Positions 1 to 54,623 of a stretch of DNA of 54,623 bases are shown in pieces. Made by a program: the position numbers and the translations under genes. How positions within the stretch are numbered: the stretch's first letter is position 1; every line of letters starts with the position of its first letter. The stretch is taken from the IMG/VR virus record IMGVR_UViG_3300042471_000954, positions 1 to 54,623 of that record; one strand, written 5' to 3'. The notes below the pieces were generated by a model. The model saw nothing but the letters and a program-made list of their open reading frames with translations. It searched no databases and was not told the origin of the DNA. The DNA comes from a virus. Its lineage: Duplodnaviria > Caudoviricetes.

Positions 1-260
1 GTTAAGTATTGTGAACCATTAAACGATAATACAGGCAACCCATTTAAACCATTGCGGGTAAGGGTGGGTTGCGTTCCACCCGTTGCTTGACTAACATGTC
101 TTCCATTGCCACTTTTATCTCGCCATTCGCTAATACCTGTGGTGACGCTGATCGTGGACAAATCGGCAGCATCGAGCCACAAGGCGGTGCGCAGTTGGGC
201 CGGCGTCCAGAGTCTCCCCTGCAACCGCGCCTCGTCCAGTGGCGACACTCCGCGTGGCAT
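1..260 (-). CDS. LamG/ConA-like lectin-domain virion protein, partial (runs off window start)
   Basis: Not in ORF track. Hand translation from ATG at 260 (TAATG overlap with upstream stop) gives MPRGVSPLDEARLQGRLWTPAQLRTALWLDAADLSTISVTTGISEWRDKSGNGRHVSQ...LNGLPVLSFNG. The WLDA...WxDKSGNG...P..F.G pattern is typical of phage lectin-like fibre domains. Confidence 0.7.
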   Translation of the reverse strand, partial: MPRGVSPLDEARLQGRLWTPAQLRTALWLDAADLSTISVTTGISEWRDKSGNGRHVSQATGGTQPTLTRNGLNGLPVLSFNGSQYL

Positions 261-691
261 TAGCTGACATCCTCGTTGAACGGGCGGACGTAAAATTCGT
301 GTCCACTTGATGCCGTTGAGACGCCTGCATTGTTTACGACTGTAAAACGCATGTTTGAAAAAGGATATAGCCGAACCATTGGGAATACTGCGACTTTGGC
401 GCCTGTGGTCACTGTCAAAGCAGCCAGGTAACTATCAAACGAACCTCCCCCGATGTCTGGAACGTCTGTGCCGTCACCGCTATAAACGCGCAGCGTGATG
501 GTCCCGTTCGCGGTCGGTGTCAACGAAGCAAGCTTGATGGTGACTGCTGCATAAAGATCCCTGTTGGTGCCGTTGTCGTAAGGGATTGCGTTAGCAGAAG
601 TTGTCTCCGATCCATTCGCTAGGGAATTGATCGCGTTTCCGGCAATGTTGGACCCGCGAGTAGCGGGCGCTGCCCATTTTGCGACGGACAT
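260..691 (-). CDS. hypothetical virion-associated protein
   Basis: 143 aa beta-rich ORF, coupled to both neighbours by TAATG overlaps. Confidence 0.65.
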   Translation of the reverse strand: MSVAKWAAPATRGSNIAGNAINSLANGSETTSANAIPYDNGTNRDLYAAVTIKLASLTPTANGTITLRVYSGDGTDVPDIGGGSFDSYLAALTVTTGAKVAVFPMVRLYPFSNMRFTVVNNAGVSTASSGHEFYVRPFNEDVS

Positions 692-1149
692 TAGAAGTTC
701 CCCCTGGCAATGCCAATATCACGGATCGTGACTACACCCACTCCTTCCATTTCCGCCCAGGATTGGGCTACCTCTGCGAGTGCCATCAGTGCATTGCGGG
801 TTGCATTTGTCAGGATTCCGGCAGAAACTAGGGCGCCAAGCAGGCTGGCCGTTGCGCTGTATATCGCCGGTATGCTGATCCTGATTGTTGATGTTTGGAT
901 AATTGCGTCACGCAGAACAATGCACGCACCGCGCACCTGTTCAGGAACTGCAGTATTCTCGGCAGCTAGAACTACTGCCCCCCATTCACCCGTAGAAAGC
1001 AGGATTTCCCTGGCGTCGTAAGTAGCCACATCACTCCGTTTGGGTGGTAGGTTGCTATCTGGTGCATTGAGCGCGGCGGCAACGTCCGCTTCCGCGACCC
1101 CGGCAAACTGCGCCACTTTCGCCGCGATCTTCTGTTCTCGCGTCGCCAT
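691..1149 (-). CDS. hypothetical phage protein
   Basis: 152 aa ORF preceded by a GGGGGTG SD-like sequence; coupled to next gene. Confidence 0.65.
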   Translation of the reverse strand: MATREQKIAAKVAQFAGVAEADVAAALNAPDSNLPPKRSDVATYDAREILLSTGEWGAVVLAAENTAVPEQVRGACIVLRDAIIQTSTIRISIPAIYSATASLLGALVSAGILTNATRNALMALAEVAQSWAEMEGVGVVTIRDIGIARGNF

Positions 1150-1186
1150 TTTTCACCCCCCGTAATTGGCACGGTCAGGCATGGGC

Positions 1187-1624
1187 TCAATCCTCAGTGA
1201 TCGCGGTGGCCGTGGTGAGGCGCGGCGTTACCCCCGTAGAAATGGCGATGTTCGGGGTGATTGCCCCCTTGTAAAGCACCACGGTTGCGCCCGAAGATGC
1301 AACCCCGATCGAGAAGTGCGTGGCGGTCGCACTGCCCCCCGTGCAAGCCGGGAAGTCCACGTTTGCCGCAGGTGACACCGAGTTATCCGTCACCGTGAAC
1401 CCGACGACGGAACGCGCAACACCGACGCGGGCATAGCCGGTGTAGACCACCTCGCTAGTGGCCTGGGTGCCCACTTCGCCGGGGTCTGCGCTATGCAAGG
1501 AGAAGAAGAGCTGCCCCGCCGTCGCTGATCCCCGCAATCCGGTCGCATCGCCGATGTTGGCGATGTTGGTATTTTGAAACACCAGCTGCAGCCAGGCGTT
1601 TTCAAAAGCATTTGATTTGGACAT
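1187..1624 (-). CDS. phage tail fibre/structural protein
   Basis: MSKSNAFEN..LHSADPGE..EVVYTGYARV..THFSIG pattern typical of small phage tail-associated proteins; AGGAG SD. Confidence 0.7.
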   Translation of the reverse strand: MSKSNAFENAWLQLVFQNTNIANIGDATGLRGSATAGQLFFSLHSADPGEVGTQATSEVVYTGYARVGVARSVVGFTVTDNSVSPAANVDFPACTGGSATATHFSIGVASSGATVVLYKGAITPNIAISTGVTPRLTTATAITED

Positions 1625-1671
1625 TTCGTCTCCTGGGGTGGTGTTTAGCGGCAGACCGCTTGATCACTGCC

Positions 1672-1890
1672 TCAGCTTTCCGACCACGCCTCATTTGCAG
1701 CGGTGGACGGGTCGTCAGCCGCGAACCGCCCGCCCGCTACCCGCGCTCTCTTGCGCTTTAGGGTGGGGCATACCACCGCTTCATTAATGGCCTGCTCAGC
1801 AGTCTCCTGAACGGGCTCCTGGTGCTCGGGCTCAGCCGTTGCCTGCTGCGATTGCTCCAGATTCATGCCGTAGCCAATCGGGAAGTTCAT
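1672..1890 (-). CDS. small hypothetical protein (capsid-operon associated)
   Basis: 72 aa; GGAGG upstream; C-terminal RARVAGGRFAADDPSTAANEAW resembles a recurrent marine/freshwater phage peptide motif. Confidence 0.6.
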   Translation of the reverse strand: MNFPIGYGMNLEQSQQATAEPEHQEPVQETAEQAINEAVVCPTLKRKRARVAGGRFAADDPSTAANEAWSES

Positions 1891-1904
1891 AGGCCTCCAT
1901 AGTG

Positions 1905-1924
1905 AAAAAGGCCCCGAAGGGCCC
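1905..1924 (-). terminator. rho-independent terminator after capsid/decoration genes
   Basis: Minus strand reads GGCCC-TTCG-GGGCC-TTTTT. Confidence 0.8.
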
Positions 1925-1950
1925 TAGGTGAACACAAACCGCCTAGCGGC

Positions 1951-2634
1951 TCACTGCGCAGGAACCAGTGCCACCGTGTTGGTGCCAACCGGCACAGCGG
2001 CGCCGTTGGTCACCGTGCCAGTTGCCGATGCGCTGGTGATGTTGGACTGGACGGAGTTGTAGCGGAACGTGTTTGAGGTCACTTCCGTAATGGTGAAGGT
2101 TCCGTTTACCAGCGGGTTAGAGCAACCAACGGTGACAACCTCACCCACCAACATGGTGTGAGCAGCCGACAGGGTGATGGTCGCCACGTTCGTGGTGAGC
2201 GCCACGTTGCTGATTGCCAGGTTGCCAGTGCCAGGGCGAACCCGAACCGCAGCTACTCGCACATCACCGGTCACCGAACCGGCAGCCCTTACGGCATCAC
2301 GGATCTGCTTGCCGCTGATGGCAATCTCGTTGACTGCGCCAGCGGCAGCGGTGACAACACCAATGTTGGTGTAGGCCGAAGCGCTGCTAAGGGCAGAACC
2401 CTCGGCAACGTGGGCAGCCTGCAGGATGTAACCACCAGCAGAGTTGCTGGAGCCACCGGCAGCAATCAGCTTCCAGTCATTCTGTGCAGCCAGGTTGGTG
2501 TTAAGCAACCGGGCGGCGCCAGTGCGGGTTTCAGCTTGGCGGCCACGGGCACCTGCAAGCACGTTTCCGAGAAGGACGGTTGCTGCGTCCAGTTGATAGG
2601 CCCTCCGGGGGGCTAGACCTGTTGCGCGTGCCAT
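1951..2634 (-). CDS. capsid decoration/cement protein (putative)
   Basis: Immediately downstream of MCP; Ala/Gly/Thr-rich; C-terminal beta domain shared with the tail tube protein. Confidence 0.6.
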   Translation of the reverse strand: MARATGLAPRRAYQLDAATVLLGNVLAGARGRQAETRTGAARLLNTNLAAQNDWKLIAAGGSSNSAGGYILQAAHVAEGSALSSASAYTNIGVVTAAAGAVNEIAISGKQIRDAVRAAGSVTGDVRVAAVRVRPGTGNLAISNVALTTNVATITLSAAHTMLVGEVVTVGCSNPLVNGTFTITEVTSNTFRYNSVQSNITSASATGTVTNGAAVPVGTNTVALVPAQ

Positions 2635-2679
2635 GGATCAGTACCTCAGGAAATCAGGGAATAGATGAAAAAGCAATGA

Positions 2680-3594
2680 TCAGGCGGTCATTGCAGCATC
2701 GGTGATGCCGTAAGCACGGGCAGCGGATCTGCCGTTCATGATTGCAATACCGACCGACCAATCAATGCGGGTACGATCGACTGGTGCATCAGGGACTTCC
2801 CCGAATGACTTGATGTCAATCCCGTAGCCGCCGGCTGAATCAGGGCCCTGCATACCGGTTACTTGCTGATCGCCATAGGCGACGCAGTAAACACTGGTGG
2901 TGCTACCGGCTTCCGTAAAGCCTTGAATCGGCACGTTCTGAGCATTGGTGTCGGTGACCACAATGCGTGTGTCACCGTAGGAGGTGACCAGCTTGCCGAA
3001 CTCATCCCGCGTGGTGGTCAGGAAGCCACCGATAGTGCTGTTGCGGCTAGCGGCAGTAAGGCGCCGACGCAGTGCTTTACCCATGTGGACAACCTTGTTG
3101 TCGCCATCAACGGCGTCAATAAGTTCATCCAATCGGGAAAGCGAGAATGCACCGCCGACGTTGATAGCTTGAGAGCTGTCAACGTTGATCCGCTTCCTGA
3201 AGCCGTCGAACGCACGGGGATCAACCGACTCATCGCCGTTGATCATGTAGTCTTCAAGGGTCAGCCGCAAAGAGCGAACTTTAGCCTCGATTTGCTGGGC
3301 CCTGGCTTGAGTGCCCTTGTTCTTGATGATGTGCATGTCCACATCAATGTCCCCGCCGAACATCTTGAGTCGTTCGTATTGGGGGTTGATGACACCGTAA
3401 GTGGCATCATAGGTTTCGTTCAAACCACGAAACCCAACACCGGGCAGTTCATCTTCAGTGGCATAGTCCAAGCCGCCTTGCACATTGGCAAACGGCAGAA
3501 GGCGAATCATCTCGCTTTCGGCGAGAGCGCGAATAACGACCACCCGTTGCTGATTGGTATCAGTCTTGGCGGCCTCCAGAAGTGTCAGTCCCAT
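2680..3594 (-). CDS. major capsid protein (HK97 fold)
   Basis: 304 aa, MGLTLLEAAK...GGDIDVD...INGD...FDG; downstream of scaffold. Confidence 0.85.
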   Translation of the reverse strand: MGLTLLEAAKTDTNQQRVVVIRALAESEMIRLLPFANVQGGLDYATEDELPGVGFRGLNETYDATYGVINPQYERLKMFGGDIDVDMHIIKNKGTQARAQQIEAKVRSLRLTLEDYMINGDESVDPRAFDGFRKRINVDSSQAINVGGAFSLSRLDELIDAVDGDNKVVHMGKALRRRLTAASRNSTIGGFLTTTRDEFGKLVTSYGDTRIVVTDTNAQNVPIQGFTEAGSTTSVYCVAYGDQQVTGMQGPDSAGGYGIDIKSFGEVPDAPVDRTRIDWSVGIAIMNGRSAARAYGITDAAMTA

Positions 3595-3628
3595 TGTGGG
3601 GAATCCAGGTGAAGGTCAAGGGAGGGGT

Positions 3629-3702
3629 GGCATCACGCCAAAAGGACACCGCAAGGCATCACGCCGAGCTGCTTGATTTGGGACCGACTTAGGCATCACG
3701 CC
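3629..3702 (-). repeat. three copies of GGCGTGATGCC hairpin in MCP leader
   Basis: GGCATCACGCC on + strand at 3629-3639, 3655-3665 and 3692-3702; a fourth copy at 4582-4592 lies just upstream of the scaffold ATG. Confidence 0.85.
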
Positions 3703-3757
3703 ATCAGTCGATCCCTGTTGTCCGATGTTTCCCCGATCCCTAAGCCGTCAGCAGAGA

Positions 3758-4573
3758 TCAACCAAAGGCGTCTGAAAACGCGGCTGGAAGCGGTTGATTC
3801 ATCAGGTCTTTACCTGTGCTGACGCGACCATCACGGCTGCTACGTGCCCCGCCGCCGGTTCCCATCGCGGGCTCAAAGTTGCGCCCCCACACAGGATCGG
3901 ATTGCAGCCGCCGGAGCCACTTGACGGGCTCAAAGCGCTTGCCGGTTTCCGGGTCGATCTCTGGGCTGCCGTTGGCATCAACGACCACAAGTGCGCCGTC
4001 TTCATTGCGGAACTGAGGGCCAAAGCGGCTCCAGACCGAATCAAAGGGGGTGCTGCCGTCGATTTCGGATACCTCGGTGGATCCTTTGGCGCCGATGAAG
4101 GCCTTCTCGGCTAGCTGCCGTACCAGCTCGCGCTGGCGGGCCTCCCGTTCGGCCTGAAGGGCGGTTGTGGATGCTTCCAACTGCTGCGAGTATTTGGCCT
4201 CGATCTGCTGTCGCTCCAGGGCCGCCTGCTGCTCGATCAGCTCCCGTCGTGCTTGCTCCTGCTGAGCTTTGGCCTGTGCCTCGCGTACCGCCTCAGGGTT
4301 GGTGGTGGTCAGTTCCCGCAGTTGAGCTTCCAGGGCCCCGAGGCGGCGATCCTTCTCGCGGTTGGCAGTGCGTTCACGGTCGAGGGTGTGACGCAGCCGA
4401 GTCACATCGTCTCCGTCCCCCTCGCTATCTCCAGTGCCAGCAGCAGGGTCAGTAGCGCCCTGGCTTGCACCGGCTCCAGCAACTGCACCACCACCTGCAC
4501 CAGCACCGCCGCCGCCCTCGCTGCCACCCTCAGGGCTCTGGAGGATGAACTGTTCAAACCATCGCTTGTTCAT
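3758..4573 (-). CDS. capsid scaffolding protein
   Basis: Gly-rich N-terminus, long coiled coil, C-terminal GTGGGA motif; directly upstream of MCP. Confidence 0.75.
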   Translation of the reverse strand: MNKRWFEQFILQSPEGGSEGGGGAGAGGGAVAGAGASQGATDPAAGTGDSEGDGDDVTRLRHTLDRERTANREKDRRLGALEAQLRELTTTNPEAVREAQAKAQQEQARRELIEQQAALERQQIEAKYSQQLEASTTALQAEREARQRELVRQLAEKAFIGAKGSTEVSEIDGSTPFDSVWSRFGPQFRNEDGALVVVDANGSPEIDPETGKRFEPVKWLRRLQSDPVWGRNFEPAMGTGGGARSSRDGRVSTGKDLMNQPLPAAFSDAFG

Positions 4574-4621
4574 GTGGTCGGGGCATCACGCCCGCGAGCA
4601 ACTACAGCGCAGCTTTCCGGC

Positions 4622-4759
4622 TTAGCGTTTGCCCTGTGGCTTAGGTCGTTGGCGCCGCTCCTGCTCGCGTTCGGCAGCGGCCATGCGGTTAGCCAGCTGC
4701 CGGGTTTGCACCGTCTCTAGGAGGGTTTCGATGGAGTCGGGTTGGGGGGTAGTGGTCAT
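4622..4759 (-). CDS. small hypothetical protein (45 aa)
   Basis: Hand-translated MTTTPQPDSIETLLETVQTRQLANRMAAAEREQERRQRPKPQGKR; ATGA overlap with upstream gene. Confidence 0.55.
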   Translation of the reverse strand: MTTTPQPDSIETLLETVQTRQLANRMAAAEREQERRQRPKPQGKR

Positions 4760-6096
4760 ATAGTGATACCAATCTGGCTGAGCCGATCACGGCAATAAGT
4801 GCCGCCGTGGTAGTCATAGGCAACGACCATCCGAACAGGCTCGGGTTGATTTTCTGCGTTCGGTCCCGGCCTCTGGTCAAGTTCGTCATCCAGCCCAGCG
4901 ACAAGCATTTCGCTTGTTATCAGCTCGGTAACGCTTGCGTCAGGAATAATGCCAAAAACCCCTATTTCTGTTGTGGGTGTGCTTGCGACTGATGGGTCAT
5001 CGCGCTTGTAACCCAAGACAGGGATTTCTGGGTTTCCACTGTATTCGGCGAATGATGCCTTCGCTTGCTGTGGTGACTTTACACTAAAGGTTCCATCGGG
5101 GGCAATGCTTTCATAAATCACAGAGGAAACACTGTTGAAGCTTATTCGATAAGGGCTGTCAGGCGGTTGTGGCAAACCCAGCTCTGTAGCAACATAAGGG
5201 TTGGGATGGTTGATCTGATAGGCACCAACAGCCGACTGAGATAAAGCCAACTCCATGCGAACATCAGGATTCAGCGGATTGTAACCAAGCGCAATTCCGC
5301 CCGCTGCGTTTTCGGCCAGTACAGAGTCTATCTTTTTTTGCATAAACGCAGGAAGGGGCTGCGTCAGCTCAACAACATCAGACTCAGTTACCAGGAAACA
5401 GGTGCGCGTTGTGTTTTGTATCGTAAAGTTATTAGGAGAAAAAACAACTGGACCGAACCCCAATCGTTCATACGCATAATTGCGATGATACTGAGCTATA
5501 GAAACGACGAGTATCATATCTGACTGACCAGCGGGGAGCAGGTTCCACCAAAGCCTTGCGCAAAAGTTGTGGGTGCCACTCCCAAATGTCCGTTCTTGCA
5601 CGAGTATTATGGGCAGCAGACCGTTTTCTATCTGGGTCCAAGTTTTTTCAAAGACATCGGTTCCCGTGCCGGTAAATGTCAGGCTATGCCTAAACCGCTT
5701 CCACCTTTCGCCTGATCTGGCCCCGACTGTAACAACAAACTCTAGCGAAGCGCTTGCGGATCCTTCGGTTGTTCTTCTTTCGTAACTAGGGGATGGGTTG
5801 TTCTCGTCCGCGTCAGTTGCATTGGTAATCTCTAACTCATTTGTAATAAGAGTGTAGTTCTTTCCAATGTGCAACCACCCCACTCCCACATCAACTTGGC
5901 CTCCAGGGACAAAACTAGGCTCATCCCTCCTCCTGCTTATCAATGGCGCCGGAGCCAAGGCCATCTCCCGTCTCAGCGTTTCCTTAGACCAGTCCAGCCC
6001 CTTCTTCGCCTTCTTCGCCCGGTTCTTCAGGATCCGGGCCTTCACCAGGTCCAAGATCTTCCAAGGCACCGGGTTGATGTCAACGATCAGGCTCAT
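4756..6096 (-). CDS. putative tail-tip/receptor-binding protein
   Basis: 446 aa at end of tail operon; GC-rich 5' part and visibly AT-richer beta-rich body. Confidence 0.55.
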   Translation of the reverse strand: MSLIVDINPVPWKILDLVKARILKNRAKKAKKGLDWSKETLRREMALAPAPLISRRRDEPSFVPGGQVDVGVGWLHIGKNYTLITNELEITNATDADENNPSPSYERRTTEGSASASLEFVVTVGARSGERWKRFRHSLTFTGTGTDVFEKTWTQIENGLLPIILVQERTFGSGTHNFCARLWWNLLPAGQSDMILVVSIAQYHRNYAYERLGFGPVVFSPNNFTIQNTTRTCFLVTESDVVELTQPLPAFMQKKIDSVLAENAAGGIALGYNPLNPDVRMELALSQSAVGAYQINHPNPYVATELGLPQPPDSPYRISFNSVSSVIYESIAPDGTFSVKSPQQAKASFAEYSGNPEIPVLGYKRDDPSVASTPTTEIGVFGIIPDASVTELITSEMLVAGLDDELDQRPGPNAENQPEPVRMVVAYDYHGGTYCRDRLSQIGITI

Positions 6097-6491
6097 CCTT
6101 GCGCCAGCAGCAGCACGTAGCTCTTGCTTTGCCCTGATTGCAGCGTCTCGGGTGTCGGCAGTAGCACCACCCGGTCGGGATAGGTGCGGTTGTCCACCTG
6201 CAACACGATCGCATCGAACGTGAAGCCACTGCCTGATGCCGTTAGCGACAACGTGAACTGCGGTAGTTCGTAGCGGGCATTGCCGCTGTTGAAGCTGCCG
6301 GTCCCGATGGTGCCGGTCTTCTCTGTGTAGCCGTTACCATTCGCCAGCTTCACCGCATTCCAGGCGCTCATCAGGCTGGACTGGGTGAGCACCGCGCCAT
6401 CGCGGAAGCACAACATAAACTTGTAGCTCTTACCTTCGTAGGTGAGCTGCGCCTGCTTGCCGAGCGCATCCGGTGAGATCAGAACGTCCAT
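6093..6491 (-). CDS. minor tail protein
   Basis: 132 aa; paralogous to 6522-6965 (W.AV...G.GY...GSFN....R[YF]E...TASGS). Confidence 0.6.
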   Translation of the reverse strand: MDVLISPDALGKQAQLTYEGKSYKFMLCFRDGAVLTQSSLMSAWNAVKLANGNGYTEKTGTIGTGSFNSGNARYELPQFTLSLTASGSGFTFDAIVLQVDNRTYPDRVVLLPTPETLQSGQSKSYVLLLAQG

Positions 6492-6521
6492 TGCTGCAAC
6501 CGCTTACAGGAGCTTTCCCGA

Positions 6522-6965
6522 TCAGGCGGTTACCGTGAACCCATCGGTGAATAACTGAACCGCGTAGATGCGGCTCAATCCCGCTGCAAGGCTGATACTG
6601 GGGCTCTCGGTGAGCACAAACGACACACCAGTGCCCCAGGTCACGGTGCTGCCGCTGATCGTGCCGATCACCAGATAGGCAGCGTTCCAGGTAAGCGCTG
6701 AGCCTGAAGCGGTGAACGTGCAGGTGTACGAGCCCGCCTCAAAGCGGTCTGTGGTGGTGTTGAAGCTCCCCGCTGGGATTGTCCATTCGCACCGTGCATA
6801 GCCCGAGCCGCTGCGCTCTACGGCATCCCATGCCGCCGTGTTTGAGCTGAGGTTGGGGGATCCTGATGTGGTTGTCGCTAGGCACAGGCGGGCTTTCCTT
6901 CCGGCATATTCCCCAAGGTACAACCGCTCGGCCTCGTAGAAGGTCTGGAGCATTGCAGCGGGCAT
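6522..6965 (-). CDS. minor tail protein
   Basis: 147 aa; paralogue of 6093-6491; tail operon context. Confidence 0.6.
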   Translation of the reverse strand: MPAAMLQTFYEAERLYLGEYAGRKARLCLATTTSGSPNLSSNTAAWDAVERSGSGYARCEWTIPAGSFNTTTDRFEAGSYTCTFTASGSALTWNAAYLVIGTISGSTVTWGTGVSFVLTESPSISLAAGLSRIYAVQLFTDGFTVTA

Positions 6966-7020
6966 GGGCTTTCCGTGTCTGCTTCAGTTTTCCCGGCAAA
7001 AAACAGAGCTTGGCTAGTTG

Positions 7021-9495
7021 TTATCCATTGGGGAACGCAGCGGATGGAGGGATGAACGCCGAGGTGTAGTGAGCCTTGCCATTGGTGACCCGCACCTCGT
7101 CGATCTGACCCTTGAAGTAACGGGGGCTGACACTGGAATCGCCAAACATTAGGAAGTCGCACGTCACCGTGGCTGAACTCGTAATGTCGCCGATGCTCAC
7201 TCCGTCAACATAGGCAGTCACCGTGGAGCCGCTGCGCACCATTGCTACGTGTTGCCAAGTATTTATAGTCAATGCAAAGCCAGTAGCAAACGGGCTCTCG
7301 GAGTCGAAAAAGAACCCAGGATTAGCGCCACCGGGGCGCATCATCAGGGTGCTTTCATTCGCGGCGGACACTAGGGTGTCGAAGCTTCCGTTGCTACCCG
7401 TGCGTCTTGCCCACAGCTCAATAGTAAAATCGCCATTAAATGTAAATACTGAGCTTGTTGGAGTGCGTAGGCGTCCATTGAATTCACCGGATGCCCCGCC
7501 AAACTTACTTTGTGCTGTCGTGATTGTAACAGCGCCATTTTGGATACTCATTGCGTGTTGGTTGCTACTGCTGTCGGTGAATGTCGTGCTGCCGTTACTG
7601 CCATCCATGTGCAGCAATAGCGCATTTGGCACAGGGGTATCCGCAATAACCCCAGACCCGCTGCCTGCAAACAATGCAAGGGTTTCAGCCGACAGGTCCG
7701 CAATAACTCCAGACCCACTGCCCGCAAGTAGCCGCTCTATGAATGCTTCACCCGAGAGATCCGCTATCACCCCAGATCCGCTGCCCGCAAACAACCGCTC
7801 TGGAGTGATCTCTGCAGACAGGTCTGCGATAACCCCAGACCCGCTGCCTGCATACAACTGCTCTGGAGTGATCTCAGCTGACAGGTCTGCAATAACGCCA
7901 GACCCACTGCCTGCAAACAACTCATGCACAACCAAGGCTGTCCCGTAGGACACAGACACGCTCGTAATGCTTTCGGTTGTTGCAGTCAAGCTGTAAGGAG
8001 CTTCCAACACCCAGGTGAGTGAGCGGCTCACGCTTTCCCGCCGCACATTCTCCGCCACCGCCCCCACCACACTGGCCCTAGCCAGATCAGCCGCGTACAC
8101 ATCGCCCTCGACACCAGCCGTCCCGAAGCTGGCCCAGATGCTCCCCGGTGCCATCGGGTCAAACCCACCCGGCGCATTGATCGTGTTCGCCAGGGCTGGG
8201 GTGCTGTTGACCGTGGCGGTAACGGTCGGCAGGTTGGTGGCGGCAACCATCATCGGGAACCAGTCAGCACCGGTAGCACCGGTCACCAGGCCCGCGCCGC
8301 CGTCGAGCATGGCATCACAGCCCACGACCAACCCCTGGGCGTCCCAGGCGAAGGTGGTCCCGTTGGCGCGAAACCTGCCCACGGTGCCGGCCGCCTCCAG
8401 GTAAAGGGTGCCCATCGGTTCGCTGGGGATGTTGCGCAGCTCGGTGGTGATGCTCTTGCCATTGGCCATCCCTGACAGGATGGTGTAGATGCTCTTGCCG
8501 TATTCATAAGCGGCGGCGCTACTGGAGACGTATTCAAACTTTAACCCCGTGCCATTGTCGCCTGCATCCGTAGCAGGTCGCAGGTAGCTATCAGGGGCAA
8601 ACTGCATATCGTATTTATCTGTGCTATTGGTTCCAGCGGAGCCAAACGACATATCTACATACTGGCTTTCATAGGGCTTACCCAATGGGCCAGACTGATT
8701 CCAGCTACCGTTAGTGTTCAGCCTTTCCTGGGCACCTTGAAGCCTTTCGTTCTCCTGGTCTAGCTTGTTCGGCTGGGCCGGGGCCGTGCCTCGCCCGATG
8801 TTGATTGTCTTCTCAACCCCGCGACAGACCAGAGCGCTCATCCGATCAACGAGGGTGTAGGTGCCGCTGATCCGCTCTGCGTCAGCTGATCGCTTTAGCC
8901 CTGCCATAATCGAGGCCGCAACCGTCTTCCCGGCCGAAGTAGCCCCCCAGGCTTCATAAATGACCGTGGTTTGCTTTGTTAGTCCAGCAGCTACATTCCC
9001 TTCCTTTTCTACTATTGTTCTGCGAAGCAGGATGTTGCCGGTTCCAAGGTCAATGTTTTTGTAATTTTCAATCGACAAGCCACCGGCAAAGGCAATGCGT
9101 GGTTCGTATTCATCCGTTGTTACCATTGTTTCTATGGGGCCATCCTCTATAAGTTGGTAGCTATAGTAAGTTTGAGTGATTTTTGTTAATACAGCACCTG
9201 GGAATGCCGGACTTCTCGCTTCAAGCTTCGACTTCCACCGGGTAGGGTTAGCAGCACCGACGCAGGTTGTAGTAGTTGAAATCGTGTTTGCTACTACATC
9301 CTGGACTTGCCTTTTTCCGTCTTTGTCAAGGTATTCAAGCGTCGTATATTCAGTCAGCACTTCCGATGTAGAAGCAAAGCTCACTGAATCAGATCTTGTC
9401 TCAAACGTTACAGGCGGGCCTGGATTCCTAAACCTGTACTGAACCGCAAAAGTTTCGGCAGTGCTGATCGTTTTCTGATAGGTCCAGTTCTGCAT
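7021..9495 (-). CDS. tail protein with internal repeats and C-terminal LamG/ConA lectin domain
   Basis: LLLHMDGSNGSTTFTDSS...DFTIELW...WQHVAMVRSG...FKGQIDEVRVT is a LamG-like signature; 5x AGSGSGVIAD repeats. Confidence 0.8.
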   Translation of the reverse strand: MQNWTYQKTISTAETFAVQYRFRNPGPPVTFETRSDSVSFASTSEVLTEYTTLEYLDKDGKRQVQDVVANTISTTTTCVGAANPTRWKSKLEARSPAFPGAVLTKITQTYYSYQLIEDGPIETMVTTDEYEPRIAFAGGLSIENYKNIDLGTGNILLRRTIVEKEGNVAAGLTKQTTVIYEAWGATSAGKTVAASIMAGLKRSADAERISGTYTLVDRMSALVCRGVEKTINIGRGTAPAQPNKLDQENERLQGAQERLNTNGSWNQSGPLGKPYESQYVDMSFGSAGTNSTDKYDMQFAPDSYLRPATDAGDNGTGLKFEYVSSSAAAYEYGKSIYTILSGMANGKSITTELRNIPSEPMGTLYLEAAGTVGRFRANGTTFAWDAQGLVVGCDAMLDGGAGLVTGATGADWFPMMVAATNLPTVTATVNSTPALANTINAPGGFDPMAPGSIWASFGTAGVEGDVYAADLARASVVGAVAENVRRESVSRSLTWVLEAPYSLTATTESITSVSVSYGTALVVHELFAGSGSGVIADLSAEITPEQLYAGSGSGVIADLSAEITPERLFAGSGSGVIADLSGEAFIERLLAGSGSGVIADLSAETLALFAGSGSGVIADTPVPNALLLHMDGSNGSTTFTDSSSNQHAMSIQNGAVTITTAQSKFGGASGEFNGRLRTPTSSVFTFNGDFTIELWARRTGSNGSFDTLVSAANESTLMMRPGGANPGFFFDSESPFATGFALTINTWQHVAMVRSGSTVTAYVDGVSIGDITSSATVTCDFLMFGDSSVSPRYFKGQIDEVRVTNGKAHYTSAFIPPSAAFPNG
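7630..7925 (-). repeat. five tandem ~63 bp coding repeats (L[FYL]AGSGSGVIAD)
   Basis: Visible in protein and in DNA (CCAGA[CT]CC[GA]CTGCC[TC]GCA). Confidence 0.9.
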
Positions 9496-10283
9496 CAGCC
9501 GGTCCCCGCGTTCCAGGTGTAGGACTCTTGACCCGGTGTCTTCGGTTTGTAGTTAGGGGAGGTTTCCACGGTGGGCCAGATCGAATCCCCGTAGCTGATC
9601 GTGATCTCCTCTGGCGGCGGGGGGTTGCCGATCGCCTCGATGGTGAGCAACTCGTTGATCGTCAGGAACGGCCCCTTGGTGGCAGGAACCAGCACCTTGC
9701 GGAGCCGTAGCTTCTCGGCAGCATCGATGAAGCCGTAGAAGCCCGATTCCGCGATGATCCGGCTGGCAATCTCCAGGTAGCCCCCGGATATATCGATGCT
9801 GGCCACCGCCTTGGCGAACGGGATCGCCGGGTTGCCCGTGGCCTGCGTGATCCCGCACCGGTCAAGCGCAACGGCTACCACGCTGCTCAGGAAGCAGATG
9901 TTTGGTGTCGAGCCTGCTGCCGTATCAACCGGTGTCCAGGCTGGGTAGTCGGCGGCGTAGTAAATCTCAGGCTGCACTAGATCCCACTTCAGGGCCAGTA
10001 GGCACCCGACCGTCAGAGTGGTTTCATTGTTGATCGGGTCGCTATCGGCCTTAATCACCCGCAGGCGCCTGGGGAACCGCGTAAGCCTCCCGCCGGGTGA
10101 GCGCACCCCCAACAGCAGCTCAGACCCCCGAGCAGGCTGGATTAGGCCGCTGATCACCACCTCCCCTTGCGTGCGCAGTAGGCCCACCCCCGGCGCCAGC
10201 GGATCATCCGATAGCTGCCCGCCGATCACAGGGCCCAGGTTGCTGAATACCTGTGCGCGAACATCAACCGGTGCGGCTGTCAT
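9495..10283 (-). CDS. minor tail protein (hub-like, putative)
   Basis: Second gene after tape measure; TGATG coupling. Confidence 0.6.
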   Translation of the reverse strand: MTAAPVDVRAQVFSNLGPVIGGQLSDDPLAPGVGLLRTQGEVVISGLIQPARGSELLLGVRSPGGRLTRFPRRLRVIKADSDPINNETTLTVGCLLALKWDLVQPEIYYAADYPAWTPVDTAAGSTPNICFLSSVVAVALDRCGITQATGNPAIPFAKAVASIDISGGYLEIASRIIAESGFYGFIDAAEKLRLRKVLVPATKGPFLTINELLTIEAIGNPPPPEEITISYGDSIWPTVETSPNYKPKTPGQESYTWNAGTG

Positions 10284-11053
10284 CAGGCAGCCCTCCGCTT
10301 GAGCTTCACGGTCACGATGTAGCGCTCCACCACCGCGCCACCGCTGACGATCTGATCACGCTCCAGGCCCAGCTCACCCACCGGCCAGAAGTCGCTAGCG
10401 CCAGGACGGGCCGCGATCGTGGCCGTAAACCATGCCTTTACCGCAGTCCAACCGGCGGAATTGGTGACCCCCCGAACGGTGCGCACCTCAGAGGCCACCA
10501 ACGGCCCCCGTGCCACGAACCCCCCGGTAGAAGTGGGCTCCAGGGTCGGGCCATCCTCAAAGCTCTCGGGCTGATCCAGCAGCGCCAGCGTGGTGGTGCC
10601 CAGGGTGATGGTGCCGTAGGCGGGCAGGAAGGCGTCACCGGCCAGCCTGCCCTTCTCGTTCTGCCGTAGCAGCACCGCCAGCTGCTGCGCTGCATCGATC
10701 AGGGTGAACGACACCTTCACCCATGCCCCGCCTTGCACCGTCTCGCCAACCGGCGCCCCGGTGAACCAACACGCCAGGCTGGTGACACTGCGGCCATGGG
10801 CGGAGCAGGTCAGTGCCACGGTGGCCCCCACCACCCGGCTGGCAATGGTGGGCGCTTCCAGGATCTTGGCTGCCTGCCACGCATCAAAGATTGTGCAGGT
10901 GGTCACCCACTGCGCCGGGGTGGCCAAGCCCGCTACGCTGAACCGCCTTGCCGTCAGCCCCTGCTCCGTCTCCGCCTCGGCATACCCGATCGGCTGCGCC
11001 TGCAGGTAGCGCAGCGTCAGGGTGGAGGCTCCGTAGACGAGCTGGATGCTCAT
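10283..11053 (-). CDS. distal-tail-like protein (putative)
   Basis: First gene after tape measure; two similar halves. Confidence 0.55.
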   Translation of the reverse strand: MSIQLVYGASTLTLRYLQAQPIGYAEAETEQGLTARRFSVAGLATPAQWVTTCTIFDAWQAAKILEAPTIASRVVGATVALTCSAHGRSVTSLACWFTGAPVGETVQGGAWVKVSFTLIDAAQQLAVLLRQNEKGRLAGDAFLPAYGTITLGTTTLALLDQPESFEDGPTLEPTSTGGFVARGPLVASEVRTVRGVTNSAGWTAVKAWFTATIAARPGASDFWPVGELGLERDQIVSGGAVVERYIVTVKLKRRAA

Positions 11054-11063
11054 CAGGGCACCC

Positions 11064-13928
11064 TCAACGCATCCGCGCCATGGTCTGCGCCAGCTTCAAG
11101 CCGGATCCATCCCCGCGCACCCCGACCGACACGTTCCACGCTTTGCGCCTCAGCTCGGCCACTTCCTGGCTCAGGTTTCCAACCGCGAGGGCCAGATGGG
11201 CTACTGCCGGATCGGACCCACCACGCAGCACGCCAGCGCCGCCGCCGAGGGCACCGGATTCCTTCAGGCGGCTGGTGATAGCAGCAGGGATCACCGTGCC
11301 TGGGGAGGGGGCCGTCCACAGGCTGTTGGCGGGCCGATTGATCAGGGACAGGGCGCCAGATGCTGACAGGAACGCCTCCTGGCCCAAGCTCATCCCGCTC
11401 GGGCCGTCGTTGATGCGGTACGTCTGGCCAGCATCCACAGGGCCACCCGTGAAGCGGGCAGGGGGGAGGCCAGAGGCTGCTGCCAGGGAGCGGTAGAACC
11501 TGTCGGCAGCGTTGGCCGCATTACCCATGTTGGTGCTGAGCCCTGCCGCCTGGCCCTTGGCTGCAGCGGTGGCCTTGGATGCCACGCCCATGAAGTCTTT
11601 GATGTCGTACGCGGCAGGCCCCACCCCCTTGCCCAGAGCCTGTCCGATCTCGTAGTACCCCCTGCCGGTGTCCCGCACCCGGAGGCCCACATCCTTGGCC
11701 AACTGGGCAAAGGCTCCCTGCTGGGCAAGTGGCACCTTCAGGCTGTCGCCCACGCTCTTGAACTGGTCGGCGGTGCCCTTGGCAGCCTTGAAGGTGCCAT
11801 CAGCGGCAAGTTGTAGGCCCTTTGCCTCGGCGGCAGCAAGGGCCCTATTGATTGCTTCCTCGTTGGTGGCATCAGCGATCCTGCCCTGTATAGGCTGGAT
11901 TTGCTGAAGGATCCCTAGGTTTTCATTGGCAATCTGCCTGTAAATATCCTTGATTTCTAGGTTTGCCCTTGCCGAGGCTTCCGCTTCTTTGTTGCTTTCG
12001 TTGATTGCCTTTGTTACCTCAAGCTCAGCCTCTTTGTATTCTGCGTTTGCTTTCCTTACCTCGCTGTTTGCCTCTGTAAGAGCCTGCTGCTGCTTCAATG
12101 CAAGCAGATCTCTTTCTAGTCCCTGCTGTGCTACTAATCCCTGAAACTTGGCGCTCATGGCGGCAGCTTCTATCTCTTCACCCCGGCGCTTAATGTCGTC
12201 TAACTCTCGCTCGCTTGCACCGCGCTTTTGTGCCTCCTGTAATTCGTAGTCGTTGCGACTTTTGATGATGCCAAAACGAGAATCTTCTAGGCTGATCAAT
12301 GCCTGGCCTAGATTGATGTTGGCTTGGCCAATTTGCAGCTGAGAGTCAGACTGCGCCTTGGCTAGCTTGCCCTGAGCATCCGCTATTTTCTGATCGTATT
12401 CAAGCCGCTCTAGCTGCTCTTTGTTATATGATTTTGCAAGGTCTAGAAGATCTTGGTTTCCTTGTGCTATTGCCTTGATTTGCTTCTCTTGCGCCTCCGT
12501 TAGCTGTGTTGTCCCAGTAAGTTGTGAGGTTATCCATTTTGCGCCAGATATAATAAGACTATCAAACCCCTCTTTTAGCTCGTAAACTGCCTTTGCTGGT
12601 GGGGTAAAAGTAAAAACGCTTTTAATGGCCCCGGCAGCTTCAACGGCTTTGCCTGTTAATGCTTGAACGAGCGAAATGCCCGTTGCAAGACGGCTTAAGA
12701 ATTCTCCTACCGATCCTCCTCCAGATGCTCCCAATACTGTAACAAGATTACTAGATGCGTTGGTAATTTTCTCAATTCCACCGGCAATGGTTGCCGAAGC
12801 AATTTCAGCGGCTGCCTTGGCCTGGCCGGTTTTCGTGATTTGATTATCCAGGAACTCGTTGTAATTTTTTAATTTATCGTTTGCAATTTGCTGGATGGGA
12901 GCTTGGGCTTCTACACTACCGGTCAAGATTGCAATGCTATCAGCTGACCCTTTGCTTTTTGTAACTACATCGGCTAGGAACCCAGCGAACCCACGCGCTT
13001 TTAGGCCAGTCAAGTTGTACTCTATTCCGAGCCTCTCTGCTTCATCCTTGGCTTGTTCTGAAGGTTTTATGATTGAACTGATGGCTTGCCTAAGTCCTGT
13101 AAATGTTTGCTCAACAGGAACTCCTTTCGCTGTAGCGTCGGCGATTGCAGCACTTAGCTCGCTCAAGGGAATATTTGCTGCAGCCGCAACGGCTGCAATA
13201 TTACCGATCTGCTTTCCAAATTGCGCAACTGTTATCTTGCCGTCATTTTGTGTTTGGATAAAGCTATCTACAATAGACGTAGCGTCTGAAGCTTCAAGCC
13301 CGTAAGAATTGATGACGGATGTTACAGCATCGGCTACAGTGGCAAGATCCGAGAATCCCCCGGTAGCGCCTAGCGCTGAAGCTCGCAGAATATCGACAAT
13401 CTCTGAGGTTTTGGTAAAGCCGCTTGATGCTACATCATAAGATGCTTGCATCAGCTCAACACGACTTACGTTGCCGTCTAGCTCTGTTGATAACTTCAGT
13501 AGTTCTTTGCTAAGTGCTTTTGAGTCAACGCCAAGGGTCCGCACCGCAGCGCTTGCGGTGTCAAGATCCATAATCTGCTTGCCAGCAAACTGAAGCGCTG
13601 CGCCAACCGTAAGAACCGAACCTGTTTGCAGCGCAAAGCTCTTCACACCATCAGTCAAGCTGCCCAGGATGCCATTGCCTTTACCCAATACGGAATTAAC
13701 ATCCCCTTGATTTTTGACGATGGTTTGTTGTGATTCGCCAAAGCTTTTTACTCCGCCTGTCGTCTCCCTAAGCTGTGTAGATAAGCCTGAGAGAGTTTTG
13801 TCGGTCCCGTTAAACCCGTCCTGGAAATTCTGCCCCGCCTGTTTCCCCGCCTGCCCGATCTGCCGCGAGGCATCGAGCACGCCTTTCACATCGGCGGTGA
13901 CCTTAACGACCCACTCATTGCCTGCCAT
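11064..13928 (-). CDS. tail tape measure protein
   Basis: 954 aa Ala/Gly-rich helical protein; TP901-type core (ASYDVASSG...TQNDGKITV...GLRQAISSI); C-terminal RFTGGPV..G..Y.IND motif. Confidence 0.9.
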   Translation of the reverse strand: MAGNEWVVKVTADVKGVLDASRQIGQAGKQAGQNFQDGFNGTDKTLSGLSTQLRETTGGVKSFGESQQTIVKNQGDVNSVLGKGNGILGSLTDGVKSFALQTGSVLTVGAALQFAGKQIMDLDTASAAVRTLGVDSKALSKELLKLSTELDGNVSRVELMQASYDVASSGFTKTSEIVDILRASALGATGGFSDLATVADAVTSVINSYGLEASDATSIVDSFIQTQNDGKITVAQFGKQIGNIAAVAAAANIPLSELSAAIADATAKGVPVEQTFTGLRQAISSIIKPSEQAKDEAERLGIEYNLTGLKARGFAGFLADVVTKSKGSADSIAILTGSVEAQAPIQQIANDKLKNYNEFLDNQITKTGQAKAAAEIASATIAGGIEKITNASSNLVTVLGASGGGSVGEFLSRLATGISLVQALTGKAVEAAGAIKSVFTFTPPAKAVYELKEGFDSLIISGAKWITSQLTGTTQLTEAQEKQIKAIAQGNQDLLDLAKSYNKEQLERLEYDQKIADAQGKLAKAQSDSQLQIGQANINLGQALISLEDSRFGIIKSRNDYELQEAQKRGASERELDDIKRRGEEIEAAAMSAKFQGLVAQQGLERDLLALKQQQALTEANSEVRKANAEYKEAELEVTKAINESNKEAEASARANLEIKDIYRQIANENLGILQQIQPIQGRIADATNEEAINRALAAAEAKGLQLAADGTFKAAKGTADQFKSVGDSLKVPLAQQGAFAQLAKDVGLRVRDTGRGYYEIGQALGKGVGPAAYDIKDFMGVASKATAAAKGQAAGLSTNMGNAANAADRFYRSLAAASGLPPARFTGGPVDAGQTYRINDGPSGMSLGQEAFLSASGALSLINRPANSLWTAPSPGTVIPAAITSRLKESGALGGGAGVLRGGSDPAVAHLALAVGNLSQEVAELRRKAWNVSVGVRGDGSGLKLAQTMARMR

Positions 13929-13929
13929 C

Positions 13930-14376
13930 TCAGCTTCCTGGTGTCACGACGTACTGGGTGGGGTTTGTCCAGCTGATGGCGTACTGATCCAGTACCCCGA
14001 GCCCCTGCCCCGGCGCATCACCACCGATCGGCACCGCACGGCAGCCGGGCAGGAGGCTGATGATCCGCTGGGTCAGCGACTGCAGAGCCGATAGGTCGGT
14101 TGAGGGTGACCACTCGCTCACGTACAGCCGGAACTGTGGATTCAGCCCCGTCTCCCCGGTGAGCATCGCCTCGGGGCTGTAGTCGGGGTTGTTGAGGATC
14201 ACCACCTCCAGGCCAGCCACGGCCACCCCCTCGGGTAGCTGCTCATTGCGGCGCACCACGGCGATGGCAGGGACAGGGCTCTGGCCGCGAGGCGTGTACG
14301 TGCCTAGGGCTGCGCTGACCACCGCATCGCCCGCCAGCAGGTCGTACAGCTCCTGTGCAGTGGCGGGAAGGCTCAT
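13930..14376 (-). CDS. tail terminator-like protein (putative)
   Basis: 148 aa directly upstream of TMP; preceded by the late-promoter-like motif. Confidence 0.5.
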   Translation of the reverse strand: MSLPATAQELYDLLAGDAVVSAALGTYTPRGQSPVPAIAVVRRNEQLPEGVAVAGLEVVILNNPDYSPEAMLTGETGLNPQFRLYVSEWSPSTDLSALQSLTQRIISLLPGCRAVPIGGDAPGQGLGVLDQYAISWTNPTQYVVTPGS

Positions 14377-14430
14377 GCCTCAGCTTTCCCGGCGGGCAAG
14401 CCGATCAGGGAACCGGGAGGCGTTGCCCTT

Positions 14431-14458
14431 TTCAAACGGCTTACAGATGAGGTAGAAT
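14431..14458 (+). promoter_or_regulatory. sigma70-type promoter of + strand moron cassette, overlapped by ACGGCTTA motif
   Basis: TTCAAA-16 nt-TAGAAT upstream of ATG 14486. Confidence 0.5.
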
Positions 14459-14485
14459 GCGAAAGTCACCACCGCACGACCGACC

Positions 14486-14890
14486 ATGGGAGAAGCAAGG
14501 CGCCGTAAAAAGGCGCTGGGATTTGCCTACGGCACACCGGAAAACAGTAATCACCCTCTTATTGCTTACCAAGGATTTACTCAAAAGGAACTGGATTCAA
14601 AAGCACTGCAGCACATTCAAGCCGCATTTGCTAAAGGTCAGCACGTTACACTAATTGGCACACAGGCGGCCCGCCCACTGGCAGAGGCTGCAAACCTGCC
14701 GTGGCTACACGAATTACCAAAAGGCAATCCCATACCTGAATCGGTGGCATGGGATGTTGAAATTGCGGCAAATGGTGGGCCAATACTGCATCAGTCCGAT
14801 CGTCCTAATGGAGGCATTGTGATTCTTGGTGCTGGTTCGAGCCAATGGCTTGAAAAGGCGATAGCGGGCCATCAACCATACATTAAGTAA
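14486..14890 (+). CDS. hypothetical moron protein
   Basis: 134 aa; MGEARRRK N-terminus resembles that of cyanobacterial small proteins; AT-richer and opposite strand to tail genes. Confidence 0.65.
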   Translation: MGEARRRKKALGFAYGTPENSNHPLIAYQGFTQKELDSKALQHIQAAFAKGQHVTLIGTQAARPLAEAANLPWLHELPKGNPIPESVAWDVEIAANGGPILHQSDRPNGGIVILGAGSSQWLEKAIAGHQPYIK

Positions 14891-14948
14891 AGCAAAGTGG
14901 TGTAACACATGACGCCACCTAAACCCCCAACCACACAAACAAACCACC

Positions 14949-15611
14949 GTGACAAAAGAAAGCCTCTCGTCCGTTGACATATGGACGCGCCCAGCAGAAT
15001 CAAAGCTTAGAACTGAGGCGCTAAGACGCAGCGCCAACAAGCCGCTTGACGAACCCTACGCCTTTTGGGAGCGAAGGGGAAAAACAGTATTTGTTAGTGA
15101 AATCAAAGGCATGTCCATTGAGGATCTGGATGTCTTAGCAAGTGACATGCAAGTGAAGTGGAATGAGCTAAACAGCGAAATCTCAACAGAGTACGCCAGG
15201 CTTGCGTCTGTTCCTGAAACGCAGCCATCAGTTGCTGACAAGTTAAGACTGACAATACGAAGAATGGTGCGTAAAAAGACACACGCCAAGACGATATGGT
15301 GGGAAGTGACAAGGCAAAAGAGTTATCTCAATAAAGACAAGCATAGGCCAAAGCCGAAACTTGTTAATAGCCAGCGAGACAAAGATAGCTTAACAGCTTT
15401 GGGTAGCAAAATGAATTACTTTAGAATCAAAGAACTTATGCTTTTGATTCGCGCTGAGATTGGCGATGCGCGGTTTGATGTATTAGAAAGCCAAGCGCGA
15501 GCGCAAGCTGTTCCGTTATTTCAGGCGTGGGTCACTACTACTGATACCCCGCCTGTGTTGATTGAACATGTACTACTGGAAAACCAAAAGCACATGCTCC
15601 CCACGCTCTAG
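14949..15611 (+). CDS. hypothetical moron protein
   Basis: 220 aa basic/helical ORF, AT-richer. Confidence 0.65.
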   Translation: MTKESLSSVDIWTRPAESKLRTEALRRSANKPLDEPYAFWERRGKTVFVSEIKGMSIEDLDVLASDMQVKWNELNSEISTEYARLASVPETQPSVADKLRLTIRRMVRKKTHAKTIWWEVTRQKSYLNKDKHRPKPKLVNSQRDKDSLTALGSKMNYFRIKELMLLIRAEIGDARFDVLESQARAQAVPLFQAWVTTTDTPPVLIEHVLLENQKHMLPTL

Positions 15612-15673
15612 CGCTCGGGATCCCATCCGCCAGGCCCTTTCCACCGATTCACCACCACCAGACCCCCGTTTCC

Positions 15674-15985
15674 ATGACTGCTAATTTTGACTGGAACGAC
15701 GAAAGCGTGCCAGTTGGTAAGCGCAAAGTTGCTTTTGTTAAGTGGTTGACCAAGAAACGGAAAGTTTCGCTCATTCAAGCTAAAGTGATGGCTAACTCAA
15801 AATTTGGACCGTCCCAAGCCTCGCTGCAAAGCGAACGCATCCGCCAAGAGCATAAGAAGCGGCACCGCGATCAGTCCGCCATCCGCCGTTTTGGGCACGT
15901 TGCGCAGTACGAAGAGCCAGCCCCGGCAACGGTTAACCACGACATTGCTGGTCTGCTCAAGCGACTAAGCCTGCCTACGTCCTAA
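15674..15985 (+). CDS. hypothetical basic protein
   Basis: 103 aa with ACCACCACC leader. Confidence 0.6.
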   Translation: MTANFDWNDESVPVGKRKVAFVKWLTKKRKVSLIQAKVMANSKFGPSQASLQSERIRQEHKKRHRDQSAIRRFGHVAQYEEPAPATVNHDIAGLLKRLSLPTS

Positions 15986-16029
15986 CGCCCGTTACAGCCG
16001 GAAACCTGCCGCAACACTGCCCGCCCGCC

Positions 16030-16263
16030 ATGGAAGCCCCAGTCATGGAAGCCCGCTCCTGCCCACGCTGCGGCGCCCTCTGGCTAGGCGAGCAGCTTTA
16101 CTGGGCCACCGGCAAGCCCGCCTCAGAGCTTGATCTAGCGGGCCTCGTCTGCAACATGGCCAACGACCCCGCCTGCATCAACCCGTGCAAGGGCCATGAA
16201 GGTGGCGACACCTGGGCCAAGCGCATAGAGCGGGTCAGCCAGCCTTTTAGCGTTGATGCATAA
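16030..16263 (+). CDS. Cys-rich conserved cyanophage-type protein
   Basis: CPRCGALW...YWATGK...DLAGLVCN...CINPCKG..GGDTW pattern recognised from cyanophage hypotheticals; late-type motif upstream. Confidence 0.7.
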   Translation: MEAPVMEARSCPRCGALWLGEQLYWATGKPASELDLAGLVCNMANDPACINPCKGHEGGDTWAKRIERVSQPFSVDA

Positions 16264-16271
16264 AGGGCAAT

Positions 16272-16295
16272 AAAAAGCCCCGGCAGCACCGGGGC
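16272..16295 (-). terminator. rho-independent terminator
   Basis: Minus strand GCCCCGG-TGCTG-CCGGGGC-TTTTT, between convergent genes. Confidence 0.8.
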
Positions 16296-16333
16296 CATCA
16301 ACTCAAACACCGGGATTCCCGTTGTTTGCTTGG

Positions 16334-16606
16334 CTACCACTTGACCCTGTTCGCCCAGTAGGCGGCGCTCATCGGACCCTTGGCGATGTTGTCAGCGTGG
16401 CGAGCCTTGAAGCTCGCACGGCGGGCCTTCTGGGCATCGGTGCGAGGGTTCTTCCCGGCACCACTCACCCCCTGCTGACCGAACCGGATCAGCCGGACCT
16501 TCTCACCCTCCTTAGCCAGCACCGCATGGCTCTTGGTGGCGTGCTGGGGGGTCCGCTTGGGCTTGTTGTAACCCTCAAACGTCTCCCCCCGAACAGTGAT
16601 CGCCAT
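16334..16606 (-). CDS. conserved basic phage protein
   Basis: GYNKPKRTP..KSHAVLAK..IRFGQQG...RRASFKARH...SAAYWA.RVKW, a widespread aquatic phage family. Confidence 0.75.
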   Translation of the reverse strand: MAITVRGETFEGYNKPKRTPQHATKSHAVLAKEGEKVRLIRFGQQGVSGAGKNPRTDAQKARRASFKARHADNIAKGPMSAAYWANRVKW

Positions 16607-16608
16607 GA

Positions 16609-17442
16609 TCAGAGCAGATCGAGGCCAACCTTGCCGTAACCGGCCAGGCTCACCTGGAACTTGATCACCGTGCCAGCAGCCTGCTCAGGCTGGTAGCTCT
16701 CGAAGAAGCCATAGCCGTACTCCACCTGCTTCCCGTTGTTCGGGCCGATGACGGCGTACTCAACCATCAACTTCTCGCTCACGTTGAACTCTTCACAGAT
16801 CCGCATGGCACGCCACGCAGGATCGGCGAAATTCATCGCCCCGCTGATGCTCCAGGTCTTGTCCCTGGCGGTAGGAATCGGGGTGTTGTAGCTGCCCGCC
16901 TCGTCGTCGTAGGTGGTGACCGATTCCTTGGTGGTGCTGTTGCTGGGCTGGATATTGGTTAGACCCAGCAGGCGGAACGGGGGATCGGTGCCGTCGAGCA
17001 GGAGAGAGGGGGCCACCACACCAGCAGATACAGCAGCAGTGGTGATCGCCGAACCGGTCAGGGCATAGGTCAGGGTGTGCGGCGAGGTGGTGGTCACAGC
17101 CGTCACCACGAACGACCCGTTGAGGGTGGCGAAGGGAGCAGGAAGATCCTTGACGACGATCCGCTTGCCCACCGCGATGCCGTGGGCATCAGCAAAGGTC
17201 AGGGTTGCGGTGGTGCTGGTGCTCACGGCATTGGTAACCGCCTTGGTGCCGACACCGAATGCAAAGTTATCGCCGGTTCCAGCCGTGATCACCTTGGCGG
17301 TGGAGCTTTGCAGGGTGGTGTTGTCGATGAACTTGCCGGTGCCAAGCCCGCCGAGATTGACGCGGGCGAGGTCAACCGCCGAAGACTTGAGGGGGGTGAA
17401 GAAGAACCTAAAGCCGTAGGCCTGTTCCCATGCCTGAGTCAT
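16609..17442 (-). CDS. major tail (tube) protein with inserted beta domain
   Basis: C-terminal half (ESVTTYDD...KTWSISG...GYGFFESY...VIKFQVSLAGYG) is siphovirus tail-tube-like. Confidence 0.75.
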   Translation of the reverse strand: MTQAWEQAYGFRFFFTPLKSSAVDLARVNLGGLGTGKFIDNTTLQSSTAKVITAGTGDNFAFGVGTKAVTNAVSTSTTATLTFADAHGIAVGKRIVVKDLPAPFATLNGSFVVTAVTTTSPHTLTYALTGSAITTAAVSAGVVAPSLLLDGTDPPFRLLGLTNIQPSNSTTKESVTTYDDEAGSYNTPIPTARDKTWSISGAMNFADPAWRAMRICEEFNVSEKLMVEYAVIGPNNGKQVEYGYGFFESYQPEQAAGTVIKFQVSLAGYGKVGLDLL

Positions 17443-17529
17443 GATCCTGCCGGCGCTGCCGGTGCGTTACCTCGCAGGTTCCCGCCATGGCTTAAGCCTT
17501 CTCAGCGGCTTAGGTGGGAAAGCTGAGGC

Positions 17530-17793
17530 ATGGCTTCCTACCCTCGCGGCGTTTCCCACTGTCCCCATAACGCACGGCGCCCATATCAGGCTCGCGTGTG
17601 GTGGGCCGGAAGGCGGTGGTCGCTGGGCTACTTCACGTCGATTCAGGCTGCAGCGCAGGCGGTGGAGGATTGCTATCGCCAGATCGAACGATGGGCAGCC
17701 ATGAACCTGCCGCCGCCCATGCTGGCGCTGCAACATCGGGAGCGGGTGGCACCTGCAGGGTCACCAGCCGCTGCGGATCATCCGCCAACCTGA
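17530..17793 (+). CDS. stand-alone AP2-domain DNA-binding protein
   Basis: YPRGV...YQARVWWAGRRWSLGYFTS..AAAQA is an AP2/ERF signature. Confidence 0.75.
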   Translation: MASYPRGVSHCPHNARRPYQARVWWAGRRWSLGYFTSIQAAAQAVEDCYRQIERWAAMNLPPPMLALQHRERVAPAGSPAAADHPPT

Positions 17794-18328
17794 AGACCCG
17801 TTCTTGCCCCGCTGCGGTGTCCTCCGCCAGCAGCAGCCCCCGCCAGCCGTCCTGATGCTCCACCGGGGCGAGCAGAAGGGCATCGTCTGCCAGCAGGGCC
17901 AGCAGTGGTGGCGGTGGCGTCCCCTCCCCGGCGGTGGCCAGGGCGTCGTAGAAGGCCATAGCGAACCCTGGCACCTGCACCGCTTCGCAGAGGGCCAGCA
18001 TCGCCGCGCCAGCTGCAGCAGGCGGCCCCTCGGCTGCGTCCTGATTCTTGGGCGGCAGGAACCAGCAGAACTCCTCCATCGTGAACGGCTCGCGGCGCTT
18101 CTCGGTGTCCCGGTGAGCGCTGGCATACCAGGCGTGGAAATTGGCGATCGGCCGCTCTGCCGCGTGCAGCCGTTCCCTCAGGAGGCGGGTGCCTTGGTCG
18201 AGCGCTTCCCAGATCGTGACTTCGGGGCACCAGGCGAACTGCTCGCTGGTGAAGGCATGGTGACGGGGCCAGAGGTCGCAGAGTTGCCAGAAGATGGCTC
18301 CCCAGTCGGTGGGAGGTTGGGCTTTCCC
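17633..18328 (-). CDS. tail assembly chaperone, frameshifted (GT) extension
   Basis: The -1 frame from GGGAAAG reads KAQPPTDWGAIFWQLCDLWP...REPFT and continues without a stop into track ORF 17633-18079. Confidence 0.75.
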   Translation of the reverse strand, partial: GKAQPPTDWGAIFWQLCDLWPRHHAFTSEQFAWCPEVTIWEALDQGTRLLRERLHAAERPIANFHAWYASAHRDTEKRREPFTMEEFCWFLPPKNQDAAEGPPAAAGAAMLALCEAVQVPGFAMAFYDALATAGEGTPPPPLLALLADDALLLAPVEHQDGWRGLLLAEDTAAGQERVFRLADDPQRLVTLQVPPAPDVAAPAWAAAGSWLPIVRSGDSNPPPPALQPEST

Positions 18329-18882
18329 AGGCTGTCGGCCATCATTTGCAGCGTGGCCGCAGGATCAGCTGGTGCAGCGCCCCCGCGTTGCTCGCGCAGC
18401 ATGAAGGCGTAGACGGCATTGCGGAGCCCCTCGGTCAGGTTGCGGGTGTCGTCGTCGGTCCATTTGGCGCAGTCGGGATCCACCTTGCCCAGCCGGTAAA
18501 TGATCGCGGCGGTGACGAGACGAGTGACCTGCGCCTCGTTCTGAGCTGACAGGCGGTTGTCAATATCGCGGATCAGGCGGTGCTCACGCTGGCGGATGCA
18601 GTCCTCCTTGGGCTCCAGCACTACCGGGATCCCGATGTGCTTGGCCATCAGGCGAGCGGCCACTAGGTTGGCGTCAACCTCGGGTAGGTCGTCCATCTCT
18701 TGGATGATGCGGGCCAGCCGGTGGGTCTGCTCGTTCACTGTGGACTGGTAGTCGATCTCGTCGAGCATCATCCGCTCCCCAGCCAGCAGGCTGTTGAAGA
18801 CGGGGAACTCCAGGATGCCGGTGGTCTCGTCCCCCACCTGCTCGACCTTGACTTCCGGGGCGGTGACAAAGGGAAGCGGCAC
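18178..18882 (-). CDS. tail assembly chaperone (G-like)
   Basis: Probable GTG start at 18882 after late-type motif; contains LGK encoded by CTG GGA AAG, followed by a low-complexity tail. Confidence 0.7.
   Translation of the reverse strand: MPLPFVTAPEVKVEQVGDETTGILEFPVFNSLLAGERMMLDEIDYQSTVNEQTHRLARIIQEMDDLPEVDANLVAARLMAKHIGIPVVLEPKEDCIRQREHRLIRDIDNRLSAQNEAQVTRLVTAAIIYRLGKVDPDCAKWTDDDTRNLTEGLRNAVYAFMLREQRGGAAPADPAATLQMMADSLGKPNLPPTGEPSSGNSATSGPVTMPSPASSSPGAPKSRSGKRSTKAPAS
18322..18328 (-). other. -1 programmed ribosomal frameshift site GGGAAAG
   Basis: Same heptamer as the lambda G-T slippery site, in the correct phase (G GGA AAG), with an open -1 frame. Confidence 0.8.
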
Positions 18883-19035
18883 GGTGCTGTTGTGTTTTCT
18901 CAGCTTGCCGTTGTGGCTTAGGGAAGCGCAATGGCTTATGATGTGGGGGCTGGGGGGGTTGCGCTGGCGTGGGCGAGCGTCTGACACTACGACCGCTGCC
19001 CTTGCTCCGGCACCCATTCACCACCACCACCGACC

Positions 19036-19587
19036 ATGACCGACTTCCGCGCCTTGTGTGCTGAGCTGATAGACGGCATTGATGAATTTGCAACCGTCTG
19101 CGATACCGGTGAGCCCTTCTACCAGTTGATCACCCGCGTCCGCGCCGCCCTGGGCGAGCCGGAGCCGGAGGGGCCAACAGACGATGATTTAAGGGCGCAA
19201 ATAATGCTATGGCTGGGTTGCACGGATCTCCCTTCCGATGACCAAGAATGGCCAGAACCTTTGCGCATTCCTGAGATCCTGGGCTTGCTTCGCGCTGTCC
19301 TCGCCCGTTGGGGCCGCCCGGCAGCGCCAGCCGTGGAGCCCATCCCGGTGAGCGAGCGGCTGCCGGAGGATGACGATTGCCTGGTTATCCCGCCACTCGG
19401 GGCAAGCACCTTCCCTCTCCGCTACTGCTGGCAGGCCAGGGAGATCATGCACTGTGGCCAAGCGCGTTTGATCTGGGATTGGAAGCTGGTGCCGCACACG
19501 ACAGAGGAGCAATGGCCTTTTACGTACTGGCTGCCGGCGACAACTCGATTCCTGCCGACGACGGTAGATCCTGCCCAACCGACCTAA
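19036..19587 (+). CDS. hypothetical modular protein (MTDFRALCAEL family)
   Basis: 183 aa; PIPVSERLP...W..WLP motif (DUF551-like); paralogous N-termini at 22990 and 32240. Confidence 0.65.
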   Translation: MTDFRALCAELIDGIDEFATVCDTGEPFYQLITRVRAALGEPEPEGPTDDDLRAQIMLWLGCTDLPSDDQEWPEPLRIPEILGLLRAVLARWGRPAAPAVEPIPVSERLPEDDDCLVIPPLGASTFPLRYCWQAREIMHCGQARLIWDWKLVPHTTEEQWPFTYWLPATTRFLPTTVDPAQPT

Positions 19588-20066
19588 GACCCAGTCACCG
19601 CCCTCTGGATGCGCCGCTGCAGCTTCCGGCCAAGCGGGAACACCGGGATCCCCGATACCTGCACCGTGCCCCTGACCGCATCAGTCCAGGGCGTTGCTGG
19701 GAGGATGGTGCCATTGCGTAGGCGAGCGCCTTCATGCTTGGCGGTGGCGTAGTCAACGCTCCAGGTGGCTTCTAGGACAAAAGGATTGGGGGAGGAATAA
19801 GAGAACGATTGGCTAAGCGTGCCGCGATCCTTGAGGTTACGCGGGCTGCCAACCACTACAAAGGTGCGCCTGACTTTCCCCGAAGGATCCTTTTTCCTTC
19901 CCTTGTAACGCTTGGTTTCCCGTGGCCATTGCCAAGCCGGTGGATTGAACGATGCCTGATACTTGTTGATCAGCTCAGCAAACGTGTCCTGCACGATTCC
20001 CGCCAGCATCTGATTCAGCTCCCCAGGGCCGGGGCCGGTGACCGTGGTCTCTACTCGAATGCTCAT
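19584..20066 (-). CDS. tail completion/neck protein (HK97 gp10-like, putative)
   Basis: PRNLKDRGTLSQS...W.VDYA...HEG...P.TPWT motif. Confidence 0.6.
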   Translation of the reverse strand: MSIRVETTVTGPGPGELNQMLAGIVQDTFAELINKYQASFNPPAWQWPRETKRYKGRKKDPSGKVRRTFVVVGSPRNLKDRGTLSQSFSYSSPNPFVLEATWSVDYATAKHEGARLRNGTILPATPWTDAVRGTVQVSGIPVFPLGRKLQRRIQRAVTGS

Positions 20067-20069
20067 GGT

Positions 20070-20537
20070 TCAGATCGCAGTGAACAGGGCCGCCTTGAAC
20101 TTGTCCCCCAGGGCCTCACGTAGCTCGCTGCCGATCCCGCCGACTCCAAAGGGAAGCTCCAGGATGCGCAGCTGCCCCTGTTCGGCACCATCGGCCAGTG
20201 TGGGCAACACGGTGAGATCAGTGAGCACAGCCTGCCCGGTGGCTCCTGGCAGCATCCCAGCGGGCCTGTAGCCCGTCTCATCCCACGTGAGGGAAGTACC
20301 GGCAACCAGCCAGTTTGCGGAGCCCAGCAGCGCCCAGCGGGTGATAAAGCCTTCGAGCATCAGCGACCCAGCCTTCACCCCCGGTAGATCCTGCTCGCTG
20401 CGGCCCTGGGGCTTGGCGAACGCCTCGACCACCACCGCAGGGCCAGCAGCAGGCACCCCCGCACGGAAGTTCGTGATCGTCCCCGGCGGTGCCCACACCA
20501 TCCGCAGGTTGGCGTATTCGGCGAAGTCGGTGGCCAT
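20070..20537 (-). CDS. head-closure protein (putative)
   Basis: Size and position between adaptor and neck genes. Confidence 0.45.
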   Translation of the reverse strand: MATDFAEYANLRMVWAPPGTITNFRAGVPAAGPAVVVEAFAKPQGRSEQDLPGVKAGSLMLEGFITRWALLGSANWLVAGTSLTWDETGYRPAGMLPGATGQAVLTDLTVLPTLADGAEQGQLRILELPFGVGGIGSELREALGDKFKAALFTAI

Positions 20538-21031
20538 CAGCTACGAACAAGCATCGTCATTCCGCTGCCGCTGCCGCTGACCGGTTGGATTCCCAGCGTC
20601 TGGAAGATCCGCCCTTTTAAGTCGGCCAAACGTCCGCCGAGCACGGCGCCGGCCGTCCCACCAGCGCCGCCGCTCTCGTACTTCACCCTTAGCAGGCTGG
20701 TATCCCACTCCAGTACGTCGGCCTTGCTCTTCAGGTCGTCGCGGCTGAGGGTCTCTCCAGGGGTTGGGCCTTCGTAGCTCGCTGCATTGCCGAGGTGCGC
20801 CGTCCCGATCTCCACCTTCTCCGCGTAGTCCGCTTCCAGGTTCTCGATCTCGTCGATCCATCGTTGCACCTGGGTTACGGCAGCAGTGGAGGTGATCGCC
20901 ACCCGGTTGAGGATCGTCGTTAGTTCGGTCAGGTTGGTCACCGACAGGGGCCAGCCCGCATATCCCCGGATCAGCTCACGGTCATCCCTTGGGGTGATCC
21001 GCCACAGGCTGTTCAGGACGGGGATGGTCAT
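20537..21031 (-). CDS. head-tail adaptor (putative)
   Basis: 164 aa helical protein with KADVLEW; first gene after late-type motif. Confidence 0.5.
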   Translation of the reverse strand: MTIPVLNSLWRITPRDDRELIRGYAGWPLSVTNLTELTTILNRVAITSTAAVTQVQRWIDEIENLEADYAEKVEIGTAHLGNAASYEGPTPGETLSRDDLKSKADVLEWDTSLLRVKYESGGAGGTAGAVLGGRLADLKGRIFQTLGIQPVSGSGSGMTMLVRS

Positions 21032-21051
21032 GGCGTCGCACGATCTAGCCC

Positions 21052-21068
21052 AGGTTTCCAGGAAACCT
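21052..21068. promoter_or_regulatory. back-to-back late-promoter-like motifs (palindrome AGGTTTCC-A-GGAAACCT)
   Basis: Perfect 8-bp inverted repeat between divergent genes. Confidence 0.6.
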
Positions 21069-21089
21069 CAGGCAGTGACCGGTGATCCC

Positions 21090-21206
21090 GTGTACAACGA
21101 CAAAGCAGGCAAAGGCATGGCAATGGGCAAGGCTGGCAAGGGCAAGAAGCAGGCCATGCCGAAGAAGCCGAAGCCGTCCAAAGGCGGGGGCATGAAGGCG
21201 AAGTGA
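21090..21206 (+). CDS. Lys/Gly-rich micro-protein (38 aa)
   Basis: GTG start; MYNDKAGKGMAMGKAGKGKKQAMPKKPKPSKGGGMKAK. Confidence 0.55.
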   Translation: MYNDKAGKGMAMGKAGKGKKQAMPKKPKPSKGGGMKAK

Positions 21207-21515
21207 TCAATCAGGGGCCAGCCAGCTCCTGATCCTTTCCTCCCTCGCGGCAGTGTGGAACGGCTGCGCGTGATACCAGGCCCACACATCACAGTGGTTT
21301 TTGCTGACGTTGCAGCCAGCACATGCCGGCACAAGGTTCGATCGCACCGTCATGCCCCCCTTCACCTTGGGGATCACGTGGTCAAGCGTGATCTTCTCTG
21401 GCTCGCACCCGCAGTAGGCGCAGGCACCATCCCATGAATCGATGATCTCCCGTCTGAAGCTGTTTTTTGTGACACGTTTGGAAACAAGCTGAGATCCTTC
21501 AATCCGATAGGACAC
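21207..21515 (-). CDS. HNH endonuclease
   Basis: CAYCG...TLDHVIPKVKGG....NLVPACAGCNVSK. Confidence 0.9.
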   Translation of the reverse strand: MSYRIEGSQLVSKRVTKNSFRREIIDSWDGACAYCGCEPEKITLDHVIPKVKGGMTVRSNLVPACAGCNVSKNHCDVWAWYHAQPFHTAAREERIRSWLAPD

Positions 21516-21518
21516 GTG

Positions 21519-22664
21519 TTACTCGGTGAAGACCGGGAATGAACCAACGAACCCCAGGCGGCTGTGCAGGAACCTCATCCCCTGCTGCGGTCGCTCGGGC
21601 CTGTAACCTTGGCGGTGGCCATAGGGAGCGCAACCAGGAAGGCTGCCGTTACCGGTGGCCCTGCCGAAGCCCAACGTATGAAAATGGCCGTGGAATGTGT
21701 TATCAGCCGGGATACTTTGATCCAGGTTCTTTACGTGCTTGTCCACGTTCCACAGTGGGCCAGCAGCACCGCCGTTGTACTTCACCGAATCGCCATGGAA
21801 GAACCTGATCCGCTTGTCGTAAACATCTAGGTAAAGGCAGTCGGCATCAGCGATCTGCCACACCAGACGCGGTTGATCTCTGTAGTGCCTCCTGAGGTTG
21901 TGATACATCAAATGAGCAAAGCTGTTCTCAGTGGCGTTGCTCTGCTGCTTCTTGGTGGTCCGGTCATGGTTGCCCACGTTGCAGGGCACCATGATCCGCT
22001 CCAGGTCGGAATGGGCCAGCAGGTAGTCAAACCCCCGCACTAGGGCCAACTGGCACCGCACAATCTGCTGGGTGGTAGTGAGGGTTTGATTCTGCACTGC
22101 GTCGTTGTGCAGCTCCCCTTCAATCATGTCCCCACCTAGCCAGACCACACCCTCGCGGATGGTCATGGTGTTGCGCTGGCCGTCGATGATCTTGAGGGCA
22201 TTGCGGAACACCGCATCGAGCCGGTCGTCAAAGATGTCCGGGTTAAACTCGTTAAGATCATTCACCGCTGATGGCTTGACCACCATTCCGCAGTGAATGT
22301 CGCTGATCATCAGAATCGGTGCCGCCTCCTCCCTCTCGGGATCTCCCGGTGGCTCGATGGTCCCCTGATCGAAAATGTCCCTGATCTCCAGGGCCGTGGT
22401 CAGGGCATCCTGAACCCTTTCCAGCTTGGCTAGGGCTCGCTCTGACGAAGCCTTGGCATCCCTCGCCTCAGCCCTGAGCCTGCGGGCATCAAGCTGGAGG
22501 GCTAGCAGCTCGTCGCTGGTGTCCGATCGCTTGCCGTTCGGGCACATGCCCGGCTTGCAAAATGGGCGGCGGGTTCCGGCCTCGTCGTGCCATTCGATGG
22601 CGCTCTCTTCAATCCATTCCCGGCAGGAGCTGTTGCGGCGGCATTGGAATGTGCGCTCAGCCAT
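21519..22664 (-). CDS. calcineurin-like metallophosphoesterase with N-terminal Cys motif and coiled coil
   Basis: SDIH, GGDMIEG, GNHD, HGD and GHFH motifs. Confidence 0.85.
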   Translation of the reverse strand: MAERTFQCRRNSSCREWIEESAIEWHDEAGTRRPFCKPGMCPNGKRSDTSDELLALQLDARRLRAEARDAKASSERALAKLERVQDALTTALEIRDIFDQGTIEPPGDPEREEAAPILMISDIHCGMVVKPSAVNDLNEFNPDIFDDRLDAVFRNALKIIDGQRNTMTIREGVVWLGGDMIEGELHNDAVQNQTLTTTQQIVRCQLALVRGFDYLLAHSDLERIMVPCNVGNHDRTTKKQQSNATENSFAHLMYHNLRRHYRDQPRLVWQIADADCLYLDVYDKRIRFFHGDSVKYNGGAAGPLWNVDKHVKNLDQSIPADNTFHGHFHTLGFGRATGNGSLPGCAPYGHRQGYRPERPQQGMRFLHSRLGFVGSFPVFTE

Positions 22665-22667
22665 GAC

Positions 22668-22856
22668 TCAAGCCAGCCTCTTCAGCCAGACCCGAGCACC
22701 AACCCCAATGGACCGTTCCAGCATCGAGACCACCTTGTGGGCGGTGCGTTGGGGCAGGTTCAGGGCCACATCACGCAGCACCTGCCGGGTGGCCTCCTCA
22801 TCCCTGGCGCCAACGGTGGCGTGGAGGGTCAGGAACGCACGTAGATCAGGAGGCAT
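22668..22856 (-). CDS. small hypothetical protein (62 aa)
   Basis: MPPDLRAFLTLHA...; start chosen downstream of late-type motif at 22876. Confidence 0.55.
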   Translation of the reverse strand: MPPDLRAFLTLHATVGARDEEATRQVLRDVALNLPQRTAHKVVSMLERSIGVGARVWLKRLA

Positions 22857-22989
22857 GGGGCCGTTGCGTTTCCTTAGCTTGCCGTAATGGCTTAGGAAAC
22901 CGCAATGGCTTATGATGGGCGGGCCGGAGGGTTTCCTGTTCTGCGCAGGGACCGTTGTACCTCCGGCACCCCCTTCACCACCACCGACC

Positions 22990-23163
22990 ATGCCTGAACC
23001 CGACTTTCGCGCCGCCCTGCAGCAGCTAGCCGATGCTATTGACGGGAGTGAGATCAGGTTTCCAAAGTACGACTGGCATGGGCAAGAAGGCACGTGGTTT
23101 CCCGAGCCAACCCACTGGCACCCCCTCCCCAGCCCACCGACCACCCCCAACCCCCATGCTTGA
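22990..23163 (+). CDS. small hypothetical (DFRA family, DUF551-like tail)
   Basis: MPEPDFRAALQQLAD...EPTHWHPLPSPP; ACCACCACCGACC leader. Confidence 0.55.
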   Translation: MPEPDFRAALQQLADAIDGSEIRFPKYDWHGQEGTWFPEPTHWHPLPSPPTTPNPHA

Positions 23164-23503
23164 CGCCAACACCCCCGCCTTCCGCCAGCAGTACCCCAAC
23201 GGCGCCAACGTCTACGACCGGCTGGGGCGCCAGTTGCGCGGCGTGGTGGCCTGTGACCCAGAGACGGGAGAGGTGATCACCTGCGACATGGGGTGGATCG
23301 CCAAGGCTTGGCTGAGGGTGCTGTGGGCCAAGGATCCATTCAGTCATGCTTACCGTTGGCGCCTGGGCCGGCTGCGGTTTCCATCAAGACTGCCCCGCTA
23401 CGAGGTAGTAAGTGGCGAGATCCTGCGCCGCCACGGCTTCCACCCCGCTCCGCTGACGGTCAAGCCCTGTCAGTGGCTTCACATCGGGATTGACAACCAC
23501 TGA
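23156..23503 (+). CDS. hypothetical protein
   Basis: MLDANTPAF...; overlaps upstream stop. Confidence 0.55.
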   Translation: MLDANTPAFRQQYPNGANVYDRLGRQLRGVVACDPETGEVITCDMGWIAKAWLRVLWAKDPFSHAYRWRLGRLRFPSRLPRYEVVSGEILRRHGFHPAPLTVKPCQWLHIGIDNH

Positions 23504-23538
23504 GCCCCGCTTTGTCAACCACATTGTTAACCACCACC

Positions 23539-23769
23539 ATGGACACCCCGGCACTCCCTACCGCTACTGAACTTGTATTGCTTGGCGGTCCGTTTGACGG
23601 TGAAACGGTAAGCATCTACGGTCGTCCCTACGAGTTTTGGATGCCGATTGATCTTCCATTATCATTTGAAATCGACCCCTTGTATGAACGCAAGCCTCGG
23701 TGGGTGGCAATCTACACAAGGGTAACGGACAAAAATCAGTATCAATACCTGGAAACACGCCGAGATTGA
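23539..23769 (+). CDS. hypothetical protein
   Basis: LLGGPFDG motif common to small phage proteins. Confidence 0.55.
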   Translation: MDTPALPTATELVLLGGPFDGETVSIYGRPYEFWMPIDLPLSFEIDPLYERKPRWVAIYTRVTDKNQYQYLETRRD

Positions 23770-23781
23770 TCCCGCTTCAGA

Positions 23782-24915
23782 TCACCCCCTAGCCGCCGCC
23801 CTCCTAGCGGCTAGCTCCCCTATCGCCTCGCTGAACGTCCGCCCATCCAAATCCAACGGCGCCGAGGGCGGGATACTGCGCTTGCGATCGGGGAACAGAT
23901 ACCGCTCGCTGGCAGTTGGTGTCGTCAGCGCCCGCTGCAGCAGCCCCCGCGCTCGTTCCTCGCTGATCCCCTCAGCCTTGGCCAGGGCTCTCACGCCTGC
24001 CGCCTGCTCCTCCCGCCAGAACTCACCATCGAGCAGGGTGTCACGAATCACCGCATCCTCTTCCAGCACCTCATTAGCAGGCACCGGAACCGGGGTGCAG
24101 CGGCATTGCGGGTGAGCAGGGATCACCACCTGATCGGCCGGGAAGATCTGCCCATGGCGGCTGAGGCAATACCGACAGGCCCGCTCATCGGTGGCAGCGA
24201 CCCACCGGATGAAGGCGTAGCCCTCCCTTAGGTTGTGTTCAAGGGCGCCCTTCACATAGGCATTGGCCAGCTCACTGCGAGCGATCACCTCAGCCCGCTG
24301 CCGCAGCCCCATGCGGGCCGTCTTGCCCGTGGGGTCGGTTGTGCCCTCCAGCGCCCCGAGGATCTGCCGTTCCAGCCGCCTGGGGCCCCAGCCACGGGCT
24401 ACTCCTTCGCTCACGATCTGGGCGATCTGATCACGGAACCGGGCAGTTTCGCCCTGCATGAAGGCGGTTGCGGCCTGTGTGGCAGCACGGACCGCCAGCG
24501 GGTTGGCACCGGCATAGGTGGCAGTGGCACCGGTCACGATGGCCTGCAGGGCGGCAGCCGCCTCACCACCAACGGATAGGGCCTCGACTAGATCGGTGGT
24601 GAACCGCCGCTGCCAAGCTGCGATCTCCTCGGGCGGCAGGAACTGCTGAGCATCCCGCAGGATCGCCTGGTATTTCGCTGTCGCCTCGCCGGAGCTATAG
24701 GCGCCGGGGGCTCTGATTGGGTTCCCCTCGGGGTCCAGTGCCTCGGGGCCCACGGCATTCAGGTAGGCGCTGTAATGCCGCTTCAGGTCGCCTAGGACGC
24801 GATCCAGGGCGGTGCGGAGCATGGCGGTGGTGTTGGCCACCATCCGCCCCTCCAGCTCATCGAGGATGGCGGCGTAGCTATCAACGCTGCGGATTATGCG
24901 GTCGCCCTGGGCCAT
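23782..24915 (-). CDS. minor head protein (MuF/SPP1 gp7 family)
   Basis: RAEVIARSE...W.AATDERAC.YC...HG...PAHPQCRC. Confidence 0.9.
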   Translation of the reverse strand: MAQGDRIIRSVDSYAAILDELEGRMVANTTAMLRTALDRVLGDLKRHYSAYLNAVGPEALDPEGNPIRAPGAYSSGEATAKYQAILRDAQQFLPPEEIAAWQRRFTTDLVEALSVGGEAAAALQAIVTGATATYAGANPLAVRAATQAATAFMQGETARFRDQIAQIVSEGVARGWGPRRLERQILGALEGTTDPTGKTARMGLRQRAEVIARSELANAYVKGALEHNLREGYAFIRWVAATDERACRYCLSRHGQIFPADQVVIPAHPQCRCTPVPVPANEVLEEDAVIRDTLLDGEFWREEQAAGVRALAKAEGISEERARGLLQRALTTPTASERYLFPDRKRSIPPSAPLDLDGRTFSEAIGELAARRAAARG

Positions 24916-24918
24916 GGG

Positions 24919-25059
24919 TTACGACCGTGGGAAGTACAGCAGAAGGGCGATACCGGCCACAATCATTCCACCCGATAAAGCAAAATCAAACCGGGTTCCG
25001 TTAGCAAGGAACAGTCCCCAGCAGCCGCCAACGACAAGGCTGATAAATGAGTATTTCAC
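24919..25059 (-). CDS. small two-TM membrane protein (46 aa)
   Basis: Hand-translated MKYSFISLVVGGCWGLFLANGTRFDFALSGGMIVAGIALLLYFPRS; GTGA overlap. Confidence 0.5.
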   Translation of the reverse strand: MKYSFISLVVGGCWGLFLANGTRFDFALSGGMIVAGIALLLYFPRS

Positions 25060-25226
25060 TCGCCCACCACCCCGTCGCTTTCCTCCTCATCGTCGGAATC
25101 GTCGTCAAAGCTGGCGAGCACCAGTTCCTGTTTGGCTAGCTCCAGCACACCGATCGCCTCAAACAAACTGCACAAGGATTCGGAAATAGCGGTGCTGATC
25201 TGTTCGTAAAGCTGTTCCGCACCCAT
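25056..25226 (-). CDS. small acidic protein (56 aa)
   Basis: Hand-translated MGAEQLYEQIST...IGVLELAKQEL...DDDSDDEEESDGVVGE; AGGAGG SD. Confidence 0.65.
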   Translation of the reverse strand: MGAEQLYEQISTAISESLCSLFEAIGVLELAKQELVLASFDDDSDDEEESDGVVGE

Positions 25227-25257
25227 GGGGCCTCCTGGTTACGGCTTAGCTTTCCGC

Positions 25258-26769
25258 TCATGCCGCCACCGTCGGCTCTACCTCATCCAGCGGTGTGCTC
25301 ATATCCAGCGGCGTGGTCGTGTCGTTCCGCCCTGGTGTTGGCGCCCCCAGCGTCGGCCGCTCCTTGCGAATCCGCTCCATCTCGTCTTCCACGCTGCTCG
25401 TTGCCCGGTTGAACCCACCGCGCTGCAGCTCCTCCACGGCGCTTTCCTGGCTGATCAGCGGCTCACCACCGGTTAGATCCATCAGTGCCTTGGCGCCCTG
25501 TGCATCGAGCGGCGGGACAAAGGCGTTCTCGTCCATCGTGAGGCCAGCCCCGACAGGTAGCTCCTCCCCGGTATAGAGGCACCAGATCGCCAGGATGGAC
25601 TGCATCGCGGACTTCTTACGCTCGCCCAGGGACTTAATGCTCACCTGAGTCCTGCCGCCTTCCAGTTGCGCCTGCGTGGCCGTCTTGGTGATCTTGCTGT
25701 CACCGCTGAGGAAGCCCAGTAACTGCTGGTTGATCAACTCCTCCACCTCTTTCACCTGCTCCCGCTGCTCGGCTAGGGAAGTTGCACTGGGCTCGCGGAA
25801 GAAGAAGTCTCCGTCCTTATCAACATCGACAGCCGTGTTAGGGCCAATCACCAGCGGTGTGACTGCTTTGCCAGGCATCGGCGGAGGGGCGCCCTTCCTC
25901 ACTGGCACCGGCATGGCGCACTTGCGAGTTTTCTCCTTCAGGTCGGAGCGCATCTGGAAATGCTCGATGCAGTGCTCCACCACCTGGCGAAGCGGCTGCC
26001 CACCCCTGCCGAACCCGGCCTTCTCGGCTGGATACCAAACTACCGGGCAGATCGGCAGCGGCTTCTGCTTGGCGTCCAGGTATTGGCCATTGCTCACCTC
26101 GTCAATAGTTAGCCTGCCGTCTGCCTGCTTGGTCAACTTGTACAGCGTCCACTTCCCCGCCTCGATCACCCGGTAGCGCTCCTCATAGATCACCCCAAAG
26201 TCACCATCGGGGGAATCAACCTCAGCCCATTCCAGGAACGTGCAGCGGGTCACCACCTCCACCGAATTGACAATGGCGGTCCGCCAATTCAGGCAGGTTG
26301 AACGGGTGCGGCTGACCAGATACGGGCGCCGCTTCAGTGCAGCCTCGCTGGCCCCATCGGTAGGCTTGCCATCGGGCATCTCCACCAGGACCGGCACCCC
26401 ACCATCTCGAAGGCATAGGGCATCCACGGTGAGCCACCATGCCTCAAGGCTATTGCCCTCTAGGTCAATGTTGTCCTTCGCCCTCTCAAAGGTCGGCGGC
26501 GGGTTCACTAGGTCGCTGCGCGATAGCACCCCTGCGAAGGCTTCGATACCAGCCCTGAAAAAGTCGGCAAACACCGCACGGCCCAGCCTGCCCTGATAGG
26601 CATTGGGCGGTTCCGCTGGTTCGGCCGGCAGATACTTTTGCTTGGTCGCCTCACCCTTCAGGCAATACCAGGCGTCGTAGGCTCGCTCCAGATCCTCGGC
26701 GTGCTCCCGCAGGATCGGATGCCGGAACGATGGCAACTGCGGGTCGGTTCCAGGATGTTCAGATTGCAC
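25258..26769 (-). CDS. portal protein (DUF4055-like)
   Basis: 503 aa; KYLP.EP.E...Y..RL.RA.F N-terminus, KTATQA motif; lies between TerL and MuF. Confidence 0.85.
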   Translation of the reverse strand: MQSEHPGTDPQLPSFRHPILREHAEDLERAYDAWYCLKGEATKQKYLPAEPAEPPNAYQGRLGRAVFADFFRAGIEAFAGVLSRSDLVNPPPTFERAKDNIDLEGNSLEAWWLTVDALCLRDGGVPVLVEMPDGKPTDGASEAALKRRPYLVSRTRSTCLNWRTAIVNSVEVVTRCTFLEWAEVDSPDGDFGVIYEERYRVIEAGKWTLYKLTKQADGRLTIDEVSNGQYLDAKQKPLPICPVVWYPAEKAGFGRGGQPLRQVVEHCIEHFQMRSDLKEKTRKCAMPVPVRKGAPPPMPGKAVTPLVIGPNTAVDVDKDGDFFFREPSATSLAEQREQVKEVEELINQQLLGFLSGDSKITKTATQAQLEGGRTQVSIKSLGERKKSAMQSILAIWCLYTGEELPVGAGLTMDENAFVPPLDAQGAKALMDLTGGEPLISQESAVEELQRGGFNRATSSVEDEMERIRKERPTLGAPTPGRNDTTTPLDMSTPLDEVEPTVAA

Positions 26770-26808
26770 CGCCGCCCGTACTCTTTGCCTGCTAGTGGAG
26801 CTTTCCGC

Positions 26809-27723
26809 TTAGAGCTTCACCGCCTTGGGATGGGGCTTGCGGCGTTGGAAAAGGGACGGCTGCACCACCTCGACCGGTGCGGGCCTTGGCTGGCGGGGGC
26901 GCCGCTCACGGGGCACGGGGGCAATGGTGGCAACTTCGAGCCCTAGGAGCCCCTGGCGGAACTGCTCCAGCGTGCGTCCACGCAGCTGCGCCTTCAGGCG
27001 GTTGTGGAACTGAATCATCGGCCCCGAGGGGTAGGCCCGTTTGAATGGATCAGCCCCCCACCGCTCCAGGAGGCCACGATCAGCGGGGCGCAGGTTGGCG
27101 AACGCTGCATCGGTGAGGGCATAGAGCGCGGGGGCAAGGGCTGCCTCTGTTGCCATCGGCTGATGCTGGCTGAACAGGGTCAGCTCGTCTTCCAGCTCCA
27201 CCGTGCCGACCATGCCGCCGACCATCTCGGTGATCTCCTCCTCCGTGAAGCAGGGCAGGGCCTCGACAACCTGAGCTAGCGTCTGTCCCTCGGCCAGCAT
27301 CCGGCGAACACGGGGGTAGTGCTCACGCCACTTCGATGGCATCTTCACGTCGTAGCCGTGGTCCCTGATGTGGTGTTTAATAGCTCCCTCGATGAACATG
27401 CACACGCAGGTTGAGAGCGCATAGGGGCGATCTGTGGCGGGGTTAATCCTGTGCGGGTCGTAGCGGCGGCACCCGTTGATCAGCCCCTCCAGGGCGGGGC
27501 CGATGAAGTCTTCAAAGGGCCGGCTGCAGCGGCGGGACCACTTAGCAGCGGCTGCCTCAGCTAGCCCCTGGTTCTCAATAATCAGCCGCTCGGAGAGCTC
27601 AGTGCGCGGTGGTGCCCCAGGCTTGGCCGGTTGCTCCAGCGGCGCACCCTTACGCTCCCGGCGCCTGCGCTTGGGGGGCTCCGGGAGGGTATCGGTGGGC
27701 TGTGGCGTGAGGGTGGTGGTCAT
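26809..27723 (-). CDS. phage-encoded RNA polymerase sigma factor (SigF/SigB/FliA-like)
   Basis: Region 2 motifs LIIENQGLA...EDFIGPALEGLINGCRRYDP...LST....IEGAIKHHIRD. Confidence 0.8.
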   Translation of the reverse strand: MTTTLTPQPTDTLPEPPKRRRRERKGAPLEQPAKPGAPPRTELSERLIIENQGLAEAAAAKWSRRCSRPFEDFIGPALEGLINGCRRYDPHRINPATDRPYALSTCVCMFIEGAIKHHIRDHGYDVKMPSKWREHYPRVRRMLAEGQTLAQVVEALPCFTEEEITEMVGGMVGTVELEDELTLFSQHQPMATEAALAPALYALTDAAFANLRPADRGLLERWGADPFKRAYPSGPMIQFHNRLKAQLRGRTLEQFRQGLLGLEVATIAPVPRERRPRQPRPAPVEVVQPSLFQRRKPHPKAVKL

Positions 27724-29174
27724 CGGAAACCGGGGATAGCGGACCGTCGCCGGGGTGGTGGGGTCTCCGGCTGCTGCAGCAGTGCGGTGGAGCCGTGGCC
27801 ATAGGTGGCGGTGGTGATCCGCATGGGGCCGCCGGGGCCGTAGCCCAGCTCTGCGGCAAAGATGCGGTGCAGCGGGTAGCCCACGGCATCATTCGGGTGG
27901 TCGTAGCCGGTCTTCTTGTCCGGTTCGCCTTGCTCGTTGTAGGGCTGGCGCTCCAGGGCCTCGATCAGCCGTGGGCACTCTGGGCTGATCCAGAATCGCG
28001 TTTCCCCCTTGGCGTTCAACAGCAGGGCCTGCACCACGTTCACCCGATCGCGTACCGGGGGATTGGCATCAGGGGCGTAGTTGGCAAAGCCGTAGGACTT
28101 CAGGATCCCGATGTCGGAGAGGCTGGCATTGGTGCTGCGGTTAGCGCCGCTGGCATCGGGATAGGCCCAGATTGAACGGTCCGGGAATCGCTCGCGCACC
28201 TTGCGGCATAGGTCATCGGTGTCATGGGCGCCCATGATCTCGGCGAAGGCGTGGGCGATGCCTTTCCGCACCACTAGCAGGACGCCGGACATATTCCCAA
28301 CGTTGAAGTCAATGCCGATCAGGATCTGATCAGTGAGCTGTAGGCCATCGGGTAGCGGCTTAACGTGATAATCACGGTTGAAGCGGTCGTAAACCTGACC
28401 ACTCTTCAGGTTGATATAGATGCCCTCCATGTAGGCCTTGAGCATGTTGCTGGTGTATCGGGTGCGCAGGTTGTCCAGGTAAGCCTCGGGCAGGTGTGGG
28501 TTGTCCTGGGTGCGCATCCTGATCAGCCGCTTGCCAGGATCGGCCTGGGCTTCAACGGTGCCGAAGGTCTTGTAATGCCAGACGAATCCTTCTGGGGTGG
28601 AGAGGAAGACAAGCTGGCTGATATTGCCAACTCGAATGCGGCCGAGGATCTTCTCGTAGCCCCGTGCGGCGATCTGCTCCTGAACGGTGTCCACCTCGTC
28701 AACAAGGGCCCATGCCCAGTCAGGGCCAACAATGCGTTTGAAGTTCTCGAAGCTGCGGGCTAGTACGGGTGTATCACCATCTGGTAGGTGCAGGATGTGC
28801 TCGGGCAGTGGCGATGCGCGGAAGGTGTAGGGGATGCCGTAGTGATCAAGGAAGGCATCAAACTTCCTGATCCAGATGTCCCGCAGCATGGGCCCAGTGG
28901 GCTCCAGCACGCAGCCGATGAAGCCCTGGTTCAGCACCGCAAGCTGAAAGGCTTTGGCACAGGCGCCGAGGGTCTTGCCTGCCCCGTAGCCAGCGGCCAC
29001 GCCGATCTCACGGGTGGTGGTGTCATCAAATAGCTCAACCTGCCCGCCGTGGAGGTCGTCGCGGATGCGAGCGAGGGTGGCGGGGATGTCAAGCCGCATG
29101 TGCGCCGCTGCGGTGCTTTCCAGCTCCAGCACGGCGAGGCGCGAAGAGGGGTCAGGGGCGCGGATGGGGGTCAT
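27720..29174 (-). CDS. terL: terminase large subunit
   Basis: Walker A AGYGAGKT, Walker B LVDE, motif III STPEG, nuclease GIDFN and DHPNDA. Confidence 0.93.
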   Translation of the reverse strand: MTPIRAPDPSSRLAVLELESTAAAHMRLDIPATLARIRDDLHGGQVELFDDTTTREIGVAAGYGAGKTLGACAKAFQLAVLNQGFIGCVLEPTGPMLRDIWIRKFDAFLDHYGIPYTFRASPLPEHILHLPDGDTPVLARSFENFKRIVGPDWAWALVDEVDTVQEQIAARGYEKILGRIRVGNISQLVFLSTPEGFVWHYKTFGTVEAQADPGKRLIRMRTQDNPHLPEAYLDNLRTRYTSNMLKAYMEGIYINLKSGQVYDRFNRDYHVKPLPDGLQLTDQILIGIDFNVGNMSGVLLVVRKGIAHAFAEIMGAHDTDDLCRKVRERFPDRSIWAYPDASGANRSTNASLSDIGILKSYGFANYAPDANPPVRDRVNVVQALLLNAKGETRFWISPECPRLIEALERQPYNEQGEPDKKTGYDHPNDAVGYPLHRIFAAELGYGPGGPMRITTATYGHGSTALLQQPETPPPRRRSAIPGFR

Positions 29175-29449
29175 CCCACCGGCCCCACGCGATACACCGC
29201 CCAATAGGCGCCGGGCCCTGGGTGGTCCGTAACGTCAATCAGCTGATGCTCACGTAATGCCGCAATCCGCCTACTCACGGTGGACTGCGAACACTGCCAC
29301 CGGGTCATCATCTCGGCGGTGGTGATCTCCGGGACAAAGCCTGCCGCAATGCGCAAGCCAAGCCATTCGGCAAGCTCCAGGCAATCCAGCAGGGTGCTTT
29401 CACTCACAAAGGGCCGTCGTGCCAGCAGGGTGCGAACGAGATCGGTCAC
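29171..29449 (-). CDS. winged-HTH protein
   Basis: TTAEMMTRWQCSQSTVSRRIAAL; coupled between TerS and TerL. Confidence 0.65.
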   Translation of the reverse strand: MTDLVRTLLARRPFVSESTLLDCLELAEWLGLRIAAGFVPEITTAEMMTRWQCSQSTVSRRIAALREHQLIDVTDHPGPGAYWAVYRVGPVG

Positions 29450-29967
29450 GGTTCCCCCTCATCAGCAGGAGGCGTCCCGAGACCACGGGCCTGGATCTGC
29501 AGCAGCACTCGCCGTTCATCGTCTGGGGTAAGCCCAGCAGAGGCAAGGGCATCCATCACGGTGGCAACGGTCTTGCGCTCTACGCGGCGATCGGCGGCAG
29601 CATCGGAGAAGTGATCACGCAGCCTGGGGTGATGCGTCAGGAGCCAAGATGCAGCCCAAGCGTTTGGCGGGTTGTCTTTCGAGCCCGATGCTGCTGTGCG
29701 AAGCCCGCCTAAAAGGTTTTTGCACTCTTCCGCATCAGCTAGAAAGATGGCAGCCCGAAACTTGTATTCAAGGCTGTCTTCACCTTTGCTATCAGCGTTC
29801 CTGATCCAGGTGTGTGCGGTTGTTCGGCCAATGCCAAGCCGATCCGCGATCAGGGCGACAGGGAGGCCGTGAGCCGCTTCGATGCGCGCCGCTTTCACCA
29901 GTTCACTGGTGAGCTTGGTGGGACGTCCGCCAGCAGGCACAGGCGTGGTTGCGTTGCGGTCGCCCAT
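29446..29967 (-). CDS. terminase small subunit (putative)
   Basis: GGRPTKLT + HTH (IADRLGIGRTTAHTW) + AW.ASWLL; upstream of TerL. Confidence 0.7.
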   Translation of the reverse strand: MGDRNATTPVPAGGRPTKLTSELVKAARIEAAHGLPVALIADRLGIGRTTAHTWIRNADSKGEDSLEYKFRAAIFLADAEECKNLLGGLRTAASGSKDNPPNAWAASWLLTHHPRLRDHFSDAAADRRVERKTVATVMDALASAGLTPDDERRVLLQIQARGLGTPPADEGEP

Positions 29968-30004
29968 AGTCTAAGCCATAATTGCCGTTTGGGAACGGCA
30001 ACGG

Positions 30005-30520
30005 TTATCCACGCGACGCAGTGACGGTAGTGTCGGCGTTGTAGCGCCCAACCTCGGCATAGGACGCAAGGGGGGTGGAGTCCATGCGTAGGAACTTCAT
30101 TTGCCCGATCTTGAGGCCTGGGTAGATGCCAACCCAGTGGAGCTGGCGGACGTTTTTCAGCTCTAGGGTGAGGCGTGAGCCGTTCCAGCCGGGGTCGCAC
30201 CATCCGGCTAGCAGGTGCTGCAGACCTTCGCGGGCGCGGGACGACTTGAGCACGAACTGTGCGGCGATGCACTTGGGCAGGTTGAAGATTGGCTCACCTT
30301 CTGCGAGCAGGAACTGCCCAGGCACCATGCGGTAGGGGTCGTCTGCGGTGTGGTGAGCCATGCAGTAGGGCACAAGGCCGGGCCCCTCGCTGGACTCGAT
30401 CAGGATGTTGGAGCCCAGGCGAAGGTCCAGGCTTGCAGGGTTGAGGAGGGCGGGGTCAAAGGGGGTGACCATGCCGGCTTCGCATAGGGCACGGATCTGG
30501 AAGTCAGCGAGAACGGTCAT
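30005..30520 (-). CDS. dcd: dCTP deaminase
   Basis: LNPASLDLRLG, KSSRAREG, AGWCDPGW.G..LTLEL; start moved to ATG 30520. Confidence 0.9.
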   Translation of the reverse strand: MTVLADFQIRALCEAGMVTPFDPALLNPASLDLRLGSNILIESSEGPGLVPYCMAHHTADDPYRMVPGQFLLAEGEPIFNLPKCIAAQFVLKSSRAREGLQHLLAGWCDPGWNGSRLTLELKNVRQLHWVGIYPGLKIGQMKFLRMDSTPLASYAEVGRYNADTTVTASRG

Positions 30521-30690
30521 TTGGTGATGGGTTCGTAGATGGTGCGGGCTTGGTGCTGGGCGATCGGGCGGAGGTCCGTCCAGAACGGTGCTTCGTGGTC
30601 TGGGGGGAGGATCAGTGCCTCGGGTGTGCCGTTGGTGGAGCGGACCTGGAGGATGCGGAGGCCCCAGCCGGGGGTCTTGGGGGTGGACAT
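30517..30690 (-). CDS. small hypothetical protein
   Basis: MSTPKTPGWGL...; ATGA-coupled to dcd. Confidence 0.5.
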   Translation of the reverse strand: MSTPKTPGWGLRILQVRSTNGTPEALILPPDHEAPFWTDLRPIAQHQARTIYEPITK

Positions 30691-30692
30691 GG

Positions 30693-30932
30693 CTAGCGGT
30701 CTGGCTCGGCAACAACTTCCCACCCATGGGAGCGAACGCCTGGCGGGTGGTTCTTGCGTGATCGCCCATGCCAGCGGATCCGCCCAGATTTGCGCATGGC
30801 TTGCATCCGTGCGTCAACGGTCCGCCACTTGCCGCCAGCCAGATCAATCAGTGTTTGGTTGTTGGTTGCATGGCCGGAGGAGGACCGCACAAAAGCGCAG
30901 ATGGCGTCGTCAAGGATGTTGTGGTCAATCAT
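30693..30932 (-). CDS. small wHTH-like protein
   Basis: MIDHNILDDAI...RTVDARMQAMRKSGRI. Confidence 0.5.
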   Translation of the reverse strand: MIDHNILDDAICAFVRSSSGHATNNQTLIDLAGGKWRTVDARMQAMRKSGRIRWHGRSRKNHPPGVRSHGWEVVAEPDR

Positions 30933-31176
30933 GGGCCACCTCCTGCACGGTTTGCCCTGCCCCCGGCGTGTGGCACCCCACCCCGTCAAGCCAATCGGCC
31001 ACCTGGGAGGAGCCCCCGTGACGCTCCCTGAGCATGATGGCCAGTTCGTGGGCGACGGCGGCGGAGTCGCGGCGGCAGTCGCTGCAGATCGCCCCGACCG
31101 GGCATGGGCCGCCGGTTGGGCAGGCGCCACGGCACACCGCCAGGGCCAGGCGATCGGCGGGGGTGGGGTCAGGCAT
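30925..31176 (-). CDS. Cys-rich hypothetical protein
   Basis: MPDPTPADRLALAVC...C..C..C; overlapping coupling. Confidence 0.55.
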   Translation of the reverse strand: MPDPTPADRLALAVCRGACPTGGPCPVGAICSDCRRDSAAVAHELAIMLRERHGGSSQVADWLDGVGCHTPGAGQTVQEVAHD

Positions 31177-31423
31177 TGGCCCTCTCCAGCTCGGCGGCGA
31201 TGGCGAGGATTCGGGCGCGCGTCTCTTGCCGTTGCGTTCTGCGGAGGTACTCACATAGCGAGTCGTCCTCAGAGCAGTAAGGCTCATCCGGCACCACGTG
31301 ATCCGCAGCGGCACGGAGGGCGGCGGCGGCAATGATTCGGCGCCGCTCAAAGCCTGGGAGGCTGGCAACTTTTAGGATGGCGGCTTCAACCGCCTGCGCG
31401 GCGGGGGAGAGGGGGTGGGTCAT
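31169..31423 (-). CDS. hypothetical (LSPAAQAV family)
   Basis: MTHPLSPAAQAV...AAAALRAAADHVVP...ILAIAAELE; C-terminal part of track ORF 31169-31765. Confidence 0.55.
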   Translation of the reverse strand: MTHPLSPAAQAVEAAILKVASLPGFERRRIIAAAALRAAADHVVPDEPYCSEDDSLCEYLRRTQRQETRARILAIAAELERANA

Positions 31424-31765
31424 CGGATTGGCGACTCCATGTTTAGCTGTGTTCGGCCGTACATCCCAAGTCGCTCTGCAATCCTTGTCATTTGGTTGGG
31501 AGTGTTGCGTTTTTCCTGATAAATAAGCGCCCCTGCGCAATGGACACTTTTCTTTGTCGAGGTAAAACTTCCGTAGAGCGGCGTAGTACCTGCCCCAGCG
31601 GGCGCCTCGGCACCAGTTGTTGGCGCCGTACTTGCTGGCCCCGAAGGTCAGCACCTCCGCAATGGCTTCCATTGCTGGTGGCGGCAGCAGGTCAAGGCGG
31701 GGCTTGCTCGCGCTTTCGGCGGATTTACGAGCTTCGCCTTGGGGCTCGTCAAAATGCTCAACCAT
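31424..31765 (-). pseudogene. truncated dATP/dGTP diphosphohydrolase (DUF5664-like) fused to unrelated sequence
   Basis: KPRLDLLP...IAEVLTFGASKYGANNW...YYAALR is present; the expected RH...W..GE..D.ESG..HLAH C-terminus is absent. Confidence 0.6.
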
Positions 31766-32240
31766 GACTTTCCTCCTGCACGGTTTGCACGGTTCCCGGC
31801 GTGTGGCACCCCACCCCCCCGGCCTGGGGCACCGGGTCTGGCTTGCCTTTGCCTAGCTCAGACTGGGCATAAGTACTAAAACCAGCCAGTTCCCAATCTT
31901 CAGGATTCACGTTAGCTGCGTAATTCAAAGCATAGTCAGTTCCAACCGATCTAACAATTTCCTTCCAAACAACACCGTCGCCATGGTCTTTTACCACGGC
32001 TAACGCTGCGCAGATGCCGCCCATAAAGCCATTATCCCATGTACTCACCGCCACCGGCACCACCGCCGGGGCGGGCGCGGGCTGGGCCAGAGCGGACTTG
32101 AGCCGTTGCCTAATGTCCTGCCAAGCATCAAAAGCAGCATTATCCCGGTCATAAGGGTTTAAGCCAGAAAAGTTATAGCGACCTTCCCCATGGTGGAATG
32201 CCAAAACTTCGGCACACAGCTCACGAAAAGTGTCAGTCAT
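31758..32240 (-). CDS. hypothetical modular protein (FRELCAE family)
   Basis: 160 aa; N-terminus like 19036 and C-terminus like 30925-31176. Confidence 0.6.
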   Translation of the reverse strand: MTDTFRELCAEVLAFHHGEGRYNFSGLNPYDRDNAAFDAWQDIRQRLKSALAQPAPAPAVVPVAVSTWDNGFMGGICAALAVVKDHGDGVVWKEIVRSVGTDYALNYAANVNPEDWELAGFSTYAQSELGKGKPDPVPQAGGVGCHTPGTVQTVQEESHG

Positions 32241-32559
32241 TTTTCAAATCCTCGGTTGTGATAGCGGAGAACTGCTGGAGTAGGACGGCGGCGCGGAGGG
32301 CGGCGGCAATGGCTGAGCGGTCGCCAGGCTGCTTCCAGAAGGCATCCAGCACCTTCTGCGTGGCGGGGGAAGGGGGGGTAGGATCCGCAGCGACGGAGGC
32401 CGGCTCCCTGCTCTGCACAGCCGGTCCATCTGTCGCCCAGGGCAGGCCCGATTGCGGCGCCGGGATCGGTCGCCAGGGGCCGTTCTGGTGGTCGGCGCCC
32501 TGCCATTCATCACCGCGCTGGCGGACGTAACGGGGGAGGTCGGGAAGACATTCGCTCAT
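32233..32559 (-). CDS. hypothetical protein
   Basis: MSECLPDLP...SPATQKVLDAF...IAAALRAA; coupled. Confidence 0.5.
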   Translation of the reverse strand: MSECLPDLPRYVRQRGDEWQGADHQNGPWRPIPAPQSGLPWATDGPAVQSREPASVAADPTPPSPATQKVLDAFWKQPGDRSAIAAALRAAVLLQQFSAITTEDLKND

Positions 32560-32771
32560 TGTTTTTGTCGCCAGTAAGGGCAGTGGTCGTTCAGTTCCTC
32601 GCGGCGATTTATATAACCACCACAAAGGTAAGGTTGCGAAGACCAGTAAAATGCCTTCGGTAATTGTGGTAATTCAATCTTTTTGCCGCACCTGCCTTCG
32701 CCGCTTGGATGAAGGCTGCCGGACTTCGTGCGTTGCCAGTTGGCATGAGCGCATTCGGTGCAGTTTTTCAT
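32556..32771 (-). CDS. Cys-rich hypothetical protein
   Basis: MKNCTECAHA...GRC...CPYW; ATGA-coupled. Confidence 0.55.
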   Translation of the reverse strand: MKNCTECAHANWQRTKSGSLHPSGEGRCGKKIELPQLPKAFYWSSQPYLCGGYINRREELNDHCPYWRQKQ

Positions 32772-33292
32772 GCCTCCCCCTCCCCGGCATGGGGCAGCGG
32801 AATGGCGCGGGCGGGCTGGGCGTCTGGGGGGTATCCCGATGTGCGGATCCCGTGTTGCTGCATCACCGGGCGGATAATCGCCAGGGCCTCGGCGCATCGC
32901 TGCTCTGCCCACTTGAATGTGTTCGGGGCTGCGTTGGTTTCTTCCCCCTCGGCAATGTCTGATAGGGCAGATTCCGCACTGATCAGCGCATCACTCAGCG
33001 CGGCCGGCGGGGCGGCGCCGTGCTGGCGGCCGAGGTCGTAGACAGCGCGGAGAGCAGGCCCAAAGCCGTGCCCTGGAGGGTTGTTGTAGGCGTTGCACAG
33101 CTCTTGGTCTGTGGCCACCGGGGCGGCCTCGGGGGTGGAGGGAACCAGCTCAACTGCACCGGGGATCGGCCGTGCCTCCAGCGCCTCCACCCGCTCCAGC
33201 AGGTGCAGGAGTAACCGGTCATAGGTGTTGCCATCATCAGCAGCGCACTGGCGCAGCCAGGCGAGGTCTTCAGGCTGTAGTGAGTTGCTCAT
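32768..33292 (-). CDS. hypothetical modular protein
   Basis: 174 aa; LLERVEALEA, VATDQEL...LRAVYDLGRQHG. Confidence 0.6.
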   Translation of the reverse strand: MSNSLQPEDLAWLRQCAADDGNTYDRLLLHLLERVEALEARPIPGAVELVPSTPEAAPVATDQELCNAYNNPPGHGFGPALRAVYDLGRQHGAAPPAALSDALISAESALSDIAEGEETNAAPNTFKWAEQRCAEALAIIRPVMQQHGIRTSGYPPDAQPARAIPLPHAGEGEA

Positions 33293-33456
33293 CCCTTCAC
33301 CTCCAAGGGCAGGATTCGCACTTCCATTCCCTCGGCCAACAGTGCTTCGGTGCGCGTTGACGCTTCGGTGAACAGTTCAAAGCGCTCTGTGCCGACGAGT
33401 GCGCGGCGGCCTGGGCCGGGCGTGCGTTTGATGTACCAGCTGATCTGGAAGGTCAT
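33289..33456 (-). CDS. small hypothetical protein (55 aa)
   Basis: Hand-translated MTFQISWYIKRTPG...; ATGA overlaps at both ends. Confidence 0.55.
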   Translation of the reverse strand: MTFQISWYIKRTPGPGRRALVGTERFELFTEASTRTEALLAEGMEVRILPLEVKG

Positions 33457-33794
33457 CGAAGGGGATCCTCAAAGGGGGTGTCGTAGGTGATCACTGACGG
33501 GTCGGCAGGCTTTGCCGGTTGGTCGTCGGTGGGCAGCACCGGGATCCCGGCAGGCAGGGGCATTGCGATTGCGCCTGCATTGCGTGCCAGGAACTCGGCG
33601 AAAAGTTCGTCATCGCTGAGAGGCTGAGCCCATTCGCCGCACCAGTCGTGAGGCATCACCAGTGGCCACTGAGCCCAGGCCGTGTCTTGCGCTGGCCTGG
33701 GGGCGTAGCGATTGCAGGTGTCAGGCTCATCATCTTTCCCGACGTAGAACCGGCAGTTAGCGCAGCAGGGCGCTAGGCCATTCGCTTCGCTCAT
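33453..33794 (-). CDS. Cys-rich conserved phage protein
   Basis: CANCRFY...CNRYAP...WP.V...DWCGEW. Confidence 0.65.
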   Translation of the reverse strand: MSEANGLAPCCANCRFYVGKDDEPDTCNRYAPRPAQDTAWAQWPLVMPHDWCGEWAQPLSDDELFAEFLARNAGAIAMPLPAGIPVLPTDDQPAKPADPSVITYDTPFEDPLR

Positions 33795-34025
33795 CGGGCC
33801 CTCGGTGCTACGTGGCGTTCGTGCAGCAACTGCTGATGTGCGTCCCGCAGGGCTAGAGCCTGACCAAGGATGACGGCTCCCAGTAACAGCAGGATGACCA
33901 GGATGATTGGCCCTACTCGGCGATCGGAGGCTTCACTGCGGCGGCGGCGCTCGGCCTGGAGCACCTCCTCTGCGCGATCAGCAGCACTAGCAGTGCGGCG
34001 ATTAGGAACCGTGGGAAGGGACGGC

Positions 34026-34230
34026 TCAAACGAGCACCTCGCAGGGGATGGGGTCACAACGAAGGACAACGGTGCCGGGGTGCTGGGCCTCAAAAGCTTG
34101 TTTGGCGTCGCGGGCGCTCCAGCCGTGAGGCGTGACCCATTCGATGTGCTGGGTGTCGCCGGACTGGAAGATGCTGGGGAGGATGGTATTTGCACGGGTC
34201 GAGCGGTGGTAGGTGATCGAGAAGGTCATG
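34026..34230 (-). CDS. hypothetical protein
   Basis: MTFSITYHRS...; start approximate, placed after a C/A-rich leader. Confidence 0.45.
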
Positions 34231-34435
34231 GATGGTGATAAAAGGGTTCGGGGTCTAACAGGCGCTGCGCTTGCTGCCGTTCTCTTTGGGCATGAAGACC
34301 CTGGAATCAACGGCAGACCTCGACTGGTCCCGATACAGGCGAGAGGCCATGTGTTCCACCGCTTAACCCGAGCAGTGGATGGCATCACCAGGGAGCGCAG
34401 GTACTCCGGCAACTCACCGGGCCATGCCCCGAGGA

Positions 34436-34699
34436 TCAGAGCAGTTCCTTACCGGTGAAGGAGGGGAAGGCCGGCAGGTAGCACGCGGGGGGCAGCGGTG
34501 GAGTTGATGCGTTTGTGAGGAGATAGCTGATGCTGTGGAGTCGCCTGCGCCAATTCGTGACGGCCAGGGCGTCTACCGGTTGACCGTCTTCGCGGGAATT
34601 GTCCTCTAAAGAGCGGGCAGCCGATTCAGCATCGGCCAGCAGCTGATCCAGGGCGGTAGCTGCCGGCTGCTGGCGGGGGGTGTGGGTGATCGTGGGCAT
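34436..34699 (-). CDS. hypothetical protein
   Basis: 87 aa ORF in early operon. Confidence 0.5.
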   Translation of the reverse strand: MPTITHTPRQQPAATALDQLLADAESAARSLEDNSREDGQPVDALAVTNWRRRLHSISYLLTNASTPPLPPACYLPAFPSFTGKELL

Positions 34700-34735
34700 C
34701 GGGAACGAAGCGGTGTGGTTTGGGAAGCGCAGCGG

Positions 34736-35032
34736 TTAGGCGTACGCGAAAGCCAGGCTGTTGCGCTCGTTGATGGTGGGCGACTGCCAGCCTTCAGGCT
34801 CAGCGTCGTAGTCCTCGGCTGGCAGGGGCAGGAGAACGGTGAGGCTGTAGGGGGTGCCGATCTGGTCGTAGGTGGCCAGGGTGGTGGCTAGTTCTTCGGC
34901 GCTGGTGTAGTCGTCGTTGTGGCCGTTCTGGAAATAGAACCAGAGGGCCACATCATCCGACTTCTCAACCTCAACGGTGCAGAGGGGGTGGTCCCCGATG
35001 ATGAGCAGGGCATCGGCAAGGGCTTCAGACAT
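34736..35032 (-). CDS. acidic hypothetical protein
   Basis: MSEALADALL...; downstream of a minus-strand TATGAT -10. Confidence 0.55.
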   Translation of the reverse strand: MSEALADALLIIGDHPLCTVEVEKSDDVALWFYFQNGHNDDYTSAEELATTLATYDQIGTPYSLTVLLPLPAEDYDAEPEGWQSPTINERNSLAFAYA

Positions 35033-35202
35033 GGGCGGTCGGGTTGGTGGTGGTGCCGGGTCTTTGCCCCGGTCCACAAATCATAAGCCGTAAAGCCCGC
35101 TTTCGTAAAGCCCTGCCGTCGTTGCGTTTCAGAAACCGTAACAACTGCGCCAAGAGGAAAGCCCCGGCGGTTGCCAGGGCCAGAGATCAGGGCAAGCTGC
35201 AG

Positions 35203-35394
35203 CTAAACCGGCGAAACGGTGAAGTCCCACGATGCTTTGTCGTCTGTGCAGCAGCGGAAGCCCTGGTCGAGCATGGGGGCCACTCGACTGCGCAGATACT
35301 CGGCGGTTTGCACGGCAACGTCGTCTGTGCATAAAGCCTGATCCCCCTCAAGGAAGATGGTGAGCCTGATCTCGAAGCGTTTGGGTTGGGCCAT
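35203..35394 (-). CDS. hypothetical protein
   Basis: MAQPKRFEIRLTIF... Confidence 0.5.
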   Translation of the reverse strand: MAQPKRFEIRLTIFLEGDQALCTDDVAVQTAEYLRSRVAPMLDQGFRCCTDDKASWDFTVSPV

Positions 35395-35455
35395 GAATGG
35401 TAAGGAGCGTGGTTTGATGCGGAAGTGCCGGGATAGGCTCCCGGCGGGCCAGGGA

Positions 35456-36076
35456 TCAGGCGGAGAGGGCCACTTCATATCGGGGGCTGGCCCCGAGCCT
35501 GAGGGTGCGTGAGCGGTGGCGCGTCAGGCCAGCCATCAGGGTGGCGGCTACGGCCTGCTCCCAGCACGCGAGGGCTTCCTCGTCTGATGCGGCGTGGATC
35601 ACGATGCGGGGGGAGGTGTCAAGGAATCCTTGACGGTTGGCGACGGGCCGGCGGTGGTTGGTGGTGAGCGGTGAAGCGGGTGGAGCTGGCTGGAACTGCT
35701 CCAGGAACCAGCCATCCATCCAAACGGCAAAGGAGGGTGAGATCCACCTGGCGAGGTCCACCGCCATGCGGGGATGGATCCAGGTGCCCCGCAGGTGGTT
35801 GGGGCCGTTGCCGATGGAGACCTTCAATAGGTCCGTCGGAATTCCGACTGACCCCGAGAGGGCCTGCAGGTACTCGCTTGTGCGGCCATTGGCCAGGTAG
35901 TGAGGCAGGTGCTTGCCATTGGCCTTGCACATCGCCGTGGCGTTCACGTACCCGTCCACCTGGCGGCGTTGGATAGCGTGGCCGTTCCACTCGCGGGCCT
36001 CGATCTGGGTCGGTGCCTGTTGCGCGGGCAGGAGGGCGAGAGGCTCGCCACAGCATTCGCAGGTTGCGCGTTGCAT
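35456..36076 (-). CDS. KilA-N domain DNA-binding protein
   Basis: DGYVNATAMCKANGK...GTWIHPRMAVDLARWISPSFAVW. Confidence 0.9.
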   Translation of the reverse strand: MQRATCECCGEPLALLPAQQAPTQIEAREWNGHAIQRRQVDGYVNATAMCKANGKHLPHYLANGRTSEYLQALSGSVGIPTDLLKVSIGNGPNHLRGTWIHPRMAVDLARWISPSFAVWMDGWFLEQFQPAPPASPLTTNHRRPVANRQGFLDTSPRIVIHAASDEEALACWEQAVAATLMAGLTRHRSRTLRLGASPRYEVALSA

Positions 36077-36079
36077 GGC

Positions 36080-36268
36080 TCAGGCCTCCACAAAGTTGAA
36101 GGTGAGGGCAGCAAACTCGGGGGAGGTGCTGCGCAGCTCTGCGACGGCGGCGCGGGCCTCGGCCTCAGTCTCAAAGTCGTTGGGGTAGCCCAGCTCCCAC
36201 AACGCACGGTCAACAGCTGACGCGAAAGGAGACCCGCCAGGGAAGGCGGGCATAGCCAGGGTTTTCAT
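36080..36268 (-). CDS. small hypothetical protein
   Basis: WELGYPNDFETEAEARAAVAEL; start uncertain. Confidence 0.5.
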   Translation of the reverse strand: MKTLAMPAFPGGSPFASAVDRALWELGYPNDFETEAEARAAVAELRSTSPEFAALTFNFVEA

Positions 36269-36472
36269 GGATAGCTTGACTAGGGGGCACTCGACACTGC
36301 TGCCGAGCACTTAGATCATAGCCCAATGGGAGAGGGCCAGCCACAGGGCCAGCCCTCTCCGGTTGAAACCGGGCCTCCAGTACGGTTTCAGAGCAGGCCC
36401 CTAGAAACCCGCTCACCGCGTCCGCCCTTACAGGTAGGACCGACCCGGCAGCGTCAGGCTACCGGTGCTCGC

Positions 36473-36964
36473 TCATGCGCTGGCCTCCCGTGGCAGCTCC
36501 AGCCCCAGCCGCTCCAGGGCCTCCACCACATCAGCCAGCGAGGTCACACCGAACCGCTTGATCCGCAGCAGATCCGCAGGGGTCAGGTTCAACAGGTGGT
36601 CTACCGTGCTCACCCCTGCCCGCTTGAGGGTGTTGTAGGCGCGGACGGTGCGGAGGTCTAACCGCTCGATCGGCACCGATGCCACGGTGGGCTCCGGGGC
36701 TGGCTGGGTGCTTTCCTGCACCTTGGCGGCAATCAATGCCTCCAACCGAGCCTCAACCTGATCTAGCCGGGCAGCCGTGCTAAGCGGTGCTGGTTCTGCA
36801 GCCACAAGGGATAGGTGTTCGCCCGTCCAGACTTTTTCCTGGGTGGTGAACCGGAACCCGCAGGCTTTGCAGACGCAGCGGCGCCGCTTGGCCTGTGCCT
36901 TGGGTTGATAGCGGGACTCAATGACCCGGTGGCCAATGGCTCCGCATTCGGGACAGGGGATCAT
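36473..36964 (-). CDS. NrdR-type Zn-ribbon fused to RNA polymerase alpha C-terminal domain
   Basis: CPECG...VIESR...RRRC.C..CGFRFTTQE plus IERLDL.TVRAYNTLKRAGV.TV..LL....DLLRIKRFG..SL.DV...L. Confidence 0.85.
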   Translation of the reverse strand: MIPCPECGAIGHRVIESRYQPKAQAKRRRCVCKACGFRFTTQEKVWTGEHLSLVAAEPAPLSTAARLDQVEARLEALIAAKVQESTQPAPEPTVASVPIERLDLRTVRAYNTLKRAGVSTVDHLLNLTPADLLRIKRFGVTSLADVVEALERLGLELPREASA

Positions 36965-37842
36965 GCCGCCACCCCTGAATCAAACAACGAAGCAGACTGG
37001 CCCTCCGCCTGCTCCAGGAATCGGGCAGCCTGGCGGGCGTACTCGGGCTTCAGTTCAACACCGATATAGCGCCGTCCCATCTTCACGGCCTGATAGCCGG
37101 TGCTGCCGATCCCGTTGAACGGATCCATCACCAAATCGCCAGGGTTGCTGTAGAGGGTCAGGCAGCGTTCAATCACATCCAACTGCAACGGGCAGATGTG
37201 TCGTTCATCTTCCTGTCCCTTGGCCATGCGACCGTTTAGCACCTTGGTCTGATTAACCTGCATCCAAACAGGCGAGGCCAGCTCCTGCCACATGCCCACA
37301 GGCAAATCTTCTGGATCGTGGGTGACTGGATCGGGGTTCTCCTGGTCCTTTCGGAAGAACAGCATGTAGTCAGGCATTCCCACTCGACTACGTGTGCTGT
37401 CTTTCTTTAGTTGCTTGTAAAGCAGGCCTAAGGCTTTGGTCCGCTGCATCTCAATCACAGGATCTTTCCAGATTGTGCAGCGAGCGTGGTAGACCCATCC
37501 GGCGTCCTGGTGAGCACGAACAAGGTCGCCTCCAAAGTCATGCAAACCGATGAATCCATCTTTGCTCTTGCGAGCTGGCAGGTCTGAACAATGCACGCAG
37601 GCAACGCGGCCAGGCTTAAGCACTCGATACAGAGCTTCCGTAAAATAGGCGTAATGCTCCATGAACTCTTCATGGCTGCCGCAGTTACCCATGTCCCGCT
37701 CAGAATCTGAGTAAACAAACAAATCAGAGAATGGCGGCGAGAAGATAGCAAGATCAATGATGCCGTCTGGCATTCCGTTCATTACTTCAATGCAGTCGGC
37801 CAGATAAACTGCCCAGCTGTGGCCTTGATAGTCAGGTTTCAT
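36961..37842 (-). CDS. DNA methyltransferase (N4C/N6A, beta class)
   Basis: FSPPF catalytic motif precedes DPFNGIGSTG SAM-binding motif; start ATG 37842. Confidence 0.9.
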   Translation of the reverse strand: MKPDYQGHSWAVYLADCIEVMNGMPDGIIDLAIFSPPFSDLFVYSDSERDMGNCGSHEEFMEHYAYFTEALYRVLKPGRVACVHCSDLPARKSKDGFIGLHDFGGDLVRAHQDAGWVYHARCTIWKDPVIEMQRTKALGLLYKQLKKDSTRSRVGMPDYMLFFRKDQENPDPVTHDPEDLPVGMWQELASPVWMQVNQTKVLNGRMAKGQEDERHICPLQLDVIERCLTLYSNPGDLVMDPFNGIGSTGYQAVKMGRRYIGVELKPEYARQAARFLEQAEGQSASLFDSGVAA

Positions 37843-39215
37843 TTGAGAAAATCGGGAAGGGTGACTTGACTTGTGCGTGCGTATGCCTTTTTGAACGCCG
37901 CTGATTGATGGCCATTCATCGCTTCGGCCATAGCTCGCTTCATGCGCTGATGATCCTGAGCTTTGCGCTGCACGTTGTTCCAGATTGATGTCTCCGTGTC
38001 GCTGATCACGACGTGACAAGTAACTGGATTGGTCTGCCCATACCGCCAGGCGCGTCGCACGGCTTGGTAGTGCTGCTCATAGCTGTGGCTGACACTGGCG
38101 AAGATCACCGTGTTGGCGTGCTGCCAGTTGAGGCCTAGGCCAGCCAGCTTAGGCTTGGAAACGATCACCCGCCGCCGGCCAAAAGTGAAGTCGTCCAGGG
38201 CGGCGATCTTTTCCTCTGGGTCCATGGAGCCATGCACCTCGATAGCGTCGGGGATGGACTGAGCGAGGGCCGATGATTCGCCGTTGGTTTCACACCAAAC
38301 GATCACAGCGCCGTCGGCGGCATTGGCGATCTCGGCGGCCTTAGCCACTCGATCATCCAATGTGAGCCGCTTCTCCTTGTGGATCGTAGTGGCGCTGCCA
38401 TCGGGGATCCTGAACAGCATCCCGTCGGGCACGTCCACGGTGATGTCAGCCGAGACAGTGTGCAGCTCATAGCTGAGCGGCGGCAGCACAAATCCTGAAT
38501 CGTCACCACCTAAATCGGATGGCAACGTGGCGGCCCTGGCCCAGCTGGCTACCCAGCCCCAGAAGTCAGCCTGAGCGTGCCCTTTCAGTCGCCAGTCTTG
38601 GCTGGCGGTGCTGGTGTCGTTGACGAACCACCGGCACAGCATCTCCATGCTCCCGAGATGGCCCAAGAACTCCGAGTGATTGCCCAGCTCCATGTGATCG
38701 TTTGGTGCTGGTGTAGCCGTGGCTGCCAGCCGGTACGGGGTCGATGTAAAGGCATCGCAAAGCAGGCGCTTGGTCGGGCCGGAAAACGCCTTAAGAATGG
38801 AGCTTTCATCCAACACGACGCCGCCGTAGACGCTGGGGTCCAGCTTCGGGAGTCGTTCGTAATTGGCGATGTTCACACCTGACCCGGCCTCTGATTGCTC
38901 GCGGATCACGCGGGCATCGACGCCGATTGCGGCGCACTCGCGCTGCATCTGCCTGGCCACTGCCAGCGGGGTCAGGATCAGCGCTGGACGGCCGGACTGC
39001 TGGGCAAACTCAGCAGCAGCAGCGGCCTCGACCCTGGATTTGCCCAGGCCAGTGTCCAGGAAGGCGGCAGCCCTGCCTTTCTCGCAAACAAACTGCAAGG
39101 TGGCCATCTGATGCGGGAAAAGGCTTGGCCACTGATTGGCAGGGGTAAATCCGTTCGAGGTTGCTGCGGTGCCCTTGCAAGCAATGAACTCCCGATAACT
39201 GGTGAGTGTTTTCAT
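37839..39215 (-). CDS. SNF2-like SF2 helicase
   Basis: LDTGLGKS, LDESS, TATPAPN, GLGLNWQ, QAVRRAWRYGQ. Confidence 0.9.
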   Translation of the reverse strand: MKTLTSYREFIACKGTAATSNGFTPANQWPSLFPHQMATLQFVCEKGRAAAFLDTGLGKSRVEAAAAAEFAQQSGRPALILTPLAVARQMQRECAAIGVDARVIREQSEAGSGVNIANYERLPKLDPSVYGGVVLDESSILKAFSGPTKRLLCDAFTSTPYRLAATATPAPNDHMELGNHSEFLGHLGSMEMLCRWFVNDTSTASQDWRLKGHAQADFWGWVASWARAATLPSDLGGDDSGFVLPPLSYELHTVSADITVDVPDGMLFRIPDGSATTIHKEKRLTLDDRVAKAAEIANAADGAVIVWCETNGESSALAQSIPDAIEVHGSMDPEEKIAALDDFTFGRRRVIVSKPKLAGLGLNWQHANTVIFASVSHSYEQHYQAVRRAWRYGQTNPVTCHVVISDTETSIWNNVQRKAQDHQRMKRAMAEAMNGHQSAAFKKAYARTSQVTLPDFLK

Positions 39216-39218
39216 CGC

Positions 39219-40358
39219 TCAAACCTCAGCCCAGTCAACCCGAACCGCCGGGTGCAGCGTCCCCTCAGCGATGGCGCGGGCGGCGGCGGCGGGATCCATG
39301 GTGGTGAGGGTTGCGGTAAGGGCAGCAACAAAGTCATCCCGGCGCTGCTGCTTGGCCTCCTCAGCCCTGGCAGCCGCCTCCCGCAGTTCCGCCTCCATCT
39401 CGGCCTGCTGCTTGACGCGAGCCTCTTCCCGAGCGGCTGCCTCCTCAGCCCGGCGCTCCGCCTCTTCCTGCGCAAGGCGAGCCGCCTCCACCTGAGCCAG
39501 TGCATGAGCTTCGCGGGCGGCGATTGCTTCCCGTTCCTTGCGTGCCTGCTCTTCGGCTTCCGCAGCACGCTTCTCTGCTTCCAGTTCACGGGCCAGGCGA
39601 TCGGCCTCCACGGCCTCCTGCTGCAACCGCGCAATGCGGTCGGCCTCCTCACGGGCTGCCTTCTCGGCGCGTAAAGCCTCCAGCTCCATGCGCTCAGCTT
39701 CCTGGGCAGCCAGGGTGTCGTGCAGGGTCTGCAGCCGCTCCAGGGCCTCAGCGCAGCGGTTGGCGCCAGCTTCGCTGAACTCCTCCAGCGTGGTGGGGTC
39801 GATCGTGCCTAGCTCTTTTATGCGGTCGTAAGCGTCTGAGACGGTTTCAACCCCTTCGGTGAGCGCAGCAATGCGATCCAGGACGGCCCGGTGCGCTTCG
39901 ATGCGGGCCTCTTCCTTGGCTTCAATCGCCTTAATGGCCGTTTCGTGGGGCTCGATCAGCCCTTGAACGGCTGCTTCTAGGAGCTTGGCGCTTTCATCTA
40001 CGGCTTTGCCGCGCTCTATGTGAACCGCCTTGGCGTCCTTCCTGGCTCGCTCAATCTTGCCCTTAAGGCCACGCAAGCCGTGGACGTAGGAGCGGGCTTG
40101 TCTGTTGTCCCACTTGTCGTCGTAGTCAAAGACCTTGCCGGGGGCCTCTCCTTCGGCAATGGCGATGTCGCAGGCGATTGCTTCCCATCGGGTGATCGCC
40201 TGCGCTTCGGCTGCCGGAACGATGGCGGCCTGGGGGGCGGCGGGGGCTTCCGTGGCGGCTGGGGCCTCGGTGGGCAGCACCTCTGCGGTAACGGCTGGGG
40301 GTGCTGCGGTGGCGGCCTTAGCGGTTTTGGCTCTGGTCTTGGTGGTGGTGGCGGTCAT
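39219..40358 (-). CDS. coiled-coil phage protein
   Basis: IERARKDAK...GKAVD..AK pattern followed by a long E/A/R coiled coil; start moved to ATG 40358. Confidence 0.7.
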   Translation of the reverse strand: MTATTTKTRAKTAKAATAAPPAVTAEVLPTEAPAATEAPAAPQAAIVPAAEAQAITRWEAIACDIAIAEGEAPGKVFDYDDKWDNRQARSYVHGLRGLKGKIERARKDAKAVHIERGKAVDESAKLLEAAVQGLIEPHETAIKAIEAKEEARIEAHRAVLDRIAALTEGVETVSDAYDRIKELGTIDPTTLEEFSEAGANRCAEALERLQTLHDTLAAQEAERMELEALRAEKAAREEADRIARLQQEAVEADRLARELEAEKRAAEAEEQARKEREAIAAREAHALAQVEAARLAQEEAERRAEEAAAREEARVKQQAEMEAELREAAARAEEAKQQRRDDFVAALTATLTTMDPAAAARAIAEGTLHPAVRVDWAEV

Positions 40359-40450
40359 GTGGTGGTGATCGTTTCGGAACGACCTAAGTACGATACCATT
40401 TTGAAACCGCAACGGCTTAGGCCAGCGGCAATTCATCACGAAACACCACC

Positions 40451-41098
40451 ATGGCAACCGCTACCAAGACCAAAACCCAGGCCCCTGAGGAGGCCATCAG
40501 CATCAAGGCGCCGGATTTCCGGTTCCTGGAGATCAACATCCGGGGCACGGCCCCCCTCGTCGTGAACCGCTTCTCAGCGAAGGCGATCGAGATGATGCGG
40601 GCCACGCAGGAGGCAGGCAGCGCCGCAAAGTCCAAGAAGGTGCGGGAGCCGAAGGACTTTGATGCCCTGTTTGAGAACGCCAAGCATGTTTCAAACGAGG
40701 GCTGGGAAGGCATCCACGCTGCCGCTTTCCGCAATGGCGCCATCAGTGCCTGCCGGGCTGTGGGCTACAAAATGACCCATGCCAAGCTCGCGTTCAGCGT
40801 GCTGCAGGATGGCTTTGATCGGGTAGACGGCGCCCCGCTGGTGCGCCTTTCCGAGGGAGTGGCTGAGCAGTGGGTGGCTCCAACCCGGAACGCTACGGGC
40901 GTGGTTGATCTGCGCTGCCGCCCGATGTACCGGGAATGGGCTGCCGTGTTGCGCATCCGGTATGACGCGGGGATGCTCAGCTCTAGTGATGTCGTGAACC
41001 TGATCAGCCGGGTAGGTCTTCAGGTGGGCATCGGCGAAGGGCGCCCCGATAGCAAGGCCAGCGCAGGCCTAGGCTTTGGCCTCTTTGAACTTATCTAA
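40451..41098 (+). CDS. stand-alone Cas7/RAMP-like RNA-binding protein
   Basis: RAMP hallmarks: IRGTAPL (beta1), GIHAAAFRNGAISAC (P.S..KG-like helix), RCRPMYREW, C-terminal G-rich loop GLQVGIGEGRP....GLGFGLF. Confidence 0.75.
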   Translation: MATATKTKTQAPEEAISIKAPDFRFLEINIRGTAPLVVNRFSAKAIEMMRATQEAGSAAKSKKVREPKDFDALFENAKHVSNEGWEGIHAAAFRNGAISACRAVGYKMTHAKLAFSVLQDGFDRVDGAPLVRLSEGVAEQWVAPTRNATGVVDLRCRPMYREWAAVLRIRYDAGMLSSSDVVNLISRVGLQVGIGEGRPDSKASAGLGFGLFELI

Positions 41099-41112
41099 CA
41101 ATCGGATTACGT

Positions 41113-42062
41113 GGGCCATGGTTGCGTCTGCTGCCATGGCCTTGCAGGCATGGTGCGGAAGGCGTGTCCGGGGCTCGCAAGGGTTGACGCGGCAGGCATG
41201 GCCCGGTCAGGTCGGAACGGCCAAGCCGGGAGGGCGTGGCAGGCACGGTGTGGCAGGGGAGGCCAACCATGGTCGGGCCGGGAACGGCAGGCATGGCTTC
41301 GAGGGGCTTGGCGAGATCTGGACTGGACGGGCACGGCAGGCATGGCTTCGGAAGGCACGGCCAGGCCAGTTCTGGCAGGCAAGGCGTGGTCAAGCGTGGA
41401 AGGTCTGGCACGGCTGGCTAGGTGTGGTCGGGCTAGGGCAAGGCACGGCTGGCAAGGTCTGGTGGGCACCTCTGGCGGGGCATGGCAGGCGAAGCAACAA
41501 GGGCATGGCTGGGTCTGGTGTGGCAGGGTGCTGCAGGCATGACTAGGCGCGGAAGGACAGGTTCGGCAGGCAAGGCAGTGGTGGCAGGGCCAGGACCGGA
41601 CTGGCAGGCGTGGCACGACGTGGCGTTGAACGGCGGGGTTGGCAGGCACGGAGTGGCGAGGTCAGGAGCGATCGAGGCACGGCATCGGACGGCAGGCATG
41701 GTCAGGAAGGCAGGGATCGGCAGGCAAGGAAAGGCGTGGCCTGGACAGGCGTGGCTGGCAAGGCGAGATCTGGCGCGGAACGTCTGGCGCGGCACGGCAG
41801 GCATGGCACGGTCTGGATGGGTAGGGCACGGCAGGACTGGCTAGGAAGGCCTGGCGGTGTACGCCGTCGCAGGCTCGGCGTGGCTCGGCAAGGCGCGGCA
41901 TGGAAGGGCATGGCAGGCAAGGCAAGGAACGATCGAGGATCGACCGGGCGTGGCGCTGCTGGCCTCGCTTGTTGGCGCAAGGCACCGCACGATGCGGCTC
42001 AGCTTGCGTGTTGCGATTGCCAAATGGCAGCAGAATGGGGGCTTGAATGGGCCCCCTCATTC
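41113..42062 (+). ncRNA. putative guide-RNA array of GG(C/T/A)NN pentamers in ~20 units delimited by GGCWGG
   Basis: Example 41872-41915: GGCTC GGCGT GGCTC GGCAA GGCGC GGCAT GGAAG GGCAT GGCA. Bounded by hairpins at ~41113-41141 and ~42033-42062. Periodicity is directly visible; RNA status is inferred. Confidence 0.65.
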
Positions 42063-42077
42063 CTATCCCCTGAACCC

Positions 42078-42635
42078 ATGGATTTCATCAAAGCTGAACC
42101 TGAATACGTCTTCCGAATTGAGGATGGCGAGGAAGCGATGGGCGTCGATGCTCAGACCGCTGGCAGCGAGCTAGACCGCATCCGGCGGCGTGATGGCACG
42201 ATCCGCCCTGCTGTGGTGGTTGACGAGGCCAGACCGGAGCAGGCACCGCTGCATCCGGCGTTCGAGTGGCGCGACCCGGTGGCTGCTGAGCAGTGGCGCG
42301 AGCATCAGGCCAGCACGCTGATCAAGGTGGTGCGGGTGGTGCCTGCTGCTCCTGTGGAGCCCCGCGTGGCCTCGGTGCGGCCTGTCACCCAGCCGGTGGC
42401 CCCGTTGGTGGAGCGCTACGACCCGATGGCTAAGGAGGTGCTGGAGGCCGTGGGCTTGGTGGTAGAGGCCCGCCGCAGGGTTGAGGAGCTGAAACTACGC
42501 ACCCAGCGCATGGGTGATCGCAAGTCGATGGCTGTCCTAGGAGTGGCGTTTGGGATGCTCGATGAAGCCCATGAAGCGCTGACCAACTGTCAGCTCAGTA
42601 GCACATGGGAGCGAGAACTACAGCAGGCCCGGTGA
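42078..42635 (+). CDS. conserved phage protein, partner of the RAMP/array locus
   Basis: G.EL.RI....G.I.P..VVDEARP...PLHPAFEW.D..AAEQWR..QA..LI; start moved to ATG 42078. Confidence 0.75.
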   Translation: MDFIKAEPEYVFRIEDGEEAMGVDAQTAGSELDRIRRRDGTIRPAVVVDEARPEQAPLHPAFEWRDPVAAEQWREHQASTLIKVVRVVPAAPVEPRVASVRPVTQPVAPLVERYDPMAKEVLEAVGLVVEARRRVEELKLRTQRMGDRKSMAVLGVAFGMLDEAHEALTNCQLSSTWERELQQAR

Positions 42636-42654
42636 GACTGGAACAGAGATCGAG

Positions 42655-42678
42655 GGGGCCGTGGTTGGCCCCTTTTTT
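42655..42678 (+). terminator. rho-independent terminator closing the RAMP operon
   Basis: GGGGCC-GTGGTT-GGCCCC-TTTTTT. Confidence 0.85.
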
Positions 42679-42704
42679 ATGAGCGGCTCAACGGTGACCG
42701 GGGG

Positions 42705-42980
42705 TCAGAGGTGATCGCTGGCCCGCTCCATCCACGCCTCGGCGTAAGCCTGCACCTCGGCCAGCTTGCGGAACATTTCCGCCCGCTCGTCTCGGGCCTG
42801 CTGCCAGGCAGCATCGCCCTGAGGGTAGAAGTCGCGGGCGTTGCAGGTGGCGGCCTGGAGGGCATCACTGGCCCTGTCGATGGCCCGGTAGACGGCGTGG
42901 TACTCATCGGCCAGGGACTTGGCCCCGGTGCCGTTGAGGTGGATCGTGGGGAGGGCGTAGGCGGTGCTGGTGGCGGGCAT
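42705..42980 (-). CDS. hypothetical protein
   Basis: LPTIHLNGTG...NARDFYPQG..AWQQAR.ER. Confidence 0.65.
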   Translation of the reverse strand: MPATSTAYALPTIHLNGTGAKSLADEYHAVYRAIDRASDALQAATCNARDFYPQGDAAWQQARDERAEMFRKLAEVQAYAEAWMERASDHL

Positions 42981-43040
42981 CGGTCGGAGGCGGTGGGTTG
43001 GTGGTGTGGTTGCCGGATAGGCTCCGGCGGGCCGTGGGGG

Positions 43041-43256
43041 TCAGGCGGCCCAGGCGTAACAGGCCTCCAGGGCGGCAAGCGTATAAGTAAGCGTGCTTTC
43101 CTGGTACGGCATAAAGTAAAGATCTGAACCATCGATGCACTGAGAAATGCCAGCGGGTTCGGCGTTGCAGATTTGATCAATAGTTGGTGCTGTCCAGCTG
43201 TAGGTCACTCCGCTGAAGATGTGGTGAGAAGTGCGGGTTTTTGTGGCGGCGGTCAT
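43041..43256 (-). CDS. hypothetical protein
   Basis: MTAATKTRT...; follows repeated early promoter. Confidence 0.55.
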   Translation of the reverse strand: MTAATKTRTSHHIFSGVTYSWTAPTIDQICNAEPAGISQCIDGSDLYFMPYQESTLTYTLAALEACYAWAA

Positions 43257-43345
43257 GGCTGGTGGTGGGTGGTGGGTGGATCTCTCCCCCTGTCTCCATA
43301 CTGTAACCCATCCGTTACGGCACGGAAGGAGCAGCGCTGGCCGGT

Positions 43346-43588
43346 TCACAAATTGTCATCCGCTTGCCGCTGCCGCTTTCTCGCCCTGCTCCGCCGCACT
43401 CGCTCCGCCACATCGGCCCGGCCCTCGGGGGTGAGCCTGAGCCAGCAGCGCTGGCACCACGGGTCGTACTTGCCGGTGTGGAGAGTGCCGCAGGCTTGGC
43501 AGGGCACACGCACCGCTGGGGGCAGCCGCTCGGCTTGCCGCTCTCGCCAGCGGCGTTGGCGGTCGGCGGCGGTGGGGTCAGTAGGCAT
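43346..43588 (-). CDS. Zn-finger basic protein
   Basis: ADRQRRWRER...CQACG...C.RCW. Confidence 0.55.
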   Translation of the reverse strand: MPTDPTAADRQRRWRERQAERLPPAVRVPCQACGTLHTGKYDPWCQRCWLRLTPEGRADVAERVRRSRARKRQRQADDNL

Positions 43589-43859
43589 GGGCAGGCGCAG
43601 GCATTAATGGAACCACGCGAGCGAGGGTATGTGAGTCGCTCCAATCCGTTTTCCATTGAGGGCAATGCAGCCACGGGCATTTGCCGAAGTTGCTGGCAAC
43701 GTGCTCCCACGATCCGTTTGCCCAGCGTCCTTCATGGTTGAGGTACTGAACTGCGCCCTCGTGGTCGCCGTCTTCCGCTGTAGGGGGCCTGTCGCAGATT
43801 GGCTCTGGCCAATGATGTGGATACACCTTGATCGCTGTTGCGGCGGTGGGGTCAGGCAT
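43578..43859 (-). CDS. hypothetical protein
   Basis: DRPPTAEDGD..G.V motif; overlapping coupling. Confidence 0.55.
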   Translation of the reverse strand: MPDPTAATAIKVYPHHWPEPICDRPPTAEDGDHEGAVQYLNHEGRWANGSWEHVASNFGKCPWLHCPQWKTDWSDSHTLARVVPLMPAPAHAY

Positions 43860-44058
43860 GGGATCGCTTTAGTTTTGGGTACAAGCCATTGCCAGTGGTT
43901 TTAACTAGCCATCCAGTTGCTACGAGGTCTTCCACGGCGTAAAGGACTATTGCAACGTGAAAATACCCGACTAGATCAACGGTATCGACCAATGTGTTTG
44001 GGCGATTGATAAAATACTGCTTCAGAGCTTCGCGGATTCATTCGGGCGATTGATACAT
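43852..44058 (-). pseudogene. small wHTH-like gene with in-frame TGA at codon 7
   Basis: MYQSPE*IREALKQYFINRPNTLVDTVDLVGYFHVAIVLYAVEDLVATGWLVKTTGNGLYPKLKRSHA*. Confidence 0.5.
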
Positions 44059-44115
44059 GGCGGGTTGGTTGGCGGTGGAATGGGTTGCCGGGTAGGCCCC
44101 GGCGGGCCGTGGGGG

Positions 44116-44277
44116 TCAGGCGGCTTTGACGTGGAGGCCTTGAGCGATCTCTTTAAGCTCGGATTCAGTGCGGAAGACCAGCATGAACCAGAAATCTCCG
44201 GTGACTTCACAATTGTTGGCTTTGATGACGTTCATGATGTCGTGGCGGAGGGCTTGCTTGCGCTGAGTGGTGGTCAT
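44116..44277 (-). CDS. small hypothetical protein
   Basis: MTTTQRKQALRH...; follows repeated early promoter. Confidence 0.55.
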   Translation of the reverse strand: MTTTQRKQALRHDIMNVIKANNCEVTGDFWFMLVFRTESELKEIAQGLHVKAA

Positions 44278-44389
44278 GGCTGGCTGGTGATGGGTGGTGG
44301 CGGGATCTCCCCCCCCCCGATGCACATACTGTAACCCATGCGTGACGGTCTGCCCTGCCCATCGGTGGCCAGTTCACATAACGTCGCAA

Positions 44390-44578
44390 TCAGGCCAGCA
44401 GCTTGGCCACCCGATGGCGAGAGCACCCCAGCCGGCGGGCGATTTCCCGCTGACTGACACCAGAGCGCCTCCAGCGGCGGGCCCGGTCGCGTTTGGTTTC
44501 AAGCGCCCAGGCAATAGCAACCAGGACGATCAGCAGAGGCGTGAGCACCCACAGCAGGGCGCAGGAAATGGTGGTCAT
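44390..44578 (-). CDS. membrane-anchored HTH protein
   Basis: N-terminal TM (LLWVLTPLLIVLVAIAWAL) followed by SQREIARRLGCSRHRV. Confidence 0.65.
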   Translation of the reverse strand: MTTISCALLWVLTPLLIVLVAIAWALETKRDRARRWRRSGVSQREIARRLGCSRHRVAKLLA

Positions 44579-44774
44579 CGGTTCGGTGGTGGTAGAACCA
44601 ACCGGGGCGCTCAGGCCTCGCCGGTCAGTTGGAAATGGTGTGCCGGATCTCTCCGACTCGCACATCATAACCCCTGTGGCAGCGATCAAGGCTGGTATGA
44701 TGCAGGGGCAGCGGGGTGGTTCCTGCTGTTCAGGCCGGTCGGCCTGGTGGTGAGCGAAGCCCTTGGCGTGATCG

Positions 44775-45245
44775 TCAAGGGCTTTGCTTTTGGTTGCTAA
44801 GGGGGATCAAGGTGATCAATGCCCCCGGCCTTTCGTCACCAACGCACCAGCGCTTCTCGCACACGCAACCGGTAAGGCGTGCGTCATCTTCATAGGCCAG
44901 TTTCGACAAGGAATCTTCGGTTGATCGTTGCAATTTGCTGGCGTCTGGCTTGACGCAGTGGTGTGTCGGAGCTTCCTTGCTGGTTGCACTGCTCAGTGCA
45001 GGGTTAAGCGGCTTGAGGGTGCCGTCCTTGCGGTAATGCCCAGCGGGCCGCTGAAACAGGAAGACAGCAGACATTCGCACAGGTCCCCGCAACAAAGGAA
45101 CCTTGGCTGCAATGGCAGCATGGGCCACCATCGCCCGCCAAGGCTTGACAGTCTTACAGGATTCAATCATTACACCTTTCCCTATATGAGTTTTGCTGCC
45201 CTGAGGCGCGGCTTGCATACCCTCAACTAGAAAGGTGTAGGCCAC
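44775..45245 (-). CDS. rusA: RusA-family Holliday junction resolvase
   Basis: PQGSK...WR..V...F.RP...KPDASKL.RSTED.L....DDA. Confidence 0.85.
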   Translation of the reverse strand: MAYTFLVEGMQAAPQGSKTHIGKGVMIESCKTVKPWRAMVAHAAIAAKVPLLRGPVRMSAVFLFQRPAGHYRKDGTLKPLNPALSSATSKEAPTHHCVKPDASKLQRSTEDSLSKLAYEDDARLTGCVCEKRWCVGDERPGALITLIPLSNQKQSP

Positions 45246-45622
45246 TAGAACGGCACCTCCTCGTCAGATGGGGAACCACCCCAGCCGCCTTGATCGTCGC
45301 TGTCTTTCTTGCTGCCCAGGAGGGTGAGTTCCTTGACGTTGAGCACCACCTTGCTGCGCTTCTCACCTGTGGCCTTATCGGTCCAGCTTTCGTTCTCTAG
45401 TTGCCCGCTGACGGCGATCTGGGAGCCCTTGCGCACGTAGTCGGCGGCAACCTGGGCGGTCTTGCCCCAGATCTTCAAGGTGAGCCACAAAGGCTCGGCA
45501 TCGCGTTTCCAAACGTCCACCGCAAGGGTGAGGTTGGCGACAGCGTTGCCATTATCGAGATAGCGCACTTCGGGATCACGACCAGCGCGACCGGTGAAGC
45601 TGCAGACGTTGAGAGATGCCAT
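45245..45622 (-). CDS. ssb: single-stranded DNA-binding protein
   Basis: GRAGRDPEVRY...WGKTA...YVRKGSQIAVSG.L; acidic C-terminal EEVPF. Confidence 0.93.
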   Translation of the reverse strand: MASLNVCSFTGRAGRDPEVRYLDNGNAVANLTLAVDVWKRDAEPLWLTLKIWGKTAQVAADYVRKGSQIAVSGQLENESWTDKATGEKRSKVVLNVKELTLLGSKKDSDDQGGWGGSPSDEEVPF

Positions 45623-45672
45623 GGGATGTTGGGTTAGTGGAGGTTGCCGGGTTGGCCCCGGCGGGCCGGTGA

Positions 45673-46056
45673 TCAGGTGGTTTCGGTGCTGCCTGTGTCC
45701 AGCGCAGCGGCAATCATTCGGTCGATCTTCAGCAGATCAGCCGCTGCCTTTAGCTCAATTTCGTGCCGCATCGCAGCCAGCGCCAGCGCTTCGGTTGAGT
45801 AATAGCGTCGGGGCTGCTGGCTTGCGTTCCTGTGTTTTCCTGCTTTAGGTGCGCGGCCAGGTCCGTGTAAAAAACTACTGCTCCAACCAATAAACACCGT
45901 CTTAGTCCAGGCGTTGTAGTCCCAGCCTTCGCTGTAGCCATCCTTAGGCACGCCTACATCCCGCTGGACTGGGTTTGTCCACCGCAAAGCGGCAAGAGTT
46001 TCGGCGCGGTCAATCGCAGCCTGCATTGCTGCTTGCTCTTTTTTGGTCATTGCCAT
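45673..46056 (-). CDS. hypothetical protein
   Basis: MAMTKKEQAAM...YSTEALALAAMRHE; GAC-ATG start chosen. Confidence 0.6.
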   Translation of the reverse strand: MAMTKKEQAAMQAAIDRAETLAALRWTNPVQRDVGVPKDGYSEGWDYNAWTKTVFIGWSSSFLHGPGRAPKAGKHRNASQQPRRYYSTEALALAAMRHEIELKAAADLLKIDRMIAAALDTGSTETT

Positions 46057-46091
46057 GTCGTTTAGAGGAGAAGTGTGCGGGAAAGGATTGA

Positions 46092-46904
46092 TCAAGCGGC
46101 AGCCGGAGCATCCCAGGTGGCCGGCAGATCGGGGTCGTCGTCGGACTCGGCGGCATCGTTGCTGGCTGCAGCAGCACCGGCAGCGTTCCACTTGGCTACC
46201 GAGGCATCGCTCACGCCAGCGGTGGCCAACTTGCGCTGAATGTCGGCAGGAAGGCCAGCAATGGCGGCTGAGGCGCCTTTGCTCAGTTCATGAGCCATGG
46301 CGGCAATTCCGGCTTCGGTTAGCCCAGCCTCGCGACAGCGCTTGATGGCGGTCGCCAGGGTGATACGGGCATCGTTGGCGGCGTTCTGAGCTGGTGTGGG
46401 CTTGGCGGCGTGTGCTGAAGTCTTTGGTGCTGCGCTGCGAGCCGCAGTCTTGGCAGACAAAGGATCAGATTCGCGGTGGGGATTCTCTACGGGTTCCTTA
46501 GCCCAGAGTTGCCAGGCCAGGCCAAACGAGGCGGCGGCGGCGGTGCATAGGCAGCGGCGGTGGGTGTCGGTCAGGTCGCGGGCGTCAATCTTGGCGAGGG
46601 GAACCGCTGCGTTGCGGTTGTCCATCACCGCCTGGGGGAAGTCAGGGGTGACAGAAGCACCGGGGCCCTCGAAGTAGCCGACCACATATCCGGTGCCGTT
46701 AGGGGCCTCCCATACGTGCCGCCCTTCGGTGGTAGGGCGAAGGTGGAACTGCCAGCCGGGAGCGTGCTCACGCAGGAGCTGAGCAGCGCGGGCCCAGTTG
46801 ATGTAGTCAGCCGCGTAGGTGCCAGTGCCTTTGGTGTCAATGTCGGCGGCGCTGATCACGCTGCCCAGGTTTGGCGGGGCCAAGGGGCCCGAGGCTTCGG
46901 TCAT
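46092..46904 (-). CDS. single-strand annealing recombinase (Sak/Rad52-like, putative)
   Basis: DYINWA...QAVMDNRN..V...DARD.TD..RRCL....A..FGLAW.LW; upstream of ssb and rusA. Confidence 0.7.
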   Translation of the reverse strand: MTEASGPLAPPNLGSVISAADIDTKGTGTYAADYINWARAAQLLREHAPGWQFHLRPTTEGRHVWEAPNGTGYVVGYFEGPGASVTPDFPQAVMDNRNAAVPLAKIDARDLTDTHRRCLCTAAAASFGLAWQLWAKEPVENPHRESDPLSAKTAARSAAPKTSAHAAKPTPAQNAANDARITLATAIKRCREAGLTEAGIAAMAHELSKGASAAIAGLPADIQRKLATAGVSDASVAKWNAAGAAAASNDAAESDDDPDLPATWDAPAAA

Positions 46905-47152
46905 GGGAAGGTCGGTGGTGGTGTTGCCAGAGCCTGGCCGTAGGGCTGTCCCCTGGCTTTGCAATTCTACCCCATGCCTAAGCCGTTTGGGAACCGCAAC
47001 GGCTATGCTGCCCACGTCAGCCGCTTCGCCTACCCCTATCGCGTTATGCACTTCCTGCATATTCGTTAGGCTTTCGCAACATACTTGCGAGATTAAAGGG
47101 CCTTAACTGCATCCCCGTAGCAATTCTGCTGCAGCCCGAGGCATATGCTTGC

Positions 47153-47168
47153 GGGGGGGGGGGGGGGG
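47153..47168 (+). repeat. G16 homopolymer tract
   Basis: 16 consecutive G. Confidence 0.9.
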
Positions 47169-47201
47169 CTGGAGTGTACTTCCACCACGCCGTTTCGCAG
47201 A

Positions 47202-47420
47202 ATGTCAACCCCCCCGATCCGCATCCACGCAGCAAATCAGGAGCAGGCCGATACCGTTTGGCGTGCCCTGTGCGAGCAGACCGCCATCACCGAGGCTGAG
47301 GTCTGGCTAAATGGCGCCTACCTGTTCCACGTGGTCAGGCACGGCGGCGGGATGCTGACAACTCAGCGTGAAGCTCAGCCGGTCCATACTCCCCTTCCGG
47401 TAACCCTCTTAGCTGCCTGA
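47202..47420 (+). CDS. small hypothetical protein
   Basis: MSTPPIRIHAANQEQAD...; 3' end overlaps the repressor-like gene. Confidence 0.45.
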   Translation: MSTPPIRIHAANQEQADTVWRALCEQTAITEAEVWLNGAYLFHVVRHGGGMLTTQREAQPVHTPLPVTLLAA

Positions 47421-48183
47421 CGGTTTCAGCCAACAAAAACAACTCCTTCTCCAGCTCAGCCTTGGTGTAGTCGGCAGTGCCGATGATCACGTTGCGCAGC
47501 TGCTCGCGGCGATCAGGCGAAGCTGAGGAGGGGTAGGCAGACAGCACGGCATCGAGTGCCTCGCGCATGGATCGCCCTTCACCCATGCGCTCCTGAGCCA
47601 GCCGGTCAAACAAATCGGCCAGGGCCTGGCTGAGACTCCGGGCTTCGCTTGGCGACAGGTTCACGTCACCCAGATAGGGAAGCACCAGATAGCCCGCCTG
47701 CAGGTCGCAGAAATCCGCGTAGTTGAGGGCTTCATCCGTGTGGTGCGGATGGTGAAGCCAGATTGCGTTGTTCAACCACTGCTCCTCGATCCGGTAGGCG
47801 CTGTGGGGGCCGTAGCGCCTCATGCACACCTCGGGGCCTCGTTTTTGCCATAGCCAGATCGCCTCGTTGGCACCGCCGAGGGCATCAAGGTTCCGGTGTG
47901 ATGGCTTGACGACCGATCCGTTGCGCAAGTGGCTCAGCTGCGGCGACGACAGCCAGCCCTTCTCGCTCAGGGCCCAGTCGGCAATGGAGCCCAGTTGCTC
48001 ATGGGAGAGGCCGGTACGGGCCAGCCAAAAATTCAGCACGGCCGAAAGGTGCTGCCGGCCCATCAGGTGACGGCGGGATGAAAGCTGGCGGCCTGGGGGG
48101 AGGGAATCGGGCACGGTCGGGGATGGTGGTGGTGGTAGGTCGGGCCAGTCGAGCGCCTGGCGAAGGTCCGTAATGACTTTCAT
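47335..48183 (-). CDS. XRE-like transcriptional regulator (repressor candidate)
   Basis: WLARTGLSHEQL.......WLSSPQLSHLRNG HTH-like; divergent from replication operon; start uncertain. Confidence 0.55.
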   Translation of the reverse strand: MKVITDLRQALDWPDLPPPPSPTVPDSLPPGRQLSSRRHLMGRQHLSAVLNFWLARTGLSHEQLGSIADWALSEKGWLSSPQLSHLRNGSVVKPSHRNLDALGGANEAIWLWQKRGPEVCMRRYGPHSAYRIEEQWLNNAIWLHHPHHTDEALNYADFCDLQAGYLVLPYLGDVNLSPSEARSLSQALADLFDRLAQERMGEGRSMREALDAVLSAYPSSASPDRREQLRNVIIGTADYTKAELEKELFLLAETVRQLRGLPEGEYGPAELHAELSASRRRA

Positions 48184-48347
48184 AACTGAACCGTAGCCCC
48201 CAACGGCTTAGAGAACGTGCAACCCGGATCCAGTGCTTACAGCACCATGCGGCAAGAGGGGCCGTGGCAGTTCCGAAACCGGAGCGCCGTGCTGTAGTTG
48301 GCGTAAGATTGGGGGCAGTGATGGTCAGGGCTTGTCCTGCCAGGCAC

Positions 48348-48387
48348 AAAAAAGCCCCCCGTGCGGTTCAGGCGCGGGAGGCTTTTG
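48348..48387. terminator. hairpin flanked by A and T runs (possible bidirectional terminator)
   Basis: AAAAAAGCCCCCCGTGC...GCGCGGGAGGCTTTT. Confidence 0.5.
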
Positions 48388-48432
48388 GATCAAAACCTAC
48401 GGAACGATTGACATTCCACGGAGACATTTTAC

Positions 48433-49014
48433 ATGACCGGACAACTTGACGGACACCGTGGCATCACGGCGTTCCCGACTTGGCTTCTAGGCCAGGCCAG
48501 CCCGATTGAGCTGGCGATCTTGCTGGCGATCCAGGAAGCACCCGAAAACCGCATCAGCCTCAGCAACATGGCGTGCCAGGCGGGTGTGTGCCGACGAACC
48601 GTCAGCACCACACTGCGCAAACTGGAGGCGCGTGGCTGGCTGACCACGCAGACTGTGATTGAGCACGATGGGGCCAATGGGCCGAACCGCTATGTCCTTA
48701 AAGACTGGGAACCAATCAAACCACTAGAGCAACGGCAGCCGATACCGTTTCGGACGAAAGTCGGGAATGTGCCGGTAGAGCTGCTGAACACCTGCGTCCG
48801 GCGGAAAGGTGTTCTGTTCGTCTACGTGATCTTGCAGACCTTTGAGGCGCCATCAATCTGCACGCTGGCGGTGATGTGCGGCATGTCTCCTGAGGATGTA
48901 CGTCGCTCGCTTCGATGGTTAGAGGAGGAGGGGTGGATCCAGCAGATTCAAAGGCCAGGCTCCACCAGCCAGTTTCGGGTTTTCTTTAAGCGCATCGGCG
49001 CCTATGCGGGTTGA
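48433..49014 (+). CDS. tandem winged-HTH protein
   Basis: Two HTH copies (SLSNMACQAGVCRRTV; SICTLAVMCGMSPEDV..L..LE..GW). Confidence 0.7.
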   Translation: MTGQLDGHRGITAFPTWLLGQASPIELAILLAIQEAPENRISLSNMACQAGVCRRTVSTTLRKLEARGWLTTQTVIEHDGANGPNRYVLKDWEPIKPLEQRQPIPFRTKVGNVPVELLNTCVRRKGVLFVYVILQTFEAPSICTLAVMCGMSPEDVRRSLRWLEEEGWIQQIQRPGSTSQFRVFFKRIGAYAG

Positions 49015-50068
49015 GGCGGAATCGATGCAAAGCTCAGCAAATGGAAGAGAGGGCGGGTTTACATGCTTGCCGAACTGGCTCTTTGGTCAGGCCACGGCGC
49101 AGGAGCTGGTGTTGCTGCTAGCGCTGCAGCATCACGCCCCGAAGATTCACCCGAGCCTGGCCACGTTGGCGCGGGAATCAGGCCTTGGCAGGAGCACAGT
49201 CTGCCGTCTAATCACCGTGCTTGAGGAGCGCGGCTGGCTTCGTACGGAACGGCGGTTTGCGGACAACGGAGGGAACAACTCGACCGTCTACCACTTGCTG
49301 ATTTGGCCTGTCAGATCGGCAGAATTGGAGCCCACTGAACCCATGACCCTTGTCCCACAGCGGGACTACCCCTTATCCCACAGCGGGACCACCCTTATCC
49401 CAGAGCGGGACCACCCTTGTCCCACAGCGGGACACAAACAATATGAATCTAAGAATAAAAATGAAAACAACAGCCTTAGACCCCCCTTACCCCCCAGCGG
49501 GGGGAACGCGGGCGAGGGGCAGGGCGAGCTGATCACGGTCGAAGCCTTGCCCGTTGTCGTGCCCGTTGATGCTGCGCTTTCCAAAAGCCCGGAATCGGCT
49601 AAGGTTCCAGAACCACCACCACAGACCATGGCCCTGACCAAGCCAGCGCGGAAGCCGCGCTTCCAGCCCTCACACGACCTGATCCCTGCCGAGCTACTGC
49701 CCGTCCATCCCGAGATCCTGGGTTTCTGGGCCGTGAAAGCCGGAGCCCGCACCCAGCAAGCCTGGAACGGCCTGATGACCCAGCTAGCCCTGATCCAACA
49801 GGATCCCCTGGGAGGCACCGAAGCGCTCCGCAGCCAGCTCCAGGAGGGCATCGATCGGGCACCGATCAAGCCGTGGATGTCGGTCACTCACTCGCTGTGG
49901 CGCACCTACGGCATGAAGGGCGCTCGCCCTGGCCTGGGCGGCAACCGCCGCAAGACACCGGAGGAGCACGCAGCCGATTCGATCGCATTCATTGAAGCCC
50001 GCGATGCCCGCAGAGCAGCCGCCGCGTCAGCTCCCGGTCAAACCGTGCCGTGCGAGGTGCTCGCGTGA
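49004..50068 (+). CDS. replication initiator (N-terminal HTH, O-like)
   Basis: HPSLATLARESGLGRSTV...LEERGWL...N..Y.L; internal iterons. Confidence 0.75.
   Translation: MRVEAESMQSSANGREGGFTCLPNWLFGQATAQELVLLLALQHHAPKIHPSLATLARESGLGRSTVCRLITVLEERGWLRTERRFADNGGNNSTVYHLLIWPVRSAELEPTEPMTLVPQRDYPLSHSGTTLIPERDHPCPTAGHKQYESKNKNENNSLRPPLPPSGGNAGEGQGELITVEALPVVVPVDAALSKSPESAKVPEPPPQTMALTKPARKPRFQPSHDLIPAELLPVHPEILGFWAVKAGARTQQAWNGLMTQLALIQQDPLGGTEALRSQLQEGIDRAPIKPWMSVTHSLWRTYGMKGARPGLGGNRRKTPEEHAADSIAFIEARDARRAAAASAPGQTVPCEVLA
49347..49470 (+). repeat. replication origin: four iterons CCCTTRTCCCASAGCGGGAC plus A/T-rich tract
   Basis: Four ~22-bp direct repeats at 49347-49433, each containing a TCCC..GGGA inverted repeat, followed by an A-rich stretch. 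Confidence 0.8.
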
Positions 50069-50820
50069 TCAACATCAAGCAGTTTCACGCAGCCGTCACC
50101 TCGCTGATGCAGCTCCTGCCGATGAGCAAGCAGCTCACCGGATCGGCCTTGACGATGGCCTGGGACACCTTCCCCGAGCGGGCGAAGATCGAACTCACTG
50201 ACGAAATCCTGCTCTACGCGGTTCAGCAGCGGGTGCTCGACTCAGAGCCACAGAGGGACATTGCGCCTCACATAGCGCTCCTTCGCTACGTTTATCCGGT
50301 TAAGCGAACAACAAAAGAACAGCGTGGATTAGAGACTTTTACCGATCAGCCCTTGTTGGACAGAGGGCTGCGACCTGATTTAGCTCAACGCATGGCCCGC
50401 CGTGATTGTTTCCACGAAACTGCACCGGTCCGGGATGAAGTGAGGCTGGATACGACCCCGCGCCTTCCCGAGGGAGCCGGTGGCAACGGCCCACCGTGGC
50501 TGCAGCAAACGGACGAGCAGCGGCGGGCTCACCTGCGGGAGGTGATCAAGGCTGTGGAGGATCTGCGAGCTGCTGGCGTTGACACGGGCACCTGGACGCC
50601 TCTGCAGCTGAACATTGGTCGCTCTTTTTTCAAGCAGGTGCTGATGGGCGCCCCGTTCCTGACGGAAACCAAAATCGAAACCGTTGCCGCCTGGGTCTTG
50701 CGCAATGGCCAGACCGTGGACCGGATGCTGCAGGAAGCCCTAGAGGGCGAGGCTACGAAGCCTTCCGCCGAGGGGTTGATGGCTGACTTACTGGAGCCTG
50801 TTACCAGGGGGCTCCGGTGA
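50065..50820 (+). CDS. hypothetical (helicase-loader position)
   Basis: GTGA-coupled to initiator; function assigned by position only. Confidence 0.55.
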   Translation: MINIKQFHAAVTSLMQLLPMSKQLTGSALTMAWDTFPERAKIELTDEILLYAVQQRVLDSEPQRDIAPHIALLRYVYPVKRTTKEQRGLETFTDQPLLDRGLRPDLAQRMARRDCFHETAPVRDEVRLDTTPRLPEGAGGNGPPWLQQTDEQRRAHLREVIKAVEDLRAAGVDTGTWTPLQLNIGRSFFKQVLMGAPFLTETKIETVAAWVLRNGQTVDRMLQEALEGEATKPSAEGLMADLLEPVTRGLR

Positions 50821-51905
50821 TGGCAGTCCTCCGCATGATCGACACCTTCAGCGGGATCGGCGGCTTCAGCCTTGCCGCCCGCTGGCTGGGTGGAATTGAA
50901 ACCGTGCACTTCGTGGAGCGCGAGCCGTTCTGCCAGCGCATCCTTTCCAAACACTGGCCCACCGTTCCCATTCACGATGACATCTGCACCTTCCAACCCC
51001 CCCCCAATTCAGCCGACATTGTTTGCGGTGGATTCCCCTGTCAGGACATCAGCCAAGCGGGAAAGGGTGCCGGCCTGGCTGGCGGCCGATCGGGCCTGTT
51101 CTACGAACTGCTCAGAATCGTTCGCCTGGTGGGACCGCGCTACATCGTCTTGGAGAACGTCGCAGCGATCACTTACCGAGGGATGGACGACGTTCTCGGA
51201 GCGCTGGCCGAGGCAGGGTATGACGCTGAATGGGCGTGCATACCGGCAACGGCTGTGGGTGCCTGCCATCAGCGAGACCGCTGGTGGTGCGTTGCCTACG
51301 CCAGTGGCGCAGACCGGAGCAGGCGGCCCGAAGGGGTTGGACGGGGGCAGTGGGGCCCGGCAGATGCTGACGGATGCAGGCTTCCCAAGGGCGGCAGGGG
51401 CGCCGAGCAGCCTGCCTACGCCGCGCACATGCTCAGCAATGGCGGCCCAGGTCAACAGCAGGGGCAACCTGGACGGCGATCGGTTTACGAATTTGGAGAC
51501 GGTCATCGGGCGGATGCTTCCGACCCCATCAGCCTGCCTGGCAAACGACGGAGAACGAACGGAGACGTGGCTGGCCAGGCGGGAGCGGGTCAAAGCCAAA
51601 AGGATCAACGGCAACGGGATGGGAATGCCGCTGGCAATTGCGGCGCAACTCCTGACCCCATGCGCCAGCGACTGGAAGGGCCGGACGAACTGGGAGGCAG
51701 CGGAGCGGCATGGCCCGCAGCGATTGCCCGATTGTCTCCCGACTGGCGCAGCTATCTATCTGAACCCGTCCTTCGTCGAGGAGATGATGGGCTATCCGGT
51801 CGGGTGGACCGCCTGAAGGCGCTGGGCAATGCCGTGGTGCCTCAGGTGGCGATGGTGCCGCTGGCGCGGGTGCTGCAGCTGGCCGGTTCCATGGGGGGCC
51901 GGTGA
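50817..51905 (+). CDS. C5 cytosine DNA methyltransferase (alpha chain)
   Basis: FSGIGG (I), GGFPCQ (IV), ENV (VI), HQRDR (VIII), LGNAVVP (X). Confidence 0.9.
   Translation: MMAVLRMIDTFSGIGGFSLAARWLGGIETVHFVEREPFCQRILSKHWPTVPIHDDICTFQPPPNSADIVCGGFPCQDISQAGKGAGLAGGRSGLFYELLRIVRLVGPRYIVLENVAAITYRGMDDVLGALAEAGYDAEWACIPATAVGACHQRDRWWCVAYASGADRSRRPEGVGRGQWGPADADGCRLPKGGRGAEQPAYAAHMLSNGGPGQQQGQPGRRSVYEFGDGHRADASDPISLPGKRRRTNGDVAGQAGAGQSQKDQRQRDGNAAGNCGATPDPMRQRLEGPDELGGSGAAWPAAIARLSPDWRSYLSEPVLRRGDDGLSGRVDRLKALGNAVVPQVAMVPLARVLQLAGSMGGR
50977..51816 (+). CDS. nested alternative-frame methyltransferase beta chain (TRDs plus motif IX)
   Basis: +1 frame ORF with four L[PL]TP repeats and LNPSFVEEMMGYPVGWT; start uncertain (track gives 50872). 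Confidence 0.7.
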   Translation: MTSAPSNPPPIQPTLFAVDSPVRTSAKRERVPAWLAADRACSTNCSESFAWWDRATSSWRTSQRSLTEGWTTFSERWPRQGMTLNGRAYRQRLWVPAISETAGGALPTPVAQTGAGGPKGLDGGSGARQMLTDAGFPRAAGAPSSLPTPRTCSAMAAQVNSRGNLDGDRFTNLETVIGRMLPTPSACLANDGERTETWLARRERVKAKRINGNGMGMPLAIAAQLLTPCASDWKGRTNWEAAERHGPQRLPDCLPTGAAIYLNPSFVEEMMGYPVGWTA

Positions 51906-52174
51906 TGTTCACCCCAGTTCGCGCCTACTCATGCCGCCCCGCTGGCGAGGAGTGGCACATGGTTGTGTTTGCTGCCACTGGCAAGCGTGCCCGCTTACTG
52001 GCCTATCGCGCCGGTCCGAGCGGTGAAGATGACAATTACATCGACTGGCGCTCTCGCCGCTTCCCTGAGGCTGATGGGCTTCATGCCAGTGAAGCGGTCT
52101 GGACCCATGCTCCTGACGCGCCGGAATCGGTGCGCACTGAGGCTGCGGGGCTGTGGCAGGAGGCGGACTGGTGA
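51902..52174 (+). CDS. hypothetical protein
   Basis: VFAATGKRAR...YID.R.RR.PEAD; coupled. Confidence 0.55.
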   Translation: MMFTPVRAYSCRPAGEEWHMVVFAATGKRARLLAYRAGPSGEDDNYIDWRSRRFPEADGLHASEAVWTHAPDAPESVRTEAAGLWQEADW

Positions 52175-52812
52175 TGTTCACCCCCACCTGCAAGCCGACC
52201 CCGATCCCCGGTATCTACGAACATCAGAGCGGCGCCATGATCCGCCGCACGGTGGCCGAGGTGGTAGCCAGCCTCTACCCCGAGCAGCGCATCAGCCAGC
52301 CCAACGGAACGATCCGCCGCGCTTTCGCTCGCATAGCCCGCCAGAGGGCCTCAGGAGAGCCTGTGGAGCGTTTCAGCGGGGGCAACGATCCGATCAGCCG
52401 GACAACCGCGCACCTGGCCTCCTGGGGCCTATGGGACGAGGCGCAGATCATTGCAGCGCCGATCCACTTAGCCGACCACCGCCTCCGTGTAGCCACCACC
52501 GCAGACCTACTACTGAGGTTCCCTGATGGCGCCCTGGGCATTGCCCTGTTGGTCACCGAGGCCCAGCCCCCAGCCATCCCCGAGCCCTGGCTTGCTGCCC
52601 TTGGCGGGGCTCTAGTGATGTGCTCCGATCAACTCCGCACCGTGATTGATCGGCCTTTCCTGATCTGGGCCAGTCCCCTTGGCGTCACCACCACCGAGCA
52701 CGACCCGGACGACTGCACCGTGCCCTGGGTCACCGGACTGGAAACGGTCGTCTGGCTCGATGCGTTACGAAACCGCAGCACTGGCTTTGCAAAAGCGGAA
52801 GCAATGGCTTAG
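52174..52812 (+). CDS. PD-(D/E)XK-like nuclease fold protein, possibly inactive
   Basis: VATTADLLLRFPDG.LGI resembles a degenerate exonuclease motif II. Confidence 0.4.
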   Translation: MFTPTCKPTPIPGIYEHQSGAMIRRTVAEVVASLYPEQRISQPNGTIRRAFARIARQRASGEPVERFSGGNDPISRTTAHLASWGLWDEAQIIAAPIHLADHRLRVATTADLLLRFPDGALGIALLVTEAQPPAIPEPWLAALGGALVMCSDQLRTVIDRPFLIWASPLGVTTTEHDPDDCTVPWVTGLETVVWLDALRNRSTGFAKAEAMA

Positions 52813-52860
52813 AGTTGCGGAACGGCAACAGCCGCACCACCACCAACGACCCGCAACACC

Positions 52861-53088
52861 ATGGACCTTGCGCGACACCTCTCGCTAGAGCCTCACGACG
52901 ACGAGCCCGACGCGAGCCCAGCCGAGCGCCAAGCTCGCGCACTGCTCCGCATCGAGTACGACGTTTGGCGCCGCGACAATCCGTTCTCTGACGTTCTGGA
53001 TTGGAGCCTGCACCTTTGCAGCATGAGGTCGGTGACTCATGCCATCTGGCGCTCAAAAGTTAATCGTGTTGAAGAGGTCGCAGCGTGA
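52861..53088 (+). CDS. hypothetical protein
   Basis: 75 aa with C/A-rich leader. Confidence 0.55.
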   Translation: MDLARHLSLEPHDDEPDASPAERQARALLRIEYDVWRRDNPFSDVLDWSLHLCSMRSVTHAIWRSKVNRVEEVAA

Positions 53089-53429
53089 GCAACCACGAAG
53101 AGTTCCCGCAGCTGACGCCGGAGGCAAAAGCAGCATGGAATGCCGCTTGTATCGCCGGGAATGTGAGCTGGTGCTTCTATAGCCACATCAGTACGCGTCG
53201 TTTCTTTGCCGCCTTCCTGCGCGAAGCGATGAAGCAGGCATATGACCATTACGGCTTTGATGACCAGATTGTTGGGTTGGAGGCCATCGCCAATAACCTC
53301 CACAGCCCGCCACTCCCGCCGCCCCCGCCAACCCTGGCTCAGGCGCGGGGGGCTGACTTGGACACGCCAGAGGGCAAGGCCGTGGTTCGTGACTTCCTGG
53401 CGGCGCTGGGGGAGGGTGGGCAGCCATGA
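53085..53429 (+). CDS. hypothetical protein
   Basis: GTGA-coupled; LTPEAKAAW..AAFLREA. Confidence 0.55.
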   Translation: MSNHEEFPQLTPEAKAAWNAACIAGNVSWCFYSHISTRRFFAAFLREAMKQAYDHYGFDDQIVGLEAIANNLHSPPLPPPPPTLAQARGADLDTPEGKAVVRDFLAALGEGGQP

Positions 53430-53686
53430 CCTCACCCCTTTGGATTGTCTGGAACCCCGATGGCGGAGACGAGGGGCCCGACGACGGCACAAAGTTTCGG
53501 GCAAGCGACGCTCAAGACGCAGCCCAGCAGTGGGCCCATCGCGCTGAAAGCGAATGCTGGGAATACACACTTGAGGAAACACCTGAAACCGTAACGGTCT
53601 GCCCTGCTGACGACACTCGCAATCAGCGCAAGTTTCGTGTACGTGCTCAAACATCCCGCGATTACTTTGCCGACGAACTGCCATGA
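53426..53686 (+). CDS. hypothetical protein
   Basis: ATGA-coupled, 86 aa. Confidence 0.55.
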   Translation: MTSPLWIVWNPDGGDEGPDDGTKFRASDAQDAAQQWAHRAESECWEYTLEETPETVTVCPADDTRNQRKFRVRAQTSRDYFADELP

Positions 53687-54051
53687 GCATCCCCACAACC
53701 CTCCTCTCCGACAAGCCAACCCACGTCTGGGTTTTTGATATCAACCGCCGCGTCTACCCCGTGAAGGCGCCAGGGGAAATCTCAAGATCTCCCATCTACC
53801 GCGAGCACTGGGCTAAGCGCGAGATCATCGGCGAGACAACCCGCTCCTGGTTGATTGGCTCTACGCGGTGGCCCGTGAAGGTCCCAAAGCGTGGTGCAGA
53901 CCATCGCCGCTTTCTGTTCAACGAGAAAGATGTAGACGACGACGTTTGGGCCAACGATCACCGCTACCGAATTGAGAGGCTAATTCAAACCCTTTCACCC
54001 GAGAAGCTCCGGCAGGTTGCGGAGTTGATCGGATACGAGGCGGCCACGTGA
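53683..54051 (+). CDS. hypothetical protein
   Basis: VWVFDINRRVY...PIYREHW...IIGETTRSW. Confidence 0.6.
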   Translation: MSIPTTLLSDKPTHVWVFDINRRVYPVKAPGEISRSPIYREHWAKREIIGETTRSWLIGSTRWPVKVPKRGADHRRFLFNEKDVDDDVWANDHRYRIERLIQTLSPEKLRQVAELIGYEAAT

Positions 54052-54623
54052 ACAACCCTATCCTCCCAGTCCTTAGCCAAGGCGTGTCAAAGCGACTAGG
54101 CCCAGCGGTAAACATCATCACTCAATTCAACGTGTTTCGGCCAAGCGCATATTTTTCAATGTGCGACAAAGGGCCCTTTTGGTTCCACCACGATAAGCCT
54201 TTATCAATAGGCTATTGCCATACCAGCGCAAACATTGCATGGGGGCAATCTATAAGCAGGAAAATGGGTCTTCAACTTCTTTTCGGTGATCTACTAGAAC
54301 TAGAATCAACATTAAATCGTAAACTGCCTTGGTTTCACCAATGGCATTACTTGGTACGTGCCGCTGTAATCTCAAGGGCCTTCCATGAAGGGCACTATTT
54401 TTTTCACAGCAAAATGGGGATTGAAATGGGAAACAGCACTCGTGGCACTCTGAACGGCTCGCATCGCCCTAGTATTTGTTTAGAAGAATGTCTTTTCGCG
54501 CAGTGGGAGCGCCTTGATGACAAACAAAAGAAACTGCGCATTGCTGAGCTTGATTTAGTGTATTTAAGAGACACGCTTGTGAGGTTGAAAGAAAAAGAAA
54601 GGCTTGACGCTTCCAGGCGCTCC
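54048..54623 (+). CDS. hypothetical protein, partial (runs off window end)
   Basis: GTGA-coupled; frame open to the end of the window by hand translation; AT-richer. Confidence 0.55.
   Translation, partial: MNNPILPVLSQGVSKRLGPAVNIITQFNVFRPSAYFSMCDKGPFWFHHDKPLSIGYCHTSANIAWGQSISRKMGLQLLFGDLLELESTLNRKLPWFHQWHYLVRAAVISRAFHEGHYFFHSKMGIEMGNSTRGTLNGSHRPSICLEECLFAQWERLDDKQKKLRIAELDLVYLRDTLVRLKEKERLDASRRS

Follow-up and report, generated by a model that had tools for sequence, protein, structure and literature searches.

Organization of the locus and its genomic context

Analysis of the window, by which we mean the whole 54,623-nt stretch of DNA examined, identified a + strand unit set between minus-strand genes, with the gene order vipr-array-vap. 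The features of this unit, its flanking genes and one further stretch discussed below are as follows:

39219-40355/40457, minus strand: flanking gene on the vipr side
40356..40450, + strand: divergent intergenic region upstream of vipr and presumed promoter/leader, between the minus-strand ORF ending at 40355/40457 and the vipr ATG
40451..41098, + strand: vipr, encoding a predicted 215-aa minimal RAMP (Cas7-like); ORF, AF2 model, structure matches and profile match
41134..41930, + strand: putative vrRNA array, ~0.8 kb of GGYNN pentamers; periodicity, shuffle control and parsing
41931..42077, + strand: conserved non-repeat module at the 3' end of the array; alignable in clade sequences
42078..42635, + strand: vap-like accessory gene, 185 aa; ORF, phrog_15946 match and recurrence beside vipr
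42652..42678, + strand: intrinsic-terminator-like hairpin and T run at the end of the unit; sequence and fold
42705-42980, minus strand: flanking gene on the vap side
11546-11687, minus strand: further stretch passing a looser GG-lag-5 threshold; threshold only

An earlier reading of this DNA from its sequence alone (hereafter the sequence-only reading) had described a self-contained + strand unit within a minus-strand region, made up of an ORF, ~0.8 kb of periodic non-coding sequence, a second ORF and a terminator; each of the four was found, at or close to the positions it had given. The terminator-like element at 42652-42678 is evident from both sequence and fold as a GGGGCC/GGCCCC hairpin followed by six T (UUUUUU), and had been overlooked by a simple terminator scan. 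A scan for sigma-70-type promoters across 40000-43000 returned no site, cyanobacterial and phage-sigma promoters lying outside the scope of that scan.

The window is an entire IMG/VR virus record with a CheckV completeness of 100%, and the phage genome was obtained from lake water. Phage genes identified within it include those for portal, large terminase, tape measure, capsid, sigma factor and RusA. The genome is that of a complete freshwater tailed phage, cyanosiphovirus-like and probably with a picocyanobacterial host; the label "cyanophage" is supported only indirectly. Neighbors of the locus are replication and recombination genes, encoding a helicase, methyltransferases, RusA and O-like initiators.

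The RAMP-like protein and its accessory partner

The 215-aa product of vipr had been proposed to adopt a RAMP/Cas7 fold, and structure prediction bears this proposal out. While a Pfam search with the protein gave 0 matches, Cas7 families included, and PHROGs assigned it to phrog_4652 (6e-15), an AF2 model (pLDDT 94.2, pTM 0.86) comprises a beta-alpha-beta core, a beta-hairpin at ~138-160, a helix at 178-192, a G-rich loop (GIGEGRPDSKASAGLGFG) and a final strand, and thereby displays the glycine-rich loop and thumb expected of a minimal single-RRM RAMP. Searching this model against the PDB with Foldseek yielded 50 matches at E<=0.001, those listed corresponding to Csm3/Cas7-type chains from type III and type VII complexes. 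Furthermore, VIA-align superposed residues 20-215 on Csm3/Cmr chains with Z scores of 11.5, 11.4 and 10.4, and nearly all of its top 50 matches were CRISPR RAMPs, the best including Csm3, Cmr4/6, Csf2 and Cas7.

At the sequence level, the sole PDB match was the Vipr protein of phage SUSP1 (chain 36pp_D), at an E value of 0.071 with the single sequence and 2.2e-6 with a profile of 89 homologs. The alignment, limited to ~55 C-terminal residues spanning the thumb-to-G-loop part, provides homology to a Vipr shown experimentally to act with vrRNA. Within it, R157 and R198 of the 215-aa protein are the counterparts of SUSP1 R138 and R179, R157 being nearly invariant and R198 invariant in A1; E196 lies opposite SUSP1 D177, and Gly197 takes the position of W178, which in SUSP1 stacks on G2. 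SUSP1 was absent among the matches of a tblastn search with the 215-aa protein. The family is large, with 4399 database matches and 2413 clusters at 50% identity. Taken together, these findings show, at the level of modeled fold and sequence profile, that the 215-aa protein is a minimal RAMP of the Vipr type.

The 185-aa protein matched phrog_15946 (1.9e-18) in PHROGs and no family in Pfam. Its homolog, detected by tblastn, adjoins vipr in 62 of 91 related loci, and the family shares the conserved core VVDEARPExAPLHPAFEWRDPVAAE. The AF2 model is helical (pLDDT 72). Foldseek identified no fold match for it in the PDB at E<=0.001, and a PDB sequence search gave nothing meaningful (best E 0.17); structure searches returned one unnamed viral protein from BFVD (1.3e-4) and unnamed viral clusters only from the ESM Atlas, with no recognizable DNA-binding fold among the PDB, BFVD and ESM Atlas results. 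In some database entries the accessory protein has a greater length (285 and 271 aa), showing that gene callers run on into the array.

Grammar, conservation and evolution of the pentamer array

Between the two genes, GG dinucleotides recur with a 5-nt period. Their autocorrelation peaks at lag 5 (0.41) and lag 10 (0.31), as well as at lags 9, 14, 19 and 24, and the 94 GG..GG pairs at lag 5 within 41134-41960 compare with 34.3 +/- 6.2 (maximum 60) in 1000 mononucleotide shuffles. The third base of the pentamer is C in 60, T in 15, A in 14 and G in 5 cases (n=94); the GGH form advanced in the sequence-only reading fits 89/94 pentamers, and the published GGY form 75/94. The GGHNN description stands for the composition of the units but not for a single register: the array occupies several registers, interrupted by ~28 four-nt units, with GGCAGG occurring 14 times and GGAAGG 6 times. 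More precisely, in-phase GGYNN runs of 3-9 units are separated by 4-nt GGCA, less often by GGAA or GGCT, and the sequence flanking vipr contains at least four tandem YNNGG (GGY/NN) units, with in-phase runs of up to 9. The junction GCAGGC is found 16 times, often ~48 nt apart, and at each GGCAG|GCNNN junction the register shifts by exactly -1, the last G of one run serving as the first G of the next, which explains the autocorrelation peaks at lags 9, 14, 19 and 24. No repeated 3' tail was found between units, which abut at GGCAGGC junctions. This organization fits a staggered, multi-register form of array.

The array strand is rich in guanine, with 375 G in 827 nt. When a looser GG-lag-5 threshold was applied to both strands of the window, five stretches passed, including that at 11546-11687. 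As candidates for further arrays, 31063-31217, 47061-47255 and 23048-23228 were rejected, since their sequences consist only of short G-rich segments or a poly-G tract.

Gene and array remain paired across the family, from cyanophage relatives to mycobacteriophages. A pentamer array lies on the same strand within 1.5 kb of the homologous gene in 83/91 related loci, and 4 of the 8 loci without one end within 226 nt of the gene. A minus-strand array occurs nearby in only 4/91 loci. Relative to the gene, array position in the related loci was downstream in 77 and upstream in 14. In a set of 108 distinct arrays, a pyrimidine occupies position 3 in 3519/4271 units, GGCA constitutes 452/708 four-nt units, and 231/429 GGCAGG spacings are of the form 5k-1. 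The same grammar was identified in Cyanophage Cy-LDV1 and in 27 Mycobacterium phage records, Quico among them.

Comparison of close relatives also revealed how the arrays evolve. Blocks bounded by GGCAGGC have been gained and lost, giving indels of ~48, 47, 38, 34 and 14 nt. Among six alignable arrays, the two GG columns vary in 7/74 and 9/75 cases (10-12%), compared with 25/75, 21/75 and 20/74 (27-33%) at positions 3, 4 and 5, such that related arrays combine a constant GG(Y) with variable NN. Position 3 is as variable as NN in these six close arrays, yet remains a pyrimidine in 82% of units over the whole family. Given the indels and the conservation of GG above positions 3-5, the array is non-coding.

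At the 3' end of the array, the module at 41931-42077 could be aligned in 14/14 clade sequences. It contains a hairpin, GGGGGCUU-GAAU-GGGCCCCC at ~42041-42060, that is kept through G-U/G-C changes and one double change; the fold has a z-score of only -1.0. The module may represent an array tail, a terminator or a vap leader.

Transcription of the array is only hinted at. Two metatranscriptome runs, each from a different study, contain short contigs at 40647-40797, 41009-41159, 41144-41245 and 41749-42262; these cover vipr and the junctions of the array with vipr and with vap, with DNA carry-over possible and neither ends nor strand given. A local target search with 12 in-phase runs against the window and 91 loci (0.71 Mb, arrays masked) performed no better with a 1-nt skip than with skips of 0, 2 or 3 nt, and found no self-target of these runs. 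Two short guide matches lie just upstream of vipr (~40385-40420), at chance level for a 0.71-Mb database. Exact gapped patterns searched against IMG/VR gave 0 matches with 18 fixed bases and 5 with 16 fixed bases, approximately the number expected by chance according to our estimate.

Placement among VIPR systems

A VIPR (Viral Interference Programmable Repeat) system is defined by a Vipr RAMP, alternating GGY/NN repeats, a vap gene, a viral context and a lack of cas genes, as set out in the preprint describing the class (10.64898/2026.04.26.720920). The present locus fits this published definition: a vipr gene and a vap-like accessory gene form a minimal locus in a viral context, with neither cas genes nor a CRISPR array. 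We therefore consider it very probable that a complete tailed phage, probably one of picocyanobacteria, carries a VIPR system at this locus. The resemblance to VIPR loci pointed out in the sequence-only reading is upheld both by this fit and by the SUSP1 Vipr being the only sequence match in the PDB. The kind of system is not new: it was already published in 2026, with 667 systems reported in 10.64898/2026.04.26.720920, and the locus is a member of that class.

Three other explanations were weighed. The pentamer region might instead work as DNA, in the form of iteron-type binding sites or a G-quadruplex-prone regulatory tract, with the RAMP-like protein unrelated to it. The guanine content (375 G in 827 nt) makes G-quadruplex-type structures conceivable, the helicase, methyltransferase, RusA and O-like initiator genes surrounding the locus would suit such a role, and the metatranscriptome contigs leave array transcription unproven. 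We nevertheless judge this explanation improbable: the array is adjacent to the RAMP gene and on its strand in 83/91 loci, with minus-strand arrays in 4, which is expected of a co-transcribed RNA and needless for a DNA site. Furthermore, in the homologous systems characterized in 10.64898/2026.04.26.720920 the repeats act as RNA that co-purifies with Vipr, and the strict 5-nt GGY/NN grammar with variable NN agrees with the protein-RNA contacts known by cryo-EM for SUSP1 Vipr (10.64898/2026.04.26.720927).

Less probable still is that the locus is what remains of a CRISPR-Cas system, degenerate or minimal and perhaps type III- or IV-like, in which an orphan Cas7 would accompany a decayed array. 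Repeat-spacer units of CRISPR size were not found, the only periodicity being of 5 nt, and Rfam reported no family at its gathering threshold across the whole window, CRISPR repeats and hammerhead ribozymes included; at E<=1, a search of 40000-43000 gave only a chance-level microRNA match and detected no hammerhead-interspersed array. Also, a PADLOC scan of 45 ORFs of at least 150 aa identified no core cas gene (cas1-cas10), in agreement with the sequence-only reading, which had seen neither cas genes nor a true CRISPR repeat. One replication-initiator-like ORF gave weak HTH-type PADLOC matches to the accessory Csa3/CasR models, and the vipr product matched no Cas model. The structural matches to Csm3, Cmr4/6, Csf2 and Cas7 chains speak for a CRISPR origin; against it, the protein matches no Cas7 family in Pfam and only a Vipr by sequence in the PDB, and an architecture conserved in 83/91 loci is not a decay product. 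Finally, the notion that the array is coding, either for a G-rich repeat protein or for additional N-terminal sequence of the 185-aa protein, can be dismissed with little hesitation: a 341-aa open frame does span 41610-42635, several long ORFs from both strands run through the array and the 285- and 271-aa database entries exist, but open frames are expected in a stretch so poor in A and T, a 5-nt period cannot hold codon register, indels among close relatives (~47, 38, 34 and 14 nt) are not multiples of three, and the accessory N-terminus (MDF..IKAEPEY) is conserved as a start across homologs.

Returning to the locus as a VIPR system, its likely mode of action can be outlined from published work on the type II examples, Escherichia phage SUSP1 and a Pseudomonas fulva prophage (10.64898/2026.04.26.720920, 10.64898/2026.04.26.720927). 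For SUSP1, these preprints describe one subunit per pentamer, a protein-held GG(Y), NN as a non-contiguous code and silencing without a nuclease. The sequence-only reading had proposed just such a scheme for the present locus; the mechanism is thus established for SUSP1, and would extend to the present clade by analogy. By that analogy, the array would be transcribed and Vipr protomers would polymerize along it, one per pentamer, holding GGY and presenting NN. The NN dinucleotides would read double-stranded DNA with one base skipped per repeat, and the bound complex would repress transcription of competing phages, prophages or satellites, an effect that the downstream accessory protein may boost.

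Specific to this clade, GGCA units delimit the pentamer runs, and in place of per-guide 3' tails there is one conserved module at the end of the array. We tentatively propose that in the cyanophage relatives, Cy-LDV1 and the Cheoctovirus mycobacteriophages, guides would be arranged head to tail in one long transcript with GGCA as punctuation, although we regard this as a possibility that may well prove wrong. Under one version, an activity cutting at GGCAG|G would free many short guides of 3-9 pentamers; under another, Vipr filaments would form run by run on uncut RNA, the -1 shift ending one filament and seeding the next. If true, guide delimitation in this clade would differ from both the tail/pseudoknot (type II) and hammerhead forms, and a single phage would carry ~16-28 guides within 0.8 kb, which would come and go as whole units, rather as spacers do.

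The VIPR class, described in preprints of April-October 2026, has been proposed both to be the viral source from which CRISPR RAMPs arose and to provide a new programmable code for recognizing DNA. To this class the locus adds a complete, abundant freshwater phage genome. The staggered array form is described in the discovery paper and lies outside its small-RNA sequencing, the forms it reports as confirmed by that method being the hammerhead and single-vrRNA ones (10.64898/2026.04.26.720920). Given that Cy-LDV1 and Mycobacterium phages such as Quico are cultivable, the processing and targeting of staggered arrays are directly testable there.

Among known systems, TIGR-Tas, mentioned in 10.64898/2026.10.21.760802, is likewise non-CRISPR and RNA-guided, with a short-period tandem array beside its effector; it differs in its 18-nt period and its effector fold (Tas), for which no similarity to the present proteins was seen. 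Closer in fold are the backbone subunits of Class 1 CRISPR systems (Csm3, Cmr4 and Cas7 of types I, III, IV and VII), which have an RRM core, a G-rich loop and a thumb hairpin in common with the 215-aa protein (VIA-align Z 9-11.5) and are established to polymerize on guide RNA at a fixed nucleotide period, as restated in 10.64898/2026.04.26.720920 and 10.64898/2026.04.26.720927. Unlike those systems, the locus lacks Cas5, Cas6, a large subunit, adaptation genes and a repeat-spacer array, and whereas CRISPR complexes follow a 6-nt period with one flipped base and a contiguous spacer, the period here is 5 nt, of which three bases would be held by protein and two would read.

The closest counterparts are the type II VIPR systems as described in the two April preprints. 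Shared with these are a minimal RAMP with G-loop and thumb, whose aligned residues include the Arg of the thumb and both the acid and the Arg of the G-loop; same-strand GGY/NN pentamers beside the gene; a two-gene locus with an accessory gene; and carriage by a phage without cas genes or CRISPR arrays. As to differences from SUSP1, similarity is confined to the profile level over ~55 residues, and W178 aligns with Gly. SUSP1 is reported to possess four separate ~100-nt vrRNAs, each of 9-16 repeats with its own invariant 3' tail and pseudoknot. Such discrete vrRNAs with individual structured tails are not seen here; instead, one continuous ~0.8-kb array carries in-phase runs of 3-9 pentamers, 4-nt GGCA punctuation and a single conserved end module. 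In its -1 register shifts, the array resembles the published "staggered vrRNA arrays" of VIPR systems, as described in the legend of fig. S18 (10.64898/2026.04.26.720920).

Genomic setting of the locus

The viral record (a whole IMG/VR entry of 54,623 bp, with a CheckV completeness of 100%) encodes portal, large terminase, tape measure, baseplate-like, minor head and capsid genes, together with sigma-factor, RusA, O-like initiator, helicase and two methyltransferase proteins. From approximately 700 to 48,000 most genes lie on the minus strand, and within this region the locus forms a plus-strand island. The unit described by the sequence-only reading, comprising a 215-aa ORF, a periodic non-coding stretch, a 185-aa ORF and a terminator, was present at 40451-42678 and is organized as follows:

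39219-40355/40457 and 42705-42980, minus strand: neighbours of the island (ORF calls)
40451-41098, plus strand: 215-aa ORF (vipr)
41099-42077, plus strand: non-coding stretch between the two ORFs
41931-42077, plus strand: non-repeat module of ~140 nt after the last repeats, conserved throughout the clade (14 of 14 sequences)
42078-42635, plus strand: 185-aa ORF (accessory gene)
42652-42678, plus strand: GC hairpin followed by T6 (sequence and fold)

Elsewhere in the window, an RNA polymerase sigma-factor-like gene (26809-27723, minus strand; phrog_36098 at 2.9e-14) was identified between the terminase and portal genes, and two DNA methyltransferase genes and an SNF2-type helicase were found at 36961-39215 (minus strand) and 50817-51905 (plus strand). 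The helicase and one methyltransferase ORF share ~180 nt (36961-38019 and 37839-39215), suggesting that one start may be miscalled, or that both are fused in relatives. Also identified was a run of 17 G at 47153-47169, intergenic between minus-strand ORFs 46092-47060 and 47335-48183, which may reflect either an assembly artefact or a tract prone to slippage.

The RAMP-like protein

The 215-aa protein was not recognized by Pfam or PADLOC models and matched an unnamed PHROGs family (phrog_4652, 6e-15). Its homologues are numerous, with 4399 matches at E<=0.001 among 4738 candidates, and cluster into 2413 representatives at 50% identity. An AlphaFold2 model, generated from an alignment of 88 homologues, reached a pLDDT of 94.2 and a pTM of 0.86. 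The Foldseek comparison that the sequence-only reading had proposed as a check returned 50 PDB matches at E<=0.001, those listed being Csm3/Cas7-type subunits of type III and type VII complexes; a VIA-align search of 48,161 representative chains gave top Z-scores of 11.5, 11.4 and 10.4 for Csm3/Cmr chains, and its best 35 rows were all CRISPR RAMPs. Structural comparisons of the model therefore agree on a predicted RAMP fold, bearing out the RAMP/Cas7 features first noticed in the sequence.

The sole PDB sequence match was to 'SUSP1 Vipr protein' (36pp_D), from an Escherichia phage with an experimentally characterized type II VIPR, across the thumb-to-G-loop segment (E 0.071 with a single sequence, E 2.2e-6 with a profile), which lends substance to a likeness to VIPR loci that had been raised tentatively. 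SUSP1 residues R138, D177, W178 and R179 are described as essential or base-contacting (10.64898/2026.04.26.720927). In the sequence alignment R138, D177 and R179 correspond to R157, E196 and R198, respectively; W178 corresponds to Gly197, and this contact is thus not conserved at the present locus.

Grammar and evolution of the repeat array

The pentamer repeat region (41134-41930) is real, with 94 lag-5 GG..GG pairs counted over 41134-41960 as opposed to 34.3 +/- 6.2 (maximum 60) in 1000 mononucleotide shuffles. Following GG, position 3 of the pentamer is C in 60, T in 15, A in 14 and G in 5 cases, and all four bases occur at positions 4 and 5. While the 5-nt period of the proposed GGHNN array is upheld, the array does not keep a single register: in-phase GGYNN runs of 3-9 units are linked by 4-nt units, mostly GGCA, such that GG autocorrelation across the array region peaks not only at lags 5 and 10 but also at 9, 14, 19 and 24 (5k-1). 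At the run junction GGCAG/GCATGG one G is common to both runs. The motif GCAGGC occurs in 16 copies, the first five spaced 47-49 nt. Of the other window stretches passing a looser threshold, three were read and proved to be G-rich segments or a poly-G run, not arrays.

The comparison covered 91 related loci, of which IMG/VR supplied 80 and the genome collection 9, the other two being those of Cyanophage Cy-LDV1 and Mycobacterium phage Quico. In 83 of them a plus-strand array was found at most 1.5 kb from the vipr homologue (77 downstream, 14 upstream), and a minus-strand array was close by in only 4. In four of the eight loci with no array, the sequence stops at most 226 nt from the gene. Homologues of the 185-aa protein were found in 62 of the 91. 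Among 108 distinct arrays, position 3 was C or T in 3519/4271 units, GGCA constituted 452/708 four-nt units, and successive GGCAGG motifs were spaced by 4 modulo 5 in 231/429 cases; by eye, the same grammar is followed in Cy-LDV1 and Quico.

In Cy-LDV1 (BK059895.1, 30500-32110), the locus lies between a cI-like repressor region and an excisionase, and comprises g34 (53% identical), the accessory homologue g33 and two arrays, one between g34 and g33 and the other after g33. A tblastn search with the 215-aa protein identified 27 Mycobacterium phage records (including Quico, Florinda and Saal) and 5 Gordonia phage records at ~29-35% identity. Quico, classified as a Cheoctovirus, carries a GGC-NN array with GGCA punctuation upstream of gp57, followed by gp58, a short accessory-protein homologue (NC_028751.1, 37290-38755); this locus adjoins Cro, antirepressor and Xis genes.

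Six closely related arrays could be aligned, revealing differences by whole blocks (~48, 47, 38 and 34 nt) flanked by GGCAGGC, and variable columns amounting to ~10-12% at GG versus 27-33% at positions 3-5. With a 5-nt period and indels of such lengths, the array cannot be a coding region, despite open frames across it. The accessory-gene frame remains open far into the array (41610-42635, 341 aa from a GTG start), and some accessory-protein entries in databases (P0271 and P0275), at 271-285 aa, extend into it; gene callers have therefore probably taken part of the vrRNA array for coding sequence. A short hydrophobic, Leu/Ala/Val-rich ORF starting ATGGATGACCC... was also observed between vipr and array in four close relatives (L045:4690-4830, L007, L042 and L004; alignment columns ~38-190), and is missing from the window and from relative L006 in this alignment.

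Accessory gene, host and relation to VIPR systems

The hairpin of the module at 41931-42077 is retained among the 14 clade sequences, with G-C/G-U exchanges and, once, a double change, and the module's folding energy is not unusual (z = -1.0); this module could serve as a tail for the last guide, as an array terminator, or as a leader for the gene that follows. In the 185-aa protein a core is strongly conserved (VVDEARPExAPLHPAFEWRDPVAAE), and the helical model is of moderate confidence (pLDDT 72), with no informative fold or family match in Pfam, PDB sequence, Foldseek PDB, BFVD or ESM Atlas searches.

The stretch occurs in many lake-water metagenomes. Two metatranscriptome runs from different studies contain short contigs that cover vipr, its border with the array, part of the array, and the border between array and accessory gene in a close relative, weakly hinting at transcription. 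The best portal matches in the phage collection were cyanosiphoviruses (S-CRES3, S-CBS2, S-CRES1/2 and PSS2; 35-38% identity), and the nearest Vipr from the genome collection (95%) comes from an 8-kb contig that had been binned into a Synechococcaceae MAG. Together with the lake-water occurrence, these indirect indications suggest that the host is likely a freshwater picocyanobacterium. Searches for array-guide targets in 0.71 Mb of local sequence, and in IMG/VR with two exact gapped patterns, yielded no convincing target, the two patterns giving 0 and 5 hits, about the level estimated for chance.

VIPR systems were described in 2026 (bioRxiv 10.64898/2026.04.26.720920, 10.64898/2026.04.26.720927, 10.64898/2026.10.15.759431, 10.64898/2026.10.21.760802). 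According to these preprints, the loci are for the most part viral or proviral and encode a minimal RAMP (Vipr), in most cases with a single accessory gene (vap), while their vrRNAs are intergenic and built of YNNGG repeats; they fall into seven types (10.64898/2026.04.26.720920) and naturally target competing satellites and prophages. One Vipr protomer is reported to occupy each repeat and hold GGY. Pairing of the NN dinucleotides with double-stranded DNA passes over one target base for each repeat, and binding represses transcription (10.64898/2026.04.26.720920, 10.64898/2026.04.26.720927). Their vrRNAs may be separate and tailed (type II), interspersed with hammerheads in an array, single, or packed in 'staggered arrays' with 1-nt overlap; among these forms, sRNA-seq confirmed only the hammerhead and single-vrRNA ones (10.64898/2026.04.26.720920).

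Taken together, these findings confirm what the sequence-only reading observed and support its interpretation, including the VIPR link. A staggered array punctuated by GGCA marks the large clade to which the locus belongs. The locus adds a further member to a known, recently published kind of system, set apart from the SUSP1-type architecture of tailed vrRNAs by having no tails between units.

Follow-up and report, generated by a model that had tools for sequence, protein, structure and literature searches.

Positions 41143-41935 of the viral DNA analysed here very probably hold a guide-RNA array of the VIPR (Viral Interference Programmable Repeat) kind, carried by a siphovirus-like lake phage. 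VIPR is a newly described RNA-guided DNA-recognition system that has been proposed, in the accessible parts of 2026 preprints, to pre-date CRISPR. Membership in this system is concluded from three features taken together, namely a Vipr homologue, the GGYNN grammar of the repeats, and the linkage of gene and array on the same strand. The original prediction, which was made from the array letters and took each unit to be an individually processed guide, was right in kind, as a Vipr homologue adjoins the array and the repeats follow the published VIPR grammar. Moreover, the NNx gapped reading it had proposed for matching guides to targets is exactly the published VIPR pairing rule. Both the VIPR kind and the staggered architecture are already known, as far as the available portions of the 2026 preprints go, while possible novelties are the consensus of the NGCA junction, the very short length and the turnover of the cassettes, and the family of the accessory protein. 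The features discussed below are the following.

40451-41098, plus strand: vipr gene with a 215-aa product (phrog_4652), the presumed binder of the array RNA
41143-41935, plus strand: staggered vrRNA array of about 25 cassettes, made of GG(Y)NN pentamers with 4-nt NGCA or GGCT delimiters
41796-41829, plus strand: 34-nt cassette (GGCA and six pentamers), present or absent as a block among relatives
42037-42056, plus strand: G+C hairpin with a conserved 8-bp stem, between the array and the next gene
42078-42635, plus strand: candidate vap (vipr-accessory protein) gene, predicted product of 185 aa (phrog_15946)

The window and its phage

The window, by which we mean the whole stretch of DNA that was analysed, is the whole of a virus record with 54,623 bases in a single contig. 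Among its genes are those for a large terminase, a portal, a Mu-F-like head protein, and a helicase. Among isolates, the nearest relatives of the portal are found in Synechococcus siphoviruses and cyanophage PSS2 (35-38% identity). The closest Vipr among species genomes (95%) was located on a contig of 8 kb from a MAG that carries the label Synechococcaceae. Near-identical DNA is present in lake and freshwater metagenome runs, including a 1,772-nt contig in run X4 that is identical to window positions 40559-42330 and pieces in run X7 that are likewise identical to the window. The phage is siphovirus-like and from a lake, and its hosts are probably picocyanobacteria. The array is located in the early/replication part of the genome, near the helicase gene.

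Two further observations concern other parts of the record. Positions 36473-36964 (minus strand) encode a 163-aa protein in which an NrdR-like zinc ribbon (E 3.6e-10) is combined with the C-terminal domain of the bacterial RNA polymerase alpha subunit (E 4.4e-15), a fusion that is unusual for a phage and is possibly a transcription factor or a polymerase mimic. An intergenic run of 16 G at 47153-47168 could be either an assembly artefact or a slippage-prone tract.

Period and word composition of the array

The array lies between two plus-strand genes (40451-41098 and 42078-42635) and begins 45 nt past the vipr stop codon. Identity autocorrelation of 41100-41960 gave peaks at lags 5, 10, 14, 19, 24, 29, 33-34, 38, 43, 48, 53, and 58, that is, a mean period of about 4.83, or a period of 5 nt that regularly slips by -1. 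When 41128-41960 was segmented by DP, 136 words had five nt, 33 had four, 3 had six, and 1 had three. The five-nt words start with GG in 113 of 136 cases, after which the third base is C in 74, T in 17, A in 17, and G in 5; GGY thus makes up 91 of these 113 words, and each of the 16 possible NN dinucleotides occurs. The array is degenerate to some extent, with 23 of the 136 five-nt words having no GG and 22 of the 113 GG-words carrying A or G at position 3. Across 98 distinct arrays of the family, GGY accounts for 4386 of 5095 words.

As a control, 41143-41935 was shuffled 500 times with dinucleotide preservation. GG..GG pairs at lag 5 occur 93 times in the array and 35.6 +/- 5.2 times in the shuffles (maximum 52), and their density per 100 nt is 11.73 in the array versus 0.94 elsewhere in the window. 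The predicted GG-based period of 5 nt is hence borne out by autocorrelation, segmentation, and shuffling alike; the three clean units that had been spelled out after 41719, 41796, and 41868 were correct as written, and the NN strings do differ among units, with all 16 dinucleotides in use, unlike those of a homogenised satellite. Rfam at gathering thresholds returned no match over the whole window, nor did a scan for tRNA and tmRNA. Other period-5 signals in the window (31112-31194, 47110-47207, and 23080-23174) were rejected as arrays; they consist of G-rich coding sequence and the G16 run.

Punctuation and cassettes

The pentamer register is reset about 25 times by 4-nt NGCA or GGCT words, far more often than in the shuffles (GGC[AT]GGC was observed 16 times, versus a shuffle mean of 1.87 and a maximum of 7). 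The junctions comprise 22 of the form GGC[AT]-GG and 3 of the form NGCA-GG (the hyphen marks the boundary), and each of them gives a -1 register shift. Of the 20 boundaries named in the original prediction, 17 coincide exactly with GGC[AT]-GG sites and the remaining three (41143, 41532, and 41868) are TGCA-GG or CGCA-GG. Its resets were placed correctly, and its count of about 20 units rises to about 25 with additional boundaries at 41252, 41507, 41522, 41583, and 41709.

The junction can be read as an overlap of one nucleotide, GGCA[G]GCNN, in which a guide usually closes with the repeat GGCAG, whose final G doubles as the first G of the next guide. Because this G is shared between neighbouring guides, the boundary appears as a 4-nt GGCA word together with a -1 register shift. 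The Fig. S18 legend of the discovery preprint (10.64898/2026.04.26.720920) describes, as far as it goes, 'staggered vrRNA arrays' in which adjacent vrRNAs overlap by 1 nt, and by its letters the 4-nt punctuation seen here matches that architecture.

In-register runs in the window span 1-9 repeats, and those called as guides have 4-9; per cassette, 2-9 in-register repeats are counted. According to the available text of the same preprint, the authors' array caller requires at least 4 units per vrRNA and the characterised type II vrRNAs have 9-16 (10.64898/2026.04.26.720920); the called runs of the window reach the former value and fall below the latter. In the 98 distinct arrays (38.4 kb), the register is broken by GGCA (451 times), CGCA (140), GGCT (51), GGAA (40), and TGCA (36). 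The in-register runs of these related arrays have a modal length of 7-9 repeats and reach 19, and the long ones end in GGCAG almost always. Between the cassettes of the window, no non-repeat spacer and no structured 3' tail like the conserved pseudoknot of each type II vrRNA were seen, and the sole conserved non-repeat stretch follows the whole array.

The neighbouring Vipr homologue

By profile comparison, the product of 40451-41098 is a Vipr homologue of the RAMP kind. A profile of 91 Vipr-family members (A1) searched against the PDB gave a single match, 36pp 'SUSP1 Vipr protein' (E 2.3e-6). When the same profile was aligned with the SUSP1 protein ALH47069 by hhalign, a probability of 95.6% and an E value of 1.3e-8 were obtained over 170 of 215 columns. 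In this alignment, the G-loop of the family, GIGEGRP...GLGFG (C-terminal), is placed on GVGDWRP of SUSP1, and the acid and Arg of the G-loop as well as the thumb Arg (R157 in the family of the window) are conserved. W178 of SUSP1, which stacks on G2 according to the accessible part of the cryo-EM preprint (10.64898/2026.04.26.720927), is aligned with Gly in the Vipr family of the window. The full RAMP architecture (RRM core, glycine-rich loop, and thumb) is putative for the window's Vipr, as it is read only from the aligned G-loop and thumb Arg.

The vipr gene has a GC3 of 0.76. Pfam assigned no family to the window's Vipr and delivered scattered weak matches for the 91 family members, none of them (0 of 91) to a RAMP family, and PADLOC gave no match for Vipr or for the 185-aa protein. 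The Vipr family is large: 4399 proteins with E <= 0.001 were found among 4738 candidates (90% clusters searched), and they form 2413 clusters at 50% identity.

Linkage of array and vipr across loci

The linkage of array and gene was assessed at 91 loci, which comprise 80 from IMG/VR, 9 from species genomes, and one each from Mycobacterium phage Donkeykong and cyanophage Cy-LDV1. A period-5 GG array on the same strand within 1.5 kb of the gene was found at 83 of the 91 loci (downstream at 71, upstream at 6, and on both sides at 6); of the 8 loci with no array, 4 are cut within 230 nt of the gene. Runs of at least 7 in-register units lie on the strand of the gene in 406 of 409 cases. The array is thus conserved next to vipr across phages of actinobacteria, of cyanobacteria, and of many uncultured hosts. 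When the array itself was used as a blastn query, matches of about 70% over about 200 nt were obtained in eight Mycobacterium phage records, and in the records common to both searches these matches lie directly upstream of a homologue of the 215-aa protein.

Donkeykong (gp48-gp50) and Cy-LDV1 (g34-g33) resemble the window in having a Vipr homologue (32.5% and 53% identity, respectively), a GGC pentamer array with GGCA-GGC junctions, and a homologue of the 185-aa accessory protein. Unlike in the window, the array of Donkeykong lies ahead of vipr, carries a CDS annotation, and is made of cassettes with 11-14 repeats each, whereas Cy-LDV1 has two short arrays.

Several observations on individual records can be added. 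In Donkeykong (L001), positions 3486-3872 (gp48), directly upstream of the Vipr homologue gp49, are a vrRNA array labelled as a 'hypothetical protein' CDS, and the same annotation of an array as a CDS is found in Mycobacterium phages Pippy, Clifton, LastJedi, and Zizzle. The first array of Cy-LDV1 (L002) lies between vipr and the accessory gene and the second (4939-5102) lies past the accessory gene. Three arrays each are present at IMG/VR loci L064, L066, and L070, which are among several loci of that kind.

Variation among close relatives

Homologous words were compared between the window and 8 close relatives (n=470 per position), and differences were found in 2.8% of cases at G1, 3.0% at G2, 12.6% at Y3, 4.9% at N4, and 7.0% at N5. 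A second, independent count, made by a simpler word finder, classed 29 of 47 Y3 differences as C/T swaps. The NN letters are thus less conserved than GG between related phages (5-7% versus about 3% differing), contrary to the equal conservation by which the original prediction was to be judged wrong. In homologous cassettes they are more conserved than Y3, which argues for selection on the guide letters. This pattern of constraint is the expected one if GG serves as scaffold, Y is free to alternate between C and T, and NN carries selected information.

Cassettes are gained and lost as whole blocks between related phages. The 34-nt cassette at 41796-41829 is found in L004, L006, and L083 but not in L007, L039, and L045, and in a contig of run X20 exactly 34 nt (41794-41827) are skipped at this cassette; the position of this cut may slide by up to 8 nt because the flanks repeat. 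A 48-nt block is found, among the relatives compared, in the window and L006 only.

The records behind L003, L004, L006, L011, and L045 (G001-G005) are mosaic genomes that have a Vipr with 82-95% identity and a homologous array. The large terminase of the window (98%) is encoded in G005 only and the other four records have different terminases. Since the terminases differ despite a common Vipr and array, the VIPR module moves between phage backbones.

It was also observed that six of the eight close relatives (L004, L005, L007, L039, L045, and L083) have the vipr stop codon and the array set apart by an additional stretch of about 150-200 nt, which looks like a small, apparently hydrophobic putative ORF. 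This stretch is absent in the window, L003, and L006.

Accessory gene and flanking sequences

A homologue of the 185-aa protein is encoded downstream of vipr on the same strand at 62 of the 91 loci, including Donkeykong and Cy-LDV1. Judged by this conserved position, the protein is a candidate for the vap of a minimal two-gene VIPR locus. It is unrelated to vap1 of SUSP1 in an hhalign comparison (probability 0.4%). It has no Pfam family, and 49 members of the accessory family showed scattered weak Pfam matches only; nothing below E 0.17 was found among PDB sequences, and a search of the Atlas led to unnamed viral clusters only and to no named match.

In the 3' flank of the array, a fold of 41925-42080 contains an 8-bp stem, while the stretch as a whole is not exceptional (z -1.0). 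The stem (42037-42056) is kept in the relatives, and a paired G>A / C>T change is seen in L003. The hairpin possibly marks the end of the array transcript or protects it as a cap. An inverted repeat, GGCCATGG (41114-41121) and CCATGGCC (41134-41141), was spotted by eye in the interval that separates the vipr stop codon from the first cassette; it could form a hairpin at the start of the transcript. In 40200-42800, no sigma-70-like promoter was found, and terminator-like sites are confined to the minus strand, inside vipr.

Target searches and RNA libraries

Several searches for targets were made in related phage DNA. The guides of the window scored at the null level against the window and the 91 loci with skips of 0-2 bases, and a skip of 3 gave only trivial self-matches to the array. 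For the 319 unique guides of all loci, compared with 1.1 Mb at skips of 0-2, the real and shuffled mismatch distributions were about the same. Whole cassettes with flexible gaps, compared with six complete related phage genomes, were likewise at null, as were four-block chains in 1.1 Mb (2.26 million positions, both strands), the exception being one locus that had originally been fetched by the same pattern and is hence biased. The enrichment of gapped NN matches over shuffled strings that had been predicted did not appear in 0.6-1.1 Mb of related phage DNA, a low-power test that covered the window, the 91 loci, the six complete phage genomes, and the loci retrieved as matches.

Exact gapped scans covered larger collections. 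In IMG/VR, a window guide with 18 informative bases had 0 matches and one with 16 informative bases had 28, which is about the rough chance estimate, on contigs with a GC content of 0.32-0.58. Guides with 22 informative bases from Donkeykong, L070, L027, and L066 had 0 matches each. In metagenome contigs, a window guide with 18 informative bases gave 10 unrelated matches.

A second 18-base guide of the window (41290-41334) had 1 match in IMG/VR, at L140 1225-1250 (minus strand), which is the sole exact 18/18 NNx match in that collection. It is in frame with a 392-aa ORF, whose wobble positions are the skipped bases. About 1-2 such 18-base matches are expected by chance, as roughly estimated from the 16-base count. 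No family was found for the 392-aa ORF, the L140 contig had no tblastx match to the window and its relatives, and no other guides of the window converge on it. The match is a lead only, compatible with chance.

That no target was found is explained by the short guides and the low power of the searches (12-18 informative bases). The missing targets are absence of evidence and not evidence of absence, and the genome of the right competitor is needed for power.

Contigs assembled from two RNA libraries hold a portion of vipr and both ends of the array; that they leave most of the array uncovered speaks neither for nor against its expression. They attest presence only, are no proof of transcription, and may stem from DNA carry-over.

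Proposed mechanism and alternative readings

In the available text of the preprints, G1, G2, and Y3 of each VIPR repeat are flipped into protein pockets, and purines are kept out of the pocket for position 3; the target pairs with N4N5, each third base of it being skipped, and the bound double-stranded DNA is silenced (10.64898/2026.04.26.720920 and 10.64898/2026.04.26.720927). By analogy, the array of the window would be transcribed rightwards together with vipr (40451-41098). One Vipr protomer would then occupy each pentamer, as suggested by the SUSP1 structures, sequestering G1, G2, and Y3 and presenting N4N5. The NN letters of successive repeats would pair with double-stranded DNA with every third target base skipped, and binding would silence the transcription of a competing mobile element. 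In the sequences of this clade, a 1-nt overlap separates the guides, in place of the promoters and structured tails of SUSP1, and the -1 register shift may end one Vipr filament or guide and start the next. Individual processing of the units, as originally predicted, is plausible.

A further step is put forward tentatively, and we hold it to be rather doubtful. The NGCA-GG overlap may serve specifically as a delimiter, either by stopping and starting filaments or as a signal for cleavage, and may replace promoters and tails. One transcript would then supply some 25 guides that are very short, with 5-9 repeats and 10-18 informative bases, and whose cassettes turn over between near-identical phages like CRISPR spacers with no acquisition machine. 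The very large Vipr clade concerned, with its 4399 proteins, includes cluster-F-like mycobacteriophages and cyanophages. If this reading is true and if the consensus, the guide length, and the turnover are absent from the supplement of the preprint, the window would represent a mode of VIPR operation in its own right, in which the accessory protein is unrelated.

The alternative that survives best, although it is improbable, accepts a VIPR-type RNA but not some 25 separately cut guides. The whole transcript would instead be coated with short filaments, or many of the units would be decayed remnants or decoys that soak up the Vipr of rivals, with only a few active guides. The short and degenerate in-register runs, the lack of a promoter or structured tail between the cassettes, and the searches that found no targets all speak for it. 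So does an October 2026 preprint, which states in its available part that vrRNAs can act as decoys redirecting Vipr. In addition, the main text of the discovery preprint, as available, names only hammerhead-interspersed and single-vrRNA architectures as confirmed by sRNA-seq, and staggered arrays are not among them (10.64898/2026.04.26.720920). Set against these points are the stronger conservation of NN than of Y3 in homologous cassettes and the sequence-specific cassette boundaries across the 98 arrays. Moreover, the boundaries of staggered arrays are drawn by the preprint authors, in the Fig. S18 legend, as those of processed vrRNAs (10.64898/2026.04.26.720920).

Far less probable, and in our judgement very unlikely, is an action of the G-rich strand through nucleic-acid structure (an R-loop or two-tetrad G-quadruplexes), which would prime replication or block antisense transcription independently of guides. 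Such a role would fit the GG at every fifth nucleotide, the strong excess of G over C on the sense strand (387 G and 202 C of 861), and the position in the early/replication region with a helicase gene nearby. It leaves unexplained, however, why position 3 is C or T, why NN is hypervariable, why the NGCA punctuation is present, and why the array is linked to Vipr on the same strand at 83 of the 91 loci, while the published VIPR mechanism, in the parts available, covers all these features.

That the array encodes a protein, as annotated for Donkeykong gp48, where it lies under a CDS, or is a functionless slippage satellite can practically be dismissed, as the ORFs of 120-180 aa that overlap it do so mechanically, all six frames of the array contain stops (1-4 each), codons do not fit a 5-nt period with -1 slips (a conflict that the original prediction had pointed out for the period itself), a homogenised satellite would not have NN strings that differ among its units, and conservation beside vipr extends across actinobacterial, cyanobacterial, and many uncultured-host phages.

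Comparison with known systems

With the guide-array reading, the window adds to the known VIPR systems a staggered array that is long and tail-less, from an uncultured lake phage with structural genes most similar to those of Synechococcus siphoviruses. The VIPR module is widespread, mis-annotated as a protein-coding gene in Mycobacterium phages, and evolving by cassette gain and loss. The NGCA-GG junction offers a testable signal for the delimitation of guides with no tails, and, for annotation purposes, period-5 GGC arrays beside phrog_4652 genes should be labelled as vrRNA arrays and not as ORFs.

The closest described counterpart is the type II VIPR of Escherichia phage SUSP1, at whose locus GGTNN repeats with tails were found to flank two genes (195 aa and 146 aa). 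Like the window, it is phage-borne, has a Vipr homologue beside GGYNN pentamers on the same strand, and consists of a two-gene locus with long non-coding flanks. According to the accessible description, SUSP1 has four separate vrRNAs with about 12 GGT-rich repeats each and a structured tail of about 40 nt each, and each vrRNA apparently has its own upstream region, whereas the roughly 25 short cassettes of the window form a single continuous, GGC-rich array and lack tails. The window further differs from SUSP1 by the Gly at the position of W178 and by its unrelated accessory protein. The 'staggered vrRNA arrays' of the discovery preprint share with the window and the 98 related arrays the one nucleotide common to adjacent guides, a likeness that is drawn from the legend alone.

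Class 1 CRISPR-Cas systems resemble VIPR in that RAMP protomers (Cas7 on the crRNA) polymerise along the guide and flip bases periodically, as stated in the available part of 10.64898/2026.04.26.720927. They also resemble the window in having an array of cassettes that differs by gain or loss of whole units between close relatives. Unlike CRISPR-Cas, the window has no Cas1/Cas2 or other cas genes among the 10 genes scanned and no repeat-spacer structure. Its specificity letters alternate with the scaffold at a spacing of 5 nt, the array is encoded by a virus, and the Vipr protein has no PADLOC match.
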